Shown here: one piece after another, positions 1 through 64,000 of the stretch | How positions within the stretch are numbered: the first letter of the stretch is position 1 | Layout: every line of letters begins with the position of its first letter | Virus record (IMG/VR): IMGVR_UViG_3300045988_159421 | DNA from: a virus | Length of the DNA: 64,000 nt | Reading direction: 5' to 3' (one strand) | Translations under genes and position numbers: made by a program | The notes under the pieces: generated by a model | What the model saw: the letters and a program-made list of their open reading frames with translations, nothing else | Databases searched by the model: none | Told to the model about the DNA's origin: nothing

Positions 1-236
1 ATTTTTTTTGATATCTTCCCGCTTATACCACTGTTTATTAACTCTATACTATCATCATAAAGTTTATGATATTTTGAAAAAAGTTTTAATGTTTCACTAT
101 CACTTAATACTTGATTTTCTTCAATATTAGAATTTTCTATAGCAACACTACTTTTTTTATTAGTTATTGCACTAATTGCAGCAATTATTATAGCAATACT
201 TAAAAAAGCTATTATTACAATAAAAATGTTTTTCAT
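1..236 (-). CDS. partial ORF running off the left edge; small protein with an N-terminal hydrophobic anchor or signal-like segment
   Basis: ATG at 236-234. My translation MKNIFIVIIAFLSIAIIIAAISAITNKKSSVAIENS... stays open to position 1. Absent from the supplied track because it is truncated. Confidence 0.35.
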   Translation of the reverse strand, partial: MKNIFIVIIAFLSIAIIIAAISAITNKKSSVAIENSNIEENQVLSDSETLKLFSKYHKLYDDSIELINSGISGKISKK

Positions 237-302
237 ATTGGACCCCGAGTTTCTTCTCATGCTATATTCCCCCCTATAATAATATTATAGTACAAAACAT
301 AA

Positions 303-947
303 CTATTGTCTTAATAATTCTCTAGGATCTTCACCTTTCAATAGCATTTCTGTTATTAATGCTTGTTTTTCCTTTTCCTCTAATGACTGAGGTAAAGCAT
401 AAAGTTTTTTCATTTTTCTATAGAAATTCTTTTGTTGTTTATCTTGTATCTCAGATAAATCAATACTTCTATATTCTAATATTTTTATGAATTTACAATC
501 ACTTGATAAAGAATTAAATAATGCTTTAAATTTCCACCAGTGTAATCCTTCAATATCTTGTAAATCAATGTGATAATCATGCATAAATGCACTATAAATA
601 TAAAAATCATCATGTTCAAAGCTATAGATAGTTTCATTTTTACTAGAGTTTCCACTTTCTTCTGAATCTTCGTTAGTACTAATAATTTCTTTTCCACACT
701 TATAAAATAATAACATTTCTTCAACAAATTGATTAATATTATTATTATTAATATATTTAATTGTATCTATTTCATAACCATAATATAGTTGTAGAGCTTC
801 ATTTGATTTTTCTTTTTCACTAATATTATTATTTAGCATTAGTTGTTCAAATAAAATAGAAGTGCGAAAATCCCAGTTAATTGGATATCGCACTCCTTCT
901 ATTTCAACTTCAATAGGTAAAAAATCGGTTAAAATATTTATACTCAT
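303..947 (-). CDS. tail-assembly region protein (second chaperone-like ORF downstream of the tail tube gene)
   Basis: 214-aa ORF. Its start abuts the stop of the upstream ORF at 947. It sits where siphovirus tail chaperones lie. Call is by position only. Confidence 0.4.
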   Translation of the reverse strand: MSINILTDFLPIEVEIEGVRYPINWDFRTSILFEQLMLNNNISEKEKSNEALQLYYGYEIDTIKYINNNNINQFVEEMLLFYKCGKEIISTNEDSEESGNSSKNETIYSFEHDDFYIYSAFMHDYHIDLQDIEGLHWWKFKALFNSLSSDCKFIKILEYRSIDLSEIQDKQQKNFYRKMKKLYALPQSLEEKEKQALITEMLLKGEDPRELLRQ

Positions 948-1375
948 TAGTTATATTTTTTCTTATTTCTTTCAATAGCTCTACGTTGTTGTCTATTAAG
1001 AGAAATTTCTTCCTCTCCGAATACTTCTTCAGAAATAGTAGTAACAGATTTTAATTCTGTTGCAAATGCTTTATCTTGTTCTAATTTAGCTTTTGTTAAT
1101 TCTTTTATAGCTGCGGTACATTTCATTAAATTGCATTTACCTGAAAAAATATCATAGGTTTTTTCATCTCCGAACAATTCTTCAAATAAGCTAATTATAC
1201 TTTCACAGTATTTTCTAGCACTTTCAACAGAAAAATCTTTATCATCTTTAAATATTTCTGATATTTTATTGTTTGTTTCTGAAAAAACTGATTCAAAAAA
1301 TTCTTTTTCATCTAAATCTAAAAAATCAAATTCTAATTCCACACCTAATATATTAAATTTTGTATAATCGTTCAT
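947..1375 (-). CDS. tail assembly chaperone-like protein
   Basis: Acidic 142-aa ORF immediately downstream of the putative major tail gene. Call is by gene order. Confidence 0.4.
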   Translation of the reverse strand: MNDYTKFNILGVELEFDFLDLDEKEFFESVFSETNNKISEIFKDDKDFSVESARKYCESIISLFEELFGDEKTYDIFSGKCNLMKCTAAIKELTKAKLEQDKAFATELKSVTTISEEVFGEEEISLNRQQRRAIERNKKKYN

Positions 1376-1397
1376 ATTTTAACCTCCCTAATTTTAA

Positions 1398-1925
1398 TTA
1401 ATTTACAGTATTTTCTTTAGCAGTATTACTTTGAGTTGCTGCTTGAGTTGCTGTAAAAGTCTTTGTTTTAACATTAAAAGTTCCTTGTACAATTTTCCCT
1501 TTTGCATTTAAACTACCTTCGACTTTTAATTTTTCCCCACCGTCACCACTGAATTTAGAAACTTCATTTGAAACTCTAAATTTTCTTGCTTGATAAGTTC
1601 CTTCACTTCCTGAGACAGGATCATACATATCTACACGAACGAAATCTCTTTCTGCAGCTGTTCCTACTTCATGATTTCTACCAGTTGACCATAAATTTTT
1701 AATTCCTTTTTCATCTGGTATCATTTCAGAGACATAAGGGAATTTTGTTTCATATTTTGTTACAGAAGAAGATGTAGTTTCATCGTTTATGTAACAAGTT
1801 GTATCAATTTGTGCACCAGGTTCTTCATCTAAACTTTCAAATCCATATCCTAGCAATACCCATTCTTCCTCTTCGCTAGTACTGATGTTTAAATAATCTG
1901 CAACATCTTTTCTAATTAATGCCAT
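1398..1925 (-). CDS. major tail (tube) protein
   Basis: 175 aa, follows four small neck ORFs after the capsid gene, with a good RBS. Size and position are typical of a siphovirus tube protein. Confidence 0.55.
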   Translation of the reverse strand: MALIRKDVADYLNISTSEEEEWVLLGYGFESLDEEPGAQIDTTCYINDETTSSSVTKYETKFPYVSEMIPDEKGIKNLWSTGRNHEVGTAAERDFVRVDMYDPVSGSEGTYQARKFRVSNEVSKFSGDGGEKLKVEGSLNAKGKIVQGTFNVKTKTFTATQAATQSNTAKENTVN

Positions 1926-1938
1926 AATATCAAACCTC

Positions 1939-2388
1939 CTATTCTGCTCTTTTTTCGTAAACCAATTTCATTTGAATAACATAAATTGCTTTATTTGCAC
2001 TCATTTGCTCAACGTAACCATGAGTCAATACTTTTATTTCTTTCGCCTTTAATGGATAATTTAATTCCGGTAAGATTCCTTCATTATTCTTCATTTCTAC
2101 CCATTCAGCTAATTTTTCATAAAAACTGATGTTTTTCTCGTTGTTATATGCTTCAACACTTTCTCTACTAGTAAAATCAAAAATTAATTGCCTTTCTGTA
2201 GAACCATCAATATAAGATTTTAAAATAGTTTCCGAAGGCGAACCATCTACTGAGTAAGTGCCTATTTCATCACCTATGTAATCAGCAGAAATAGGAGATT
2301 TATCGTCTATTAGAGGGCATTTTAAGAAAAAATCTATTATTTTATCTGTAATAGTTCTATTTTCTATTTTATCTAAACTAATTGTCAT
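1939..2388 (-). CDS. neck / tail-completion protein
   Basis: 149-aa ORF overlapping its upstream neighbour by 4 nt. Lies in the head-tail joining block. Confidence 0.4.
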   Translation of the reverse strand: MTISLDKIENRTITDKIIDFFLKCPLIDDKSPISADYIGDEIGTYSVDGSPSETILKSYIDGSTERQLIFDFTSRESVEAYNNEKNISFYEKLAEWVEMKNNEGILPELNYPLKAKEIKVLTHGYVEQMSANKAIYVIQMKLVYEKRAE

Positions 2389-2756
2389 TTACTTACTTTC
2401 CCTCCTATTGTATTTGCAATTTCATTTACTATTGCATCTCCTTCATTAACCCACATACGATTTATCCATTGTTTACCTCTTTTTCCACCACGGTTTAAAC
2501 CCTCTCTACCCATACCTCTGTTAGTATAAAAGTTAATAGCGGCATATGATTTTGTTCCACCATGATAAGCAGCATATACAATGCTTTTTCTATTTTCTCG
2601 AGCAGTATTTTTTAAATCTCCTGATAAATAAGGTACGTATGGGTCAGCTTTTGTTCTTACTAGGTTTACGAGTTGTTTTTGTGCTCTATCTAATTTACTT
2701 TTGTCATAGTCTATATTAACAGTAACTTTTGCTTTTAAAGTTGCCATTTTACTCAC
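2385..2756 (-). CDS. head-tail joining (minor capsid/neck) protein
   Basis: 123 aa, translationally coupled on both sides. Basic C-terminus. Call is by position. Confidence 0.45.
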   Translation of the reverse strand: MSKMATLKAKVTVNIDYDKSKLDRAQKQLVNLVRTKADPYVPYLSGDLKNTARENRKSIVYAAYHGGTKSYAAINFYTNRGMGREGLNRGGKRGKQWINRMWVNEGDAIVNEIANTIGGKVSK

Positions 2757-3180
2757 ATCCTAGCTCAAAGTGTTTTGTTAATTCACACTTAGTAACATTG
2801 ATGATTTTAACTACATCATCATAGTTTTTTTGAATATCATTAAACTCTTGAGAATTTGTAATTTCAATGTCATGTATTCCTTTTAAGAGAATATCTTCTC
2901 CTTCGTTGAATGTATAATAATTACTTTTATCTTCAAGTTTACTAAATTTTTTAGGACCTATGTAAGTTTTACCTTCATAAGTCCCATAATTTACAAAAAC
3001 TAATATTTTATTATCTATATCCGCAGATGAACCGGTTGTCTTTAAAAATTTCACTCCTGTAGCTTGTTGCCAATCGATACCCGTTAAATAAGTTCGGTGA
3101 TAAATGGGTTTTCGATTTTCATCTAAAGATATATTGAATAAAGTTGCACTGTCTTCGTTATATCCGAACACATTTACCAC
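2749..3180 (-). CDS. head closure / neck protein
   Basis: 143-aa ORF in the connector block, overlapping its neighbour. Confidence 0.4.
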   Translation of the reverse strand: MVNVFGYNEDSATLFNISLDENRKPIYHRTYLTGIDWQQATGVKFLKTTGSSADIDNKILVFVNYGTYEGKTYIGPKKFSKLEDKSNYYTFNEGEDILLKGIHDIEITNSQEFNDIQKNYDDVVKIINVTKCELTKHFELGCE

Positions 3181-3522
3181 CTAACCTCTCAATTTAACTA
3201 CTGCTACAGGTAAAAGTTCCTTGATCTCGTTAGTTATATCATAAGCACCGCTAGAACTAACACTTTCATCAAATGTAGTTTTCTTATTTCCTTGAGAAAT
3301 TGATTTGACACCTCTCACACTTGAATAATTAACTGCATTAGAAATTAAAAGAAACAGAGCAGGTTGATACTCTGTTTCTAATTGTTCAGCTGTTATAGTT
3401 CTATTAAGTCTATTCTTAAAATAAAGTAATAGCTTTTGAGTAGCAAGTTGTTTATGAATGACTAAACTTGATTCGCTTTCGTTAGGAAACTTTTCTTGTA
3501 ATATAAAATCCAAGTTAGCCAT
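3181..3522 (-). CDS. head-tail connector (adaptor) protein
   Basis: 113 aa, first neck gene after the capsid region, directly abutting its neighbours. Confidence 0.45.
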   Translation of the reverse strand: MANLDFILQEKFPNESESSLVIHKQLATQKLLLYFKNRLNRTITAEQLETEYQPALFLLISNAVNYSSVRGVKSISQGNKKTTFDESVSSSGAYDITNEIKELLPVAVVKLRG

Positions 3523-3768
3523 TTAAAACAACTCCTTTAAAATTTTAACTAAATCTGATTTTGTCAGTGTTGTATAGCCTTTAACTTTTTTTTCTTTAGC
3601 TAAATTCTTTAACTCATTATATTTTAAAGAATCTAAATCTATTATTTCGGATTTTTCCTCTGAGTTGTCGATATTTTGAACTAATTCATAACCTTCAGCA
3701 ATATATTTTTTTGCCTGTTCTATGGTTTCTACTGTTCTATGAACATTTTCTTTTTTTATTTCAAACAT
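3523..3768 (-). CDS. small protein with a Rho-N/SAP-like C-terminal motif
   Basis: C-terminus LKYNELKNLAKEKKVKGYTTLTKSDLVKILKE resembles the Rho N-terminal/SAP helix-extended-helix motif often found after phage capsid genes. Confidence 0.45.
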   Translation of the reverse strand: MFEIKKENVHRTVETIEQAKKYIAEGYELVQNIDNSEEKSEIIDLDSLKYNELKNLAKEKKVKGYTTLTKSDLVKILKELF

Positions 3769-3780
3769 GAAAGAATCAAA

Positions 3781-4740
3781 CTAACGACTTTCAGATTGAG
3801 TAGGTTTTGCATCTTTTATATTAGCATATACCCCCTCTTTTTTGCTTTCTAATACCCATAAATCATGGTATCTTCTGTAGTCCATAGCCCATGCATTTGC
3901 ACTTTGGTTAGTTTCAGGGTCAAATATTCTCATGATATCTTGTTTAGTTACTGCTAAAGGTAAATCTAAAGGCATGATTAAAAAGTTAACATCTAATCCA
4001 GAAGTTGCTTTAATGTATCCGCCAGTAGTTTGACCACTAGTCGAACCATCATATAATTGTATTGCACTGTATAATCTATTTTGTGGAACTGGTATAATTG
4101 GGCATCCATCAATAGCTGGAACTTTAGTGTTTATTCCACCTTGAGAAAAAGATACAGATGCTAATTTACCTAATGCAGCTTCTTCTATAGCTAGTTGTGT
4201 ATCATAGTTACACATAATAACTAGTGTTCCATTATGACATTTTTCTCTTAATGTTTTTATACCTTTTTTAATTTTAGCTATAACAGTTGAATTTGCTACA
4301 GTATATCCATATTCTACATTTTCATCATTAGCTACACCCATAGCAGTTGTTGCTAATTTACTTAATCTATAAGCATCTACTTCAGGTATAACTTTAGTTC
4401 TTTGAAATTCACCCATGATTGTTGTTGCTGTTAATACAAAGTTAGTTTCATCAACATCTTGAGAATCTATTTGGAATTTACGTCCTCTATCTTGTGTCAT
4501 TGTGTAAGTTTTGTATTCGTATTTGATAGATCCTTTAGTATATCCGCTATCAGCTTGTCTGTCATAGTTAGCAAGTCCGTCCATTGATAATTGAGGTATT
4601 TTAACTTCTTTACCACCTTTATATTTAACTTGACCTGCATTGGCATCCATCCAGCCTGTCAATGATTCATGTACCATTTGTTTGTCTAATGCATTTTGTA
4701 AAATTTGAGCATATGATATTGTGTTAGCCATGCTAAACAC
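3781..4740 (-). CDS. major capsid protein
   Basis: 319 aa, directly downstream of a coiled-coil scaffold-like ORF and upstream of the neck genes. Confidence 0.65.
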   Translation of the reverse strand: MFSMANTISYAQILQNALDKQMVHESLTGWMDANAGQVKYKGGKEVKIPQLSMDGLANYDRQADSGYTKGSIKYEYKTYTMTQDRGRKFQIDSQDVDETNFVLTATTIMGEFQRTKVIPEVDAYRLSKLATTAMGVANDENVEYGYTVANSTVIAKIKKGIKTLREKCHNGTLVIMCNYDTQLAIEEAALGKLASVSFSQGGINTKVPAIDGCPIIPVPQNRLYSAIQLYDGSTSGQTTGGYIKATSGLDVNFLIMPLDLPLAVTKQDIMRIFDPETNQSANAWAMDYRRYHDLWVLESKKEGVYANIKDAKPTQSESR

Positions 4741-4758
4741 CTCCTAATTAATTTATTT

Positions 4759-5445
4759 TTATGACAAGCCTAAAATTTGATTTACTTGAGCTTGAACAGG
4801 ATCAACAGAATCTCCATTTCCACCACCGCTAGGATTAAACGGATTATTTGTCATATCAGTTTTAAGGACTTCTTGTCCGTATTCACTAAATGCATTAGCT
4901 AATTTATCTATATTCTGTTTACTGATATCCATATCTTCACCAACTACAAACTCTAAGAAATTTTCGACTTGTTTTGGATATTTCATTTCTGCTAGATAAG
5001 TACGACTTTCTTTGATTCTACCTTCATGAGCTAACTTAGCTTCATTCTCTGCATTTTTCTTTTCTGTTGCAGCATTTTTTTCTTCCATCTCTTTAAGTCT
5101 TGTTTCCATAGCTTCCATTTGTTCTCTTTGAGCCTTTTGTTCAGGAGTTTCGTGTTTTGGAGCAGTTGCCTTTTTTATTTCACTTTCTATAATTCCTGGC
5201 ATCTTTTTAGTTTTAAAACTTTCAACTCCTTTAGATACTGCACTGTCTAATTGAGATTGGTTATATCCTTGTATTGCTTTATTTGTTTCAAGAATATTTT
5301 TATAATCTTCAACAGTTAATTTATTTACATCAAAAGGTATTTCTTTAACTTCTGCTATTCCATCAATCCCTTTTAAAATTTCAGTAACATCGGCAGTTTC
5401 ATCTATATCGTTTAATTTTTCTAACAAATCTTTTTTGATTATCAT
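4759..5445 (-). CDS. capsid scaffolding protein
   Basis: 228 aa, charged with a helical/coiled-coil middle (EQKAQREQMEAMETRLKEMEEKNAATEKKNAENEAK). Immediately precedes the capsid gene. Confidence 0.6.
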   Translation of the reverse strand: MIIKKDLLEKLNDIDETADVTEILKGIDGIAEVKEIPFDVNKLTVEDYKNILETNKAIQGYNQSQLDSAVSKGVESFKTKKMPGIIESEIKKATAPKHETPEQKAQREQMEAMETRLKEMEEKNAATEKKNAENEAKLAHEGRIKESRTYLAEMKYPKQVENFLEFVVGEDMDISKQNIDKLANAFSEYGQEVLKTDMTNNPFNPSGGGNGDSVDPVQAQVNQILGLS

Positions 5446-5552
5446 TGTTTACCTCTTTCCCCATGAAGTACTAGCCCTCATAGTATTTAAATAAGAATTT
5501 AGTCCCTCGGAGTACTAGCCCCCAAAGTACTTAGTTTACCCTCGTTTCGGAG

Positions 5553-5578
5553 CATAAAAATAAGCCCTCTCGGGCTTT
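5553..5578 (-). terminator. intrinsic terminator after ORF 5581..5934
   Basis: Minus-strand AAGCCC-GAGA-GGGCTT hairpin followed by ATTTTTAT. Confidence 0.6.
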
Positions 5579-5580
5579 TA

Positions 5581-5934
5581 TTATCTTGTTAATTTATATA
5601 TTTCAGTCAATATTGTATCTGTGATATATTGACTATGCACATAAGATTTGTGATTATACTCATTTATCTTATCGTTGTATAATTGAGCTAACTCAAACCA
5701 ATCTGCATTTTTACACTTTGCTTTGTTGAATATACTGGCTGCTACTTGGCTTTTTGCTTTATCCTTAGTGAAACTTTTATATATGAAAGTATAATAATTT
5801 TCATCATCTTCAGATAAATAATAAGTAGTACCATTTAATTTTAGTTTCTTTAAAGGTTTCTGTTTTGGTCTTTTTATTACTTTAACTTCTATAGCATCAC
5901 AAGGTAATGATACAAAATCAAATAATTTTTTCAT
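5581..5934 (-). CDS. hypothetical phage protein
   Basis: 117-aa ORF followed by a terminator. No recognisable motif. Confidence 0.45.
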   Translation of the reverse strand: MKKLFDFVSLPCDAIEVKVIKRPKQKPLKKLKLNGTTYYLSEDDENYYTFIYKSFTKDKAKSQVAASIFNKAKCKNADWFELAQLYNDKINEYNHKSYVHSQYITDTILTEIYKLTR

Positions 5935-6194
5935 TTAATCATTCTTTATGTAATTTCTATTTATTTCCAAAGATATAAACTATCAAGGGACTTTTTACAA
6001 GTACCTTAGAATTGATTTTAGAAGGTTGAATTATGTAAACCTATCTTCTATTTCTTTTCCATTTAGTCTTTTTACTTATTCCTTGCATTCTTCTTACATA
6101 ATTGCTAAAACTTTCTGACATCCAATCAAACGGAATCATGTAATTCACCTCCCCTGCTTTAGATAGTCCTAATAATTGTTTTATATCAAACATA

Positions 6195-6461
6195 CTATTC
6201 CTTCTTTCTTTCTATCAATTCTGCTCTTTTTATATTCAATCTTACTACATAAACAATACTAAGTATTGATAGAACAATACTTGCTATCCAGTCTATAGCA
6301 TTTGATAGATGTATATGAAGTATTGCTAATACTATTGAAAATATTGTGTATGCTAGAGCGTATACTCCTACAAAGGCATATATGCCTAAAAGGAAATCAT
6401 AATCTTCTTTTCCATACTTATTTTTGCTCAACTTTGTAATTCTCCCATTTCTTATAAGCAT
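6195..6461 (-). CDS. small membrane protein
   Basis: 88 aa with two hydrophobic helices (LLGIYAFVGVYALAYTIFSIVLAIL and IASIVLSILSIVYVV). Confidence 0.4.
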   Translation of the reverse strand: MLIRNGRITKLSKNKYGKEDYDFLLGIYAFVGVYALAYTIFSIVLAILHIHLSNAIDWIASIVLSILSIVYVVRLNIKRAELIERKKE

Positions 6462-6684
6462 CTATGTACATTTCTTTTTTATCTCCATTGTATGTACATT
6501 CATAATACATTCCGTCAAATAAAGTTGTACTTAATAATGCTTTGTTATTTTGTAAAACTTTAGCACACCAAACCATAAACACGTCATCTTTTGTTATTTG
6601 CTTGTTATCTGATTTATCTAAATGATTATTCGTATATTTTACAACTTCATCTTTACACCAATCTAAAAATTGTTGTTCGTTCAT
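6418..6684 (-). CDS. hypothetical phage protein
   Basis: 88-aa ORF, co-directional with neighbours. Confidence 0.4.
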   Translation of the reverse strand: MNEQQFLDWCKDEVVKYTNNHLDKSDNKQITKDDVFMVWCAKVLQNNKALLSTTLFDGMYYECTYNGDKKEMYIDAYKKWENYKVEQK

Positions 6685-6848
6685 AAATTTCTCCTTTTAT
6701 CTCTTTTTAGGTATTTCTTATAATATCTTTTGTAATAAGGTGAGTTTTCACCATATGTTGCTAAATTAAATAAGATGTTTGGACTTATAACCCAGCCCAT
6801 TCTTACTCCTATTTTAAGTAATAAATCTTTCATGTTGCTCCTTCAATT

Positions 6849-7106
6849 CTATAGCTTAACTATTTTCCCATCTTTTAATGTATATCCTGTTTTACCTGAA
6901 TTTCTAAAATCATATATTTTATAAGCTTCTATGTAAACTTCGTCACATATACCAAGTTTAACAGCTAAATCTTTTATAACTAATGCATGGTCTGTACAAT
7001 AAGCAGCCATATCTTTGTCATTTTGTTTATAATAAAATTTATCTGCTTTCTTTTGTGTTTTAGCCATTTCTTGAGCAAATATATTTATAACTTCTTGTCT
7101 ATCCAT
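6849..7106 (-). CDS. hypothetical phage protein
   Basis: 85-aa ORF, co-directional with neighbours. Confidence 0.4.
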   Translation of the reverse strand: MDRQEVINIFAQEMAKTQKKADKFYYKQNDKDMAAYCTDHALVIKDLAVKLGICDEVYIEAYKIYDFRNSGKTGYTLKDGKIVKL

Positions 7107-7115
7107 ATTATCCTC

Positions 7116-7430
7116 CTAACAACCTATTATATTTATTCCGTATGCTTTTGCTATTTCATATTCTATTTTACATCCTCTTGCTTTATCCCAACCTTCTCCG
7201 AGATATATCATATCTGCTTGAGATAATAGTTGTATTGATTTACCTAAGTACCAAACTGGTATATGTTTATTAATTTCTCCAGGATAATCTTGTAAAAACG
7301 AATCTATAAATTCTATTTCTTCGTTTATTTTGGTTTCTATATCTTTTTTTATTTCACTTCTTTTTTCTAATATTTCTTCATCGGTTAATCCTCTCATTGG
7401 TTGAGATATAAATACTTTTTTCATTAACAT
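7116..7430 (-). CDS. DUF4406 / nucleoside 2-deoxyribosyltransferase-like protein
   Basis: N-terminus KKVFISQPMRGLTDEEI and C-terminal GWDKARGCKIEYEIAKAYGI resemble that fold family. Recognised from memory only. Confidence 0.35.
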   Translation of the reverse strand: MLMKKVFISQPMRGLTDEEILEKRSEIKKDIETKINEEIEFIDSFLQDYPGEINKHIPVWYLGKSIQLLSQADMIYLGEGWDKARGCKIEYEIAKAYGINIIGC

Positions 7431-7437
7431 TCTCCTA

Positions 7438-8193
7438 TCATCTTATAACTATAAAGTAACATTTACAGAAGTTGTGCTGTGGTATTAAATCATAAGCTTC
7501 TTCAGCAGTTAAAATAGTACCATGCATACTTTCACAATCACTGCATGTTCTTTCTTCTAAAACTGAACAATACATAAATTTTTTATCTTTATTACAATAA
7601 ATAAAAATATCATTTGCTATTCTACTAAGCTCAGATATCAATATTCCTCTTGCTCTTTTTCTACTCATCTTTTGTCTTTGTGTTAGCCATGATGCAATAT
7701 TGTATAAATTCTTCTTGTTATAAGCTATTTTCAATCTTTTTTTAGTTCGATTATTTATTTTAGCCATATTGCTTTGTATTCTTTGCTTATACGTTTTACC
7801 TTCGTATTTTCTATTTAATATTTTCTGCTTTTCTTCATTGTCTACAAAATATCCAAAATACTCTACAATTTCTTCAAACATTTCATCAAAGAAGTTATCT
7901 ATTAAATCTTCAAGCCATTCATCTTCGTTATTAAGCATTGATAGAACTGATATAACAAGAAATCTTTCAGCGCTTTCGTAATCTTTTGATGTTTTTTCTA
8001 TTTGATAAGCAAAATTAGCAGTTTCCATTAACTCTCTAATCTGCTTATCTGTTTTATTCATCTTTTTAAGATATTTTTCAAGTTCCTGTTCGGCCTGATT
8101 ATATGCTTTTTCCATGAAACTTTTAGTTTCTTCAGCATTTCTATTCTTCGATGTTTGTTTCTGTGTGTTGGTGTTTATCGCCATACAATTCAC
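7438..8193 (-). CDS. head morphogenesis protein (SPP1 gp7 / Mu F-like)
   Basis: Directly downstream of the portal gene. C-terminal Cys/His-rich CSDCESMHG...PQHNFCKCY is typical of this family. The true start is probably internal, since the 5' end overlaps the portal ORF. Confidence 0.6.
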   Translation of the reverse strand: MNCMAINTNTQKQTSKNRNAEETKSFMEKAYNQAEQELEKYLKKMNKTDKQIRELMETANFAYQIEKTSKDYESAERFLVISVLSMLNNEDEWLEDLIDNFFDEMFEEIVEYFGYFVDNEEKQKILNRKYEGKTYKQRIQSNMAKINNRTKKRLKIAYNKKNLYNIASWLTQRQKMSRKRARGILISELSRIANDIFIYCNKDKKFMYCSVLEERTCSDCESMHGTILTAEEAYDLIPQHNFCKCYFIVIR

Positions 8194-9553
8194 CTAAACT
8201 TTCATCTTCCCTCTTCATTTCTTCTTCATATTCTCTTGCAATTTGTCTTTGTTCAGCATCTAAATCTACTATAAATCCAAATCTACTTGATGCTGTTCTC
8301 TTAGAAATAACTCCAGGAGGAACTTGACTAAGCATTTGAGCTGTAGCTAAATCATCTTGAGGAATATTTGCAGTATAAATAATTTTTATTTTTTTCCAAT
8401 CAAAATTCTTTGCTTTAAAGTAATTTATATAATTACACCAAAATTTCAATCTATTTGTAACTATATTTGAGTGAGCATTTATTTGAAGGGCACATTTATT
8501 TTCCAGTGCTATTAATCTACTTCTAAGTGTAATTCCGCTTAAATTTGATTGTAATCTTTCGTTATGATTTATATGACAACTTATTTGATACATATCGTCT
8601 TTATATCTATCCAGTGTATTTTGCACAAAAGTATCGTTAATTTGCTTAATTAACCATTGAATTTTACCTTCTTTACCTACCATTAAGATGCCTTTTTTCT
8701 TCATTTCTAAAATTGGATCTATTTTCGTTTCTTCTCCAGTTTCTTCATCAACAACTATTTTTTCTTCTTCAAATTCACAATCTGTCATAACCATATATGC
8801 GTTTCTAAAGTCTGAAATTTCATTTCCTAAGTCAGATAAATTAGTTTCATAAGCATCTTGTAATCCCTTTAAGTCTTTATATAAACTATCTTCTGTCAAT
8901 TCTTCAGTTAATTTTCCTACAGAAACAGGTATTATACCAAATCTATGGTTTGTTGGAGGTTCAACTTGGTTAAACTCTCTGTCTAAATGATAAATACATT
9001 TTTTTGTATAAACATCTATATGATAAACATCTACATCTAAATGTTCTACTTTCACATCCATATAAAATAAAATATTATCATATTCATCTTGATATGCATA
9101 TCCTGTTAAAGGAGTCGAAATAATGCTTTTAAATCCTTCTTCATCATATCGATAAATTTCAAACACTTTTGTAAATATAACCATGTATTTCATTAAGTCA
9201 CTGTCATGATTTTTATTCCATAAAGCCATAGTTGATGTTAATTCATCCAATAAACCTGGTTGTTCTTTACTTTCATAAGTAATAGGATTTCCTACAGTAT
9301 AAGAGACCTCTTCCTTTACAAATTTTTTGAAAAAATTTGTATTTACTTTTAAATTCGACCTTTGTGTAATTGTTTTGTAGTCGGCCATAGCATCTGTATT
9401 GCCTTTATAATAGTCATACATTTTTTGATATTTATGTAAATCAGACTCGAAACATTGATACATATATCTGACAAAATTTAAATGATCAGGGATATTCAAA
9501 TCTAAAGTCATTCCTTTTTTTAGACCATCTACGATTTCTGCTATAGTCTGCAT
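8141..9553 (-). CDS. portal protein
   Basis: 470 aa, located between the terminase and head-morphogenesis genes, with an acidic C-terminus. Confidence 0.65.
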   Translation of the reverse strand: MQTIAEIVDGLKKGMTLDLNIPDHLNFVRYMYQCFESDLHKYQKMYDYYKGNTDAMADYKTITQRSNLKVNTNFFKKFVKEEVSYTVGNPITYESKEQPGLLDELTSTMALWNKNHDSDLMKYMVIFTKVFEIYRYDEEGFKSIISTPLTGYAYQDEYDNILFYMDVKVEHLDVDVYHIDVYTKKCIYHLDREFNQVEPPTNHRFGIIPVSVGKLTEELTEDSLYKDLKGLQDAYETNLSDLGNEISDFRNAYMVMTDCEFEEEKIVVDEETGEETKIDPILEMKKKGILMVGKEGKIQWLIKQINDTFVQNTLDRYKDDMYQISCHINHNERLQSNLSGITLRSRLIALENKCALQINAHSNIVTNRLKFWCNYINYFKAKNFDWKKIKIIYTANIPQDDLATAQMLSQVPPGVISKRTASSRFGFIVDLDAEQRQIAREYEEEMKREDESLGELYGDKHQHTETNIEE

Positions 9554-9990
9554 TATTTTCGGCCTCCTTTTTTATTTATATAATTATTCTTAGTTTTACT
9601 TTTTTTAACTTTTATTAAATCTTCAATAAATTTTATATATTTTTCATCATTTGAAACTCTTGCATGACTTTTAAGTATATATAAGTTATTCGTTTTAGGT
9701 TTTCTTTTGTAAATTACATTTTTTATTACTATTTCTGCAATAGTTCTAGAATTTAAATGAGAATGACCATTTTCCCATTCTTTTTTCGTATTATATACAA
9801 TAAATCCAATCTTTTTGTTACTTTTTACTTTCAGTATAATAAATTCCTTATTTTGGTATATTTTTTCCGACTCGGTATAATTTGTTTTATTCCAGTTCGG
9901 TTTTTCTTTCATTAAACTTTCAGATTCCCATAATTCTTTAGGAACATCATAAACACTTATAACTTCATCGATAGGCTTATATTTTTTCAT
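9553..9990 (-). CDS. hypothetical protein inserted between terL and the portal gene
   Basis: Basic 145-aa ORF abutting both neighbours. No motif recognised. Confidence 0.4.
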   Translation of the reverse strand: MKKYKPIDEVISVYDVPKELWESESLMKEKPNWNKTNYTESEKIYQNKEFIILKVKSNKKIGFIVYNTKKEWENGHSHLNSRTIAEIVIKNVIYKRKPKTNNLYILKSHARVSNDEKYIKFIEDLIKVKKSKTKNNYINKKGGRK

Positions 9991-11100
9991 TTACACACCC
10001 AATCTCCTTCTATCCATGAACCTAATTATATTTTTTGTTTTTATTTTTAGTATTTTATTTGCAAAATCAGAAACAACATCTGCAGCATCATCATGTAGTG
10101 TATATGCTGTTCCTTGAAAGTCTAATATCTGTTCTGTAAATGCTTTATTATTATCTGCAAATATTATTTGGCCATTATTAACTGGATCTTGTATAGTTGC
10201 AATACGATTATCTTTATTTTTATTATTCATATCATTAATAAATATTAAATTTCTTTTCTTTAGTTCAGGTATCTTTTCAATCATTTGTTGTATAGTAGTT
10301 ACATCTGAACCTAAGTAGGTATTTCTTTCTATAGATATATGAGTTATATCTGTAAATTCTAATAAAATATCAATAATTGTATTACAATACTCTGTGAAAC
10401 TCATTTTTTCAAGTACCATTCTTCTGATATATTTAAAGTCATTTTCTCCTAATGAACCTACTATCATTGCAAATGAGTCAGTTTTCTTTTTCTTATTAGA
10501 AGAATTATCTCCCGCTGGGTCAACACAAAGCATTGTTTTTAAAAAAATATGGTCCTCTATTTCCTCTACTGATTGAGTTCTTATAGATTTAAACCATTTT
10601 TCACCTATACTACTAGCATCATTCATTTTTTCTGACATAAATGATTTTCTATTACTCCAGTATTTAACTGCTATATCTATAAAAAAATCCCATTTTTCTT
10701 CCCATAAAACAGGATATTTCATTTCTTCTTTATGTTTTTCATAAAATTTTCTAGCTTGTATTTGAGGATCTTCTATTTTATCGTCAAAATAAATCTTTTT
10801 ACATTTAATCCATAAATCACTTTCAAATATATCATCTATTGTTTGGCCATCTTCTAATAAAACAGCTCTATTCATAATAGTATGATAATCTCTATTTCTG
10901 CTAAGTTTACTTATTAAGCAATCAATATGTAAAACAGTTCCTATACTTACAAACTTAGTTGCTGATTTAACTTTTTTACCTTTTCTAAATACTGCAGTAT
11001 CTCCAACTTCCTCTACTTCTTTACACCATCTATTCCATTTCTTTTCTCTAGCATCTTCAGTTATAACATCAACTTCGGATTGATAATCCATTTTGTTATC
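9991..11100 (-). CDS. terL: terminase large subunit, exon 2 (nuclease half)
   Basis: The reading frame is open from GAT at 11100-11098, just after an in-frame TAG at 11103-11101. The 366-aa track ORF is C-terminal TerL-like, with acidic residues such as VDPAGD and DDAADV. Confidence 0.65.
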   Translation of the reverse strand, partial: DNKMDYQSEVDVITEDAREKKWNRWCKEVEEVGDTAVFRKGKKVKSATKFVSIGTVLHIDCLISKLSRNRDYHTIMNRAVLLEDGQTIDDIFESDLWIKCKKIYFDDKIEDPQIQARKFYEKHKEEMKYPVLWEEKWDFFIDIAVKYWSNRKSFMSEKMNDASSIGEKWFKSIRTQSVEEIEDHIFLKTMLCVDPAGDNSSNKKKKTDSFAMIVGSLGENDFKYIRRMVLEKMSFTEYCNTIIDILLEFTDITHISIERNTYLGSDVTTIQQMIEKIPELKKRNLIFINDMNNKNKDNRIATIQDPVNNGQIIFADNNKAFTEQILDFQGTAYTLHDDAADVVSDFANKILKIKTKNIIRFMDRRRLGV

Positions 11101-12231
11101 CTAGTGGCTTTTTATCCTCTAGTTCTATATGTTTCCATATAGCTCGGCATACATTTTCACCCTCGTTTAACGTTAGGTTCTCAGATTACTCTATAAATAA
11201 TCGTGTCGGTGGCTCGTGGGCATATTATATTCTATACTTTTACATAATAATAAAAGCATAGGTTCAATGCCTATGCTCTGCGTGTGTTATCAGCTTTTAA
11301 ACTGTAACTTCCCCTAGTATTACCTTGTTTAATATATTGATATATGTAAAGTTTTTATCATCTGTAAAAAATGGAATTTCTATATATTTAATATTATTTT
11401 TTTTACAAAATTCAATTTTAATAGCATCATGTTTTTTAGTAGTTATTAATTTTTTCTCTGCTTCTTCTTCAGTACATCCTCCAAAATAAGCTTTTTCGTA
11501 ATGTTGTCTACCATTAACTTCAATAACCATTTTTAGTGATGGTATGTAGAAATCAAAAGGCAGAGGTCTTTTATTTTTGCAATTATCAAATTTATACTCT
11601 CTAATATATTCAATATTATTTTCAATAAGGTATTTTTCAACCTTTTGTGATAGTCTAGAATTTTGTTTATTATATTCGTTACATTGAGGACAACATCTTC
11701 TTTTTTCTAGATTAGTCCAAAATACTTTCTGTAAACCATGGTAAGGACATTCAAATTCAACTATAGTACTTCTTGTTCCTTTTTTTGTATATCTTCTTAT
11801 ATACTTACAGCCTATTTCTTCAACTATTTTAATTACTTCTTCTAATGGTTTCTTAGCAATCCCTTTAGTTATATATTGAGAAGGTACTCCTTTTACCTCT
11901 ACAGTATTAGAACATGATTTACATAAATGAAATTTATCCCTTTTAAAAGAATCCCAAGTTCTTTCAAATTCTTTACCACATTTACATTTAAATTTTAATT
12001 TTGTTTTAGCATTTTTATATTCAGTTGATAACAAAATACATTCAGAATTGTTTTCAACCCATTCTTTTACATATTCAAAAGTTAATCTCTTCATAACAAT
12101 CACCTCTTAATTATATTATATCATAATCAGATTGAAAGTTATATCATTATCAATATTAAATTTAGGCTTCTACATTAATTCCACCGATTCTATAAGTTAT
12201 ATTTCTATAACCTACGGACAATTATATTTTT
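11101..12231 (-). mobile_element. probable group I intron interrupting terL, carrying a homing-endonuclease ORF
   Basis: It separates two TerL halves in the same orientation. Proposed exon 1 ends ...GCGGAT (a U before the 5' splice site). The insert ends ...CTAG (a terminal G). Joining gives in-frame VVIAD-DNKMDYQ. The flanking non-ORF parts are G+C-enriched and hairpin-rich. Exact boundaries are inferred. Confidence 0.5.
11297..12094 (-). CDS. intron-encoded homing endonuclease (Zn-ribbon N-terminus plus PD-(D/E)XK/Vsr-like C-terminus)
   Basis: RBS AAGAGGTG precedes ATG 12094. Repeated CxxC pairs are present (CKCG, CKSC, CPYH, CPQC). The C-terminal PFDFYIPSLKMVIEVNGRQH resembles the DUF559/EDxHD-type nuclease core. 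Confidence 0.5.
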   Translation of the reverse strand: MKRLTFEYVKEWVENNSECILLSTEYKNAKTKLKFKCKCGKEFERTWDSFKRDKFHLCKSCSNTVEVKGVPSQYITKGIAKKPLEEVIKIVEEIGCKYIRRYTKKGTRSTIVEFECPYHGLQKVFWTNLEKRRCCPQCNEYNKQNSRLSQKVEKYLIENNIEYIREYKFDNCKNKRPLPFDFYIPSLKMVIEVNGRQHYEKAYFGGCTEEEAEKKLITTKKHDAIKIEFCKKNNIKYIEIPFFTDDKNFTYINILNKVILGEVTV

Positions 12232-12885
12232 ATCCGCTATAACAACAGTAGGCCTTACACCTCCCCAGTTAGCACCACGAACAGAAGTGGTTGACCCTAC
12301 TGCCCTTATATATGTGTCATTAGTAAACTCAATTTCACCTGAGTTAACCTTGTAATAATCTTTCGAATTAGGCTTTTTACCTTTTAAATCTATTAAGTTT
12401 CCAAATACATCTTTTATAAGCTCATTTTCTAAAAACTCTTTCTTTATAGAATTTAAGAATTGCTCGGCATCATCTGCAGTTTTGGCTCCTAATAGAGTAA
12501 ACTTTGATTTTTTATAGCAATGTAACCATATTGCAAGTGTTTTATCGCATATGGTTGACTTAGCAAGTCCTCGAGGCTCTACTATATTAAGTTTGTCGTA
12601 TAAATCCTGTACAAAGGCCTCTGAAAGAACTCTCCATATCTTATAATGTTCCTCACATAATTCCCTTGCACTGTTGTCATCACTTGGTACGAAAGTCGTT
12701 CTAAGAAAATATAAACTAAAAAATGTTATATCCTTTTCTCCGATTACCTTTGCAACCTCGTTAGGAGTGTATTTCCTTCTAATATTATCCTGATTTTTAG
12801 GAAAATATTTCTTTAGATATTTATCAATCAAATATAAAGAGTATTTATTATCATTAGGAAACTCTATATCATCAAAATAAATCAT
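12232..12885 (-). CDS. terL: terminase large subunit, exon 1 (ATPase half)
   Basis: Walker-A-like EPRGLAKST and Walker-B-like RPTVVIAD. The track ORF continues for only 8 more codons (KNIIVRRL) into the proposed intron before a stop. Confidence 0.65.
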
Positions 12886-12935
12886 CTAACCTCTCCTTTC
12901 TGAATTTATTTACATAAAAAAGAGCAGCTAATTAA

Positions 12936-13109
12936 CTACTCCTTTATATTTTTCTTATTTACATATTTTCTCTTTGATTTATTTTTCTTCTTTTTAGGAA
13001 AAATCTTTTCTAGTTTGCTTTTAGTCATTGCTCTACCATTTAAGTAGCAAATAACTTCTTCTTTTTCTTTTTTATTTCTGAAATTTTTACCTTTTTCGTT
13101 TTCTTTCAT
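12936..13109 (-). CDS. small basic protein (57 aa)
   Basis: RBS GGGGAA precedes ATG 13109. Translation MKENEKGKNFRNKKEKEEVICYLNGRAMTKSKLEKIF.... Below the track size cutoff. Confidence 0.3.
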   Translation of the reverse strand: MKENEKGKNFRNKKEKEEVICYLNGRAMTKSKLEKIFPKKKKNKSKRKYVNKKNIKE

Positions 13110-13132
13110 AGATATTCCCCTTTATTTATTAA

Positions 13133-13218
13133 TGGCGGAAAGGATAGGATTTGAACCTATGCACCTTACGGTCTAGAAGTTTAGCAAACTCCCCTCTTAA
13201 CCACTTGAGTACCTTTTC
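13133..13218 (-). tRNA. tRNA-Ser (anticodon GCU), long variable arm, encoded CCA
   Basis: Hand-folded cloverleaf. Anticodon stem GGAGT/ACTTC with loop TTGCTAA. T-arm ATAGG-TTCAAAT-CCTAT. One A:C mismatch in the acceptor stem. Confidence 0.75.
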
Positions 13219-13226
13219 TTATAAAA

Positions 13227-13303
13227 TGGTAGTAATAGTTGGACTTGAACCAACGACCTTGCGCTTATCAGACGCACGTTCTAACCATCTGAACTATATT
13301 ACT
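13227..13303 (-). tRNA. tRNA-Ile (anticodon GAU), encoded CCA
   Basis: Acceptor AGTAATA/TATTACT. Anticodon stem TGCGT/GCGCA with loop CTGATAA. T-arm GTTGG-TTCAAGT-CCAAC. 77 nt. Confidence 0.85.
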
Positions 13304-13312
13304 ATAATGTTT

Positions 13313-13390
13313 TGGCTGGCCTAGTGAGATTCGAACTCACAACAAACCATGGTCCGTAGCCATGTGCTCTATCCGTTGAGCTATAAGCCA
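13313..13390 (-). tRNA. tRNA-Arg (anticodon ACG), encoded CCA
   Basis: Acceptor TGGCTTA/TAGGCCA. Anticodon stem CATGG/CCATG with loop CTACGGA. T-arm GTGAG-TTCGAAT-CTCAC. Confidence 0.8.
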
Positions 13391-13399
13391 ATATTCTAT

Positions 13400-14262
13400 T
13401 TAGAAGGCTCGAGATTAAAGCCTTCTGTAGACACCTTTCGCAGCATTATTTATTCTCTGCTTATCCACGTACCTAATACGTATTGTCCATGACTGGTTGT
13501 ATTTTTATAGTGCCACAAAACCCTAACACGAGGCACTCTACTATAGTACTACTCAACACTTCGTATTCTGTCTGCCTTGCGAGCAACAAAGGTTTGCAAA
13601 ACCACCATGCAACTTCATGTTAAACGATTCACCCTTGGGAGGTGTCACGCACTAGATTATATCATGCAAGGATATTCTAGTATTAAGCCACTTTCATACT
13701 ATAAGGGAACAGACTTTTCCTTTTATTGTTTTGTTATCATAGACAATTTATCATCCAAAATTAATATTCTCTATGCCTGTATAAATCTGAATTAAATTTG
13801 ACAGACGTTGTGCTGTTCCTGAAGATTCGTTTCCTTTTGAGACACGAAATACTTCACAACATCAGTGTGTTTCATTGAATTCTTACTCCACGTTGTTAAT
13901 ACATACTCCAGCCCTTTCACTGTTTCACTATTAACAATGGTTAGTGCCCTTTGTTATCAGCATCGGACTATATAACCTCCTGATTATGTCTCGCTACATG
14001 ACCAATTTGGCGTGAGGTAAATTATTCAGTGCCACCTGAAAATCTTCGATATACGGTTCGCCTTTTCGAAAACTGTCCCTCTTGGGTTACGTAGTTATCT
14101 CCACTACTATCAATTCATGAAGACGTTGGACATTCAGTTCTGCTTAGATGGACTAGTTTAACTAGCGACATGTAGTCAGCATGCCTTTACACTGCTCACA
14201 CAATGCTATCCTAAAGATACTAAGCTACCTAAAATAGATTTAGATTTATTTTTTAAAACACA
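13400..14262 (-). ncRNA. candidate giant structured ncRNA (GOLLD/ROOL-class) between tRNA genes
   Basis: About 860 nt with no credible ORF, visibly more G+C-rich than surrounding DNA, and many local hairpins (for example AGAAGGCT/AGCCTTCT at 13402-13426). Flanked by co-oriented tRNAs and downstream of a box promoter. Strand is inferred from context. Confidence 0.5.
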
Positions 14263-14266
14263 TACA

Positions 14267-14340
14267 TGGCTGGGCGTAATAGATTCGAACTATTATTCCA
14301 GGAATCAAAATCCTGTGTCCTACCTTTGAACGAACACCCA
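14267..14340 (-). tRNA. tRNA-Gln (anticodon UUG), encoded CCA
   Basis: Acceptor TGGGTGT/ACGCCCA. Anticodon stem CAGGA/TCCTG with loop TTTTGAT. T-arm AATAG-TTCGAAT-CTATT. Confidence 0.8.
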
Positions 14341-14359
14341 ATATTTAACTGATAATTAT

Positions 14360-14403
14360 ATTCTAATCTCCCAACAATACTTTTTCAATCGGAACATATT
14401 CCT
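14360..14403 (-). promoter_or_regulatory. box-A promoter: 17-nt conserved box fused to -35 TTGAAA, 17-nt spacer, -10 TAGAAT
   Basis: Minus strand AGGAATATGTTCCGATTGAAA-N17-TAGAAT, about 20 nt upstream of tRNA-Gln. The box is identical to four other copies. Confidence 0.6.
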
Positions 14404-14405
14404 AA

Positions 14406-14430
14406 TAAAAAAAGCCAGATTTCTCTGACT
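14406..14430 (-). terminator. intrinsic terminator after the recombinase gene
   Basis: Minus-strand hairpin AGTCAGA-GAAA-TCTGGCT followed by TTTTTTT. Confidence 0.6.
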
Positions 14431-14453
14431 TTTAAAATGTATTATTTATTTTC

Positions 14454-15035
14454 TTATTGATATTCTTTCATTCTTCTAATTAGTGTAGCTTTGCTTATTC
14501 CTGTTACTTCTGTAACTTGCTTATAACTCATGCCACTTTGCTTTAGATCAATGGCATGCTTAATTTGTTTGTTTGAATACTTTTGCGGTCTACCTTCTGT
14601 AAAATCTTCTCTTTGTTTTGCTATCGCCTTACCTTCTTTTGTTCTTTCAACTATCATATCTCTTTCAAATTCAGCAAATGCAAGGAAAATAGTTCTTGTT
14701 AATTTTCCATTAGGTGTATTATCCATTAATCCTAAGTTTACTATATGAACTTTTATATCTTGTTCTAGTAACTTATCTATTATGCTTAATCCGTGTATTG
14801 TACTTCTAGCAAATCTGTCTAATTTAGTTACTACTAATGTGTCTCCTGGTTTTAATTGTTTAAGAAGTTTATCGAAATTTTTTCTATCTTCTTGTTTCTT
14901 TGTTCCAGTAAAAGAATCAACTACGATATTTTCTTTTAAACATCCATTTGCTAATAGTATTTCTGTTTGGCCTTCTAATGAGTTACCATCTTTCTTTTGT
15001 GAATAAGTACTAACTCTTGCATATCCGTATTTCAT
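14454..15035 (-). CDS. small serine recombinase (resolvase/invertase family)
   Basis: N-terminal [13 protein letters not shown] catalytic-serine motif, 193 aa, C-terminal HTH ([22 protein letters not shown]). Confidence 0.85.
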
Positions 15036-15071
15036 ATTTACAACCCCCTATGATTTATCTTTTATACTTAT

Positions 15072-15100
15072 ATTGTATCATAAGTCTTAAGAGTTGTAAA
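15072..15100 (-). promoter_or_regulatory. sigma-A-type promoter for the recombinase gene
   Basis: Minus strand TTTACA-N17-TACAAT with a TG extended -10. Confidence 0.5.
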
Positions 15101-15135
15101 CCTAATTATAAAAATTTAACTTTTATTTTTAACGT

Positions 15136-16401
15136 TTAAATATACGCAAATGTATATCCATAAGTTGTTTTTTGTTTTCCTTGTAACACTTTTTCTATGC
15201 TTTTTCTTGGAATATCAAGTTTTCTTGCACAAACTCCTATTCCTTCAATAATTTCTTCTGAATTATCTTTTAAATTTGTTGCTTTAATAGTTTTCTTAGG
15301 AGTAACTTTTTTACTATATTTAGCTTTTATTGCTAATATAGAAGTATAATCCTTACTTTCTATATATGGAATTAACTGTTGTTTTACATTTATAGCATCT
15401 TCTTCTGTTTTAAAATGACCTATTGGTATCTGATTTCCATTAAAGGTTATTCTTAAAAACCAGCTTTTAGCTTTAACATCATAATTAATGCCTTTTACAT
15501 CAGATTTATACATAGTAGTATTTTTCTTGTTTCGCATATTATGTAAAAAAGAATAATCTATTTTCTGTCTTTCACGCATTTTTTCATATGTTTTTCTGCA
15601 ACAATCCATATATTTTTCCATTTCAATATGTGTTGTTATTCCTATTTGTTTACCTTTTAAAAACTTTTCTTTATTTCGCAAATCATTAACTTCTTTAAAA
15701 ATCAAAGAAAAATCTTTAACATTGCTTTTTTTTAAAATTCTTTTAATTGTATCTTGAGAAAGTTTATATTTTTCACTAATTTCATTAAGTAAGTATTTTT
15801 TAGAATATAAATCTTTAACTATATTTTCATTTCTAGTTTCTTTATTATTTATAATTTTAAGTTTTTCATTTAAATCAGATCTAACATCTACCCATGAATT
15901 AAGATATTTAACATTATAAATAACTTTTTCTCTTACTCCAGTTAATCTAGCTATTTTCTTTATAGAGATTGGATTATTTTCTAGTTCCGATAACATTTCT
16001 TTAACTTTAGCAATTTGATGTTCTGTATAATCACTTCTTTCTCTAGTTACCTTCTTTAAATTTTCTAATCTTTTCTTTCGTATTTCCTCTGGAATCTCAT
16101 TTAAAAAATAATCTCCACCTTCTGTCATATTAAATCCATTATTATAAGTATCATATTTTTTTATATAATACTTTTCTAAATCATTTAAAATGTCAAGTTC
16201 ATCACAATAATGTATAGCTTTAAACTTAAAAGCACCTTCTCCATATTTATTCCAACTTCTTTGAAGATATTCATTGTCATGATTTCCTCTGTTCAAAGCA
16301 CTTATATGACTTTTCCATCTTTTTTCAAAATCTTGAATTGTTTGCCCTATATACATATCGCCTGTTACTACATTTGTTATTGAGTAAATTCCAAAAGGCA
16401 T
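15136..16401 (-). CDS. free-standing GIY-YIG homing endonuclease with an AP2-like DNA-binding C-terminus
   Basis: N-terminus GIYSITNVVTGDMYIGQT (GIY...YIG), followed by R..H and N motifs. Repeated HTH-like modules. C-terminal GINYDVKAKSWFLRITFNGNQIPIGHFKTEEDA is AP2-like. Confidence 0.8.
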   Translation of the reverse strand: MPFGIYSITNVVTGDMYIGQTIQDFEKRWKSHISALNRGNHDNEYLQRSWNKYGEGAFKFKAIHYCDELDILNDLEKYYIKKYDTYNNGFNMTEGGDYFLNEIPEEIRKKRLENLKKVTRERSDYTEHQIAKVKEMLSELENNPISIKKIARLTGVREKVIYNVKYLNSWVDVRSDLNEKLKIINNKETRNENIVKDLYSKKYLLNEISEKYKLSQDTIKRILKKSNVKDFSLIFKEVNDLRNKEKFLKGKQIGITTHIEMEKYMDCCRKTYEKMRERQKIDYSFLHNMRNKKNTTMYKSDVKGINYDVKAKSWFLRITFNGNQIPIGHFKTEEDAINVKQQLIPYIESKDYTSILAIKAKYSKKVTPKKTIKATNLKDNSEEIIEGIGVCARKLDIPRKSIEKVLQGKQKTTYGYTFAYI

Positions 16402-16940
16402 TCTCTTACCCCCTTATCGAAAGTTTTAAAAAAATTTTTGTGGAATTTTTTGAGATTTTGTTTTACTTGTTATCCCTCAGGTTTCAAAAAATATATTGCA
16501 ACACTATAGCCCTTGGCGCACGCGTTGAAAATACTGGGGTATAGAATGCACCGCCCTCTTACCTGGAGTACCCTACCCCACCGAGAGACCCTTGTTTTGC
16601 CTTGTTACTTATGACACTAAGTTATAAGACAAGTAAACATATTGATATTACTTACTGTGTCAAAGTGTATCATAACTTATAAGTATTGATACCTTATAGA
16701 GTACTATTAATGCTGTTGTCTTTTACTATACTGGTCTTACTGTTCACTCTATTGTCTTATACCCTCTGTGCGCCCCTCTAAGACGTTGCGCTTTGTCTTG
16801 TTTGTCCTTATTCTATTGGTAATATATTCCTTGTCTTAATAGTTGTTATAGCTTAATACTATTAAAATGACTATTCCAACAGATTTTCAACAGCGACACC
16901 TCTTAAATACGGACCGCGATAAGCGCCCACATATAATCCC

Positions 16941-17408
16941 CTACGATATTTCACTATCTTTTATATCTATTACATTCCCTTCTATAACATCTGAATCATT
17001 AAAGTCATCCCAAGAAGGTTCATTATTATTTTCTTTTTCAGTTTCAGGAGTAATAACTGTTTTAGTTTCCACTTTTGAAATTGGAGCGCCAGCCAATCTA
17101 TTAAGTAAGTATATGCTTGCATCTAGTCTAACCTTCTCGCTCTTAGCTGATCTTGATAGGTCGAGAATATTTTGTAAAAGTTGATTAGAGAATTTCATTA
17201 TACGATTGTCAACTTTATTTTTAGCAACTTCATATTGTCTATCAAGTTCTTCCATGAATTCTGGTCTTTTCTTCCAGCGCATTATAGTTTTTTCACAAAC
17301 ATCTAATTGGTCTGCTACTTCTTTATTAGTTGCACCATACACTAATAATTCTGCTGCAATTAATTGGTCTTCTGTTAACCTAGAATCTTTTTCTCGTGGC
17401 ATAATCAA
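16941..17408 (-). CDS. HTH protein, possible terminase small subunit
   Basis: N-terminal HTH (TNKEVADQLDVCEKTIMRWKKR), 155 aa, acidic tail. It is the first gene of the packaging-side block, but is separated from terL by about 4 kb of insertions. Confidence 0.35.
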   Translation of the reverse strand: MIMPREKDSRLTEDQLIAAELLVYGATNKEVADQLDVCEKTIMRWKKRPEFMEELDRQYEVAKNKVDNRIMKFSNQLLQNILDLSRSAKSEKVRLDASIYLLNRLAGAPISKVETKTVITPETEKENNNEPSWDDFNDSDVIEGNVIDIKDSEIS

Positions 17409-17914
17409 TTACCCTCCTTCCTTTTTATTTCTTCTCTTAAGTGATAATATAAAATTTTATGGACCATTGAAGGTGATTCTTTTCTATCACATGCAATAAT
17501 ATGAAGATTATCGAATTTGGCCATTAATGAAATTACCATAGCCGCGCTAGCGTTAGGATGAACATGGCTTATATATTCACCTTTTAAAAGTTTGATATAA
17601 TAATCCTTGTCTTGTATAAGCAAGAATAATTTAACTCCTGCTTTTTTTGCTCTTTTTAGTTCTCTTATAAAACGGTTATCTTTATTTTCGTCTTTTATTG
17701 GATCCATTAAGTTTCCTAGCAGTTCATCTAATCCTGCTTTTCTTTCTATTAAAATATTAGGTATATATTCTCCTTGATATCTAATAGCATAATCTCCAGT
17801 ATCTAATTTTTCTCTAGTGGCCTGTATTCCATTTTTTATAAGAGTGTCTTGGATTAATGTATCTTGTTCTCTTGTATCGCATATAATTTCGTAATCTTCA
17901 TTTTTTATTTTCAT
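17405..17914 (-). CDS. ERCC4-type nuclease-like protein
   Basis: DTREQ near the N-terminus and GDY...ERKAGLDEL match the ERCC4 GDxnERKxxxD signature. Confidence 0.5.
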   Translation of the reverse strand: MKIKNEDYEIICDTREQDTLIQDTLIKNGIQATREKLDTGDYAIRYQGEYIPNILIERKAGLDELLGNLMDPIKDENKDNRFIRELKRAKKAGVKLFLLIQDKDYYIKLLKGEYISHVHPNASAAMVISLMAKFDNLHIIACDRKESPSMVHKILYYHLREEIKRKEGN

Positions 17915-18178
17915 ATTATCCCCTTCTATAAGCTAAACATATTGAATTTGCAACATTTATAGAGGTTTATGCCGTAGGCAATTAAGAGAAATTCTGTTCT
18001 GTATATAATATATAAGAGTTAAGCACCTTTAAAAGTCTTATAATTATTAGAAAATCAATATTTTAAAGTTTTTTTATACTATCGGTTCGAGTTAGGTTTT
18101 TGGATTAATTTTGTCGGTTCGAGCTGGGTTTTTTATAATACTTATAAGCATAAAAAAATAAGGGTTAACTAATTTCCC

Positions 18179-19093
18179 TTATTTAAAAAAACAATAATTT
18201 ATTATTTCTCTTATTTCTTCTGTGTTGTTTCCTCCCCAAATTACGAGAGGATTTATTATATAATAATCTTTTGTTTTTTCTCCTGCATATACTTTTGAGT
18301 ATGCAAATAAATAATATTTATGCCCATCTACCTTTATATGAAATTTTCTCAAACTGTCTCTAAAAAGATACATTGAATTTTGTTTTGTACTTAACCCTAA
18401 TAATTCACAAATATCTTTTAAACTTAATTTATCTAGCCTTCCAATATCAACTTCCAAAGGATTTTTACATAATATATTTAATTTCCAATTTGCATAAGGT
18501 ATTAATTGAAATACATAGGATAAAGTTTTATGCTGCCTAATTGTAGTATGTTCATACAAATATCTAGTTGTATTAATCATTATTCTTACATACTCTTTAT
18601 TTTTATAAAAATTTTCACCTTTACTAAAATACTTAGGATTTAGATAAAACTTTTCTTCTACTTCAAAAATAAGATTGTGTTTTTTCATATCACTTAAAAA
18701 AGCTAAAAAAGCATCTCTTTTTAATCCTAGTTTTTGTTGAATCTCTTTCTTTGTCATATGCTCTACTTTATTGTTTTTTTTATGTAATATAAGCAAATTT
18801 TCTTTTCTGTCATTATAATCAATATATGTAGCTAAATAAATTATTCTTGCTATATTAGCTCTGTCAATATCCAAATCGTAGAAAAGTAACTTTTTATTTA
18901 CATAAAACATATGAACAAAGCCTCCTTGCTTGTTGCAATACTTCTTTAAATCATTTTTTCTATTAATTAATCTTTTCTGTTTCGGAGTTAACTTTTTAGA
19001 TTGTTTCTGAATAACTAACTCTTCATCATTTTCTATTTTAAAATTATCTAGGAGATCTTCTGTTTCTGAGTTTACTATTAAAACATCTTTCAT
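18179..19093 (-). CDS. hypothetical winged-helix-like protein, divergent from the csf operon
   Basis: The likely start is ATG 19093 with RBS AAAAGGAGAT (track ORF starts further upstream at 19159). No firm motif. Followed by a terminator at about 18153-18185. Confidence 0.4.
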   Translation of the reverse strand: MKDVLIVNSETEDLLDNFKIENDEELVIQKQSKKLTPKQKRLINRKNDLKKYCNKQGGFVHMFYVNKKLLFYDLDIDRANIARIIYLATYIDYNDRKENLLILHKKNNKVEHMTKKEIQQKLGLKRDAFLAFLSDMKKHNLIFEVEEKFYLNPKYFSKGENFYKNKEYVRIMINTTRYLYEHTTIRQHKTLSYVFQLIPYANWKLNILCKNPLEVDIGRLDKLSLKDICELLGLSTKQNSMYLFRDSLRKFHIKVDGHKYYLFAYSKVYAGEKTKDYYIINPLVIWGGNNTEEIREIINYCFFK

Positions 19094-19275
19094 TTCACAT
19101 ATCTCCTTTTTCAAAATAAAAAAGACAGTCCTGAAAAGACTGCCTTTACTTTGATACAATTAATGCATCTTAATATAATTATAGCATACTTTTTTTAAGT
19201 TTTAAATGAATTTTAAATACAATGTTTTAATTTAATCAAGTTTTAATAAATAGCAAATTTTTGGTAATTTAAGCA

Positions 19276-19284
19276 TGTTATAAT
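19276..19284 (+). promoter_or_regulatory. extended -10 element (TGTTATAAT) upstream of the csf operon
   Basis: TGTTATAAT lies about 26 nt upstream of the GTG start. RBS AAAGGAGGTG at 19291-19300. The -35 is weak. Confidence 0.4.
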
Positions 19285-19309
19285 TGAAATAAAGGAGGTG
19301 TAACATTAA

Positions 19310-20044
19310 GTGAATAATACACAAATATTAGCTAAACACTGTAAAAAAGTTGAAGTAAAAGAACTTAAAGAAAAAGATAATTGTTTTTTGTGTGGTTGTG
19401 AAATAAAAAAAGGTATTCCTGTAAAAAAAGTTATCAGTAGTAATTTTACAAACTTTGAATTCTGTAAAAATATAAATGGTAATAATTGCTGTCAAGATTG
19501 TGCATCAACTATAAAAAATGCTGATTTAAGAAAAAATAGCTTTGTTGCGGATAAAGATAATCTGTATTTGCTAAAGAAAAACGATATAGAGAATTATTTA
19601 TTTGACTTAGACAAATATGTAAAAGGTGAATTCGTAGTAGGCATTACTGTATCATTTAAAAAACATAATTCTTTTAGATGCAGAGTCAATCAAGACACTT
19701 TGAAGTATTATATAAGACAAGAAGACAAAGAATTTCTGTTTGATGTAAAAGAAATGAAATATTTGTATAGCAAACTTAATGAGGCTTATTTGCAATTTTC
19801 AAAAGATGAAATATTATCAGGAAACTATTCAACTATTGCTATTGAACAATTTGGATTAGATAAATTTATCGAATATGAAACTTTATTTAGAAAATACAGA
19901 AAATCATATCAATTTGAGCTACTTGTATATATTCTAAATTCAGAACGTAGAAATGAATATATAAAACAAAAACAGAAAGAACAAAAAGAACAAGCAGCTA
20001 AATTAAAAGCTATTAAAAAGCAATCTAAAAAAGGGGGAAAATAA
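19310..20044 (+). CDS. csf1: Csf1-like type IV large subunit (Zn-finger protein)
   Basis: 244 aa, GTG start after a strong RBS. Cys clusters CFLCGC and CCQDC about 35 aa apart. First gene of an operon with Cas11-, Cas7- and Cas5-like genes. Confidence 0.55.
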   Translation: MNNTQILAKHCKKVEVKELKEKDNCFLCGCEIKKGIPVKKVISSNFTNFEFCKNINGNNCCQDCASTIKNADLRKNSFVADKDNLYLLKKNDIENYLFDLDKYVKGEFVVGITVSFKKHNSFRCRVNQDTLKYYIRQEDKEFLFDVKEMKYLYSKLNEAYLQFSKDEILSGNYSTIAIEQFGLDKFIEYETLFRKYRKSYQFELLVYILNSERRNEYIKQKQKEQKEQAAKLKAIKKQSKKGGK

Positions 20045-20045
20045 T

Positions 20046-20420
20046 ATGGATAAAAACATACAACAATATTGTGTTTCAACATTATCTGAAATTTGGGCGC
20101 AAATAGATTGGGATAAAGTAAAAGGTAGCAGAGCACTTGGTATTTGGGATGAATTTACAGCTAAAGTAAAATCTACTGCTATGACTACTACTAGTTATGA
20201 AACTTTTGTAGAAAAACTTTGTAGAAAAATGGACGTAAGAAGTTTAAGATTTGCTATGATTAGTGAAATTTCAGAATTGAGCGAAGATATAAAAAAACAA
20301 ATATTAAAATGTTTTAGATCAGAAACTCAAATTATAATTTTGAAACTTAGACTTCAAAATCAAATAAGAAAAGAACAAATGCAAAGAGAAAAAGAAGCAG
20401 CTGCAAATAAGGAGGATTAG
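20046..20420 (+). CDS. cas11: Cas11-like small subunit
   Basis: 124 aa, predicted all-helical and charged. Starts 1 nt after the csf1 stop. Position matches type IV cas11. Confidence 0.45.
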   Translation: MDKNIQQYCVSTLSEIWAQIDWDKVKGSRALGIWDEFTAKVKSTAMTTTSYETFVEKLCRKMDVRSLRFAMISEISELSEDIKKQILKCFRSETQIIILKLRLQNQIRKEQMQREKEAAANKED

Positions 20421-20423
20421 AGA

Positions 20424-21254
20424 ATGAAAAAAGATATAACATTAAAATTGTTAAGCCCGCTTATGCATTATGGGGACGAAAGAATGGGTACTATGCAAGT
20501 AGCTAGATGTATGAAATTTGAATATAACGGAGAATTTATAGATATACCAGTTTATAGTGGAAATGCTTTTAGAGGAATTATGAGACGTATTGCAATGAGA
20601 GATTTCTTAGAAAAAATAGACATAGCAGAAGAAGGCATAAGTCCTAAATTATATTATTTACTTTTCACAGGTGGAACTCTTACAGGAGGCGGGCGCTTTT
20701 GTGAAATAGGTGAAAAAAGAGAAATGAGACGTTTATGTATTCCACTTAGTTTATTTGGAAGTGCAATTGGAGATCAAATTCCAGAAGGTAAAATGAAAGT
20801 CGGAATTTTCAAACCTATTTGCCAAGAAACAGCTGAGTATACAGGGAAACCTAGTAATGTATCTTTTTATGACATGTTAGATGAAATATTCTATACTAGA
20901 CACGATGATCTAAAATGCACTAATTATGATTTAATAAAAGATTCAGAAGATAAAAAGGATAAAAAAGATAATCCTGTTCAAATGAAATATGAAATGCAAG
21001 CATTAAGTGCTGGAACTAACTTAGTTTCTTCAATTGTAATAGAAAATTCTAATGACATAGAAGAATCTTGCTTAGAATCTATAATAGAAAAATTCAAAGA
21101 AATGCCTTTTATAGGTGGTAAAAGTGCTACAGGACATGGTGAAGTTGAAGTATTTTATGAAGGTAAAAAAGGTTCTGAGTTATATTATAATCATCTAGAA
21201 CAAAACAAAGATGAAATAAGGGAATGGCTTAGAAATTTAGAAGGGAAATTATAA
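20424..21254 (+). CDS. csf2: Csf2 (type IV Cas7) RAMP backbone protein
   Basis: N-terminal strand ITLKLLSPLMHYG, motif IPVYSGNAFRGIMRR, and C-terminal glycine-rich loop FIGGKSATGHGEVEV. These are classic RAMP/Cas7 signatures. Confidence 0.65.
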   Translation: MKKDITLKLLSPLMHYGDERMGTMQVARCMKFEYNGEFIDIPVYSGNAFRGIMRRIAMRDFLEKIDIAEEGISPKLYYLLFTGGTLTGGGRFCEIGEKREMRRLCIPLSLFGSAIGDQIPEGKMKVGIFKPICQETAEYTGKPSNVSFYDMLDEIFYTRHDDLKCTNYDLIKDSEDKKDKKDNPVQMKYEMQALSAGTNLVSSIVIENSNDIEESCLESIIEKFKEMPFIGGKSATGHGEVEVFYEGKKGSELYYNHLEQNKDEIREWLRNLEGKL

Positions 21255-21256
21255 AA

Positions 21257-22045
21257 ATGACACTTGATAATTTCTTAGAAATAGGTTCAATATGGTCTGC
21301 CTCTAATCAATTTCTCAGAAAATTACAAAACTCAAAAGAAATTGTTAAAGAACAACTATTAAAATATGATAAACCGTATATTTGTTTAAGTGGTGGTAAA
21401 GATAGTGTTGTAATGGCCTTTTTAATTGCTGATGTAATACAACATGATATAAAAGATTATAAAGGAGATATTATATTGTGGGGGCATGTTAGTGATGCAT
21501 CTTATCCAGGAACAATTGAAACTATGGAAAAAGTATCTAGTCAAACTGGAATAAAACTTGTTCTAGATACTTCTCCAGTATCTGCTTTTGAAGTTTTGGA
21601 CGATTCTGTTGTAAAGCAATTCGGTAAACAAGGTTATTTCTTTGATGCTATAGAAAATTGTATAAATACTTACGAAAGAAATTTAAGTTTTATAGGTGTA
21701 AGAGCATATGAAAGTAGAAGAAGGATGAGAGCAGTAAAAGCTCATGGTATGACTTTTACTTCTAATGTACCTACATTCTGTAATATATGCTATCCTCTTG
21801 CTTGGTATAAACTAGAGGACGTTGCAGCATTAACTTATATGTATAATACTCCTATTCACCCTGTTTACTCAAAAGTAGATACTAGATTAAAATATAGTTG
21901 CACAGATGAAGGCTGGATAAGACTAGGTTATTTAACTGCTAAAGATTTGTTAAATCAAGGTTCTGCAGTATTTATAAAAAGAAATTATCCTGAGCAGTTT
22001 GAAAAGTTAGCTCAACATTATCCTGAAATAAGGAACTATATTTAA
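21257..22045 (+). CDS. cysH: CysH-like PAPS reductase/PP-loop ATP pyrophosphatase family protein
   Basis: PP-loop motif CLSGGKDSVV near residue 44. 262 aa. Embedded between the cas7-like and cas5-like genes. Confidence 0.7.
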   Translation: MTLDNFLEIGSIWSASNQFLRKLQNSKEIVKEQLLKYDKPYICLSGGKDSVVMAFLIADVIQHDIKDYKGDIILWGHVSDASYPGTIETMEKVSSQTGIKLVLDTSPVSAFEVLDDSVVKQFGKQGYFFDAIENCINTYERNLSFIGVRAYESRRRMRAVKAHGMTFTSNVPTFCNICYPLAWYKLEDVAALTYMYNTPIHPVYSKVDTRLKYSCTDEGWIRLGYLTAKDLLNQGSAVFIKRNYPEQFEKLAQHYPEIRNYI

Positions 22046-22062
22046 AAGGGGGTTGAAAATAT

Positions 22063-22764
22063 ATGTTTAAAAACTTCAAAGTAATAGCACATTTAGGAAG
22101 CCCTCTTTGTGCTATAGATGATATCATATTAGATTCTGTTATAAGTGCTGCAATGTACAAAGATTTACTTAAAGATGACTATTATTTTGGTTCAAATAAG
22201 TACGGAACAAAAGAACAAATAGATAGTATGCTATCAACAATATTAGATAAGCAATATGGCATTTATTGTACAAGTTATGGTTTTGGAAATGACAGAGAAA
22301 CTATTTCTAGTTGGTCCAAAAGGTTTGATGTAAAGAATGATGATCTAATAAAATTTACTGGAAAAGCTAAACATAGAGTTGACTTAGGAGCTGGATACTT
22401 TAAAAATTATCATATACCTATAGTTTTAAAGTCAGTAAAGACTTTGACTTTCTATGTTAGAGGTGATATGGAAAGAATTAAATATTTATTAGAAAATTAT
22501 ATTTTTTACCTTGGCAAAAAACCTTCACAAGGTTACGGAGAAATTAGATATTGGGAATTTGAAGAAATTAAAGATAATATAAGTGTATTAAATAAAGAAA
22601 ATAAAAATATGAGAAATATTCCTTTTGATGAAATTAGTGATATACTCGAACAAAATGCTAGTACGAGTAAAAACAAATCAGAAGATTTTACATTTAATCT
22701 AAAAAAAATGCCAGTAATCCCACCTTATTGGAGACCAGATTGTAAAAAAGTTTGTGTGGTATAA
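22063..22764 (+). CDS. csf3: Csf3 (type IV Cas5) RAMP protein
   Basis: N-terminus VIAHLGSPLCAIDDIILDSVISAAM (the xPLxLDxxLxxA pattern of Csf3/Cas5) and glycine-rich loop LGKKPSQGYGEI. Confidence 0.6.
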   Translation: MFKNFKVIAHLGSPLCAIDDIILDSVISAAMYKDLLKDDYYFGSNKYGTKEQIDSMLSTILDKQYGIYCTSYGFGNDRETISSWSKRFDVKNDDLIKFTGKAKHRVDLGAGYFKNYHIPIVLKSVKTLTFYVRGDMERIKYLLENYIFYLGKKPSQGYGEIRYWEFEEIKDNISVLNKENKNMRNIPFDEISDILEQNASTSKNKSEDFTFNLKKMPVIPPYWRPDCKKVCVV

Positions 22765-22772
22765 AATAAAAA

Positions 22773-22801
22773 GCTAGGAGACTTAAAGCCTCTTAGCTTT
22801 C
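22773..22801. terminator. hairpin terminator between convergent csf3 and ORF 22793..23035
   Basis: AAGCTAGGAG...CCTCTTAGCTT imperfect hairpin followed by TCTTT. Confidence 0.4.
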
Positions 22802-23035
22802 TTTACATTCATTTTCAATTATTCTATAAATATGTTCAGCCAACATTCTTTTACTTGGCTTACTAAGAAAAGTATCATATCTGTATAGAACTTTCTTACT
22901 TTTTAATAAATCAGAAATAACCATTCCTATTTCTATATTTCCGTTATTATAAATAATTCCCATTAAATAATCATCTTCTAAATCACAAAATTCTTTTGCA
23001 ATTTCATAGCATTTTCTTTTTGATATTTTTTTCAT
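22793..23035 (-). CDS. hypothetical protein
   Basis: 80-aa ORF with an RBS. Confidence 0.4.
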   Translation of the reverse strand: MKKISKRKCYEIAKEFCDLEDDYLMGIIYNNGNIEIGMVISDLLKSKKVLYRYDTFLSKPSKRMLAEHIYRIIENECKES

Positions 23036-23047
23036 ACTATTTCTCCT

Positions 23048-23500
23048 TTACTCTGATTCAACACAATCGAAATGTCTAAACATTTCAGTTGCTTTTTCTT
23101 TGTTTTCTTCACTTTCTTTTACAAATCTTAATAAACCACCTACAAAGTAATCAAAATCTCTCCAACCATCTTCGTCATGGTAACAATGTAAAAATGTATG
23201 TTTTTTACTTTCATCTAAATAAAATCTTACTTCATATATATTTTTTCCTACGTCTGCTGAATGATGTGTAATTTCTTTTGTAAAGTTATTTTCTAGATAT
23301 TTATATATATCCCATTTGTTAACTTCGTTAAAGAATTTTTTTCTATTTATTACTGTCATTTTCTTTTCCCCTTCCTTTTTACCTTCTTGAGCTAAGAAAG
23401 ATAAACATAAACCTAATTGAGCTTGATAATCTACTTCTGGATATTGTTCTTTTATTTCCTTTGTCATTTTATGAGCTTCTTTCATTAAATTTCTTTTCAT
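23048..23500 (-). CDS. hypothetical protein
   Basis: 150-aa ORF downstream of a strong promoter (23538-23575). Confidence 0.45.
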   Translation of the reverse strand: MKRNLMKEAHKMTKEIKEQYPEVDYQAQLGLCLSFLAQEGKKEGEKKMTVINRKKFFNEVNKWDIYKYLENNFTKEITHHSADVGKNIYEVRFYLDESKKHTFLHCYHDEDGWRDFDYFVGGLLRFVKESEENKEKATEMFRHFDCVESE

Positions 23501-23537
23501 CTTTCTTACCCCTTTTCTTATTATTTATTATACTTAT

Positions 23538-23575
23538 ATTGTATATTAACCCCCGTTTATTGTCAACCTTATTTT
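23538..23575 (-). promoter_or_regulatory. strong sigma-A promoter (TTGACA-N17-TACAAT), copy 1 of a duplicated 25-nt promoter block
   Basis: Minus strand AAAATAAGGTTGACAATAAACGGGG... shared with 26095-26119. Confidence 0.55.
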
Positions 23576-23595
23576 TAATTTTTTATTTTTCTCAT

Positions 23596-23637
23596 AAAAA
23601 TAGACTAGAACTATCAGTTTTACTCTAATTCTAGTCT
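23596..23637 (-). terminator. intrinsic terminator after ORF 23648..23992
   Basis: AGACTAGAA...TTCTAGTCT hairpin followed by ATTTTT on the minus strand. Confidence 0.55.
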
Positions 23638-23647
23638 TATATTGATT

Positions 23648-23992
23648 TTAATTTTCCATTTTTCTTATAATTATTCTATCTCTATCAAATGATAACTCTA
23701 TCTTTCTGTTTTCTTCATTGATTCCTAATTCATTTAACCAACTTTTAGGAATTGATGATACTCTAGCAGATGTATTTTTAAACTCTGCTAATACGACTTT
23801 GTTTTTTATTAATTCAAAGAGTTTAACTCCTAGAATTTCCTCCAGTTGTTTTAAAGTTTCTGGTCTTGGAGTTCTATCTCCTCTTTCATATTTTTTTATA
23901 GTATCTACAGATACTTCTAACAACTCAGCAAGTCCTTTTTGAGTTAATCCCTTTTCTTTTCTTGCTGTTTTTATTTTTTCACCCATTGTCAT
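23648..23992 (-). CDS. XRE-family HTH fused to an AbrB/SpoVT-like C-terminal domain
   Basis: N-terminus MGEKIKTARKEKGLTQKGLAELLEVSVDTIKKYERG. C-terminus IPKSWLNELGINEENRKIELSFDRDRIIIRK is swapped-hairpin-like. Confidence 0.55.
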   Translation of the reverse strand: MTMGEKIKTARKEKGLTQKGLAELLEVSVDTIKKYERGDRTPRPETLKQLEEILGVKLFELIKNKVVLAEFKNTSARVSSIPKSWLNELGINEENRKIELSFDRDRIIIRKMEN

Positions 23993-25440
23993 TGTTCTAT
24001 CTCCTTTTCTATTTCTCTTAGAATTCTATCTCTATTTGTAGTATTTATATATCTTATTTTACTGTTTTTATCCTTATTTTCTATAACTTTATAGTACATA
24101 CCATGAGAATTTACTTTTGTATTTATGAATATGTAATTTTTACCTTTAAGTAAAGCAACATCAAAGTTTTCTACACCTGCAGCAATAAAGGTCCAATTAG
24201 GTAAAACTTCCTTCATTGTATTGATCCAGTTATTAGTTCCACCAAAACAAATAGCATTCAAATTATTTAACTTATCTATATCGACCTCATTATTAGTAGG
24301 CGGAGTATCTTCACAATTAGATAAATTAAACATTAAATTTCGTAACTGATGTAATTCATCTTCTACATCTGGTTGATTTTCGATAGATTTTAATAAGTGA
24401 TTATTTTTCTTTTCTAATCGAGTATTTTCTTCAACTAGTTTCTTAATCTCTTCGTCTAATTGTTTTTTTAGACGGGCATTTTCTTGTTTTAAGTCGTTAT
24501 TTTCTTTTCTTACTCGACTTAATTCAGATTCTTTTTTCTCTATTAATTCTTTTAAATCCTCATTTAAATTAGAAAAACAATATCTTTTAGCTTCTTTATA
24601 TGCTTTAAGTAAATATCTAATTTGTAAAGCAGGACCTAAAAATTTATATAATTCTTTATAGTCCATTTCTTTATGTGTTAAATTCCAACAACAAATTAAT
24701 TCTTGAATTTCTTTATCTTTTAGTTCGTTATTTATCAAAGAAGGTAATGCTATATCCTCTAGATCATAAATATATTCAAACGAAACATTAAATATTTGTT
24801 CTTCTGTCATTTTTTCAAGCATAATTTTACCTTCTTCTAAAATTACATAAGTAAATCCGTTAAAATTAAATTCTGGATATATGTTTTTAAATTTAAGTTC
24901 GATATCTTTTAACTCTTTTTTATCTTCTTTACTTATATTTTTATATAAAATTGGATAATCTTTTGCAAGATATTCATTTCTGACTAATAGTGAATTACAA
25001 AAGTCTTGGTATAATCCATCATGAAAATTAATTTCTTTACCTTCTAATTGTGCTAAAACAAGTACCGCTAATAAAAATCCATCTATTTCGTTATTTTTAA
25101 AAAATTTAGGATTATTTTGCTTTAAAAAATCACTCAAATTGACAATATTAGAGTTTTTAACTAATTGATTTGACTTTTTATAAGTCATTCTTAAAAGCCA
25201 TGATGTGTTTTTTACATCATCATCTAAAATAATTCCCAATGCTTTTTTAAAATAAAACTCTTGTTCAATCGTTCCATCAAGCTCGATTTTGTAATATTTA
25301 TGATTTCTAGCTAATTTAAGGTATTTCTCTTTATTTTGACTATATAGCTTATCTATATGTTTATAAGCTATTTTACTTGTTGCTAAAACTTCACATAAAA
25401 AATACGTGATATCTAATTCCATTCCCTTTCCTTCTTGCAT
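23989..25440 (-). CDS. large coiled-coil protein with a DUF2325-like C-terminus
   Basis: 483 aa. Long heptad region (ELSRVRKENNDLKQENARLKKQLDEEIKKLVEENTRLEKK). C-terminus ICFGGTNNW...IFINTKVNSHGMYYKV. The stop overlaps the start of the next gene. Confidence 0.45.
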   Translation of the reverse strand: MQEGKGMELDITYFLCEVLATSKIAYKHIDKLYSQNKEKYLKLARNHKYYKIELDGTIEQEFYFKKALGIILDDDVKNTSWLLRMTYKKSNQLVKNSNIVNLSDFLKQNNPKFFKNNEIDGFLLAVLVLAQLEGKEINFHDGLYQDFCNSLLVRNEYLAKDYPILYKNISKEDKKELKDIELKFKNIYPEFNFNGFTYVILEEGKIMLEKMTEEQIFNVSFEYIYDLEDIALPSLINNELKDKEIQELICCWNLTHKEMDYKELYKFLGPALQIRYLLKAYKEAKRYCFSNLNEDLKELIEKKESELSRVRKENNDLKQENARLKKQLDEEIKKLVEENTRLEKKNNHLLKSIENQPDVEDELHQLRNLMFNLSNCEDTPPTNNEVDIDKLNNLNAICFGGTNNWINTMKEVLPNWTFIAAGVENFDVALLKGKNYIFINTKVNSHGMYYKVIENKDKNSKIRYINTTNRDRILREIEKEIEQ

Positions 25441-25817
25441 GTTTTATACCTCCAGTCTCCTTATAGATGCTAAAAGCCCAGCTTTCGCTAGGCTACATTC
25501 TTTTTGTAAAACAACTACAACCTCCAGGAACTAAAGTTCCTTTCTTTGTGCATTTTGCACTTAACATAGATGCTAAATAATAATACTTACATATAAAACA
25601 TTTACTGTATTTACTCATATAAATCTCCTTTCCTCCCACCCTTATATTAAGACGAGTATTATAGTGGGTTCGCCTTTATATTATTTATTTTACTTTCATA
25701 ACACAATTAAATCATGTCAGAAAGTGTGCCTTTTCTCCTATCGCCAATTTACAAGGGCTTTAGACCTTTACCTTTCGGTAGCTGGTTTAGAGAAGGAGCA
25801 AATGCTCCTTGTTGTTA

Positions 25818-26042
25818 TTATGCTAAATATTCATCAACTGTTGCTGGAAAGTCATATCCATATGGTCTTTCTACTATGTTATCAAGTATTTCTTGTTCTA
25901 CATCATCTGCTACAACTCCAAATAAATCTCCATCTTCGTCATAAACTAAATCGTATTCGATTTCTCCTGATACCCAATCATACGTTTTTATGTTTTCTTC
26001 CATTTCTACTATACTTCCATTCATTTTTTGTACTTTCATCAT
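25818..26042 (-). CDS. small acidic hypothetical protein
   Basis: 74-aa ORF downstream of the promoter at 26082-26119. Confidence 0.4.
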   Translation of the reverse strand: MMKVQKMNGSIVEMEENIKTYDWVSGEIEYDLVYDEDGDLFGVVADDVEQEILDNIVERPYGYDFPATVDEYLA

Positions 26043-26081
26043 TTTCTTAACCCCTTTCGTTTATCTTTATCTTATATTTAT

Positions 26082-26119
26082 ATAATATATCAAACCCCGT
26101 TTATTGTCAACCTTATTTT
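26082..26119 (-). promoter_or_regulatory. sigma-A promoter (TTGACA-N17-TATTAT), copy 2 of the duplicated promoter block
   Basis: Shares the 25-nt CCCCGTTTATTGTCAACCTTATTTT (plus strand) with 23551-23575. Confidence 0.5.
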
Positions 26120-26224
26120 AAAACTTTTTCAAATTTATTTTTCGACAATAAAAAACAGGCTAGAATTAACTAACCTGTTTTCGTGAATGGGCGTTTACAT
26201 CCCTATTTTTTAAATTCATTCATA

Positions 26225-26569
26225 TTACACACCTTCAAAGCTCCAACCATTTTCTCCAACTACCTCTAAAATCTCTTTTAAAGTATAGTTCTCAAATGGA
26301 TGTCTATCATAAATCCCATGTGATATATCTTCACTATCAAAAGTGTAATTATATACAGACCAATCATAATCTTTTGCTTCTGCTTTGCTCATGCAATCTG
26401 TATCTTCTATATTTTCAAAACTTATAAAATCCCAGCAACATGGATGTACTAAGTCATGTCTAAATCCTTTCACCTTATTATATGTTATATATATTCCACT
26501 CTTAAAAAATTTAGATGATTCATACATTTCCATCAAATATTCATCACTTAGAAATTTTAATTTATCCAT
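26225..26569 (-). CDS. hypothetical protein
   Basis: 114-aa ORF overlapping the end of the dCMP deaminase gene. Confidence 0.45.
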
Positions 26570-27023
26570 AGTATCCCCCTTTTATATCAAAATTAACTAA
26601 TTCAATTTCTGCTTCTTCTAATATTTCACTTGATAATTCATCAGGATAATCTCCTAAATAAACTATTTTTTCTATTCCTGCATTTATACACATCTTTGCA
26701 CATAATACACAAGGTTTTGTAGTTACATATAACGTAGAATGATTTATATTAACTCCATTGTAAGCTGCTTGAATTATAGCATTTTGTTCAGCATGTAAAG
26801 CTCTACAAAGTTCATGTCTTTGTCCTGATGGTATTTTTAGTTGTTCTCTTTTGCATCCTATTTCTTCACAATGTTTTAATTTTTTAGGTGCTCCATTATA
26901 ACCAGTCGCTAGAATTTGTTTATCTTTTACAATAACTGCTCCTACTTGTCTTCTAATACAAGTTGAACGTTTCTTTACTATTTCAGCAATTTCCATAAAA
27001 TACTCATCCCATGTTGGTCTCAT
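26562..27023 (-). CDS. dCMP deaminase (ComEB/CDA family)
   Basis: Zinc motifs HAEQNAI and PCVLCAKM. 153 aa. Confidence 0.85.
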
Positions 27024-27034
27024 AATTATTTCTC

Positions 27035-28915
27035 CTAATCATATCCATGTTCTTTTTTAAATTCAATAAACCATTTTCTTAAAGCTAAGTATTTTTCTTC
27101 TCTAGTATCCACTTCTTCTTTTGTAGGTTTTCTACCACAACTATGCTTATTACCTTCGGGACAATATCCTAATTTTTCACAGTTAGGAACTAAATATGTT
27201 TTGTATCTCGGCTCTATTTCTACTACTTGTTTGACCATTTCTTTTACTATTGTTCTAATTGGCAACTCTGCTCGTGTGCAAAGTCGTATATTTGCTAGAT
27301 GCATTAAACATTCTAGGTTAACTGCTATATTACATTCTGTTGCTACTCCAATAGGTAATATTGTTCTAGCTATCTCATTAGCTTTTTCTCCTGTTATACC
27401 ACCATCTTCTAAGAAAGTTTGTATATAGTTATATTGGGCATTAACTATATCTTCTTGGTCTTTTATTGTCTTAACCATATATGGACTATCTAGTAACTCT
27501 GGAGCTATATATATACTTACCTTTCCATCTTTATTACAATATCTTAAGCTTTGTACATTAGTTACAAATCCTTGTGTATGTCTTACTATCTGATCTACGC
27601 AATTTCCACACCAAACTGCTTTCCCATTTCTTCTTACAAATATTATATGGTTAGGAACATTTACACAATAAACTTGGCCTTCGTAATGTTTAACCGTTTT
27701 ATGTTTTTTCAATGATACATGAGGGTATTTATTTCTAGTGTTGAAACTTACATTGATAACATATCCTACATAATTACATTTTACTGTTTTGTTGCATATT
27801 TGTATTTTCTCACCAACCAAATTTTCATTTCTAGTGTATATCATTGCAGACCATCCTGCTAAAAAGCATAATTGTTGCAATTGATTAGCCAATATTTCGG
27901 AACAAGTATAAAATTTGCCACATCCATTTTTGTCTAAATGCCCATCTCCTCTGAAATATTCATTTAAGAAAATCTGAGCATATTCTTTATTAAATTCATC
28001 ATATATATTTAATGGTATATATTTGTTAGATGCAGTCCCTAATTGTTTTAAAAATTTGCCTAATGTTAAACTATTAAATCTTATATCTCTATCTGTTACA
28101 GTTGGTGCAAATCCTAATTTTATTATTATGTCTTGTATATCTTCTTTTGTATGATTTTCTATATTTTTTTTACAATTTGTTTGTGATATTGAAATAACAT
28201 ATTTATTTTCTTTTTCGTTATAATATGTTGATCCATCAGATAAATACCATGCTAAAAATTTATAAAATGTTTTTCTATCTAATTCTAAATCTCCAGTATA
28301 CATATTACAATCTCCACCATTATTTGTTTTTTTCTTATATGTATAACCTTTAATTTTATATATATTCGGTAAATTATTTATACCTTTATATTCAAATTCC
28401 TTTGTAAGTTTTATTCTATTTACATTTATATCCTTTATAGGTGTTAAATAAGTTTTATCCTTGTCTTTTCTAACATCATATTTTTTATAATATATATTAT
28501 GGTTCTCAGTTATTGCAAGGTCGACATTTTCACTTTTAATAAAAAACATATTCCCATTATAGTTTTCCACTATTTTTTCTTTTATTTTATGAAATTCCAC
28601 CTTTTTAGTTGTATCATTTAAAGTTGCTACTATTTCATCTTCTTTTATGTCTTTGATAAACTTCCAGCCTTCTAAGGTTAATATTTCAGTTTCTTCATCG
28701 TAACAACTTCTAGGTATATTTCTAAGAGTAAACCAAGCATATAAATGTCTACTTCCACTTAGATGTCCACTCTTAAGACAGCTTTCTCCAACTTTCTCTG
28801 CATATTTTGGATCAGTGTTATAACATACTGTAGCCATAAGGCCATGCTTTTTAACAAACTCTTTTACTTCTTCTGGGTTTTGTAGTTCTATTTTAAAATC
28901 ATTTAGTGTAAACAT
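27035..28915 (-). CDS. thyX: FAD-dependent thymidylate synthase ThyX interrupted by an intein
   Basis: The exteins (70 + 188 aa) rejoin as ...[30 protein letters not shown], recreating the ThyX RHR...S..RY signature region. 626 aa in total. Confidence 0.8.
27602..28705 (-). mobile_element. LAGLIDADG-type intein within thyX (368 aa)
   Basis: Starts with Cys71 ([10 protein letters not shown]) and ends ...VWCGN, followed by a +1 Cys. Two LAGLIDADG-like blocks: [10 protein letters not shown] and NEYFRGDGH. Confidence 0.7.
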
Positions 28916-28916
28916 A

Positions 28917-29240
28917 TTATTTTTCCTCCCATTCTTCTAATTCTTTTCTCAAATGATTTAATTTTGCCCATGCATAGTTAAATTTTTCTGTTCTTTCAAA
29001 TACATAATTTCCTTGATAATCTCTTGTGAATTTAATTTTTAACCATGATAAAGCTAATGCTAAATATGTACTTTTTACAATTTTCTTTTCCTTTGTATCT
29101 ACAGGTTTAGTTTGTTTTATAGGTCCTTGGCCATTAAGTTGTCTACATTTCTTTTCATCAGGATCTAAAAACATACATAAGTCATTAATTTTAGAACATT
29201 TTATTTGTTTCCCCACTTTTGTTGCATGTTTGCATTTCAT
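28917..29240 (-). CDS. small Cys-containing hypothetical protein
   Basis: 107-aa ORF. Confidence 0.4.
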   Translation of the reverse strand: MKCKHATKVGKQIKCSKINDLCMFLDPDEKKCRQLNGQGPIKQTKPVDTKEKKIVKSTYLALALSWLKIKFTRDYQGNYVFERTEKFNYAWAKLNHLRKELEEWEEK

Positions 29241-29388
29241 AAATTTTAACTTCCTCCCTCATTTTACCTTTAGTTAGACAGCCACAATCTTTGCATTGAC
29301 TGACTACTCCATAATCTATTTCCAAGAAGAACACCATACCCCCACAAAGAGGGCAGGCATTCTCTTTTCCTCCTAAGATTTTTCTCAT
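29191..29388 (-). CDS. zinc-ribbon mini-protein
   Basis: CPLCGG...CKDCGC in 65 aa. Confidence 0.35.
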   Translation of the reverse strand: MRKILGGKENACPLCGGMVFFLEIDYGVVSQCKDCGCLTKGKMREEVKIYEMQTCNKSGETNKMF

Positions 29389-29677
29389 GTTTTCACCACT
29401 TTATAGATTCTATTATCTCGGGTATTGAAGTTTTAGAGTGGTATGGTTTAATATCTAACCAACTCTAAACTCCTACCTAATATGTGGTTTATAAAACATT
29501 TTCAAAAAATTCTTGATTTAATTTATCATACAAATTTTCTAAAGTTTCTAATTCTATTTGCTTATCTTGAAAATCTTTTAATGAACCATGTTTATGTAAA
29601 TAACCACATTCATCATTAACTCTTTCTATCTCTAATTCTATAAAACTCATTATATTTGAATCATTCATATTGTCCTC

Positions 29678-30985
29678 CTATAATATAAGTTTAAAATCAT
29701 CTAAATCAACTTCAAAGCCTTCTAGTTCAATACTTCTAGGTTTATCAATTAAATCAGGTGTCATAAAGAATGAAGTCATTTTCATATCCTTAGTAAATTT
29801 AGGTCTTTTAGTAGCATTTGTACCATATAATACTTTAGCTCTTAGTACTTCATAACTATAACCTTTGCCAGCCTTTTCAACACTTTTAATAACGTTATTT
29901 ATAGACTCTGTATAAGCGTTTGTATAAGGCTGTAAGAAATAATTGAATATTTCATGCTTATTATTGTTGTAAGTTCTTTGAAGGTCTTTAAAAGCTTTAA
30001 AATCATCTGGTATTCTACATTCCCATTCATAGTATCTTTGAAACGCTTCATATCTATCTTCTGATGTATAAATATCTCTTATTGTTTCTTTTAACCAATA
30101 TGCTACACCAAGCTCTGGGAACTCCTCAAACCAAGTATCTCTAAGTATTATGTCTTTTTCTTTTAGGTCTTCTTTATTTTTTAATAATACCCATCTGTCA
30201 TTTGTTAAAATTCGTTTCCTATCATTAGGCAAATTAGATTTAACTTGTTTTCTAACAGTATCTAAAGCTCTTTGAGCATATTGGATAACGTGAAATTTAT
30301 CAACTACTACAGTAGCACTAGGTATTAATTCTCTACAAGCATATCTATAACCACTCCACATATCTATTGTAACTACTTCTATATCCTTATAACCTTCCAT
30401 GCTCTGAATTGTATTTTTAACAGTTTTTTTAAGATTGTCTTCGGTTATTTCAAGTAATTTATTATTTTCTGTGTCTGTGAATACACCTCTCATTTTCTTA
30501 TTTAAATGAGCCTCATCTATTCCTAATACTCTAGGTGCTTTTATAATTCTATCTGCATCTAATCTAGCTATTTCTTCTTTAAAATATTTTCTTACTGAAG
30601 TATGAGATAGTCCACAATCATATCCTACTTCTAAAAATGGCTTCCTAAGGCTTTGTTGTTGAATATATTGCTTTAGTCTAAGAGTAACTTTATCATTTCT
30701 CTCAATACTGTAGAAAGGCTGATAAAAGGTTTTACCACAACAAGGACATTTATATCTGATATGTTTTAAAACTAATATAACTGGTTTTCCATGAATAGGT
30801 ATATCTTGAATTTCTCTTTCCTTACTACTATGTATCGTAAAATTCCTTGTATCTCCCATAACAGGTGCTTCATCCCATAAACATTGGGTACATACTATTG
30901 GTCTTTCTTTTGCTACGATTGTAAACTTATAATAATATTCATTTTCTTCTTTTTTAATTACTTCAAATTCTGGTAAATTTAACAT
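29678..30985 (-). CDS. ISL3-family transposase
   Basis: 435 aa. N-terminal Zn-finger (CTQC...CPCCGK), central DDE region (GIDEAH...VVTIDMW...DKFHV). Paralogous to ORF 48825..50138. Confidence 0.75.
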   Translation of the reverse strand: MLNLPEFEVIKKEENEYYYKFTIVAKERPIVCTQCLWDEAPVMGDTRNFTIHSSKEREIQDIPIHGKPVILVLKHIRYKCPCCGKTFYQPFYSIERNDKVTLRLKQYIQQQSLRKPFLEVGYDCGLSHTSVRKYFKEEIARLDADRIIKAPRVLGIDEAHLNKKMRGVFTDTENNKLLEITEDNLKKTVKNTIQSMEGYKDIEVVTIDMWSGYRYACRELIPSATVVVDKFHVIQYAQRALDTVRKQVKSNLPNDRKRILTNDRWVLLKNKEDLKEKDIILRDTWFEEFPELGVAYWLKETIRDIYTSEDRYEAFQRYYEWECRIPDDFKAFKDLQRTYNNNKHEIFNYFLQPYTNAYTESINNVIKSVEKAGKGYSYEVLRAKVLYGTNATKRPKFTKDMKMTSFFMTPDLIDKPRSIELEGFEVDLDDFKLIL

Positions 30986-31052
30986 TCTCCCACCTCTTTA
31001 TTTAAAATATTACTAGATTGTAACAAATTTCAAGGTGGGTGTAAATAGATTT

Positions 31053-31808
31053 TTATGAAATGTTTTCAATTCTATCTTTTGCTATATTAAAATAATTTTC
31101 ATCTAATTCAATTCCTACAAACCTTCTATTTGTATTCATACAAGCCACACCCGTACTACCACTACCCATTGTAAAATCTAATACTAAATCATTTTCATTG
31201 GTATAAGATTTAATTATCCATTCCATTAATTCTATAGGTTTCTCTGTAGGATGTAAGGGCTTCTTACCGCCAGCACTAACTCTATTTATTTTTCTTATAG
31301 TTGTAGGAGTTCTTTTTCCTTCATTTATCCAAGTTCCACTATTATCTGATTTAAAATTTGTATCATTTTTCCCATTAGTTCTGTTATTTTTTCTTATATA
31401 TGGATTTCCTTCATCACATATTCTATTATAGTTAGGTTGTTTTTCGTAAAAAACACTTATATTTTCATGGATATTAAGTGGTTTTCTATTTGCATTTCCA
31501 AAATCAGTACCCTTATCTTTTTGCCATATTATCTCATATCTAAAATCTTTCAAATTACTCATATTTAAAGCACTTGTAAATGGTTGATTTCCAAATAAAA
31601 TAATAGGAGTATTTTTCTTTTTTAATTTATTTAATCTTTTCCACATTTCATCAAAAGGTATTATTTTATCCCATTCACAAGTTTTAGTTATTTTTCCATA
31701 AGGTGGGTCTGTAATTATAGCATCAAACTTTACTCCCAAGCTAATTAATCCATCCATTACTTCTAAACAATCTCCTTGATATAATCTATATCTTCCATTT
31801 TCAATCAT
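31053..31808 (-). CDS. DNA methyltransferase (beta-class N6-adenine/N4-cytosine)
   Basis: Catalytic ITDPPYGK near the N-terminus and SAM-binding FTMGSGSTG near the C-terminus. Confidence 0.85.
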   Translation of the reverse strand: MIENGRYRLYQGDCLEVMDGLISLGVKFDAIITDPPYGKITKTCEWDKIIPFDEMWKRLNKLKKKNTPIILFGNQPFTSALNMSNLKDFRYEIIWQKDKGTDFGNANRKPLNIHENISVFYEKQPNYNRICDEGNPYIRKNNRTNGKNDTNFKSDNSGTWINEGKRTPTTIRKINRVSAGGKKPLHPTEKPIELMEWIIKSYTNENDLVLDFTMGSGSTGVACMNTNRRFVGIELDENYFNIAKDRIENIS

Positions 31809-31895
31809 TCAATCACTCCTATTCAACCACTCTAATATTTCAAGAAAGTATATATTATTTATTATTAATTGTTTATCTATAACCACCTTTAAGTT

Positions 31896-32084
31896 TCAAT
31901 ACCCTTCATGTTCTTCTCCTATATACCAATCTTCTGGAATATCCTCTAAAGTGCAACTCCCTAGTATATCATATATAGGGCAGTTACCTGATTCATACAT
32001 ATCATCACATTGTTTACCTGTAACAGATTTACAAGTTTGTTGAATTACTCTAAGTGCTTTTATTAACTCTTTTCTATCTTCCAT
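31896..32084 (-). CDS. small hypothetical protein
   Basis: 62-aa ORF. Confidence 0.35.
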   Translation of the reverse strand: MEDRKELIKALRVIQQTCKSVTGKQCDDMYESGNCPIYDILGSCTLEDIPEDWYIGEEHEGY

Positions 32085-32466
32085 TAATCTGTCTCCTTAT
32101 TTAATCTTTCTATCTCTCTATTTAAATACCATGATGCTTTTTTAAGGTCCTCTAATTCTTTATTTGAGTCTTTTTTACCAGCTCTAGAAACATATTTAAT
32201 TACATTACCTCTAGCAAAATTTAGTTGTTTATCTTCAATAAAATCCATTACCTCTATATTTCCATCAGTATAATGTGATGGATGGTTAACTGGGTCATTT
32301 ATTTATTCTATTTCTTTTTTAGAATTTTCACATACTTCTTTTATTGTATATATTTTTTCTTCCCAATGTTCACAAGCTTGGTGTATGTTTGTTAGTAAAA
32401 AGATTTTACATTCATTATTTACGTAATTTTTACAGTTTTCACATTTTTTTAAAAAATCATTACTCA

Positions 32467-32859
32467 TTATTTCACCTCCAATAGCTCTGGATTTTCAAAC
32501 TTATTTCCTATTATTTCAGATACAGTCCATATACTTGGTGACATAAAATTACTTTTATCACTATTTAATGCATCAAAACAAGCATCTTCCTTATCCCAAA
32601 CTACTAAATAATTTTCATATTTGCCATTATGCAGTTTGCATTTTACTATATCTCCCTCATATATTTCATTTCCGTTAGCATCTTTACAACCTGTATATTG
32701 TCCGGCACTTTCCTTATCTACAATAAATACTTCTCTAATACCAGCTGTTACATATGCATTAGATGAACCATCTATAAAAATTGATTGATGTAATCCATAA
32801 CCATAAACCCATCTTTTATCGAATTTGTCATACCCTCTGAATTTTATTTCTCTATTCAT
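32467..32859 (-). CDS. YopX-family phage protein
   Basis: N-terminus REIKFRGYDKFDKRWVYG and C-terminus IIGNKFENPELL are typical of YopX. Confidence 0.65.
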   Translation of the reverse strand: MNREIKFRGYDKFDKRWVYGYGLHQSIFIDGSSNAYVTAGIREVFIVDKESAGQYTGCKDANGNEIYEGDIVKCKLHNGKYENYLVVWDKEDACFDALNSDKSNFMSPSIWTVSEIIGNKFENPELLEVK

Positions 32860-32983
32860 AATCTTCCTCCAATTCCTTTTCAGCTAATTTAATAGCATCA
32901 ATAGGTTTATATCCCTTTTCTATGTATTTCTTAGCCAGTTCGACTAATTCTTCGTATCTTGCTAATATCGTTCTAATCACCTC

Positions 32984-33973
32984 CTAAAAGAAACTAAGTT
33001 GATTATATTGAACTTTTGCTTTTACCCAAGGTCCATATTCTTCAAAATTTGTACACTTTTTATAAATTCTGCTATTAACCCATCTAGCAAAATGTTTAAG
33101 TCTTAAATCTGGTATTTGATTATAAATCATTACAAAAGGGTCTACCTTTAAGGAAGTTAACGTTCTAAATCTGTACATATCTTCCTCGAAAGTAGTGTTA
33201 TATCCAACTAGCATAAAACACATATGTTTATACTTCTTCACATGCTTACTAAGTGTTTCAATACCTTCTAGGACTTTTCTTTCGTGTCCCATTAAATCCC
33301 AAGCATAGTGTAAACTTCTTAAATGTTTTACTTGTCCTAACCAGTAAGCCTTTTCATCTGTCATAAGCCTTACATCGCAGCCTTGATTTATATCGACTTT
33401 TAATTTTCGTTCTTTTATTTCTTTTAACTTGTCGATACAATACGGATCGGCAGTAAAGTTGTTATCATGCAAGATTAATACATTACTTTTAGGATTAAGT
33501 AAATCACTTATTTCAGCTACATCATGAAACTCACCTTCTTTTTCTGGTACAAAGCAAAATCCACAATTTCTTACACAACCTCTAGATGTATATCCCATAC
33601 CAGCCTCTACAATTTCTTTTGCCTTTTTTCTTTTATGTTCCTTCGTTCCAATACCTTTCATTCTGCTAGCTATTTCTTCGATGCTATATAGCTCATAATC
33701 TGGTCTAAGTTTTTCAATTTCATCAGGCAAAGTCTTTTTTATATCCCAGCCTGTTCCACCGATTTCTATTTTATCTTCATATTTGTTTGCTAAATCTTCA
33801 CAAATTAATTTACTTCTAGTAAAGATTGCACTAGCAAATATTTTTTCATATTCTTTTCCTTCTTGCACAAACTCGACTGTTTCTCCGATTGATTTGTAAT
33901 AAGTTGAAAGTTTCATAAGTGCAAGATTAGGAATTTTACTATCTACATCTATTAATCCAATCATTTTATTCAC
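32984..33973 (-). CDS. radical SAM enzyme
   Basis: CxxxCxxC cluster motif CVRNCGFC. N-terminal Rossmann-like LIDVDSKIPNLALMKLSTYY. Confidence 0.6.
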   Translation of the reverse strand: MNKMIGLIDVDSKIPNLALMKLSTYYKSIGETVEFVQEGKEYEKIFASAIFTRSKLICEDLANKYEDKIEIGGTGWDIKKTLPDEIEKLRPDYELYSIEEIASRMKGIGTKEHKRKKAKEIVEAGMGYTSRGCVRNCGFCFVPEKEGEFHDVAEISDLLNPKSNVLILHDNNFTADPYCIDKLKEIKERKLKVDINQGCDVRLMTDEKAYWLGQVKHLRSLHYAWDLMGHERKVLEGIETLSKHVKKYKHMCFMLVGYNTTFEEDMYRFRTLTSLKVDPFVMIYNQIPDLRLKHFARWVNSRIYKKCTNFEEYGPWVKAKVQYNQLSFF

Positions 33974-34303
33974 CTACAATATTTCTAATAAAATATCCAT
34001 TATATTATTTATATACTCTTCTTCGCTTATATTGTAATTATCTAGATGTTCTTTTATATCAAATTCGCAATCAAGTCTTTCATGTATAGTTTCAGCTATA
34101 TTTTGGTAGTCTAATCCTTTTATGCTTTCTTTTTCCTCTTTAGTGAAAGCTAGTATTTTACCTCTGCCTTCTCCGTTAATTATTCTATAACCTCTCTTAG
34201 TAACTATAGCTGAATCTCCTTTAGCTACTTTTAATTTCTTATTACTAAGTTCGCTAGTTATTTCAAATGTTTTATCAAAATCGATTTTTTGCCCTAATTT
34301 CAT
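33974..34303 (-). CDS. hypothetical protein
   Basis: 109-aa ORF abutting the radical SAM gene. Confidence 0.4.
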   Translation of the reverse strand: MKLGQKIDFDKTFEITSELSNKKLKVAKGDSAIVTKRGYRIINGEGRGKILAFTKEEKESIKGLDYQNIAETIHERLDCEFDIKEHLDNYNISEEEYINNIMDILLEIL

Positions 34304-34323
34304 ATTTTACCCCCTTAAATTTT

Positions 34324-35328
34324 TTATTTTTCCTCATAAAAAGTTATATTTTTTAATACTATGTCGAATGTTCCATTTTCGTTTTTTCTAAAGCTGTATT
34401 TCATTGGATCTTCAAAATCTGTTAACTTTCCTTTTATACTAAAACCAGTATCAGTTTTTATATTTCTGTTTTTAAGTTTCTTTTCAATCCATTTCTTGTC
34501 TATTTCAAAGTTTTCAGTTAAACCTCTATCCTCCATATGTTCATTAAAGCTTTCTTGTAATTCTTTATCTTGAATACTATTTTCAGCAAATTTTTTAACA
34601 TCTAGAGTTTCTTTTTCTTTTAAAGTATAATTAAGCATACTTCTTATATCTTCGGCCATTTTCAAATCTTCTGATATTGCATTTGTTATCCAGTTATCTG
34701 CAGTTTTCTTAAATACTTTTGTTTTATATTTATCATCTTCTATCTTTTCAGCATTTAGAAACTCTGTTAAAAATTTAGTTTCTAGTTGGTCCTTTTCTGC
34801 ATCTTTGTCTAATAATCTAAAGTGATAATAATCATTCACTCCATTAGGTCCAACTATTACACATTGCTTTTGTCGGCCTGTTTCAGGTATACCTATCTCA
34901 TTTGATGCGATTTGTATGTTAAATTTATCTTCTACATATTCTATTGAATGAGTATAAAGTTTTTTATAATCAAGTTTTATAATTGCTACATTTTTTTCAT
35001 CTTTAACACTGTATAAACATATTGCTAAATCACAAGAATCTATTTCATTATTTCGTTGCATTACTTCAAATAAATATGCTGCTATCTCTTTTGAGTTTTG
35101 TAAGAATGTCTTTTCATCGTAAATTATTTGTTCACAGCAATTTTTTACGATATTATCGTTGTAATCTTTGAATTTTGCTTTTCTTAGATCATCATCTTTT
35201 AAAACTCTAGTTATTATCTTTTGGAAAAACTTATCTACTTCTAAACTATTTTTACATTCATAGTCATTTAATATTGGAGCATCACTATTTGTATCTAGTA
35301 CATGTATTATTGATTTATGTATTATCAT
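34324..35328 (-). CDS. nucleoid-associated protein (NdpA/YejK-like)
   Basis: 334 aa. The N-terminus IIHKSIIHVLD resembles the family N-terminus. Recognised from memory only. Confidence 0.4.
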   Translation of the reverse strand: MIIHKSIIHVLDTNSDAPILNDYECKNSLEVDKFFQKIITRVLKDDDLRKAKFKDYNDNIVKNCCEQIIYDEKTFLQNSKEIAAYLFEVMQRNNEIDSCDLAICLYSVKDEKNVAIIKLDYKKLYTHSIEYVEDKFNIQIASNEIGIPETGRQKQCVIVGPNGVNDYYHFRLLDKDAEKDQLETKFLTEFLNAEKIEDDKYKTKVFKKTADNWITNAISEDLKMAEDIRSMLNYTLKEKETLDVKKFAENSIQDKELQESFNEHMEDRGLTENFEIDKKWIEKKLKNRNIKTDTGFSIKGKLTDFEDPMKYSFRKNENGTFDIVLKNITFYEEK

Positions 35329-35798
35329 TTTTCTTCCCCTTTCAATGCATCTTGGCCAAATAAGGCTACTGCCATTTTTTCGATTATTTTCTTTTTAATG
35401 TAATGTACATTTGCTATTGTACAATCAAACTCCTCGGCAATATCTTTAAGAGTTTTTTCTTCAAAGTAAATATATTTAAATATCTTTCTTTGTTTTTCAC
35501 TCATGCTTTTAAACACTTCTGATATCACCTTTCTGTTTTTTTTATGTTCAAATATATCTCCCTCAACTTTTGCAATTAAATCATCTATTCTTATAACTTC
35601 ATTTTCTATAGGTCTATTAATTGCATGAGTTGGAGAAGATTTAACCATATCATTACAAACTGCCTTTATCGCCCCCCTATCTCCGTCCTTTATCTTTTTT
35701 ATATGTTCTTCCTTTTGCTGTATATAGATAGTTATAAATTTCATGTTTTTTAAAATCATTTCTGTTTCTTCCATAACATCTTTATTCAAACATTCCAC
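35325..35798 (-). CDS. sigma-70-family (region 4) transcription factor
   Basis: C-terminus SEKQRKIFKYIYFEEKTLKDIAEEFDCTIANVHYIKKKIIEKM is a region-4 HTH. Confidence 0.55.
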   Translation of the reverse strand: MECLNKDVMEETEMILKNMKFITIYIQQKEEHIKKIKDGDRGAIKAVCNDMVKSSPTHAINRPIENEVIRIDDLIAKVEGDIFEHKKNRKVISEVFKSMSEKQRKIFKYIYFEEKTLKDIAEEFDCTIANVHYIKKKIIEKMAVALFGQDALKGEEK

Positions 35799-35841
35799 CT
35801 CATTATTTTAATTTTGTAGATAAAATAATTTTCTTGAATGT

Positions 35842-36246
35842 TTATATCATTTTCTTGAACTCCCAACCTCTTTCGATTAACTTTGCCATATGTTTTATTC
35901 GACCTTCTTCTAAGAGATTGATTAATCCCATTTTGTCTAAAAGTCCTAAAGATGCTTGAACCATATCAAAGAATTCTTCGATTATATGTTCTTTTTCTTC
36001 ATTTGTTCCACTTTCTGCTTCGAATTTTGCTACTGCTCCAATAAATTCAGCTTGTTCTTCTGTTACTTTCATCATTTGTTCTATAGTAGAAATATAATTT
36101 TCAGCTAGAAGAGGCATTATGTATTTGTTGTATTCTATTTTTTTGTATTCTTCTTTATAACACTCATCACATATTCCAAAGAAGTCTCCAACAGTTTGAG
36201 GATCTTCATATTCTCTATTGCATTCTTTGCACTTCTTCATAATCAA
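35842..36246 (-). CDS. MazG-like all-alpha NTP pyrophosphohydrolase with an N-terminal Zn-ribbon
   Basis: CKEC...CDEC, then EEQAEFIGAV...EEFFDMVQA acidic helices. Confidence 0.35.
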   Translation of the reverse strand: MIMKKCKECNREYEDPQTVGDFFGICDECYKEEYKKIEYNKYIMPLLAENYISTIEQMMKVTEEQAEFIGAVAKFEAESGTNEEKEHIIEEFFDMVQASLGLLDKMGLINLLEEGRIKHMAKLIERGWEFKKMI

Positions 36247-36490
36247 CCTCCCAGTCTAAAAAGTAATTTAAACAATCTTTGCAACTTTTAAATTTTGTAC
36301 AATTTTTTATATAAAAATCACTTTTACATAAGTCTATTTGTATTAAATCAGTTATAACATCACAAGAGCTTTTTAAGTTTTCAACTAAATATTTAAATAC
36401 CTGGTCTTTATCACTCTCTATTCTGCCTTTACTCATAAGAGCTACGTATTGAAAAACTTTCACTTTATCACCATCCTCTAACTCCAGCAT
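36215..36490 (-). CDS. hypothetical protein
   Basis: 91-aa ORF. Confidence 0.35.
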   Translation of the reverse strand: MLELEDGDKVKVFQYVALMSKGRIESDKDQVFKYLVENLKSSCDVITDLIQIDLCKSDFYIKNCTKFKSCKDCLNYFLDWEVDYEEVQRMQ

Positions 36491-36857
36491 ATTGAACTTC
36501 TTTCGTCTTTAACTCTTTTAAATATGCATCTAGTTCATTTGGATTAAGTTTATAAACCTTAATTGTATTTCCATTAGTTTTTTCTAATTTTTGTACTTTT
36601 GGTACAAATGCATTTTTAATATTTTTACTTGTTCTTAAGCATCCACAACTTTTTACTTTCTTTTTTAGTAAACTAGATCTAACTACTAATTTTTCATTTC
36701 CACACTCACATTTACATAAGTAATAATCGTATTTTATTTTTCCTCTATTTCTTTTTCCAGCATACTCTACAACTGTAAGCTTTCCTATTTTCTTTCCTAC
36801 TAAATCTTGTTTGTCAACTTTTCCAAAAGGTCTTCCCATTATATTAACCCCCTTCAA
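36468..36857 (-). CDS. hypothetical Cys-rich basic protein
   Basis: 129-aa ORF with CKCECGN...CGC. Confidence 0.4.
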   Translation of the reverse strand: MKGVNIMGRPFGKVDKQDLVGKKIGKLTVVEYAGKRNRGKIKYDYYLCKCECGNEKLVVRSSLLKKKVKSCGCLRTSKNIKNAFVPKVQKLEKTNGNTIKVYKLNPNELDAYLKELKTKEVQYAGVRGW

Positions 36858-37070
36858 GATTTTACTATTTTTTATTTTCTATTTTCTTTATATATTTTTT
36901 TACAAAGGAAACAGGTCTGTTTATGTTGTAAGCTATTTCTAATGCACTATAACCTTTTTTATACAATCTTTTTAACTTTCTTATTTCTAAATCAGTTGTT
37001 ATTTTGCCTCCCATATTCATCACCTTTTCATAGCCCCAGGAGGTTTTACGCCTCCTAGGATATTTATTAG

Positions 37071-37238
37071 TTAATTTTCTTCTTTTAAAGGTATAATTCT
37101 TATTTCTTTTAAAATTGAATCATACTCTACTGTCAGAAGAGTTTCTCTATTTATGTGTAACAATCTTCTTAATTCTGCAGGTATAGATACTCTTCCTAAT
37201 TTATCTATCTTTCTTATATTTCCTACTCTTTCTTTCAT
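37071..37238 (-). CDS. AbrB/SpoVT-family small regulator (55 aa)
   Basis: My translation is MKERVGNIRKIDKLGRVSIPAELRRLLHINRETLLTVEYD..., containing the D.LGRV.IP.ELR AbrB signature. Below the track cutoff. Confidence 0.6.
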   Translation of the reverse strand: MKERVGNIRKIDKLGRVSIPAELRRLLHINRETLLTVEYDSILKEIRIIPLKEEN

Positions 37239-37240
37239 AG

Positions 37241-37543
37241 TTACTCCTTATCTTTTAATAACTCTGCAAGTTTTTCTATAGCACTTTTAAGAACATCTTC
37301 TATATCTATTTCTTCTGTTTCAGTATGTGATTTAATTATTGTATCTTTACTTCTTAGTTGTATTATTTTTTCTGTTGCTCTAGTTAAAATTTTTAATAAC
37401 TTTGTTTCGTCTGCATTACATTCATCTGCTATTCCTTTTAAAGCTCCATAGTTTAAATATGCTAATTCAGTTAATATTTCTGCTCTATTTTCACTTACTA
37501 TATCCATCTCTACTTTTCCATCATTTACTATTGCTTTTATCAT
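37241..37543 (-). CDS. hypothetical protein
   Basis: 100-aa ORF. Confidence 0.4.
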   Translation of the reverse strand: MIKAIVNDGKVEMDIVSENRAEILTELAYLNYGALKGIADECNADETKLLKILTRATEKIIQLRSKDTIIKSHTETEEIDIEDVLKSAIEKLAELLKDKE

Positions 37544-37553
37544 CTTTTACCCC

Positions 37554-38267
37554 CTAAAATATAATTTCTGTGCTTTTTTCTGCTATTAAAACAGGTATTC
37601 CAGTAGCTTCTTCTACCTTTTCTTTCATTATTTGACTATCTCCGTGTTTGTCACTTAAATGTAATAACATCAAATTTCTTGTCTTACTTAAATCACTAGC
37701 TTTTAGAAAGTCAATTACATTTTCAAGTTCAAAATGTGATTCTTTTATACGAACGCTTAAACTTGTTTCTATGCAATATTCTTCTAAATTTTCTTTGATA
37801 TAGTTACATTCAACCAAGATACTATTTACATTCTTGAAGTTGTATTCACAGTAGCAAGTATCAGTTATAAATAACAAAGTTCCTATGTCCTGATGTTTTA
37901 TAAGAAATCCTAAAGGTTCTTCTGCATCATGAATAACATCAAACGGTAAAATAGTAAAATTTCCTATTTGTTGCCTTTTGTTAGCTTTTACTATTTTAGT
38001 CCTATAGTTTTTTATGTTTAACTTTTCAAAAGTCCCCTTAGCTGAATATACATCTATTTCATTTTCTGTTAAGTCTTTAATTGATTTAGAGTGATCTTTA
38101 TGTTCATGAGTAACTAAACATCCAACAACTTTGTCAATTTTGTAATTAAGACCTTTTAAAATTTCTTTATATTTGATACCTGCTTCAATTATTAGAGTTT
38201 CATCAGGAGTAATAAGTAAATAGCAATTACCCCTGCTCCCACTTGCTAAAACTTTTAAAACGGACAA
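37554..38267 (-). CDS. metallo-beta-lactamase-fold hydrolase (likely nuclease partner of RecT)
   Basis: HxHxDH motif THEHKDHS. Adjacent to the RecT-like gene. Confidence 0.65.
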   Translation of the reverse strand: MSVLKVLASGSRGNCYLLITPDETLIIEAGIKYKEILKGLNYKIDKVVGCLVTHEHKDHSKSIKDLTENEIDVYSAKGTFEKLNIKNYRTKIVKANKRQQIGNFTILPFDVIHDAEEPLGFLIKHQDIGTLLFITDTCYCEYNFKNVNSILVECNYIKENLEEYCIETSLSVRIKESHFELENVIDFLKASDLSKTRNLMLLHLSDKHGDSQIMKEKVEEATGIPVLIAEKSTEIIF

Positions 38268-39166
38268 TCTTCTTCCTCTTGAGTTTCTTCTACAACTTCA
38301 GCATCTATTTTCGTATCTTCATCAATTATTTCTGCTTCCATTTGCTCTACTTCATCTATATCTATTGTTTTTTTATTAGCTTTTTCTGTTATTTCACTTT
38401 CAAAAGCTTCATTTTGGAATGTCACAACATCTTCATCATCTGAATAAGGGCTTCTATTAAATGCACTTGCAAATAACTCACTATCATCTGATGTATTTAT
38501 ATATAATTTACAAGCTCTATTTATAACAGTTCTTTTAGCCATTTGATCTGGGAAATTTATATGTGAAGGACTTTTACCTTTTGTTGGTCCTTGCGCCCAT
38601 GATGTTTTTATTTGTGGCATACTCATATATTCCGTATGTAAAACCCCTTCTTCTCCTATAACAACAGCAAATGCTCCTATTATCTTTGAGTTATCTATAT
38701 TTTTTAAATCAGGTTTATAATCTATTACATTTATATTTCCATTTTTATACTCAAACTCAACTTCATCACCTTCATAGATACAATAAGCTTTCACATCTTT
38801 TATATATTTACTTCTTTTCGCTGCAGCTATAGTTCCCATATAGCTTTTAGTTAGTTGGAGTTTATTTCCATGTGGAATAAAGTAACATTGCTTTTTCGAA
38901 GGACTTAATCCTTGAATAATCATATCTAAAAGAGAATTTGCTATACTTACTTTTGTACAAGTTTCTAATACACATCTTTTATTTTTATCTTTTGTTTCTT
39001 GTAAGATTAGATAAGCTGATTTTAAAGCGTTTTGTGCTGCATAATTCTCTGGTATTACTAATTCTTTACTTGCTTGTAACTCTCTTACCCTTTCTAAAAC
39101 TTCGTCTGTAACAGTTTTAGGTTTTTCTGCAATATTTTGAGATTGTTTAATTATTTGATTTTTCAA
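38255..39166 (-). CDS. recT: RecT-family single-strand annealing protein
   Basis: Core IIQGLSPSKKQCYFIPHGNKLQLTKSYMGTIAAAKRS matches the RecT pattern. Acidic C-terminal tail. TTG start after AGGAGAG. Confidence 0.65.
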   Translation of the reverse strand: MKNQIIKQSQNIAEKPKTVTDEVLERVRELQASKELVIPENYAAQNALKSAYLILQETKDKNKRCVLETCTKVSIANSLLDMIIQGLSPSKKQCYFIPHGNKLQLTKSYMGTIAAAKRSKYIKDVKAYCIYEGDEVEFEYKNGNINVIDYKPDLKNIDNSKIIGAFAVVIGEEGVLHTEYMSMPQIKTSWAQGPTKGKSPSHINFPDQMAKRTVINRACKLYINTSDDSELFASAFNRSPYSDDEDVVTFQNEAFESEITEKANKKTIDIDEVEQMEAEIIDEDTKIDAEVVEETQEEEDCPF

Positions 39167-39225
39167 TACTCGTCACTCTCCTAACTTTTTAGTGTTTAAT
39201 TATGTTTAATTATAGACAAATGTGT

Positions 39226-40473
39226 TTATATCACACTATCTAACCAATAAATTTTATTATATTTCCAAAGTAATCTACATTTTCTTACATTTACTTTTTT
39301 GCAATGTTTTGTAGGACTTTGAAAATTTAATGCGTTCAAATGTGGATATAATGCTGTAACATATCCTTTATGAGTTTCTCCATTTCTGTAAGTATATTCA
39401 ACCAAATCTCTATGTTTAATTCCTAATACATTATCTGTTTTTGCTTTTGATTTTCTACGCATCGGTTTAATCATCCATTCTTTTATATTGCAAGTATCTG
39501 GAAAACAATTTGTTATACAAATAGCATCGTTTGAATGAGATTTTTCTATATTCCATTCAATTCTTTTATTTGCAGTATCTCCACCTGTTGTAAGATGTAA
39601 TATTCCTAATTGTTTAATATTTTCTCTAAGATAATTTTTACCTTGCATGACATGCATTGCATAATCAAATCTTTTTGGCTTACTTTTTATTTTGGTGAAA
39701 TATCTCTCTTCAAATTCTCGTTCTTTCCCTTCTGTCTTTTGATGACAAGAAGAACAAAGAGTAATGAGATTCCCAATAGTATTTGCTCCACCAAATCTCT
39801 TTGCTCGAATATGATGAACCTCAAGTACAGTATTTGTTTTTCCACATTCTTGACATTTACAACTATCTCTTAATATTGTCGCTTTTCTAAGATTTTCATC
39901 TAATCTATTATTCTTCTGATATTGCCAATTATAAGGTTTATATCCATCGGTCATTGCTCTTATATCTATTGCTACATCTTCAAGATAATATTCTTTAATA
40001 TTTATCCATTTATTTAATTGATATAAAACTCTAAGAATAGAATCTTTCTTTTGTTTAATACTTGGCGCTAATCTATTAGTTTTTTTTGAAGATGCTCTAT
40101 TATTGAATCTAGGTTTACGATATCTTTTATGATATCTACGGTATTGTCTATATCCTCTACGAACATCCATTAAGTGTTTTACATCTTGTCTTTGTTCAAT
40201 AGTTCCTTTAAATACAACTTTATTTTTACTTGGACATTTTTGAACAATTGCTATTCCAACATGAGAACTACCATCGTCAATTCCACAAACCATATGACTT
40301 TCATCTTCGTCATCAGGTTCAACTTCTTTTTCTAACTGAATTACCATAGGATATTTACTTTTTAATTTTGCTCGACCTTTTCTAATCAAATACCAACCTT
40401 TATTTACTTTAGTTGGAGCTAAAGGTCTATTGTTTTTATCTACAACAAAACAATATTCAATTTTATTTTCCAT
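39226..40473 (-). CDS. iscB: IscB (OMEGA-class RNA-guided RuvC/HNH nuclease)
   Basis: PLMP-like N-terminus ([23 protein letters not shown]). Ruv[15 protein letters not shown]. Arg-rich bridge helix [25 protein letters not shown] insert CQECGK...LEVHHI...[10 protein letters not shown]. RuvC-III HSNDAI. 415 aa. Confidence 0.75.
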
Positions 40474-40775
40474 CTCTGGACACCTTCCTTTCGGAGAATT
40501 TTTCGTCTTGGGAATGTCAAGTAGAGGATATGTGTTTCCCTGTTATCAATACAGGACATTAGCATTGTTTCTTGGTTAGCACTCACAGAGTTTCAGACTG
40601 ACGATTACATCTAAAAGTGTGTGTTTACCTTACTACTCAACATAGTTCATATCTGCAATATATGTTTCCATAAAAGCAGTCACTAACCCTTGAAACCTCT
40701 TGTTAAGCCATATACAAAAGACTAATGTGTCCACTTTTCTATATGTTTGACTATATATTTCTATGTATATAGTCA
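40474..40775 (-). ncRNA. candidate omega-RNA (HEARO-type) upstream of iscB
   Basis: About 300-nt ORF-free, comparatively G+C-rich leader directly 5' of iscB. A perfect 9-bp hairpin GACTATATA/TATATAGTC sits at its distal end (40749-40774). Exact extent is inferred. Confidence 0.5.
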
Positions 40776-41015
40776 CTTAACAATTAGTCCTGTTGCTAGT
40801 AACAATATGCGTTTAACTTTTTCTTTCCTTTGTTCTTCTGTTAGATAGTTATTTTTCTTAGTCAATCTATCTTGTTTATGTCTCTTAGCTTTTTCAAAAT
40901 TAACCTTTCCTCTAACTGAAGATAATGTTCGCCCTAAATATTTTGCTATTTCTTCATCTGATATTAATTTATAATTTTCTTCTAAAAACTTTTCTTCTTC
41001 TATGCTCCATTTCAT
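40773..41015 (-). CDS. small SANT/Myb-like protein
   Basis: WSIEEEKFLEENYKLISDEEIAKYLGRTLSSVRGK. Confidence 0.4.
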   Translation of the reverse strand: MKWSIEEEKFLEENYKLISDEEIAKYLGRTLSSVRGKVNFEKAKRHKQDRLTKKNNYLTEEQRKEKVKRILLLATGLIVK

Positions 41016-41023
41016 TTTTACAC

Positions 41024-42973
41024 CTATTCATTTATTTTTATTTCTTTATCCTCTGTGACTACCAACTTAATCAATTGACCTTTAGTATCTGCTATTTTAT
41101 TTACACATTCACTATTATCAATGAATATAGGTGCGACTAATTCGAAATACTCGGATAAAGTGTTTATTATATCTATACCAGCATTTATTTGACCTGCAGT
41201 ATTTGCATTAGAAAATGGTACTCCATTTATAGTTGCCTCACAGGTTTCTGCAATAGCTCCGTTAACTTGAGTAGAGAATAATTTAAAGCTTACGTTCTTA
41301 AAATGCTTATTTATATTTTTTTCTAAAAGTTCTACTCTCTTAGTAATAAACTTTTCATATAGCATTATAAGACCTTCTTGTCTTGCTATTTCTACTCCGA
41401 TTTGTTTTTCCTCTGCTTTTAGATCTTCTATTCTTTGATTTACTTTCTTGTTATTTTTAACTGCTCCTAATTGACTATATAACCCTTTTAGTTGTGTATT
41501 AATTTCTCCTTTTTCAATTAAAAGTCCTGATTTATCTGGATATGTATCATCTTCTTGTAAACTTTCTAAAAGCTTGTTGTTTTCTCTTTTAAGTTTTAAT
41601 ATTTTTTCTTTCGTTGCATCATTAGGCGTATAAGAAATACCTCCTATTTGGCTTTCTAGCTGATTTATTTTTTCTTTCTTGATGTTTATATTATTTTCTA
41701 TCTCAGAAAGCTTTAAAGTATAATTTTCGATATCTTCTTGAATATCTTCTTGTTCTTTAACTTTTATTTTGCCTTTTTCTATTACTTCTTCTTTTCTTCT
41801 AGCTTTATCAAGATTGAAGTTTTTCTCTAATTCTGCTTGTTTTTCTTCTATGTCTGATTCATCAAAAGGTCGTTTACAAGTAGGACACTCTGTTTTTATA
41901 CTACTAAAATCAACTTTCTCAGCTTGAATTCCACTAAATTCTTCTCTTAATTTAGCAGCTTCATTTTTTAGCATTTCAAACTTTCTAGTTAATCCATCTA
42001 TTTTATATTCACATTCATTTTTCTTTTGTTGTTGTGAATATAAATCTTTTTCTTCTTTTCTTCTTTCTTCTTCTAATATTCTTACTTTATTGTCATAATC
42101 TTTTCTGTCAGCTTGTCTTTCTTCTTCGATTAAGTTTTCATTTTCACTTATTTTTTTCATTACTTCATTTCTTTTAGCTAATAATTCTTTACTACTATTA
42201 GCTATATCGCTTATTTTATTGTCTATATCTTTTAACTTACTTTCTTTAAATGCTATTTCTTTTTCAACTTCTTTTACATCTAAATCAACTACTGTTTCCA
42301 TTAATTCCTCGATTTTATAAGGAATTGACTTTTTATTTTCTCTTAGTTTTTTAATGCTACCTTTTTTACTATCTATTAGCTTTGATACATCTTCTTTTTC
42401 TAGATCTTGTTTTACTAAATTTAAATCTTTATCAGTTTTTACAACATCATCTACTGATATATTCCCTCCAGCAACTTCTAAGATGACTTTTCTTTGTTCT
42501 TTCCAACCAAGAGAATGAAAATGGAAAGGGTTAGTTAATAATTTAAATGTTTCTTCGTCTGCTATTTCATTTATTTGCTTGTTATAATCTGATTTTTTAA
42601 CTGGAATATCATCAATTTCATATTTTGTTGTATTCCCATCAAATACTTTTTCGCTTTCTCCTCTTCTAGAGGTCCATTTTTCTTTATATTCTTTTGATAG
42701 TTTTACTTCTAATCCATCTACTTCTAAGATGCCTGTTACATGAGGATTTAAACCTCTTATATATTCGTTATTTTCATCTAAAGGTTTTAACTCAAATTTG
42801 CTATCTCCTTTACTGTTTTTATCGAATAATAACCATGTAAAAGCATCAAATATACTTGATTTTCCAGTTGCATTTTGGCCTGATATTGTTGTGATATCTT
42901 TGAAATTTATGTCTAATTTTGATATGCCTTTAAAATTGCTTATTGATAGTTGTTTTAATTTTATCTCTTTCAT
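41024..42973 (-). CDS. SbcC/Rad50-like SMC-type ATPase
   Basis: Walker A GQNATGKSS, a long coiled coil with a CPTCKRP zinc hook, and C-terminal Walker B IFIDNSE. Confidence 0.75.
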   Translation of the reverse strand: MKEIKLKQLSISNFKGISKLDINFKDITTISGQNATGKSSIFDAFTWLLFDKNSKGDSKFELKPLDENNEYIRGLNPHVTGILEVDGLEVKLSKEYKEKWTSRRGESEKVFDGNTTKYEIDDIPVKKSDYNKQINEIADEETFKLLTNPFHFHSLGWKEQRKVILEVAGGNISVDDVVKTDKDLNLVKQDLEKEDVSKLIDSKKGSIKKLRENKKSIPYKIEELMETVVDLDVKEVEKEIAFKESKLKDIDNKISDIANSSKELLAKRNEVMKKISENENLIEEERQADRKDYDNKVRILEEERRKEEKDLYSQQQKKNECEYKIDGLTRKFEMLKNEAAKLREEFSGIQAEKVDFSSIKTECPTCKRPFDESDIEEKQAELEKNFNLDKARRKEEVIEKGKIKVKEQEDIQEDIENYTLKLSEIENNINIKKEKINQLESQIGGISYTPNDATKEKILKLKRENNKLLESLQEDDTYPDKSGLLIEKGEINTQLKGLYSQLGAVKNNKKVNQRIEDLKAEEKQIGVEIARQEGLIMLYEKFITKRVELLEKNINKHFKNVSFKLFSTQVNGAIAETCEATINGVPFSNANTAGQINAGIDIINTLSEYFELVAPIFIDNSECVNKIADTKGQLIKLVVTEDKEIKINE

Positions 42974-42982
42974 TTTCTCCCC

Positions 42983-43138
42983 CTATTTAAAAAACTCTAA
43001 TGGTGATACATTTAAAGCTTTCGAAAGTCCTTTTAGCACTACTAGAGTAGGATTTGTTATAACCCCATTCTCTAGTTTTGCTATATAGCTTTCTGTAACA
43101 CCAACTGCGTTTGCTAATTCTGTTCGGCTTTTTTTCAT
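42983..43138 (-). CDS. XRE-family HTH mini-regulator (51 aa)
   Basis: My translation is MKKSRTELANAVGVTESYIAKLENGVITNPTLVVLKGLSKALNVSPLEFFK. Below the track cutoff. Confidence 0.5.
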   Translation of the reverse strand: MKKSRTELANAVGVTESYIAKLENGVITNPTLVVLKGLSKALNVSPLEFFK

Positions 43139-43385
43139 ATTTAGCCTTTTACTCCTAACATAACCCCCCTATGTTCATTTGATTACCCCCTTATAAGTTT
43201 CTATAAATTCTAAAATTGTAAGTGTCGGATACTTTTCTGCTATTTTTTTTAAGGTTTCTATTTTGCAAATCAATTTAATCATCTCCTTCTGCATTAGCAC
43301 ACCACCATGCTCCAACCACAAAACCTATACAGAAAATTAAACTTATTTCTAAAAATTTAATTATCATTTATACTCCCCATTTAAA

Positions 43386-43796
43386 TTAAAAAGGTATGTC
43401 ATCATCATCTATAGCTTGAAATCCATTTGGATCTAACCCTGGATTTGTTATATTATTTGTTCCTTGTTGATTATCTTTCGGATAATCTAATGCTTGTACA
43501 CTTCTACCACTAACCTTAGTAAAAGTTCTATTTTCTCCATCTTGAGTTTGATATCTATCAACTCTAAGATTTCCTTGAATAGCAACTAATCTACCTTTTG
43601 TTATATAATTAGCACAAAATTCAGCTGCTTTCCCTATAACTTCTATTGGTATAAAGTCTGTTTCTTTTGTCCCATCTTTTTTCTTATAGTCTCTGTCTAT
43701 TGCCATCGTAAAAGTAGCAACAGGTGTTCCAGAATTAGGTATGTATCTTAACTCTGGGTCTTTTGTTAATCGTCCTACTAAAACTACATTATTCAT
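43386..43796 (-). CDS. ssb: single-stranded DNA-binding protein
   Basis: MNNVVLVGRLTKDPELRY OB-fold N-terminus and acidic DDDIPF tail. The likely start is the internal ATG 43796, after GGAAAGG. Confidence 0.85.
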   Translation of the reverse strand: MNNVVLVGRLTKDPELRYIPNSGTPVATFTMAIDRDYKKKDGTKETDFIPIEVIGKAAEFCANYITKGRLVAIQGNLRVDRYQTQDGENRTFTKVSGRSVQALDYPKDNQQGTNNITNPGLDPNGFQAIDDDDIPF

Positions 43797-44388
43797 CTTT
43801 ACCTTTCCTTTCACTAACTTTCATTATTAATTTAGCTATATTTGAACCCGTTTTCGTCAATTCTTTATCATGAAAAATTAATTTTTCATGGTTCATTCTT
43901 AGTAATTGACTTTTATTAATTAATATTAAATTATCTTTTTCTAAGTTCAATTTGTTTTGATCAGCAAATATAACTACATCATCTTGTGTTAATTTGATAT
44001 TATGATATTTTTCATATAGAATCCTATGCTTCAACTTCCACACATTAGGTTCTTTTACTTTCATTAGAATATATCCATTACTATCAATTCTTTCACTACC
44101 AATTTCTTTTTTATTCCAAGGTTTACAACCTTTTTGAAAAGAAGTTTTATTTGGACCAGTAAGTCCTTTAGTTCCTTTATTCCACGTTTTATGTCCCTTT
44201 TGAAACTGGCCATCAAACTCTGTGTTATATCCATATCTTTTAATTGCACTTGTTATTTGACTTAGTTTGAATTTATACTCAAATTTTTCGTTCATTAAGT
44301 CTAATATTTCCTTACGATGTTTCCCTGGAGTAATTTCTCCAAGATACTTTTTTTCTTCTTCACTCCATTTATGTGGTTTTTCGCTCAT
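43789..44388 (-). CDS. HNH homing endonuclease
   Basis: NGYILMKV...HRILYEKYHNIKLTQDDVVIFADQNKLNLEKDNLILI is an HNH_3-like pattern. Confidence 0.6.
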   Translation of the reverse strand: MSEKPHKWSEEEKKYLGEITPGKHRKEILDLMNEKFEYKFKLSQITSAIKRYGYNTEFDGQFQKGHKTWNKGTKGLTGPNKTSFQKGCKPWNKKEIGSERIDSNGYILMKVKEPNVWKLKHRILYEKYHNIKLTQDDVVIFADQNKLNLEKDNLILINKSQLLRMNHEKLIFHDKELTKTGSNIAKLIMKVSERKGKDE

Positions 44389-44630
44389 TATTCACCACCT
44401 TCTAGCATTTTAGGCATTTCTTTTTCATTGTTTTTACCATATTCTAATTCTATGGATTTTGCTTTTAATACAACATTTGCATTGGCAATAATTTGTTTTG
44501 AAACTCCTATAACTGCTTTACTTCTTATAATTTCATCTTCTAATTTTTCTCCTGTTATCTCTTCGTCATTTAAACGTTCTAATTGAGCGAATAAATGATT
44601 GTTTAGATCACCCAAAGTATTCCTAGGCAC
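44388..44630 (-). CDS. hypothetical protein
   Basis: 80-aa ORF. Confidence 0.4.
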   Translation of the reverse strand: MPRNTLGDLNNHLFAQLERLNDEEITGEKLEDEIIRSKAVIGVSKQIIANANVVLKAKSIELEYGKNNEKEMPKMLEGGE

Positions 44631-44633
44631 TTT

Positions 44634-45317
44634 TTAAACCCCCTTAGTTATTCTCATATTCGGTACATTTTTAAACTCGATTATATTTTCTCTACACATT
44701 TCTATGATTCTACTAGTTATAGCAGCATCATAATTCATCAATTCATCTAGTGATTTTTCTGTACTTACTATAATCGGTTTTTCTGTCATGTAACGATAAT
44801 TTATTATTTCATAGATATACTTTCTATCAGCTTCGCTTGTTTGACCTTTGAGTAAATCATCAACGAATAGCACAGTGCAATTCTTATACTGGTCTATTTC
44901 TTTGTTGTAATTAATTGGATCCATACAACATTGTTTTAGTTTCATAATTAAGCTAACATATTCAGCATATCTACATCCTACATTTTGATTTACGAGTTGC
45001 ATCATCATTGCAATTCCTAAATGGGTTTTTCCCGTTCCTGGTTTTCCAGTTAATAAGAAACTACCCTTTTCCTCTTTAAACTTCTTACAGTAGCTCATGG
45101 CTCGTAATTTTGCCTGTTTCTGATGCTCTGTATCTGTTTTGAAGTTTAAAAAAGTTTTCTTTTTAAAAGAATCCGTTAGGCCACATCTTTCTAACTTTTC
45201 TTTTATGTGTCTTTTCTTGATACATTCACAAGGAACGGCTTGAGTATAGCCTTCTTTATCTTCTTGTAAAGTGTACCCTAAATCTCTACACTTCTCACAT
45301 TGATATTCTATAGCCAT
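44634..45317 (-). CDS. DnaC/IstB-like helicase loader ATPase
   Basis: Walker A GKPGTGKTHL, Walker B VLFVDDL, N-terminal Zn-ribbon CEKC...CEC. Confidence 0.75.
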   Translation of the reverse strand: MAIEYQCEKCRDLGYTLQEDKEGYTQAVPCECIKKRHIKEKLERCGLTDSFKKKTFLNFKTDTEHQKQAKLRAMSYCKKFKEEKGSFLLTGKPGTGKTHLGIAMMMQLVNQNVGCRYAEYVSLIMKLKQCCMDPINYNKEIDQYKNCTVLFVDDLLKGQTSEADRKYIYEIINYRYMTEKPIIVSTEKSLDELMNYDAAITSRIIEMCRENIIEFKNVPNMRITKGV

Positions 45318-46255
45318 TTTTCTATGCTGCCGCCTCCCATTTCATCTAATTCTTTTTGTAATTCGTCTATTTCATCTAAGTCATCTTGACTTACTGGTTT
45401 CATTTTCTCGGGATCTATATAACCTTGATATTTTTGTAAGTCCTCTAATATGTTTGAATTGTTATTGTCTTGATGTTTATTTGAGTTGTAGTTACTGAAG
45501 TTGTCTTTTAGTGGAAAAACTCCTTGCCAACAATTTTCAATCGAGTTTTCCAGTATTTTTATTTTGATATCATCTGTTGTTGCTAACTTATCTAGTTTAT
45601 TTAGTATTCCTTTTAAGGCTCTTTCTGTAACAGGCTTTTTAATGCTCTTTCGCATTTTCATAAAATCTATTATTGTTTCCTGTAAGAAAGAGTTAGAAGT
45701 ATACTCATTTATAAGAACATCTAAATCAGTTCTTTTTTTCTTTTTTTCTTTTTTATTAAGACTGTTATTATTAACACTATTAATATTTAAACTGTTATTA
45801 TTAAGACTGTTAATATTAGTGTATTCGTTTTCGAGATATTCATTTTCGATATCTTTATTTTCGTGATATTCATTTTCGATATCTTTATTTTCGTGATATT
45901 CATTTTCGATATCTCTAAAATTAATACATCGGTCTCTTTCATCCATTATGATTTCATATATATTTTTTGCTTTTAAATTACCTGATTTTATTCTTTCTAC
46001 TTTTATGTACCCGGATTCTTTTAATGTTTTTAAGTGTTTAGTAAATCTATTGATTGAGATTCCTAATTCTTCACACATTAAATCTCTACTTGGATAACAT
46101 GTTTTTTTATCTCCAGCGAAGGCTATTAAATATGCATAAATTGCTTTTGCCTCAATTGAAAGATTCTTATCTCTCATAACTATCTTAGGTATTATTCCAT
46201 ACCCATCACGTAAAATACTATTTTTGTTGTATTTTACCTCCATTGAATCTGTCAT
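45308..46255 (-). CDS. replisome organiser (wHTH N-terminus plus DnaD-like C-terminus) with internal repeats
   Basis: N-terminal GIIPKIVMRDKNLSIEAKAIYAYLIAFAG...GISINRFTKHLKTLKESGYI. C-terminal DnaD-like LQETIIDFMKMRKSIKKPVTERALKGILNKL. Tandem ENEYHENKDI repeats. Confidence 0.6.
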   Translation of the reverse strand: MTDSMEVKYNKNSILRDGYGIIPKIVMRDKNLSIEAKAIYAYLIAFAGDKKTCYPSRDLMCEELGISINRFTKHLKTLKESGYIKVERIKSGNLKAKNIYEIIMDERDRCINFRDIENEYHENKDIENEYHENKDIENEYLENEYTNINSLNNNSLNINSVNNNSLNKKEKKKKRTDLDVLINEYTSNSFLQETIIDFMKMRKSIKKPVTERALKGILNKLDKLATTDDIKIKILENSIENCWQGVFPLKDNFSNYNSNKHQDNNNSNILEDLQKYQGYIDPEKMKPVSQDDLDEIDELQKELDEMGGGSIEKWL

Positions 46256-46268
46256 TTAATCACCTCGT

Positions 46269-46451
46269 TTAAACTTGCTGGCTTTCCTTCTCTTTTACTA
46301 ATTCAGAAAGTTTAGAAGGGTCTATTCCTAAAATTTTTGCTGATTCAGAAACTTGAAAAGCTTTTATAATTTTAAGAACCGTGTTGTAATTTTCTTTATT
46401 AAGTCCTTGTAAATCTGATGCTATTTTTAGTCTTTCTTCATATCTAGTCAT
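46269..46451 (-). CDS. small Cro/Excisionase-position protein
   Basis: 60-aa ORF divergent from the CI-like gene. Confidence 0.35.
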   Translation of the reverse strand: MTRYEERLKIASDLQGLNKENYNTVLKIIKAFQVSESAKILGIDPSKLSELVKEKESQQV

Positions 46452-46682
46452 CTAATTACCTCCTTCGTTGTTTTTCGTTTATATATACATTATATTCCAT
46501 TTTTTTACGTTAGTCAACGAATTTTTAAACATTTTTAATTATTATTTCTCGTTTTGTGTCGTTGGTATTTTTATCCCATTAACGACTTTTTACAATTTTC
46601 TCGTTTATTTTTTTCTATTAATATGTTACAATTATTGTATATTAATAAAATAAAAACTTTTAAATATAATTGGAGGCAAGAT

Positions 46683-47069
46683 ATGAATGGTGTAAATGAA
46701 AAAGATATTGGTAAAAGAATTGAATTCATAAGAAAGAAAGAAAAGCTTTCAAGACGAGAGTTTGGAAAAATAGTAAATAAAAGCGAAGATGCTGTATATA
46801 ATATTGAGAAAGCTAGAGCTAAAATAAGTGATGATATTATTTATAGCATATGTAATATTTTCCACATTAATAAAAATTGGCTGCTTAATGGAGAGGATGG
46901 TATGTATGAAACTAATTCCAAACATATTAGACTTGCAAATATAGTTGGAAATTTAGAAAAAGAAGAAAATCTATTTGAATTAACAGAAATGCTTCTAGAT
47001 CTAAATGATAGACAAATTGAGGTAATTAAAGATTTAATAGATGTGTTTAAAGAATCAGAAAAAAAATAG
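46683..47069 (+). CDS. CI-like XRE-family repressor
   Basis: ATG 46683 after GGAGG. MNGVNEKDIGKRIEFIRKKEKLSRREFGKIVNKSEDAVYNIEKA HTH. The track ORF start at 46554 is probably too far upstream. Confidence 0.6.
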   Translation: MNGVNEKDIGKRIEFIRKKEKLSRREFGKIVNKSEDAVYNIEKARAKISDDIIYSICNIFHINKNWLLNGEDGMYETNSKHIRLANIVGNLEKEENLFELTEMLLDLNDRQIEVIKDLIDVFKESEKK

Positions 47070-47098
47070 GTGCTATGCACCTACTTTTTATTTTCCTC
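47068..47098 (+). terminator. intrinsic terminator after the CI-like gene
   Basis: GGTGC-TAT-GCACC hairpin followed by TACTTTTTATTTT. Confidence 0.5.
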
Positions 47099-47359
47099 GT
47101 TTTTTTTATTTTTCTTTGTTAAATATTGATAAACTAACCCCAGTGTATCAATATCTTTATTTTGTTTTAACAAAATTATTATTTCTTCTTTTAATTTTGT
47201 TATATAGTCCATAGCATCTCCCCCAAAACAGCTTAATAATATCGAACTTACGTTCTATGTAGATATATTATAATACTAATTTTCATAAAATTCTATACCT
47301 TATTTATATTATACTTCCATTTATTGCCATTTTGTCTATTTGTCCCATATTGCGGGACA

Positions 47360-47560
47360 CTATTTGTATTCAGAATCAAATAAGTCAGTTATTCTACAAC
47401 CTAAAGCTATCGCTATTTTTTCTAGCTTTACTAGATCCAGTACTGTATCGTTATTCTCCAGTCTAAAGAGAGTACTTTTACTTAGTTTAGTTTTGTATGC
47501 TAACTTTCTAAGACTATGATTTTTCTCGTTTCTTACCTTTGAAATATTGTTAATTATCAT
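47360..47560 (-). CDS. XRE-family HTH regulator (66 aa)
   Basis: NHSLRKLAYKTKLSKSTLFRLENN HTH. Confidence 0.55.
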   Translation of the reverse strand: MIINNISKVRNEKNHSLRKLAYKTKLSKSTLFRLENNDTVLDLVKLEKIAIALGCRITDLFDSEYK

Positions 47561-47637
47561 AAAATTTATTCTAAAATAACTGCTTTTTCTCGTAAATGTA
47601 AAATATTTGGTTAATATTCCACAAAAACACTAGAAAA

Positions 47638-47718
47638 GAAAAAAAATCCACCTTCCGCAAGATGGATTTTCTTCTAAATAATCATAGGTCATATATAAGA
47701 TACAGAAATACTTTTAAC
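47638..47718 (-). ncRNA. candidate sRNA 1 (box-B promoter to intrinsic terminator, about 80 nt)
   Basis: Box plus TTTTCA-N17-TATAAT at 47725-47768. Terminator hairpin ATCCATCTT-GCGG-AAGGTGGAT plus T8 at 47638-47667. Confidence 0.55.
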
Positions 47719-47724
47719 AATTTA

Positions 47725-47768
47725 ATTATAACATTCCAATACTTATTTGAAAATCGGAACATATTCCT
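47725..47768 (-). promoter_or_regulatory. box-B promoter
   Basis: AGGAATATGTTCCGATTTTCA-N17-TATAAT on the minus strand. Confidence 0.6.
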
Positions 47769-47777
47769 AACTTTTAC

Positions 47778-47906
47778 AAAAAAACAACCGCTCTTGATGA
47801 GGGTTAAGAGCGGTTAGGGAGTATTGTTTCATACCATAAATTCTAATGATAAACAATATACTAGAAATATTTTAGGAATAAAAAAATATAATCTTAGATA
47901 ACTATA
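47778..47906 (-). ncRNA. candidate sRNA 2 (box-C promoter to terminator, about 130 nt)
   Basis: Terminator AACCGCTCTT-N10-AAGAGCGGTT plus GTTTTTTT at 47778-47815. Contains the CU-rich ACTCCC. Confidence 0.55.
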
Positions 47907-47912
47907 TTATTA

Positions 47913-47956
47913 ATGATACTACTGTTTTTTCAAAACTTCAATCGGAACATATTCCT
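47913..47956 (-). promoter_or_regulatory. box-C promoter
   Basis: AGGAATATGTTCCGATTGAAG-N17-TATCAT on the minus strand. Confidence 0.6.
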
Positions 47957-47965
47957 AATTAACAA

Positions 47966-48058
47966 TAAAAAATAACTACCTCACAGATGGAAAGGTAGTT
48001 ATTCTTTAAGAAAGGAGTACTTATATTAGTAATATAGCTAAAACTTTAAGTCTTATAC
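47966..48058 (-). ncRNA. candidate sRNA 3 (box-D promoter to terminator, about 90 nt)
   Basis: Terminator AATAACTACCT...AGGTAGTTATT plus TTTTT at 47966-48002. Contains the anti-SD-like ACTCCTTTCTT. Confidence 0.55.
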
Positions 48059-48064
48059 AATATA

Positions 48065-48108
48065 AGATTAACACCTTTCATTTCCAATTACAATCGGAAC
48101 ATATTCCT
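48065..48108 (-). promoter_or_regulatory. box-D promoter
   Basis: AGGAATATGTTCCGATTGTAA-N17-TAATCT on the minus strand. Confidence 0.6.
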
Positions 48109-48268
48109 ATATATTTTTAGGGTATGAAACTATAACTGTAGATTAATAAGAAAACGTACTTTGACAAGTGAATATAAAATTTATTACTTAAAATAACTTT
48201 AACTGTGGAAATTATAACTTTAATTGTGGTATAATAAGGTATATTTATTAAAGGAGGAAGATTCTTTT

Positions 48269-48823
48269 ATGGATAAAAAAAGTATAGAATTTTTAAAAGA
48301 ATTACAAAGTGAAATGCTAACACAAAATGAAATACTAACACAAGGTACTAGTAATCTTAGATTTTGGGTGGTAACAGACGAAAGAAAAATATATAGTGAA
48401 GATGATTATGACGGTCAAGAAATAATATTTGAGGGGGACGTAATAGGAGAAAACCTAAAAGATTTATGTGATTTTTTAGTTGATTATGATGATAAAATTA
48501 GAATATCATACAATAAAGAAAATGACTATGTAGAATTTTTAGACAAAGATGGGCATAAAACTACATTATTTGAAGTAGAAGGACTTGTAGATTATTTAAA
48601 TAATGAATTAGATTATGATATACATTTAAATAATTATAAAATAGAAGAAATTATAGTACCAAATACAATGTTTTTAACTTTGAGAGAATGCAGAGAACAT
48701 ATTAAATCAAACGAACATCATTATAACAAACCATCTGCTTATGGGATGTCAGCAGAGAAAAGCTCTCAAGCAAAACAATTATATAATATACTATTAAAAA
48801 CTAATTGGGATGAAGTAAAATAA
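48269..48823 (+). CDS. hypothetical acidic protein translationally coupled to a transposase gene
   Basis: ATG 48269 after AAGGAGGAAG. 184 aa. Stop is 1 nt before the transposase ATG. Preceded by TGGTATAAT and a direct repeat ATAACTTTAAYTGTGG x2. Confidence 0.5.
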   Translation: MDKKSIEFLKELQSEMLTQNEILTQGTSNLRFWVVTDERKIYSEDDYDGQEIIFEGDVIGENLKDLCDFLVDYDDKIRISYNKENDYVEFLDKDGHKTTLFEVEGLVDYLNNELDYDIHLNNYKIEEIIVPNTMFLTLRECREHIKSNEHHYNKPSAYGMSAEKSSQAKQLYNILLKTNWDEVK

Positions 48824-48824
48824 T

Positions 48825-50138
48825 ATGAATATACTAAATTTACCAGAATTTGAAGTTTTAGACACAATACAAGATGACCATGATATGACGGTAATAGTAA
48901 GACCAGTTAAAGCGCCTGTGGCTTGCCCAGAGTGTGGTGGAGTTGAATATTATAAGCATGGTAAATCCAAACGATTTGTAAGGGATTTAAATAGCTTTGG
49001 CAAACGAGTAGGGATTGAAATACATACACACAGATATAAATGCAGATACTGCGGTACTACATTTAGTCAACATTACAAAAGTATTGACGATAGAGATAAA
49101 ATCACTATTCGTTTAAGAGAGCAAATAGAAAAAGAATCCCTTAAAAAGCCATTCGCCAATATAGCAGAAGAATATAGTGTTTCTCCTACTACAGTAAAGA
49201 GAATATTTAATGCTTACATAGAAAGGTTAGAAAAGGATATGACATTCCTCACTCCAGTTATATTAGGTATAGACGAAGCACATCTAAATAAAAGCATGAG
49301 AGCCGTTTATACCGATATAATTGGACGTAAGGTATTGGATATCCAGCCAAGCCGTAAGAAGTCCGATGTAAAGGCTTTTCTGAGTAAATTGCCTAACAAG
49401 GAGAATATAGAAGTAGTAACCATAGACATGTGGAGATATTACAAAGAGGCAGTATATGAGGAGTTGCCAAAAGCTCAGGTAATAGTTGATAGATTCCATG
49501 TAATACAATTAGTTAACAATGCTTTAGAAGGTGAGAGAAAGTCATTTAAAGGCTCTTTAGACAGAAAGCAAAGGTCTAAGTTGTTAAAAGATAGATTCTT
49601 GCTACTGAGGAATAAAGAGGATTTAAATGCTAGACAGATTTGGGATATGCAACTAATGTTTTTAGACTTTCCACAGTTAAAGTTAGCCTATGAGTTAAAG
49701 GAACAATTTAGGGATATCTATAAACACGATAACCGAGAAGATGCTCTAAGGGCTTATGAGGACTGGAAGAAGGCAGTACCAAAGGATATGAAATACTATC
49801 AAGATGTTATTAAAACAGTTGATAACTGGCAGTATGAGATATTTAACTACTTTACTTGTAGAATCACAAATGCTTATACAGAGAGTTTAAACAACTTGAT
49901 TAAGAACATCGAGAAAGCTGGTAGAGGTTACTCTTTTGAGGTACTTAGAGCAAAGGTGCTATTTGGTACAAGTGCTACTAGAAAACCTAAATACACAAGA
50001 GCAAATACAAGTAACAAAACATATACATTTACTACGGCATTTAGTTGGAATGATTTCGTAGGAAGTACAAAATTAACAGAAGGATTTGGAGTAGATATTC
50101 CACAACTACTAGAGGTATTAGAGAGTGATAAGTTTTAA
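48825..50138 (+). CDS. ISL3-family transposase (second, divergent copy)
   Basis: 437 aa. LNLPEFEV N-terminus, CPECGG...CRYCGT zinc finger, GIDEAH...VVTIDMW...DRFHV DDE region. Confidence 0.75.
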   Translation: MNILNLPEFEVLDTIQDDHDMTVIVRPVKAPVACPECGGVEYYKHGKSKRFVRDLNSFGKRVGIEIHTHRYKCRYCGTTFSQHYKSIDDRDKITIRLREQIEKESLKKPFANIAEEYSVSPTTVKRIFNAYIERLEKDMTFLTPVILGIDEAHLNKSMRAVYTDIIGRKVLDIQPSRKKSDVKAFLSKLPNKENIEVVTIDMWRYYKEAVYEELPKAQVIVDRFHVIQLVNNALEGERKSFKGSLDRKQRSKLLKDRFLLLRNKEDLNARQIWDMQLMFLDFPQLKLAYELKEQFRDIYKHDNREDALRAYEDWKKAVPKDMKYYQDVIKTVDNWQYEIFNYFTCRITNAYTESLNNLIKNIEKAGRGYSFEVLRAKVLFGTSATRKPKYTRANTSNKTYTFTTAFSWNDFVGSTKLTEGFGVDIPQLLEVLESDKF

Positions 50139-50149
50139 TTCACTCTCTT

Positions 50150-50506
50150 TTATTTTCCACACTTAAAGTTGTATACCCTATTTTTATAAGTAAATTTTAC
50201 AAAAGTTCCGTTTTCAGTTTTAGCCTTAACTCTGGCAACTTCTGTTGTTTCATCTATTTCTAAACTTTTAATCGCTTGAATAACCATATTTGTTTTACAG
50301 TTTTTAGTTTTAAATTCAATAATATCATCTGTATATTTTACAGTTGCATTTGACATGCTAAAATCCACTCCAGAAATAGTTAATACATATACACTAACTT
50401 TTTCTCCTTCAAATGGCTCTAGAAATTTTTTAATTTCCCATTGTTCAACTAATTTTTTAATGTTATTATTTTTCATTTTTCTTACCCCTTCTCTAATTAA
50501 TATCAT
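50150..50506 (-). CDS. hypothetical protein
   Basis: 118-aa ORF. Confidence 0.4.
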   Translation of the reverse strand: MILIREGVRKMKNNNIKKLVEQWEIKKFLEPFEGEKVSVYVLTISGVDFSMSNATVKYTDDIIEFKTKNCKTNMVIQAIKSLEIDETTEVARVKAKTENGTFVKFTYKNRVYNFKCGK

Positions 50507-50647
50507 TCAACTTTAAAACCTAAATAGTCGGCAAAAATAGTCCCTGTCATGTCGATTGTCCCTGTCTCTCTTAAAAACTATTTTTTATTTAGAGTAGAGG
50601 CTTTAGCATTTTTTATATTGTTTTTAATCCACTAGGGTAGTGGAAAT

Positions 50648-51106
50648 TTACCCTAGTAATTCATATAATCGTTGTTGTCTTTCATACTCTTTTAAAGCCT
50701 TTTGAGATTTATTTCTAAACTCTAATCTTAGATTCGATCTTCTACAATTTTCAGGATTATTATCTTTGAATACTATTTTAAAAAATCTTGTATTATATGC
50801 TCCAAAGAATCCTTCGTAAACTAATTTATGAACTGGAATATTTTTTCTTTTACCATTTTGGACCAATGTTACAGTTTTATATCTATGAGTATAAAAAACT
50901 TTCAGCTCTTTCCAAACAACACTTCCATAATCAATTTTATCTAGTGTTTGATGCTCAAATCTTTTCTTGCTGCTAAATACTCTTCCAAAACTTGTTATGT
51001 AATAATCATCAAAGTTTGTAACTGGAACAGCATCTTCACCTATAAATAAATAATCTTTAATTGTATCTTTCATCAAGTTCTTCCAGTTGCTCTCTGTTAT
51101 ACTCAC
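50648..51106 (-). CDS. HNH homing endonuclease (NUMOD4 plus HNH_3-like)
   Basis: YYITSFGRVFS (NUMOD4-like) and PVHKLVYEGFFG. Confidence 0.55.
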   Translation of the reverse strand: MSITESNWKNLMKDTIKDYLFIGEDAVPVTNFDDYYITSFGRVFSSKKRFEHQTLDKIDYGSVVWKELKVFYTHRYKTVTLVQNGKRKNIPVHKLVYEGFFGAYNTRFFKIVFKDNNPENCRRSNLRLEFRNKSQKALKEYERQQRLYELLG

Positions 51107-51707
51107 GATAATCCTCCCCTCTTAAAACTCTATCTTCAATATATTTGTCAAATTCCTCTGTGCTTTCAAATTTATATCTAGTTTTCTTTGCAAATTTATA
51201 TCCTTCTGCATGTGCTTGTCTTTCTGCTTCTGTAATGATAATATCTATTCTTTTCATAATGTCTTTATATAGATCTTCGTTCATTTCCGCATCATGCTTT
51301 GCACAATTAGAAAGTAATTTATCTATTTTTAGATAGTTACGAGCAAATACTTTACTTCTAATAAACTCGTAGTTGTGTGAAGTTACTGCATGCGGTTTTG
51401 TGTTTCTTTTAATATAATCTTCTACTTTTTTATCTTGTTTTTCTTTATAAACATCACTAATAGGTTTAAAAGGTTCATAATCTCTTAAAAATAATCCCTC
51501 TATGACCTTTATAAGCATTTTTAAAAGATTAATAACTAAATATAAGCTAAATCTACAAAATTTTATTACAAGGGCAAATACAACCTCAAACCATGAATTA
51601 TATTCAGTTTTTTCTTTATATCCTTCTAAATGTTCTTCTTTGCTTAAAATATAAGTTGCTTTTGTTTTTTTATCTCTATCTAATATTTCTATACTATCAT
51701 TTTGCAT
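51057..51707 (-). CDS. membrane-associated hypothetical protein
   Basis: 216-aa ORF with one hydrophobic segment (WFEVVFALVIKFCRFSLYLVINLL). Confidence 0.4.
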   Translation of the reverse strand: MQNDSIEILDRDKKTKATYILSKEEHLEGYKEKTEYNSWFEVVFALVIKFCRFSLYLVINLLKMLIKVIEGLFLRDYEPFKPISDVYKEKQDKKVEDYIKRNTKPHAVTSHNYEFIRSKVFARNYLKIDKLLSNCAKHDAEMNEDLYKDIMKRIDIIITEAERQAHAEGYKFAKKTRYKFESTEEFDKYIEDRVLRGEDYREYNREQLEELDERYN

Positions 51708-51891
51708 TCCAACCCCTCCAATCTAAAATTTTAATTGCAAGTGATCTTAAAATTGGATTAGAATACAAAAAATCTTTTATTTCTTCCTCTTTTCTTTTTA
51801 TTGCCTTTTCTTCATCTGACAATACATCGACAAAAAATATTTTTTCTAAATTCATATTATCGTCGAACATTTTGACTTTATGTCTTCTCAT
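51697..51891 (-). CDS. small hypothetical protein
   Basis: 64-aa ORF with RBS GGAGGAAGGGG. Confidence 0.4.
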   Translation of the reverse strand: MRRHKVKMFDDNMNLEKIFFVDVLSDEEKAIKRKEEEIKDFLYSNPILRSLAIKILDWRGWNAK

Positions 51892-52186
51892 TATTCTTCC
51901 CCTTCCTCCTGGAGAAAAACTATGTTATAATTTACTTGCTACGGTTAGTTATAACATAGTTGTAACTTCCAGGGTCGCTCATCTTTGTGTGGGCGACTTT
52001 TTTATTTTATTTTTTCATTTCAACATCTAAATAGATGCTAGAATACTTACTTTTACCTCTACTTTTATAAGCCTGTGATTGACTTATAATTTCAAATTCC
52101 TTTTCTAACTTTTTAATAGCCTCTTCTAATTCTTCTGGTCTTTCATAGTTATATGTAATTCTTATCTTTAGCATATTATCACCCCC

Positions 52187-53314
52187 TTATTTTGGAATAT
52201 CTAAATTATTATTTAAAGCATAATTTATTACCCTTTCTTGAGAAAATTCACTTAAAGAATTTAAACCATTTTCAATTGCTGTTAAATATAATTTTCTTTC
52301 TATGTTACTACTGTTATTATTGTAATTATTAGATTTAGATTCTATATGTTCATTTTTAACTCTTCTAAGTTTGTTTTCTAATTCTTCTGGACTATAATTT
52401 TTATAATGTTCATTAAATGTATCATGATACTTTGTTAAAGGTTTTTTATTTTCTTTTCCAGTATCTTTTGTAACAGTTTTTCCTTTGTCTTTTTTATTTT
52501 GTTTTTTATTTTTAAATTCTGCTTGATCCTTTTGATAATCATCTAAAGTTACTATATTTTTTTTATCTAGATTTTCAAAAACTTGTTTCATATAAGCATA
52601 TTTTTTATTAACACTTTCTTCACTTGCTGCTATAAAAACTTGTTCAAATACATCTAAATCAAATTTATTTGCATATTCTAAAAGTAGTTTTTTAGTATGT
52701 GGCATAAATCTTTTTTCAATTTTAAAAGACTTATATAATTCTATAAGTTTTGTTTCTTTTTCAACACCAACAACAACTTCATTTTCTTTATTAATATAGT
52801 TGTTATTATTATTTTCTTTATTAGCGTATCGAAAATCGGTATCGCAGAAATTGGTATCCCTATTTTCGGTATCCCAGTTTTTAGGATTACGGTGAGATGT
52901 AGTGTTTTCAACGCTTTCATCGTTATTAGTTTTTTCGCTTACGTTCATATTTACGTTATCGTTTACGTTCGTAATATCTACGTTTTGTTTTTCGCTAAAA
53001 ACTTCGTATAAATAACCATTTGTAAGGTTACCGTTTTTTAGAGGTGTTCTTTTTATATAACCAACCTCTATAAGCTTATTTAAGCCATTAGATACTCTAG
53101 TTTTACTTACTCCTAATTGAGTAGCTAAGCCTTGTATACTTATTACGTGATTTGGATTAGATATATATTGTAAAATCTTTGCAAATACAAAAAATGCATT
53201 TGGGCCTAATAAATTCATATCGTTCATAATTTCATTTGGAATAACTGTAAAACCTTTGGCTAGTTCTGCGCTTGCTATAAATTTGGATTCATTGCTACTT
53301 TCGAACTTAGACAT
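52187..53314 (-). CDS. plasmid-type replication initiator (wHTH N-terminus, internal iterons, DnaD-like C-terminus)
   Basis: The likely start is ATG 53314 after AGGAGGG. FTVIPNEIMNDMNLLGPNAFFVFAKIL...GVSKTRVSNGLNKLIEVGYIK. Central DNA repeats GGTATC x3 and TTACGTT x4. C-terminal DnaD-like segment. Confidence 0.6.
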   Translation of the reverse strand: MSKFESSNESKFIASAELAKGFTVIPNEIMNDMNLLGPNAFFVFAKILQYISNPNHVISIQGLATQLGVSKTRVSNGLNKLIEVGYIKRTPLKNGNLTNGYLYEVFSEKQNVDITNVNDNVNMNVSEKTNNDESVENTTSHRNPKNWDTENRDTNFCDTDFRYANKENNNNNYINKENEVVVGVEKETKLIELYKSFKIEKRFMPHTKKLLLEYANKFDLDVFEQVFIAASEESVNKKYAYMKQVFENLDKKNIVTLDDYQKDQAEFKNKKQNKKDKGKTVTKDTGKENKKPLTKYHDTFNEHYKNYSPEELENKLRRVKNEHIESKSNNYNNNSSNIERKLYLTAIENGLNSLSEFSQERVINYALNNNLDIPK

Positions 53315-53507
53315 ATCTATTTCCCTCCTATGTTGAATTTTATCGATTTGTAGCAATTTTTATCTATCTTAAAGAATTGAAAATATAATAAATGCATGAT
53401 ATAATATAAATACAATATTGATATATGTGATACAAGATAGACCTACTTTGCTACAGTTTCTGTACAATTTGATTGTTGGCGCGATCAAAAAGTAGGTTTT
53501 TTTATGT

Positions 53508-53663
53508 TTATTTTTCTTTATTTTTCATGTAATTAATAAGGATATTCTCTGCAAATTTTGACATTGATTTATATCCTTCCTTTTCCATTAACTCTTTTAA
53601 AAGAGCCTTGTCTGCTTTTGAGAGTTTCACATTTATTCTTGTATTGTCTTTTGAAACAGCCAA
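53508..53663 (-). CDS. ribbon-helix-helix (CopG/Arc-like) mini-protein upstream of rep
   Basis: TTG start after GGAGG. Translation (M)AVSKDNTRINVKLSKADKALLKELMEKEGYKSMSKFAENILINYMKNKEK. Below the track cutoff. Confidence 0.45.
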   Translation of the reverse strand: MAVSKDNTRINVKLSKADKALLKELMEKEGYKSMSKFAENILINYMKNKEK

Positions 53664-53968
53664 ATAAAAAACCTCCTATCTGTAAAGTGTGTCACTTCTC
53701 TTTTTAAAAAGTGTATCACTTTAAAAAACAAAAATCAATATATAATTCTAAAATAATAATATTGGTTAAGATATTAACATTATTTTAACTATAAACAACA
53801 TTTTAATAAAATATTAACTAAAATATATATTAATATATTAACAAAATTTAAACAATAATTAAGATGTTATTAATATTTAAACTATTTTATTGACTTTTGT
53901 ATTTTTTTATCATATACTTTAATTAAGATATTATTAAAATATCAACTAACATTAGGAGGGATTTATAT

Positions 53969-54892
53969 ATGGCTAAAAAAGATGTTCAATTTATAGGCTT
54001 TGATGGTGGTAGAGGTTACATTAAGGCTTATACAGAAGTAGATGGAGAGGCAAAACAAACAATATTTAAGTCAGTATATGGTGATGGACGTTCAGGTAAA
54101 GTTGACTTTGAAAATTACGAAAAACCTAAATACTTAAATATAGAAGGTGAAGACTATTTCGTTGGTTTATTAGCAGAAAGAGAATCTTATTCTTCTATAA
54201 GAAATTCACAAGATTCAAAAACAAGTGATACTATGAAGATATTATTTGCATCAGCATTAAACGATATAGCAGTAAAAGATACTGTAAAAGTGGTATTTGG
54301 AGTTCCATATAAAAACTATAAGAAATCAGTATTAGCTGACATAGTAAATACATATAAAGGCGAAACAATCACTATAAAAGACAATATAACAAATGCAACT
54401 AAGAAAATATTTATAGAAGATGTAACAATCGCTAGAGAGGGCGATGCGGCTTTATACTATGCTATTAATGGAAAGGTAAATAAAGATAAGCCAGTAGGAC
54501 TTGTTAACGTTGGTTTCAGAACTATGGAACTATCATATTTTGATAAAGGTTTCCAATTTAATGACAGATTATCTAATACTGTTGAATACGGAAATAGTAC
54601 AATGCTAAAAATAATACAAGATAATTTAATGGCAAGTGGAATTGCAAAAAGTGTAAACGAAATAGATAGTTCTGATGATTATGATCTACTTAAAAAGAAA
54701 GCATATAAATTAGGTTCTGAAAAAGTAAATCAAATAGTAGAAGAAAATTGGATAAACAAAGATGAAATGAAGTTATATTTAGCAGGTGGAACTTCTTTAA
54801 ATCTTGAACCTTCTGATGACTTTGATAGAGTTGATAATTCTCAAATGGCTACTGCAATTGGATTATTTAAGTTTGCAAAATTAAAATTTTAA
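53969..54892 (+). CDS. parM: ParM-like actin-family plasmid segregation ATPase
   Basis: FIGFDGGRGYIK phosphate-1 motif, VNVGFRTMEL, and C-terminal YLAGGTSL. 307 aa. Confidence 0.7.
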   Translation: MAKKDVQFIGFDGGRGYIKAYTEVDGEAKQTIFKSVYGDGRSGKVDFENYEKPKYLNIEGEDYFVGLLAERESYSSIRNSQDSKTSDTMKILFASALNDIAVKDTVKVVFGVPYKNYKKSVLADIVNTYKGETITIKDNITNATKKIFIEDVTIAREGDAALYYAINGKVNKDKPVGLVNVGFRTMELSYFDKGFQFNDRLSNTVEYGNSTMLKIIQDNLMASGIAKSVNEIDSSDDYDLLKKKAYKLGSEKVNQIVEENWINKDEMKLYLAGGTSLNLEPSDDFDRVDNSQMATAIGLFKFAKLKF

Positions 54893-54904
54893 AGGTGATT
54901 AATT

Positions 54905-55198
54905 ATGGCAAAAAAATCAAGTACAGTATATATAGAAGAAAATTTTTGGGATATGATAAGCAAGTTTCAAGCAGAAAGAGATTTATCAAGCAGAAATGAT
55001 GCAATACAAGTAATATTAAGTGAGTGGAATATCCTAAAACAAATTGACTTCAACAATATACAAGTTAATGTAAATATCGGTGATGTTTCACAAGTTGTTA
55101 GACAAATAGAAAATACAGAACTAACAAAAGAAGAAAATGAAGACCAAAGAATTATAAAAGAAACTCTTCTTAAAATGGAAGAAGAAATGCCTGATTAA
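54905..55198 (+). CDS. parR: ParR-like RHH centromere-binding adaptor
   Basis: 97 aa immediately downstream of parM. N-terminal RHH-like STVYIEENFWDMISKFQAERDLSSRNDAIQVILSEW. Confidence 0.5.
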   Translation: MAKKSSTVYIEENFWDMISKFQAERDLSSRNDAIQVILSEWNILKQIDFNNIQVNVNIGDVSQVVRQIENTELTKEENEDQRIIKETLLKMEEEMPD

Positions 55199-55204
55199 AA
55201 AGAT

Positions 55205-55237
55205 AAGCTAAGGTTTCAGATAGCCTTAGCTTTTTTG
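55205..55237 (+). terminator. intrinsic terminator after parR
   Basis: AAGCTAAGG...CCTTAGCTT hairpin plus TTTTTTG. Confidence 0.6.
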
Positions 55238-55340
55238 TTTATTCTCAACCGAATCAAGTAGCCTACTAATAGGTCATATGAGTGGTTTTTTCTTGTCTAA
55301 AATAAAAAAGCTAGAGGAGAGTATCCCCTAGCTTTTAATA

Positions 55341-55384
55341 TTATCGGTCGCTTATCGGTCGCTTATCGGTCGCTTATCGGTCGC
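55341..55384. repeat. four perfect tandem 11-bp repeats TTATCGGTCGC
   Basis: Read directly. The last unit forms the inverted repeat TATCGG/CCGATA with 55387-55392. Confidence 0.95.
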
Positions 55385-55395
55385 GTCCGATAGAA

Positions 55396-56274
55396 TTATT
55401 TTTCAAATACTTCTACATATTTTGGGCTGGCAGTGATATATACTCCTGATTTTAATTTATACATATCTGTTCCAGTTCTTTTAATTTTTTCTGTAATTGT
55501 ATAAACTCCACCAGCAGTAACTTTACCAATAGTATTTTCTTCTGTAAAGTCAGCTTTGCTATGTATATTTACATCCTTTAGTATTTTAACGTACTCAACT
55601 TTAGTAGCTTCTTCTTGCTTTTCTGCTATATAAGTTACTCCGAAGTATTCGCATACCGCCTTACAAACGGCCTCAGCACATTTTTCTTGATGTTTTTTAT
55701 CAAGCATAAGTTTTGCTTCATTCCAATAATCCATAAAACCATACTCGATTAATATTGCTGGCATTGTTGTTTGTCTAAGTATAGCTAATGTAAATCCACT
55801 CATATCTACATCTTTCATAAGTCCGTAGCTATATTCATAATCTATGTCCTTTTCAAGATGCTTAACTGCTAAATTACCTAATTTAATAGAGTTAGAAGAA
55901 GAATTTTTAGTATGCATAACTAATAACCCTTTAACTCGAGTTTGCCATTTAGCACAGCTTCCTATTGCATTATAGTGATTTGAAATTAATATATCTGCTT
56001 TAGCTTTATTAGCTTTACTTGCTCTAGTAGACAAGGCAATATCTGTTTTACCTGTCATATCTGCAGTAAACATTGTATCTATACCACATCTCTTTAGCGC
56101 AGCAGCTAGATATTCACTTACACCTCTGTTCCATTCATTTTCTTTTATGATCTTTCCTTTTGCTCTTACTAATTCATTATCTATATACAAATTTTTTGAC
56201 ATTGGTACTGATTGTTTACCTTCTGTATGCATACCATGTCCTGCATCTATAGCTACTAAATATTTTTTACTCAT
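55396..56274 (-). CDS. endolysin: N-acetylmuramoyl-L-alanine amidase (Amidase_3) with a C-terminal binding domain
   Basis: VAIDAGHG and ISNHYNA motifs. 292 aa. Lies downstream of the holin genes. Confidence 0.85.
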   Translation of the reverse strand: MSKKYLVAIDAGHGMHTEGKQSVPMSKNLYIDNELVRAKGKIIKENEWNRGVSEYLAAALKRCGIDTMFTADMTGKTDIALSTRASKANKAKADILISNHYNAIGSCAKWQTRVKGLLVMHTKNSSSNSIKLGNLAVKHLEKDIDYEYSYGLMKDVDMSGFTLAILRQTTMPAILIEYGFMDYWNEAKLMLDKKHQEKCAEAVCKAVCEYFGVTYIAEKQEEATKVEYVKILKDVNIHSKADFTEENTIGKVTAGGVYTITEKIKRTGTDMYKLKSGVYITASPKYVEVFEK

Positions 56275-56369
56275 AATAACACTTCCTTTTCTAAAAATAA
56301 AAGATGCTTAAAAAAATCTACATTTATATCGAATTTCTAAGCACCTTACAGTTTATAAAATATTTATAT

Positions 56370-56627
56370 CTATTGTTCTATTAAATTCTTAAATGCCTGA
56401 TGTAATCCCGTAGATGCTAGTCCACTTAAAAGCCCTCCTAAGAAAATATTCATATCAAATGATTTAGATATTGATATGTTTAATACAACACCTAATACAG
56501 CCATTATGAAAGGAATATACTTATTAGGAATAAAATCAAAGCTAGTTTTTATAACATATCCTATTCCACAACAACCTAATACAACTCCAATGACTAAATA
56601 ACTATTAATAACATTTAAATCTATCAT
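56370..56627 (-). CDS. holin
   Basis: 85 aa with three hydrophobic helices, immediately upstream of the endolysin gene. Confidence 0.6.
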   Translation of the reverse strand: MIDLNVINSYLVIGVVLGCCGIGYVIKTSFDFIPNKYIPFIMAVLGVVLNISISKSFDMNIFLGGLLSGLASTGLHQAFKNLIEQ

Positions 56628-56637
56628 AATTAACCTC

Positions 56638-56871
56638 CTATTCTTCTAAGTGATCTATTCTGTGATGTGCAGACTTTGTTGAATCTTCTACTTTTGCCAT
56701 TCTTTCTACTAAATTATTATGTTTATCTACTCTAGTTGATAAAGTTTTTATATCTTCTTTTATACCTTTGATTTGTTCTTGCATTACTGCAGTAGTTTTA
56801 CTATTTGCAAAATAAGAACCAGCTAAAGTCCCTATAAATGCTATAATAGCAACAATTATTTCTGTTTGCAT
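56638..56871 (-). CDS. XhlA-like haemolysin/holin-accessory protein
   Basis: One N-terminal TM (IIVAIIAFIGTLAGSYF) plus a coiled coil ending HHRIDHLEE. The likely start is ATG 56871. Confidence 0.55.
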   Translation of the reverse strand: MQTEIIVAIIAFIGTLAGSYFANSKTTAVMQEQIKGIKEDIKTLSTRVDKHNNLVERMAKVEDSTKSAHHRIDHLEE

Positions 56872-56891
56872 ATTAATACCTCTCAATTTTC

Positions 56892-57161
56892 TTAAGTATG
56901 TTTTACTCTATCTCTAAGTTCTCCTTTTTTACCATCGTTAAATTGTCGAACCTCACTTAAATAACCTGTGATTCTTCTGATTCTTTCAAATGAAACAGGA
57001 ACAAGTTTATATTCTAAATCTACATATCCTTTATCATCTATTGTTATATTTAGATATTCAATTTCTCGATTTGGATATTTTTTATGAATATGTTTTATGT
57101 AAGCTTCGATTTCTCTTTGTTCAGCATGAACTCCTTCTGGAGTTTTTATATTTATTTTCAT
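56892..57161 (-). CDS. stand-alone NrdD C-terminal glycyl-radical-domain-like mini-protein
   Basis: The C-terminus RIRRITGYLSEVRQFNDGKKGELRDRVKH matches the class III RNR glycyl radical tail (R..GYL...FN.GK..E...RVKH). Only 89 aa. Confidence 0.55.
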   Translation of the reverse strand: MKINIKTPEGVHAEQREIEAYIKHIHKKYPNREIEYLNITIDDKGYVDLEYKLVPVSFERIRRITGYLSEVRQFNDGKKGELRDRVKHT

Positions 57162-57181
57162 CTTTTCAAACTCCTTTTTAC

Positions 57182-57448
57182 AAAATAAAAAGGATTACAA
57201 ATTAGTAACCCCCTTAGAAAAAATGGTAAGTGCCTCTAAATACTATATACACATATAACTTTTAAAATTAAAATTCGATTAAAATATAAATGTTTTTTTA
57301 TTAAGTCCACATTGGAATCACCCTCTTTCATAGCCAATAAGCAAAAGAAGGACCCACTCTAAAAGTAAGTCCTTTCCGGAAAAGGTTATTAAACCGATTC
57401 CTTTGCTCGTTGGGGTTTCAAATGAGAAATTATTTTATCTACAATTAT
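57182..57448 (-). promoter_or_regulatory. structured 5' leader with a terminal weak terminator ahead of the lysis cassette (candidate riboswitch/attenuator)
   Basis: A long-range helix AGCAAAGGAA/TTCTTTTGCT encloses the hairpins CCTTT-TCCGG-AAAGG and GGAC...GTCC. Then ATTGG...CCAAT. Then GGTTAC-TAATTT-GTAATC plus CTTTTTATTTT just before the RBS. Confidence 0.4.
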
Positions 57449-57492
57449 AGTGTAAATTCCCAATAACAAATTTGCAATCGGAACATATTCCT
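57449..57492 (-). promoter_or_regulatory. box-E promoter
   Basis: AGGAATATGTTCCGATTGCAA-N17-TACACT on the minus strand. Confidence 0.5.
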
Positions 57493-57690
57493 AATAATTA
57501 TAATTTAAGTGTTAAAACTTTGTTAATTAGTAATATTTATATATATATTTTGCATATGCTATGATATGCGAAGCGTTTATGAAGTAGCGACAGCGACCGT
57601 AATAAATGCAAAGCGGTTATATCAAGGTTATAGCAATTTGGATAGACTATATTCATTTTTATCTAGTATATAAAATTATATAAATTTATA

Positions 57691-57716
57691 TAAAAATAAG
57701 GAGGAATAACCTCCTT
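57691..57716 (-). terminator. intrinsic terminator after the 736-aa ATPase gene
   Basis: AAGGAGG-TTATT-CCTCCTT hairpin followed by ATTTTTA on the minus strand. Confidence 0.6.
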
Positions 57717-59927
57717 TTATTTTGGCAATTTTACCACAAATGCAGAATAAACATTGTCTTCATTTCTGATTAAACAAAGAGCATGATATCTTTTAAGCTC
57801 TAATAAATCTGTTTCTGTATAACCTTCCTTATTAAACAGTTCCTTAAGTTCAATAAAACACTTTACATCTGCTCCAGCAAGTAATAAAAAGTTGCATCCA
57901 CTGCTTAAAATAGCATTCTTACATTTTTTACTGCATTGATCTAAAAAATGTAAACTTATAGTAGGAATAAAAGAATATTTTCTACATTCTGTAAGAATAT
58001 CTTGTAAGATAATTTGTGCTGTAGGAAATAAATTGATTTCATCTATAAATATTTCTGTGCGTGTATTTGCTTTTATTTGTTTTGCTAGCCATACTTTAGA
58101 AAGATAAAATGTAGCTATTAAATCTCTAATATTTCTATTTGTAAAATCTTCTTCTCTAGCTTTTATAATAATCACTTTATTTTGATCTAATGCTTTTACA
58201 AAGTCTATATTATTATTTCCTTGTGTATTATATGCTAGTTTTGTATATAGATTAGTTTTTAACATGCTTATTCTATCTATTATACCGTCTATTTTACTAT
58301 CATAATTTTCTATTGTTCCATTCTTATTAACTTTATCTAAGTCACATAAATCTTTAATTTCGTCTGATAATAATTTAATTTCGCTTTCTGAAAGTCTTTC
58401 TAAAATATTCTTACGAATATCAGGATATATTAGCACCTCTATTATCTCTTTAAAACTAGCATTAATATTCTTATAAAATACTACGGTACAAGCAGCATAA
58501 AAATAACGTAACATTCTAGGAGTTAATTTAGTATCAGAATTAATAGTGTTAAGTAAAATGTGTAATTGTGTACCTTTTTCCATACATTTAGCTAATTTTC
58601 TATACTTATCACTACTATTACATATCAATTCGTTATAGCAAAATCCTTGTAATTGTGTATGGTTACTACAATCTATTTCTATTAATCTGTCTTTCGGAGT
58701 TACTTGTTTAATAGATTCTGCTAAATTGCAATCTCTTATTATATCTAATACGACAAGGCCATCTCCTTTTGCTATTATAGATTTAGCTAGATTTTGCATA
58801 TAATGTGTTTTACCACATCCCATACCTCCAATTAATACTCTTCCAAGTCTACTTATTTCTTTGTCCGTAGAGTAATATACAGGCATATTTTTTATAGAAT
58901 TTCCAATTAATATATCCCCTGTAGCTAGACATTTAGGAAAATCTTTATTATACACTCTATTATGGTTAATTTGTGGAAACTGTTGTATTATATCAGCTCC
59001 TGGAAGTGCTATAAAATTACCGCATTCATATATAGATGTATTTAAGTTTCTTATGTTATGTTTGATTTTCTTACATATAAATTTATTGTCATCTTCTATA
59101 ACTGAATAGGAATTTGATATTGTATCTATAATAGATTTTTCCCTATTGGTTGTTTTAGCCTTACTAGATAGTATAATTTGTGTTTTACATATATCAGAAG
59201 TAGCCTTTTTATTTGTATTGTTACTTAGTTTATTAAAGTTAATTTGTTTATCCACTTGTTTTACATCAAATAAAAAATTTAAAGTCGAATTAATAAAATC
59301 TATACTATAAGATAATATTTTAATAATTAAATTAGATATTGCATTTGATGTGTATTTTACATTTGTGTTTTTATATTCTCTAATAAATTTCTGACAAGTG
59401 GATTTAAAATAATTGCATTGTTTTTCTGAAGTAGGAAGAAAATTATATAATATTCCAGCTTCTTCTCCATCTTGTAATAATTCTACAGCAGACAAGTTAG
59501 CTGACAACAAATCGTTATTTCTCATATCTGTAGAAGTAGATAGAAAATCTTTATTTTTATAGATTAATTGATATTGTGATCCAGTTATAATTGGTATAGA
59601 ATTAACTTCTTTTATTTCTACTGATTTCCAAATTTCTTTAAATTTTACTCTAAATTTAGAATAAAATAATTTAGGAACGATAAAGTAAAAATTAATTTTT
59701 TCTTTTGTTATGTGAATATAATAACTTGCCTTTAATTGTGTTTTTATAATTAATTTATTATCTTCTATCTTTATGAGCTTATTAATGTTGAGATACATTT
59801 TATTTACAAGATCCAATATAGAATAAGTCCTATTATTCCTAATTGATTTACTTGGTATTAATTTAAGATATACATATTCTTGACTTTGTATCTCAAAATA
59901 TTTTGCTATAGGAATGCTTTTAAGCAT
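57717..59927 (-). CDS. HerA/FtsK/VirB4-superfamily P-loop ATPase
   Basis: Walker A GGMGCGKTH followed by GLVVLDIIRD, with a distant Walker B IFIDEINLF. 736 aa with a roughly 350-aa non-ATPase N-terminal domain. Confidence 0.5.
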   Translation of the reverse strand: MLKSIPIAKYFEIQSQEYVYLKLIPSKSIRNNRTYSILDLVNKMYLNINKLIKIEDNKLIIKTQLKASYYIHITKEKINFYFIVPKLFYSKFRVKFKEIWKSVEIKEVNSIPIITGSQYQLIYKNKDFLSTSTDMRNNDLLSANLSAVELLQDGEEAGILYNFLPTSEKQCNYFKSTCQKFIREYKNTNVKYTSNAISNLIIKILSYSIDFINSTLNFLFDVKQVDKQINFNKLSNNTNKKATSDICKTQIILSSKAKTTNREKSIIDTISNSYSVIEDDNKFICKKIKHNIRNLNTSIYECGNFIALPGADIIQQFPQINHNRVYNKDFPKCLATGDILIGNSIKNMPVYYSTDKEISRLGRVLIGGMGCGKTHYMQNLAKSIIAKGDGLVVLDIIRDCNLAESIKQVTPKDRLIEIDCSNHTQLQGFCYNELICNSSDKYRKLAKCMEKGTQLHILLNTINSDTKLTPRMLRYFYAACTVVFYKNINASFKEIIEVLIYPDIRKNILERLSESEIKLLSDEIKDLCDLDKVNKNGTIENYDSKIDGIIDRISMLKTNLYTKLAYNTQGNNNIDFVKALDQNKVIIIKAREEDFTNRNIRDLIATFYLSKVWLAKQIKANTRTEIFIDEINLFPTAQIILQDILTECRKYSFIPTISLHFLDQCSKKCKNAILSSGCNFLLLAGADVKCFIELKELFNKEGYTETDLLELKRYHALCLIRNEDNVYSAFVVKLPK

Positions 59928-60171
59928 GTGTAATCGCTCCTATAACTATATTAAGGATAATATATATACAAGGTATCATAAATGCCCATCTCTTGCCGTT
60001 TTTATATCCAAATACATATAATAAAAGTGCTATAAAACCTGCTACAAGACATATATCAAAAGATAGATTTTGTATAGCAACTAAAAGCTCATATCCAGTT
60101 TCTTTAAAATATTCTATCGGATGTAAAATATTATCTAAAATATTTATAACTTGATTTAATTTTTCTTCCAT
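59920..60171 (-). CDS. small two-TM membrane protein
   Basis: 83 aa. The stop overlaps the ATPase start. Confidence 0.45.
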   Translation of the reverse strand: MEEKLNQVINILDNILHPIEYFKETGYELLVAIQNLSFDICLVAGFIALLLYVFGYKNGKRWAFMIPCIYIILNIVIGAITHA

Positions 60172-60182
60172 ATCAATACCTC

Positions 60183-60563
60183 CTAAAATTTAATCATAGA
60201 AAAAAGTTTTGGATAAAAACTTAATAATATATAAATTAGGAAATATTGCATTCCAGATGTTGTTGCTTGCTTAAAATCTGCCCCTTGAAGCGCATTTTCT
60301 ATTATGCTTTTAATTCCCATACACATACAACCATACTTAGCAAATACCATTAATAAGCTAAGAATTTGAGTAGCTACATTTGATATTTCAGTTTCTGTAG
60401 TCATACAATAGGAAATTAAATTTTTATTCATAAAAATAGTTATTAAAATAATGATTTTCTTGTATTCTTTTTTATTTATCTTTAAGTTATTAAGAAATTT
60501 TTCAATTAAAGTATAATCATTTTCTGATATTAATTTATATTCCTTAAAACTATAAGATTTCAT
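60183..60563 (-). CDS. small polytopic membrane protein
   Basis: 126 aa with 3 hydrophobic segments. Confidence 0.45.
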   Translation of the reverse strand: MKSYSFKEYKLISENDYTLIEKFLNNLKINKKEYKKIIILITIFMNKNLISYCMTTETEISNVATQILSLLMVFAKYGCMCMGIKSIIENALQGADFKQATTSGMQYFLIYILLSFYPKLFSMIKF

Positions 60564-61009
60564 GTATAAAAATCTCCCTTCTGTTTAAAATAATAATTAA
60601 ATATGAATTAACTGAGGTGATAAAAATGGGCGAAGCATTATTCTGGTTCGGACTTGCCTTTTTATTTGACTTTTTGAGTAAACTTATTTGATTCTTTTAA
60701 CATTTCTTTTCTAAGAATGTATTTTATATAATTACTCTTATTACCATATTCTGCAAATTTGTCTTCTAGCCAAGATAACAAAAGTTTATCATCCATGTTA
60801 TTTTTAAAACTCAATTGGATTACGGTTTTATTATTTTTCATAATCTCAACCTCCTTTTACTTAATTCTATGCAAAAGTATGGAAAAGATTACACTTTTAT
60901 AATTTTTTAATAAAAAAGAGCAGCTAATTAATAACTGCTCTATGATCTTACTTGGTATTTACTTGGTATTTACTTGGTAAATTAGTACACAATATTTTTA
61001 AATTGCGAA

Positions 61010-63607
61010 CTAAGTTGTTGTATATCCAAAATCTTTAGTTAATATAGATTCTATATCTTCTCTACTATTCAAATAAACAGCTGTTTCAAGATTTGTTAAG
61101 AATGAAATCACATTATTTTTATTAGTTTCATAGGCCATAACTCCATTATCGCTTATACGAAGTCCATATATATCATATAAAGAACCTGCATTAGTACCTG
61201 AGCCACCTTGACCAACTATTGTTCCATCTATCCATAAATAATAACCAGTACTATCATGTCCAATAACGATTATATCAGGAATAGTAGCAGAAGAATAAAC
61301 ATTAATAGAGCCATATCTTATTTGTATAGTAGAATCAGATGTTTTATAAAAAATATTAGGTGCATTATTATCATTTGTAGTATCATTTAATTTTACCCTA
61401 CAAAGATTATTGCACACTTTTGGATTATATCCTTTTACAACAAATAACCATGTATTAGCTTTAGGAATTGCTATATTTGTGTTATTAGGCATTATAGACA
61501 TTACAGGTAAATTACTTGATGATGATATTTTTAAATTAATATTTCCAACTTCACCCAATGTTCCTATATTTTGAATTTCATATGTTCCGTCAGTTTTATC
61601 ATTACTCCAATTATTAAATCTTTCATTTATTTTTGAAATTGCAGTAGATAAATCGTATTTTAAAGCAGGTTCATTTTGAGCAACTACAGTAACAGAAATA
61701 GAATCTGTTTTTGTTCCACAAGTTACAATTATATTACAAGTTCCTGCTCCTTTTGCAGTTATTTTGCCTGTATTATCCACAACAGCAACATCATTATTAC
61801 TTGAATTATAAGAAATCGTATCAGTTGTAAATTTAGGGTATTTATAAGAAGTTAATGTATTCTCATCACCTGTATTTAAATTTAAATTACTTGTTGTTAT
61901 TAAAACTTTAGAACAAGGAATATTTTTATTTGTGTTATTTACAATTAAATCATAACTAGCTGTTTTATTCCCGTTTCTAGCAGTTATAGTTGTATTACCT
62001 TCTGCTATTGTAGTTACATAACCTTGCACTACTTTTGCAACATTAAGATTACTAGATTCCCAAGTACACGCTTTATTTGAAACATTAGAAGGTGTAAAAG
62101 TTTTGTCTAAAAAAATTTCTGCATTAGTTGGGAATATTAACGAAGTATTTTTTGCCCACATTTGAGGGTGTATTTCAAAACTTGTACATTCTATATTTTC
62201 ATCTTCATATACTTTAAAATTCTTAACTTCAAAATCATAAGAATTATTAGTATCAGAAGAATTATGACAAGAACCATCTATATAAAACGCTTGTGGTTTT
62301 AAAAACGGTTTATAATCACACATGTAATTATTATTTACAACACATTCTGAAAAATCTTTCTCAGCAATAAAAGTATCATCTATCCAGCTTTTTACAATTC
62401 CATTAGATAATTGAAATTTAAATTTATGCCATTGGTTTGGAGTAAAAGTTGTACTAACACCTTCTATAGATAATGAGTTATCAGGATAACCACTTTCAGT
62501 TCCTCCACCCCAATGTGCAGTAGGTGTTTTAAAATAATTTGGGTTATCTGAATATCCACCTGCTTGCTCAAATACATCTATTTCTCCACTTGCTGGCCAT
62601 TTTACACCAACAGAATAATATTGATCAGTCCAAATTGTACCAGTTCCATAAGTTATAACATTTTGCCAACTTCCTGCTGTTCCGCTAAATTTTGCTTCAA
62701 ATTCACAAATAAAATTATCTGTTTCAAATAAACCAACAGTACTCATCATTTGCTTTAACCATCTTGAATTTGCACTATCATATGTAGATGTTAAATGAAG
62801 TGTATTATTTTCACATCGAATGTTTGATAGTGCATCATAAATAGAATTACCATAAATTCTATTTTCCCAAGTGTTAAATTGACTTGATAATGGAGTAGAA
62901 CCACTAAAATCTGCATTAAAAATTTCAACGCCATTTTGATTAATAGTAGTTACAGTTATTATTATATCTCCAGTAACATTTGGGATAGATATAACCCCAT
63001 TACTATATACAGTACTTGTTATATTTACACCACCCATTACTACGATAACATTAGATAATTTATATCCATTATTAGCACTTATATTAGCATCATAACTAGA
63101 ATTATCGTTTATTTCTAATGCTGTATTATTATTTGTTGCATTAGAAAGGTTATTAGTTACTGTGTGTTTAACTATAGTTGCAATTATATCTCCATCAGAA
63201 TTGGTGGATAGTTTATATTTTGTATTATTTACAGTTATTATTTTTCCTTCTATATTTATTTCACTACTAATTTTACCTATATTAGTTGCCATAGTCTGAA
63301 ATGTATCTGTAGCTAATGTGTTTACACCTTTGTCAGTAATAGCATTAGCTACAGATATTTTTCCATTACTGACATCTTGAAAAAGTTCCACTATCGCCCC
63401 TTTTACAGTTTTATCTGTTGTAGGTAATTCTATATCGGTCCCGTCCTCGTTCTTTCCTAAATCGTTTGCAATATCTTTAAATTGCGAATTAAGTGTTTCT
63501 ATATCTTCACGAGCTTTACTATCTTTAAAATATGCTATTTTGCCTGTATCTTCATCTTGAACTTTTGATATATATTCAGTTTGAACTTTTGATATATATT
63601 CAGTCAT
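61010..63607 (-). CDS. tail fibre / receptor-binding protein with a GH16-like glycanase domain and two Big_2-like Ig domains
   Basis: GH16 catalytic motif GEIDVFE. Ig-like segments NVAKVVQGYVTTIAEGNTTITA and DVAVVDNTGKITAKGAGTCNIIVT. 865 aa. Confidence 0.6.
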   Translation of the reverse strand: MTEYISKVQTEYISKVQDEDTGKIAYFKDSKAREDIETLNSQFKDIANDLGKNEDGTDIELPTTDKTVKGAIVELFQDVSNGKISVANAITDKGVNTLATDTFQTMATNIGKISSEINIEGKIITVNNTKYKLSTNSDGDIIATIVKHTVTNNLSNATNNNTALEINDNSSYDANISANNGYKLSNVIVVMGGVNITSTVYSNGVISIPNVTGDIIITVTTINQNGVEIFNADFSGSTPLSSQFNTWENRIYGNSIYDALSNIRCENNTLHLTSTYDSANSRWLKQMMSTVGLFETDNFICEFEAKFSGTAGSWQNVITYGTGTIWTDQYYSVGVKWPASGEIDVFEQAGGYSDNPNYFKTPTAHWGGGTESGYPDNSLSIEGVSTTFTPNQWHKFKFQLSNGIVKSWIDDTFIAEKDFSECVVNNNYMCDYKPFLKPQAFYIDGSCHNSSDTNNSYDFEVKNFKVYEDENIECTSFEIHPQMWAKNTSLIFPTNAEIFLDKTFTPSNVSNKACTWESSNLNVAKVVQGYVTTIAEGNTTITARNGNKTASYDLIVNNTNKNIPCSKVLITTSNLNLNTGDENTLTSYKYPKFTTDTISYNSSNNDVAVVDNTGKITAKGAGTCNIIVTCGTKTDSISVTVVAQNEPALKYDLSTAISKINERFNNWSNDKTDGTYEIQNIGTLGEVGNINLKISSSSNLPVMSIMPNNTNIAIPKANTWLFVVKGYNPKVCNNLCRVKLNDTTNDNNAPNIFYKTSDSTIQIRYGSINVYSSATIPDIIVIGHDSTGYYLWIDGTIVGQGGSGTNAGSLYDIYGLRISDNGVMAYETNKNNVISFLTNLETAVYLNSREDIESILTKDFGYTTT

Positions 63608-63624
63608 TTAAATCCACCTCCTGT

Positions 63625-64000
63625 TTATATGGTTGCAGTTTCAGTAGTTGTATTTAATTTTATACTACTGAAAGTCATAGTTTCTGTAGCTGTATTTAAT
63701 TTAACTGAACTTTGCTGAATTGGTTCTTCTGTTAAATCTTTCATACAACTTGCCTTTACCCTATATTGAAAAATATCACTTGTGGCTTTTTTACTCACTC
63801 CATTTTCTGTAAATGCATCTAATAATTCACCTATACAATCACCTGATTGATTTGTAAATTTAGAAGGCAAATCAAATCTAAATATAGCTACATCATCATC
63901 TTCTCCAGTTTGCAAGACTCCTACTTTATCTACTTTTTCGTGTGTTTTAGGTTTTTTGACTGTTAAGGTAAGATTATGATTAGTAGCTTCTGAAACCCTT
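63625..64000 (-). CDS. partial tail/baseplate protein (open to the right edge)
   Basis: The frame stays open upstream of the track's TTG start to position 64000 (...LTLTVKKPKTHEKVDKVGVLQTGEDDD...). Position is upstream of the fibre gene. Confidence 0.45.
   Translation of the reverse strand, partial: RVSEATNHNLTLTVKKPKTHEKVDKVGVLQTGEDDDVAIFRFDLPSKFTNQSGDCIGELLDAFTENGVSKKATSDIFQYRVKASCMKDLTEEPIQQSSVKLNTATETMTFSSIKLNTTTETATI

Follow-up and report, generated by a model that had tools for sequence, protein, structure and literature searches.

The region described here lies in a 64,000-nucleotide stretch of viral DNA (IMG/VR record IMGVR_UViG_3300045988_159421), the whole of which is referred to below as the window. 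On the minus strand of positions 47639-48109 there are three units arranged head to tail in the order U3, U2 and U1, each of which runs from an exact copy of an 18-bp box to a hairpin and U-tract. The positions of these units, of their neighbors and of the other features that bear on their interpretation are collected in Table 1.

Table 1. Window coordinates of the units, their neighbors and related features; promoter elements, RNA boundaries and single-stranded segments are predictions.
Feature	Position	Strand	Details
Box-promoter module with tRNA/GOLLD block	13133-14405	-	box 14405-14388
Rep genes	45308-46255 and 52187-53356		
XRE/Cro-type HTH gene, 66 aa	47360-47596 including promoter; gene 47560-47360	-	downstream neighbor in every architecture
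Predicted sRNA 1, about 79 nt	47639-47718	-	A/U-rich 5' part; 16-pair terminator 47674-47639 with U8
Unit 1 box	47752-47769	-	-35 TTTTCA (47753-47748), 17-nt spacer, TATAAT
Predicted sRNA 2, about 130 nt	47776-47906	-	single-stranded AAUACUCCCUAA before terminator
Unit 2 box	47940-47957	-	-35 TTGAAG (47941-47936), -10 TATCAT (47918-47913), 17-nt spacer
Predicted sRNA 3, about 87-93 nt	47966-48058	-	terminator hairpin 48008-47966 and U-tract
Unit 3 -10 region	48059-48070	-	TAATCT (48070-48065), family-wide register box+21
Unit 3 box	48092-48109	-	TAGGAATATGTTCCGATT; final TT opens -35 TTGTAA (48093-48088)
ISL3-family insertion sequence	48120-50178	+	passenger ORF 48269-48823, transposase 48825-50138
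Box-promoter module with leader RNA-E	57300-57494	-	box 57494-57477

The terminator hairpins of the three units comprise 11-16 pairs, each followed by a U-tract, and the folding z-scores range from -2.5 to -3.9. Four terminator-like sites are present in the surrounding 3-kb region, against 0.7 expected. That of sRNA 2 is a G+C-rich 11-bp stem (47816-47806 with 47795-47785) which runs into GUUUUUUUG, while folding of sRNA 3 gives an A/U hairpin at the 5' end, a single-stranded segment, AAGUACUCCUUUCUUAAAG, and then the terminator hairpin. All three predicted RNAs end in a 3' hairpin, preceded by a 5' part that varies. At the other end of the units, the -10 element of unit 1 is of the extended type with TG (TGTTATAAT, 47733-47725), and in unit 3 an alternative pairing, TTGGAA-17-TATATT, can be drawn at 48087-48059 (TATATT at 48064-48059 of the minus strand).

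The original prediction had described three tandem promoter-to-terminator units on the minus strand, giving dissimilar RNAs of about 80, 130 and 90 nt. This is borne out by the presence in each unit of the box, of sigma-70-like -35 and -10 elements and of a hairpin with a U-run, and by predicted sizes of about 79, 130 and 87-93 nt; no repeat of at least 14 nt is common to the units besides the box and an A-rich tail. The CU-rich stretches it had pointed out in sRNA 2 and sRNA 3, ACUCCC and ACUCCUUUCUU, are found as well, and are predicted to be single-stranded just 5' of the terminators. Nor does the region appear to code for protein, again as had been proposed: its open reading frames measure only 25-51 aa, no convincing Shine-Dalgarno site was seen for them by inspection, and the frames of unit 3 are not conserved. 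Since the sequence anatomy agrees on all of these features, the description was an accurate one. It supports the view that the three are autonomous, non-coding transcription units of the minus strand.

The nature of the promoter turned out to be somewhat different from what had been proposed. The box had been called a 17-nt box promoter; a promoter is indeed present, but the box is an upstream near-palindrome fused to a normal -35 element and not the promoter itself. In the window, the box ATCGGAACATATTCCTA occurs in five copies, all exact and in a single orientation, at 14388, 47753, 47941, 48093 and 57477. Only 0.21 copies would be expected by chance even with three mismatches tolerated, and no degenerate copies with up to three mismatches are found in the window. 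A scan of viral, genome and metagenome collections returned approximately 170 loci with the box. About 150 of these lie in a single family of contigs, 36-78 kb long and nearly all of human-gut origin, in which Intestinibacter bartlettii is the sole named organism; the loci outside the family are chance matches in unrelated GC-rich DNA.

What follows the box is just as regular. Among 42 distinct post-box sequence variants, 34 show TTnnnA (mostly TTGnnA), exactly 17 nt and then TAnAAT or a close variant, and the remaining eight are chance matches or are shifted by one base. The 34 fitting variants span about ten types of transcription unit over the roughly 150 related loci. The -35-like hexamers are made up of the final TT of the box and four further bases (TTGCAA, TTGAAA, TTGAAG, TTGTCA, TTTTCA and others). 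Judged by this pattern (TTGnnA, 17 nt, TAnAAT), the promoter would be of the ordinary, sigma-A-like type of the host. Upstream of it, the invariant 16-bp part of the box, TAGGAATATGTTCCGA, spans about -51 to -36, and its core, GGAATATGTTCC, is a near-palindrome centered at about -43.5. A center near -43.5 is the position of class II activators and of operators that touch the -35 element, and the near-palindrome looks like an activator or operator site. That the box is invariant while the spacers and the transcribed parts vary points to a sequence-specific protein, and it is most likely a single regulator, encoded by the phage, that binds the near-palindrome. The candidates are a 157-aa protein encoded at 35325-35798, which belongs to the sigma-70-region-4/ECF superfamily and has weak similarity to RinA, and the 66-aa XRE protein, although naming either as the box-binding protein is a guess. 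Two known types of site were compared with the box and rejected. It is not a Gram-positive LexA (Cheo) box, as by inspection its GAAT and GTTC are separated by 2 nt and not 4, and it is not an ECF-type -35/-10 pair, as a CGT-like conserved -10 is absent at the proper distance.

The two copies of the box outside the cluster indicate what else the module precedes. The copy in the tRNA/GOLLD block lies 48 nt upstream of tRNA-Gln, which is followed in order by a GOLLD RNA (187 bits in Rfam against a threshold of 150), tRNA-Arg, tRNA-Ile, tRNA-Ser and the large terminase gene, with all of the RNA genes on the minus strand. Because the module precedes tRNAs and an Rfam-confirmed GOLLD RNA, it can be taken to mark a real promoter in that orientation. 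The copy at 57477 stands before RNA-E, a conserved leader of about 150 nt with an internal hairpin and U-run, ahead of the lysis cassette. The genes behind RNA-E are an NrdD-C-terminus-like gene, two small holin-like open reading frames (recognized by inspection) and an amidase endolysin, and an Rfam search over RNA-E at gathering and permissive thresholds gave chance-level matches only. Among relatives there are also protein genes driven by the box promoter itself, without an intervening terminator; in I. bartlettii N19, for instance, the gene encodes a 509-aa protein in which protein-kinase motifs are seen by inspection. As both RNA and protein genes follow it, the module is a promoter of general use in this phage family, placed before self-contained units, and its role in the window is predicted to be with RNA genes in particular.

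These arrangements also invite comparison with the late switch of lambda. The units would then be the promoter and terminator modules of an antitermination system in the style of PR'-tR' and 6S RNA, with the short RNAs as functionless by-products: polymerase would start at every box promoter and stop at the hairpin unless a phage factor loaded at the box permitted read-through. Lambda Q-type factors load at a DNA element beside the promoter, which is what the box is, and the same module stands before both the lysis-cassette leader, with its internal hairpin and U-run, and the tRNA/GOLLD block, which continues into the large terminase and portal genes with no obvious terminator. However, a terminated leader ahead of lysis genes is true of the copy at 57477 and not of the three units, and three tandem modules before a small regulator gene with its own promoter and a leaderless mRNA make little sense as a late switch. 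Moreover, the body of unit 3 retains specific single-stranded motifs across its subtypes, the box promoter of relatives drives protein genes with no terminator in the way, and no Q-like protein was found among the 79 open reading frames scanned. On balance, we regard such a switch as unlikely.

The alternative that the units are genes for small RNAs in their own right gains from their history among relatives. The position of the cluster is constant: in 22 viral contigs, and in many from metagenomes, it is flanked by one 118-aa gene and the XRE gene. Three architectures are found there. The first, U3-U2-U1 with spacings of 152 and 179-189 bp, is that of the window (152 and 188 bp); the second is also U3-U2-U1 but with a long U2 (461-489 bp); and the third is U3'-U1' with a spacing of 149-151 bp, in which U2 is absent and an unrelated RNA stands in place of U1. 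Rearranged forms of unit 2 measure 179-489 nt. Conservation across lineages is limited to unit 3, units 1 and 2 being lineage-specific and replaced or rearranged. As these two are limited to one sub-lineage and unit 2 is rearranged, both could be dispensable. In one relative the U1 promoter is fused to another body, which makes the promoter module a recombination joint.

Unit 3 falls into three subtypes, all of which have the promoter, UUUUAGCUAUAUU and UACUCCU. In its 14-bp terminator two pairs are altered on both sides (UA/UG/CG and AU/GU/GC). The body is 70% identical between lineages versus 56% (15/27) at the four-fold sites of the flanking genes, and the upstream flanking gene is 67% identical overall; this suggests a modest excess of conservation over neutral sites, as judged from only 27 four-fold positions. 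Because sequence diversity is low, covariation is seen in the terminators only, and these would be retained by any transcription unit. The terminators of U1 and U1' likewise share an outer stem, AAAUCCA...UGGAUUUU, with inner stems that are altered yet still pair. There is no conserved reading frame in unit 3, where all six frames are interrupted by stop codons in some subtype. Three further candidates came to nothing. Box-less homologs of unit 3 were sought in viral contigs with a degenerate pattern of its body, but the 19 new matches all fell by chance in unrelated sequence. Plus-strand mini-ORFs that would use the CU-rich stretches as Shine-Dalgarno sequences have an open frame in the window-type unit 3 and a broken one in the other subtypes, and an antisense open reading frame in the long unit 2, considered as the relic of a CI-like repressor, gave no BLASTP alignment.

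The neighborhood of the cluster had been read as an immunity region, and here the original prediction did not stand. The XRE gene has a promoter of its own (TTTACG at 47596-47591 and TAGAAT at 47573-47568) with the ATG located 7 nt past the -10 element, implying a leaderless mRNA. With its own hairpin behind it, the gene converges on a CI-like gene at 46683-47069. It is a separate, apparently leaderless unit and does not form part of a switch with the cluster. On the other side, the supposed plus-strand operon at 48269 is actually an ISL3-family insertion sequence, as evidenced by its transposase (Pfam E = 2e-62), terminal inverted repeats from GGGTAT and an 8-bp duplication, TATTTTTA. The insertion is missing from this site in most relatives, in which 50179 joins 48119 directly, and the element is found elsewhere in other genomes; in the window it lies between the cluster and the gene (50506-50150) that was ancestrally upstream of it. 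There is therefore no divergent immunity operon adjoining the cluster. When the region was compared by BLAST with phage and plasmid collections, only 48167-48244 matched, to phiCD211-like phage-plasmids of C. difficile, and this similarity is with the promoter part of the insertion sequence. A rough estimate places a 19-nt similarity of unit 2 (47822-47840) to the end of the insertion sequence (48116-48134) within chance.

The element as a whole carries genes for a small terminase, a split large terminase, a portal protein, a lysis cassette, a partition protein (called ParM-like from its PHROG family match) and two Rep/DnaD-like initiators. It is a phage-plasmid of human-gut Peptostreptococcaceae, probably Intestinibacter. 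With partition and replication genes nearby, one can picture the functional element as the DNA and the transcripts as incidental, the three boxes forming an array of operators, by which a regulator is titrated or looped, or else a centromere- or iteron-like site. A box that is invariant to the base where promoter spacers and bodies differ, and a near-palindrome suited to an HTH dimer, would agree with this. However, every copy is in register with a -35/-10 pair and, in the cluster, is then followed by a terminator. The copies are also dispersed (14.4, 47.8-48.1 and 57.5 kb) and stand before RNA genes, iterons would not be spaced at 152 and 188 bp, and other short tandem repeats adjoin the ParM-like gene and lie within a Rep gene. 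A DNA site of this kind is in our judgment distinctly improbable.

Plasmid replication of the element would equally suit a copy-number antisense RNA, which the original prediction had named among the possible roles together with toxin-antitoxin RNAs. Type I small-RNA systems are common on Clostridioides difficile prophages (PMC7699646). It is the defining partners that are absent. There is no conserved or hydrophobic small open reading frame on either strand as a type I toxin, and there are no tandem repeats within the RNAs as in type III systems, the downstream gene being that of the HTH protein. The strand opposite the units holds neither a rep gene nor a rep leader and is empty in the ancestral arrangement, with the Rep genes elsewhere and an HTH regulator as the only downstream gene. 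Rfam ctRNA and other families reach only chance-level scores: over 47500-48300, no family was found at the gathering threshold and permissive thresholds gave chance matches only, the best E-value being 0.73 with a score below half of the gathering value. The anatomy largely refutes a type I or type III toxin-antitoxin or copy-number role, and we find it scarcely credible.

The last of the roles that had been proposed links the RNAs to a CRISPR-like system of the element. PADLOC identified Csf1, Cas11, Csf2 and Csf3 around a PAPS-reductase-like (CysH-like) gene at 19310-22764 in a type IV-B layout, and there is no CRISPR array in the 64-kb window. In the published type IV-B complex the bound RNA is heterogeneous and about 55-60 nt long; which RNA such complexes bind naturally is not known (PMC7937560). 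The idea that the three RNAs are cargo for the Csf complex would therefore matter if true. More broadly, the units could be anti-defence or guide-like RNAs, whether Csf cargo, CRISPR-repeat mimics or decoy antitoxins; the complete, array-less Csf1-Cas11-Csf2-CysH-like-Csf3 cassette and the vacant place of the natural partner (PMC7937560) speak for this, as does the variable 5' part and 3' hairpin of each RNA. The cassette is real, yet its distribution does not follow that of the cluster. Of the 22 viral contigs with the cluster, only three have csf2; in two metagenome contigs whose three-unit cluster is identical, it is absent up to 12.5 kb from the syntenic site, and the box is missing from nine more distant viral contigs that carry csf2. 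This mismatch indicates that the cluster is maintained independently of Csf. Across the contigs compared, it shows the type IV-B cassette to be an accessory island in the phage-plasmid family, which argues against a dedicated partnership between the two. A CRISPR array would have direct repeats of 24-40 bp within the transcript, alternating with spacers of similar length; here the box, 18 bp long, is the sole repeat, found upstream of the predicted starts at spacings of 152 and 188 bp, or 150-489 bp in relatives. There is no handle-like sequence common to the RNAs and no protospacer-like match in the phage or plasmid collections, and the RNAs bound in the published complex measure about 55-60 nt (PMC7937560). 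An anti-defence or guide-like function is accordingly given a very small probability. Slimmer still is the chance that the three RNAs, unprocessed, are natural partners of the array-less complex in some members of the family; were this so, the Csf complex would gain defined guides or decoys rather than random RNA.

The sequences just before the terminators bear on a possible function by base pairing. In sRNA 3, in sRNA 2 and in the sRNA 1' of relatives, (A)UACUCC(U/C) is found in a predicted single-stranded linker at this position. The motif is longer in sRNA 3, reaching CUCCUUUCU, or CUCCUUUCUAA in one subtype, a sequence that we take to be the 3' tail of the 16S rRNA in Firmicutes. The exposed CU motif would pair with the Shine-Dalgarno regions of host or phage mRNAs and block the initiation of translation. 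By analogy with the C/U-rich sRNAs of Gram-positive bacteria, such occlusion of ribosome-binding sites is the best supported mechanism and a plausible one.

The window itself gives a general rather than a specific picture of putative targets. The 9-mer of sRNA 3 occurs twice in it, which is at chance level as 24 of 100 shuffles also reach two; its other copy is complementary to the ribosome-binding site of the open reading frame for the terminase N-terminus (Shine-Dalgarno sequence AGAAAGGAG, 12901-12893). The rarity of CTCCTTTCT by itself is insufficient for significance in 64 kb. When RNA duplex energies were computed over the 84 translation start regions in the window, units 1 and 2 were no better than shuffles and unit 3 gave only a generic anti-Shine-Dalgarno signal. 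A specific target in the window was found neither by blastn-short nor through GGAGTA sites near start codons or a pattern search.

Taken as a whole, the region is best explained as three moron-like sRNA genes, likely controlled by a regulator and probably acting as anti-Shine-Dalgarno RNAs, a reading to which we would assign a probability of roughly 60%. Host-type promoters would start three independent RNAs, and strong intrinsic terminators would end them at about 90, 130 and 80 nt. One phage-encoded regulator would bind the near-palindrome upstream of each -35 element. With a single regulator for all of the boxes, the three RNAs would be switched jointly, and thus with a common timing, with the tRNA/GOLLD operon and the lysis-cassette leader. 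A remote possibility, given this common switch, is that the RNAs act together with the GOLLD RNA cage or sit inside it.

The units therefore most likely represent a known and fairly ordinary kind, phage-encoded moron-like sRNA genes, though one with no Rfam relative. Phage sRNAs of Gram-positive gut anaerobes are almost unstudied, and clean predicted 5' and 3' ends make these three candidates directly testable. The most useful new detail is the 18-bp module, which ties the RNAs, four tRNAs, the GOLLD RNA and the lysis cassette into a putative regulon. For research on GOLLD, this provides a defined promoter, a candidate regulator and a set of putatively co-regulated RNAs.

Several known systems resemble the cluster in part. 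The immunity RNAs of phage-plasmids (P1 c4, P4 CI RNA and N15 CB RNA) are processed from, or antisense to, the transcripts that they control. Like these, the units would give small RNAs near the regulatory genes of a phage maintained as a plasmid; unlike these, they are without a nearby complementary partner, and what had been taken for a divergent operon is an insertion sequence. The copies of the box at 57477 and 14388 resemble the arrangement of the lambda PR'-tR' 6S RNA, a short terminated transcript, in that a promoter and an adjacent element of the protein-binding type precede lysis and morphogenesis genes. However, the three units themselves are not ahead of late genes, and the same box promoter serves terminator-less genes in relatives.

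A likeness in mechanism is offered by the C/U-rich anti-Shine-Dalgarno sRNAs of Firmicutes, such as RsaE/RoxS and RNAIII with its UCCC motifs. As in these, the units have a single-stranded C/U motif (UACUCCC, UACUCCUUUCU) beside a Rho-independent terminator, complementary to GGAG-type sites. In contrast, the motif of the units lies in a linker and not in hairpin loops, no homology was found, and that of sRNA 3 copies nine bases of the 16S 3' tail, as we take the tail sequence to be.

In their organization, the units resemble the phage morons that encode sRNAs in enterobacterial prophages, such as DicF, IpeX and the Pas sRNAs. Both run autonomously from promoter to terminator between phage genes, are non-coding and vary among related phages, and both are presumed to act by base pairing with host or phage mRNAs. 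There is no sequence or Rfam relationship between the units and the known moron RNAs. Instead, what sets the units apart from the enterobacterial morons is that three unrelated RNAs are placed in tandem behind one invariant 18-bp module, and that this module also precedes a tRNA/GOLLD operon and a lysis leader, in a Gram-positive gut anaerobe as the host.

The box promoter, an exact 18-bp near-palindromic box fused to a sigma-A-type -35 element, is found not only before the three predicted minus-strand sRNA genes (units 1-3) but also before a block of stable RNA genes (see table) that has the gene for the small terminase on one side and that for the large terminase on the other. This block holds a GOLLD RNA, matched in Rfam at 13406-13864 with 187 bits and probably extending to about 14266, which is flanked by genes for tRNA-Gln, tRNA-Arg, tRNA-Ile and tRNA-Ser.

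Another box promoter precedes RNA-E, a structured-looking leader with a minimum folding energy of -39 kcal/mol (z = -2.4) and an internal hairpin followed by a U-run. RNA-E is near-invariant across about 45 relatives, had no match in Rfam, and may act in attenuation or be a target for antitermination. The lysis cassette that follows opens with a gene for an 89-aa protein whose only similarity is to the C-terminal glycyl-radical end of the anaerobic ribonucleotide reductase NrdD, and which may be a 'spare part' protein. In Intestinibacter bartlettii N19, the family's only link to a named host, a single box promoter leads into a gene for a 509-aa protein with an N-terminal domain and, by inspection, protein-kinase sequence motifs; it looks like a defence-type moron. 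A candidate for a factor that would bind the box, and likewise for a late regulator, is a 157-aa protein of the sigma-70-region-4/ECF superfamily, the gene for which adjoins that of a homologue of a 37-kDa nucleoid-associated protein (34324-35328).

Unit 2 takes a long form of 461-489 nt in some relatives, which shares its promoter and terminator with the short form. Antisense to this long form runs an open reading frame 47-69 codons long (MYDIEKDNQLVELSEFARSAKEIDALKGFLTTPYDRLHLKYDKLPII), for which no obvious ribosome-binding site was seen and which has no similarity to the CI-like protein encoded at 46683-47069. The body of unit 2 in the window also holds a stretch, GGTATGAAACAATA (47822-47840), that is similar to the inverted repeat at the end of the adjacent insertion sequence (48116-48134; 89% over 19 nt), and a comparable GGTATGAGAAT is carried by the long form. 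This likeness may be the scar of an older insertion, or it may be due to chance.

The insertion sequence itself, of the ISL3 family, lies upstream of the unit 3 box at a distance of 11 bp. Its insertion clipped the 118-aa gene, the ancestral upstream neighbour of unit 3, at the 3' end. In relatives the same element lies at other positions, once directly after RNA-E. The type IV-B CRISPR-Cas cassette is an accessory island carried by a minority of the family. The genome is also rich in homing elements, as judged from an HNH homing-endonuclease ORF (11297-12103) that splits the large terminase (9991-12885, minus strand) into two ORFs, a LAGLIDADG domain within the ThyX-type thymidylate synthase (27035-28915, minus strand), and GIY-YIG and additional HNH genes dispersed across the window.

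Features of the window and of related loci (coordinates of L004, L088 and other L-numbered loci of relatives are their own)
Feature	Position	Strand	Remarks
Box promoter and tRNA/GOLLD block	13133-14405	-	same box promoter as sRNA units
RNA-E, leader of ~150 nt	57300-57445	-	between box promoter and lysis cassette
89-aa protein, NrdD C-terminal match	56892-57161	-	first gene of lysis cassette
Single box promoter and 509-aa protein	L088 5669-7281		Intestinibacter bartlettii N19, cultured-strain contig
157-aa sigma-70-region-4/ECF-superfamily protein	35325-35798	-	weak RinA-family similarity
Long unit 2	L004 3075-3536		also L014, L103, L116, L128
ISL3-family insertion sequence	48120-50178	+	8-bp target duplication
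Second ISL3 transposase gene	29678-30985	-	
Type IV-B CRISPR-Cas cassette	19310-22764	+	Csf1, Cas11, Csf2, CysH-like, Csf3; without array
Large terminase, N-terminal ORF	12205-12885	-	
Large terminase, C-terminal ORF	9991-11091	-	
Tandem repeats of 15 and 30 nt	45753-45914		inside Rep/O-like gene 45308-46255
12-nt repeat, 4.3 copies	53803-53851		just upstream of ParM-like gene
Four perfect 11-nt repeats (TTATCGGTCGC)	55341-55384		between endolysin gene and partition operon

Repeats mark three further places. The 12-nt and 11-nt arrays are possible centromere sites. The tandem repeats within the replication initiator gene (up to 98% matches, score 167) resemble the arrangement in lambda O, which contains an internal iteron-type origin.
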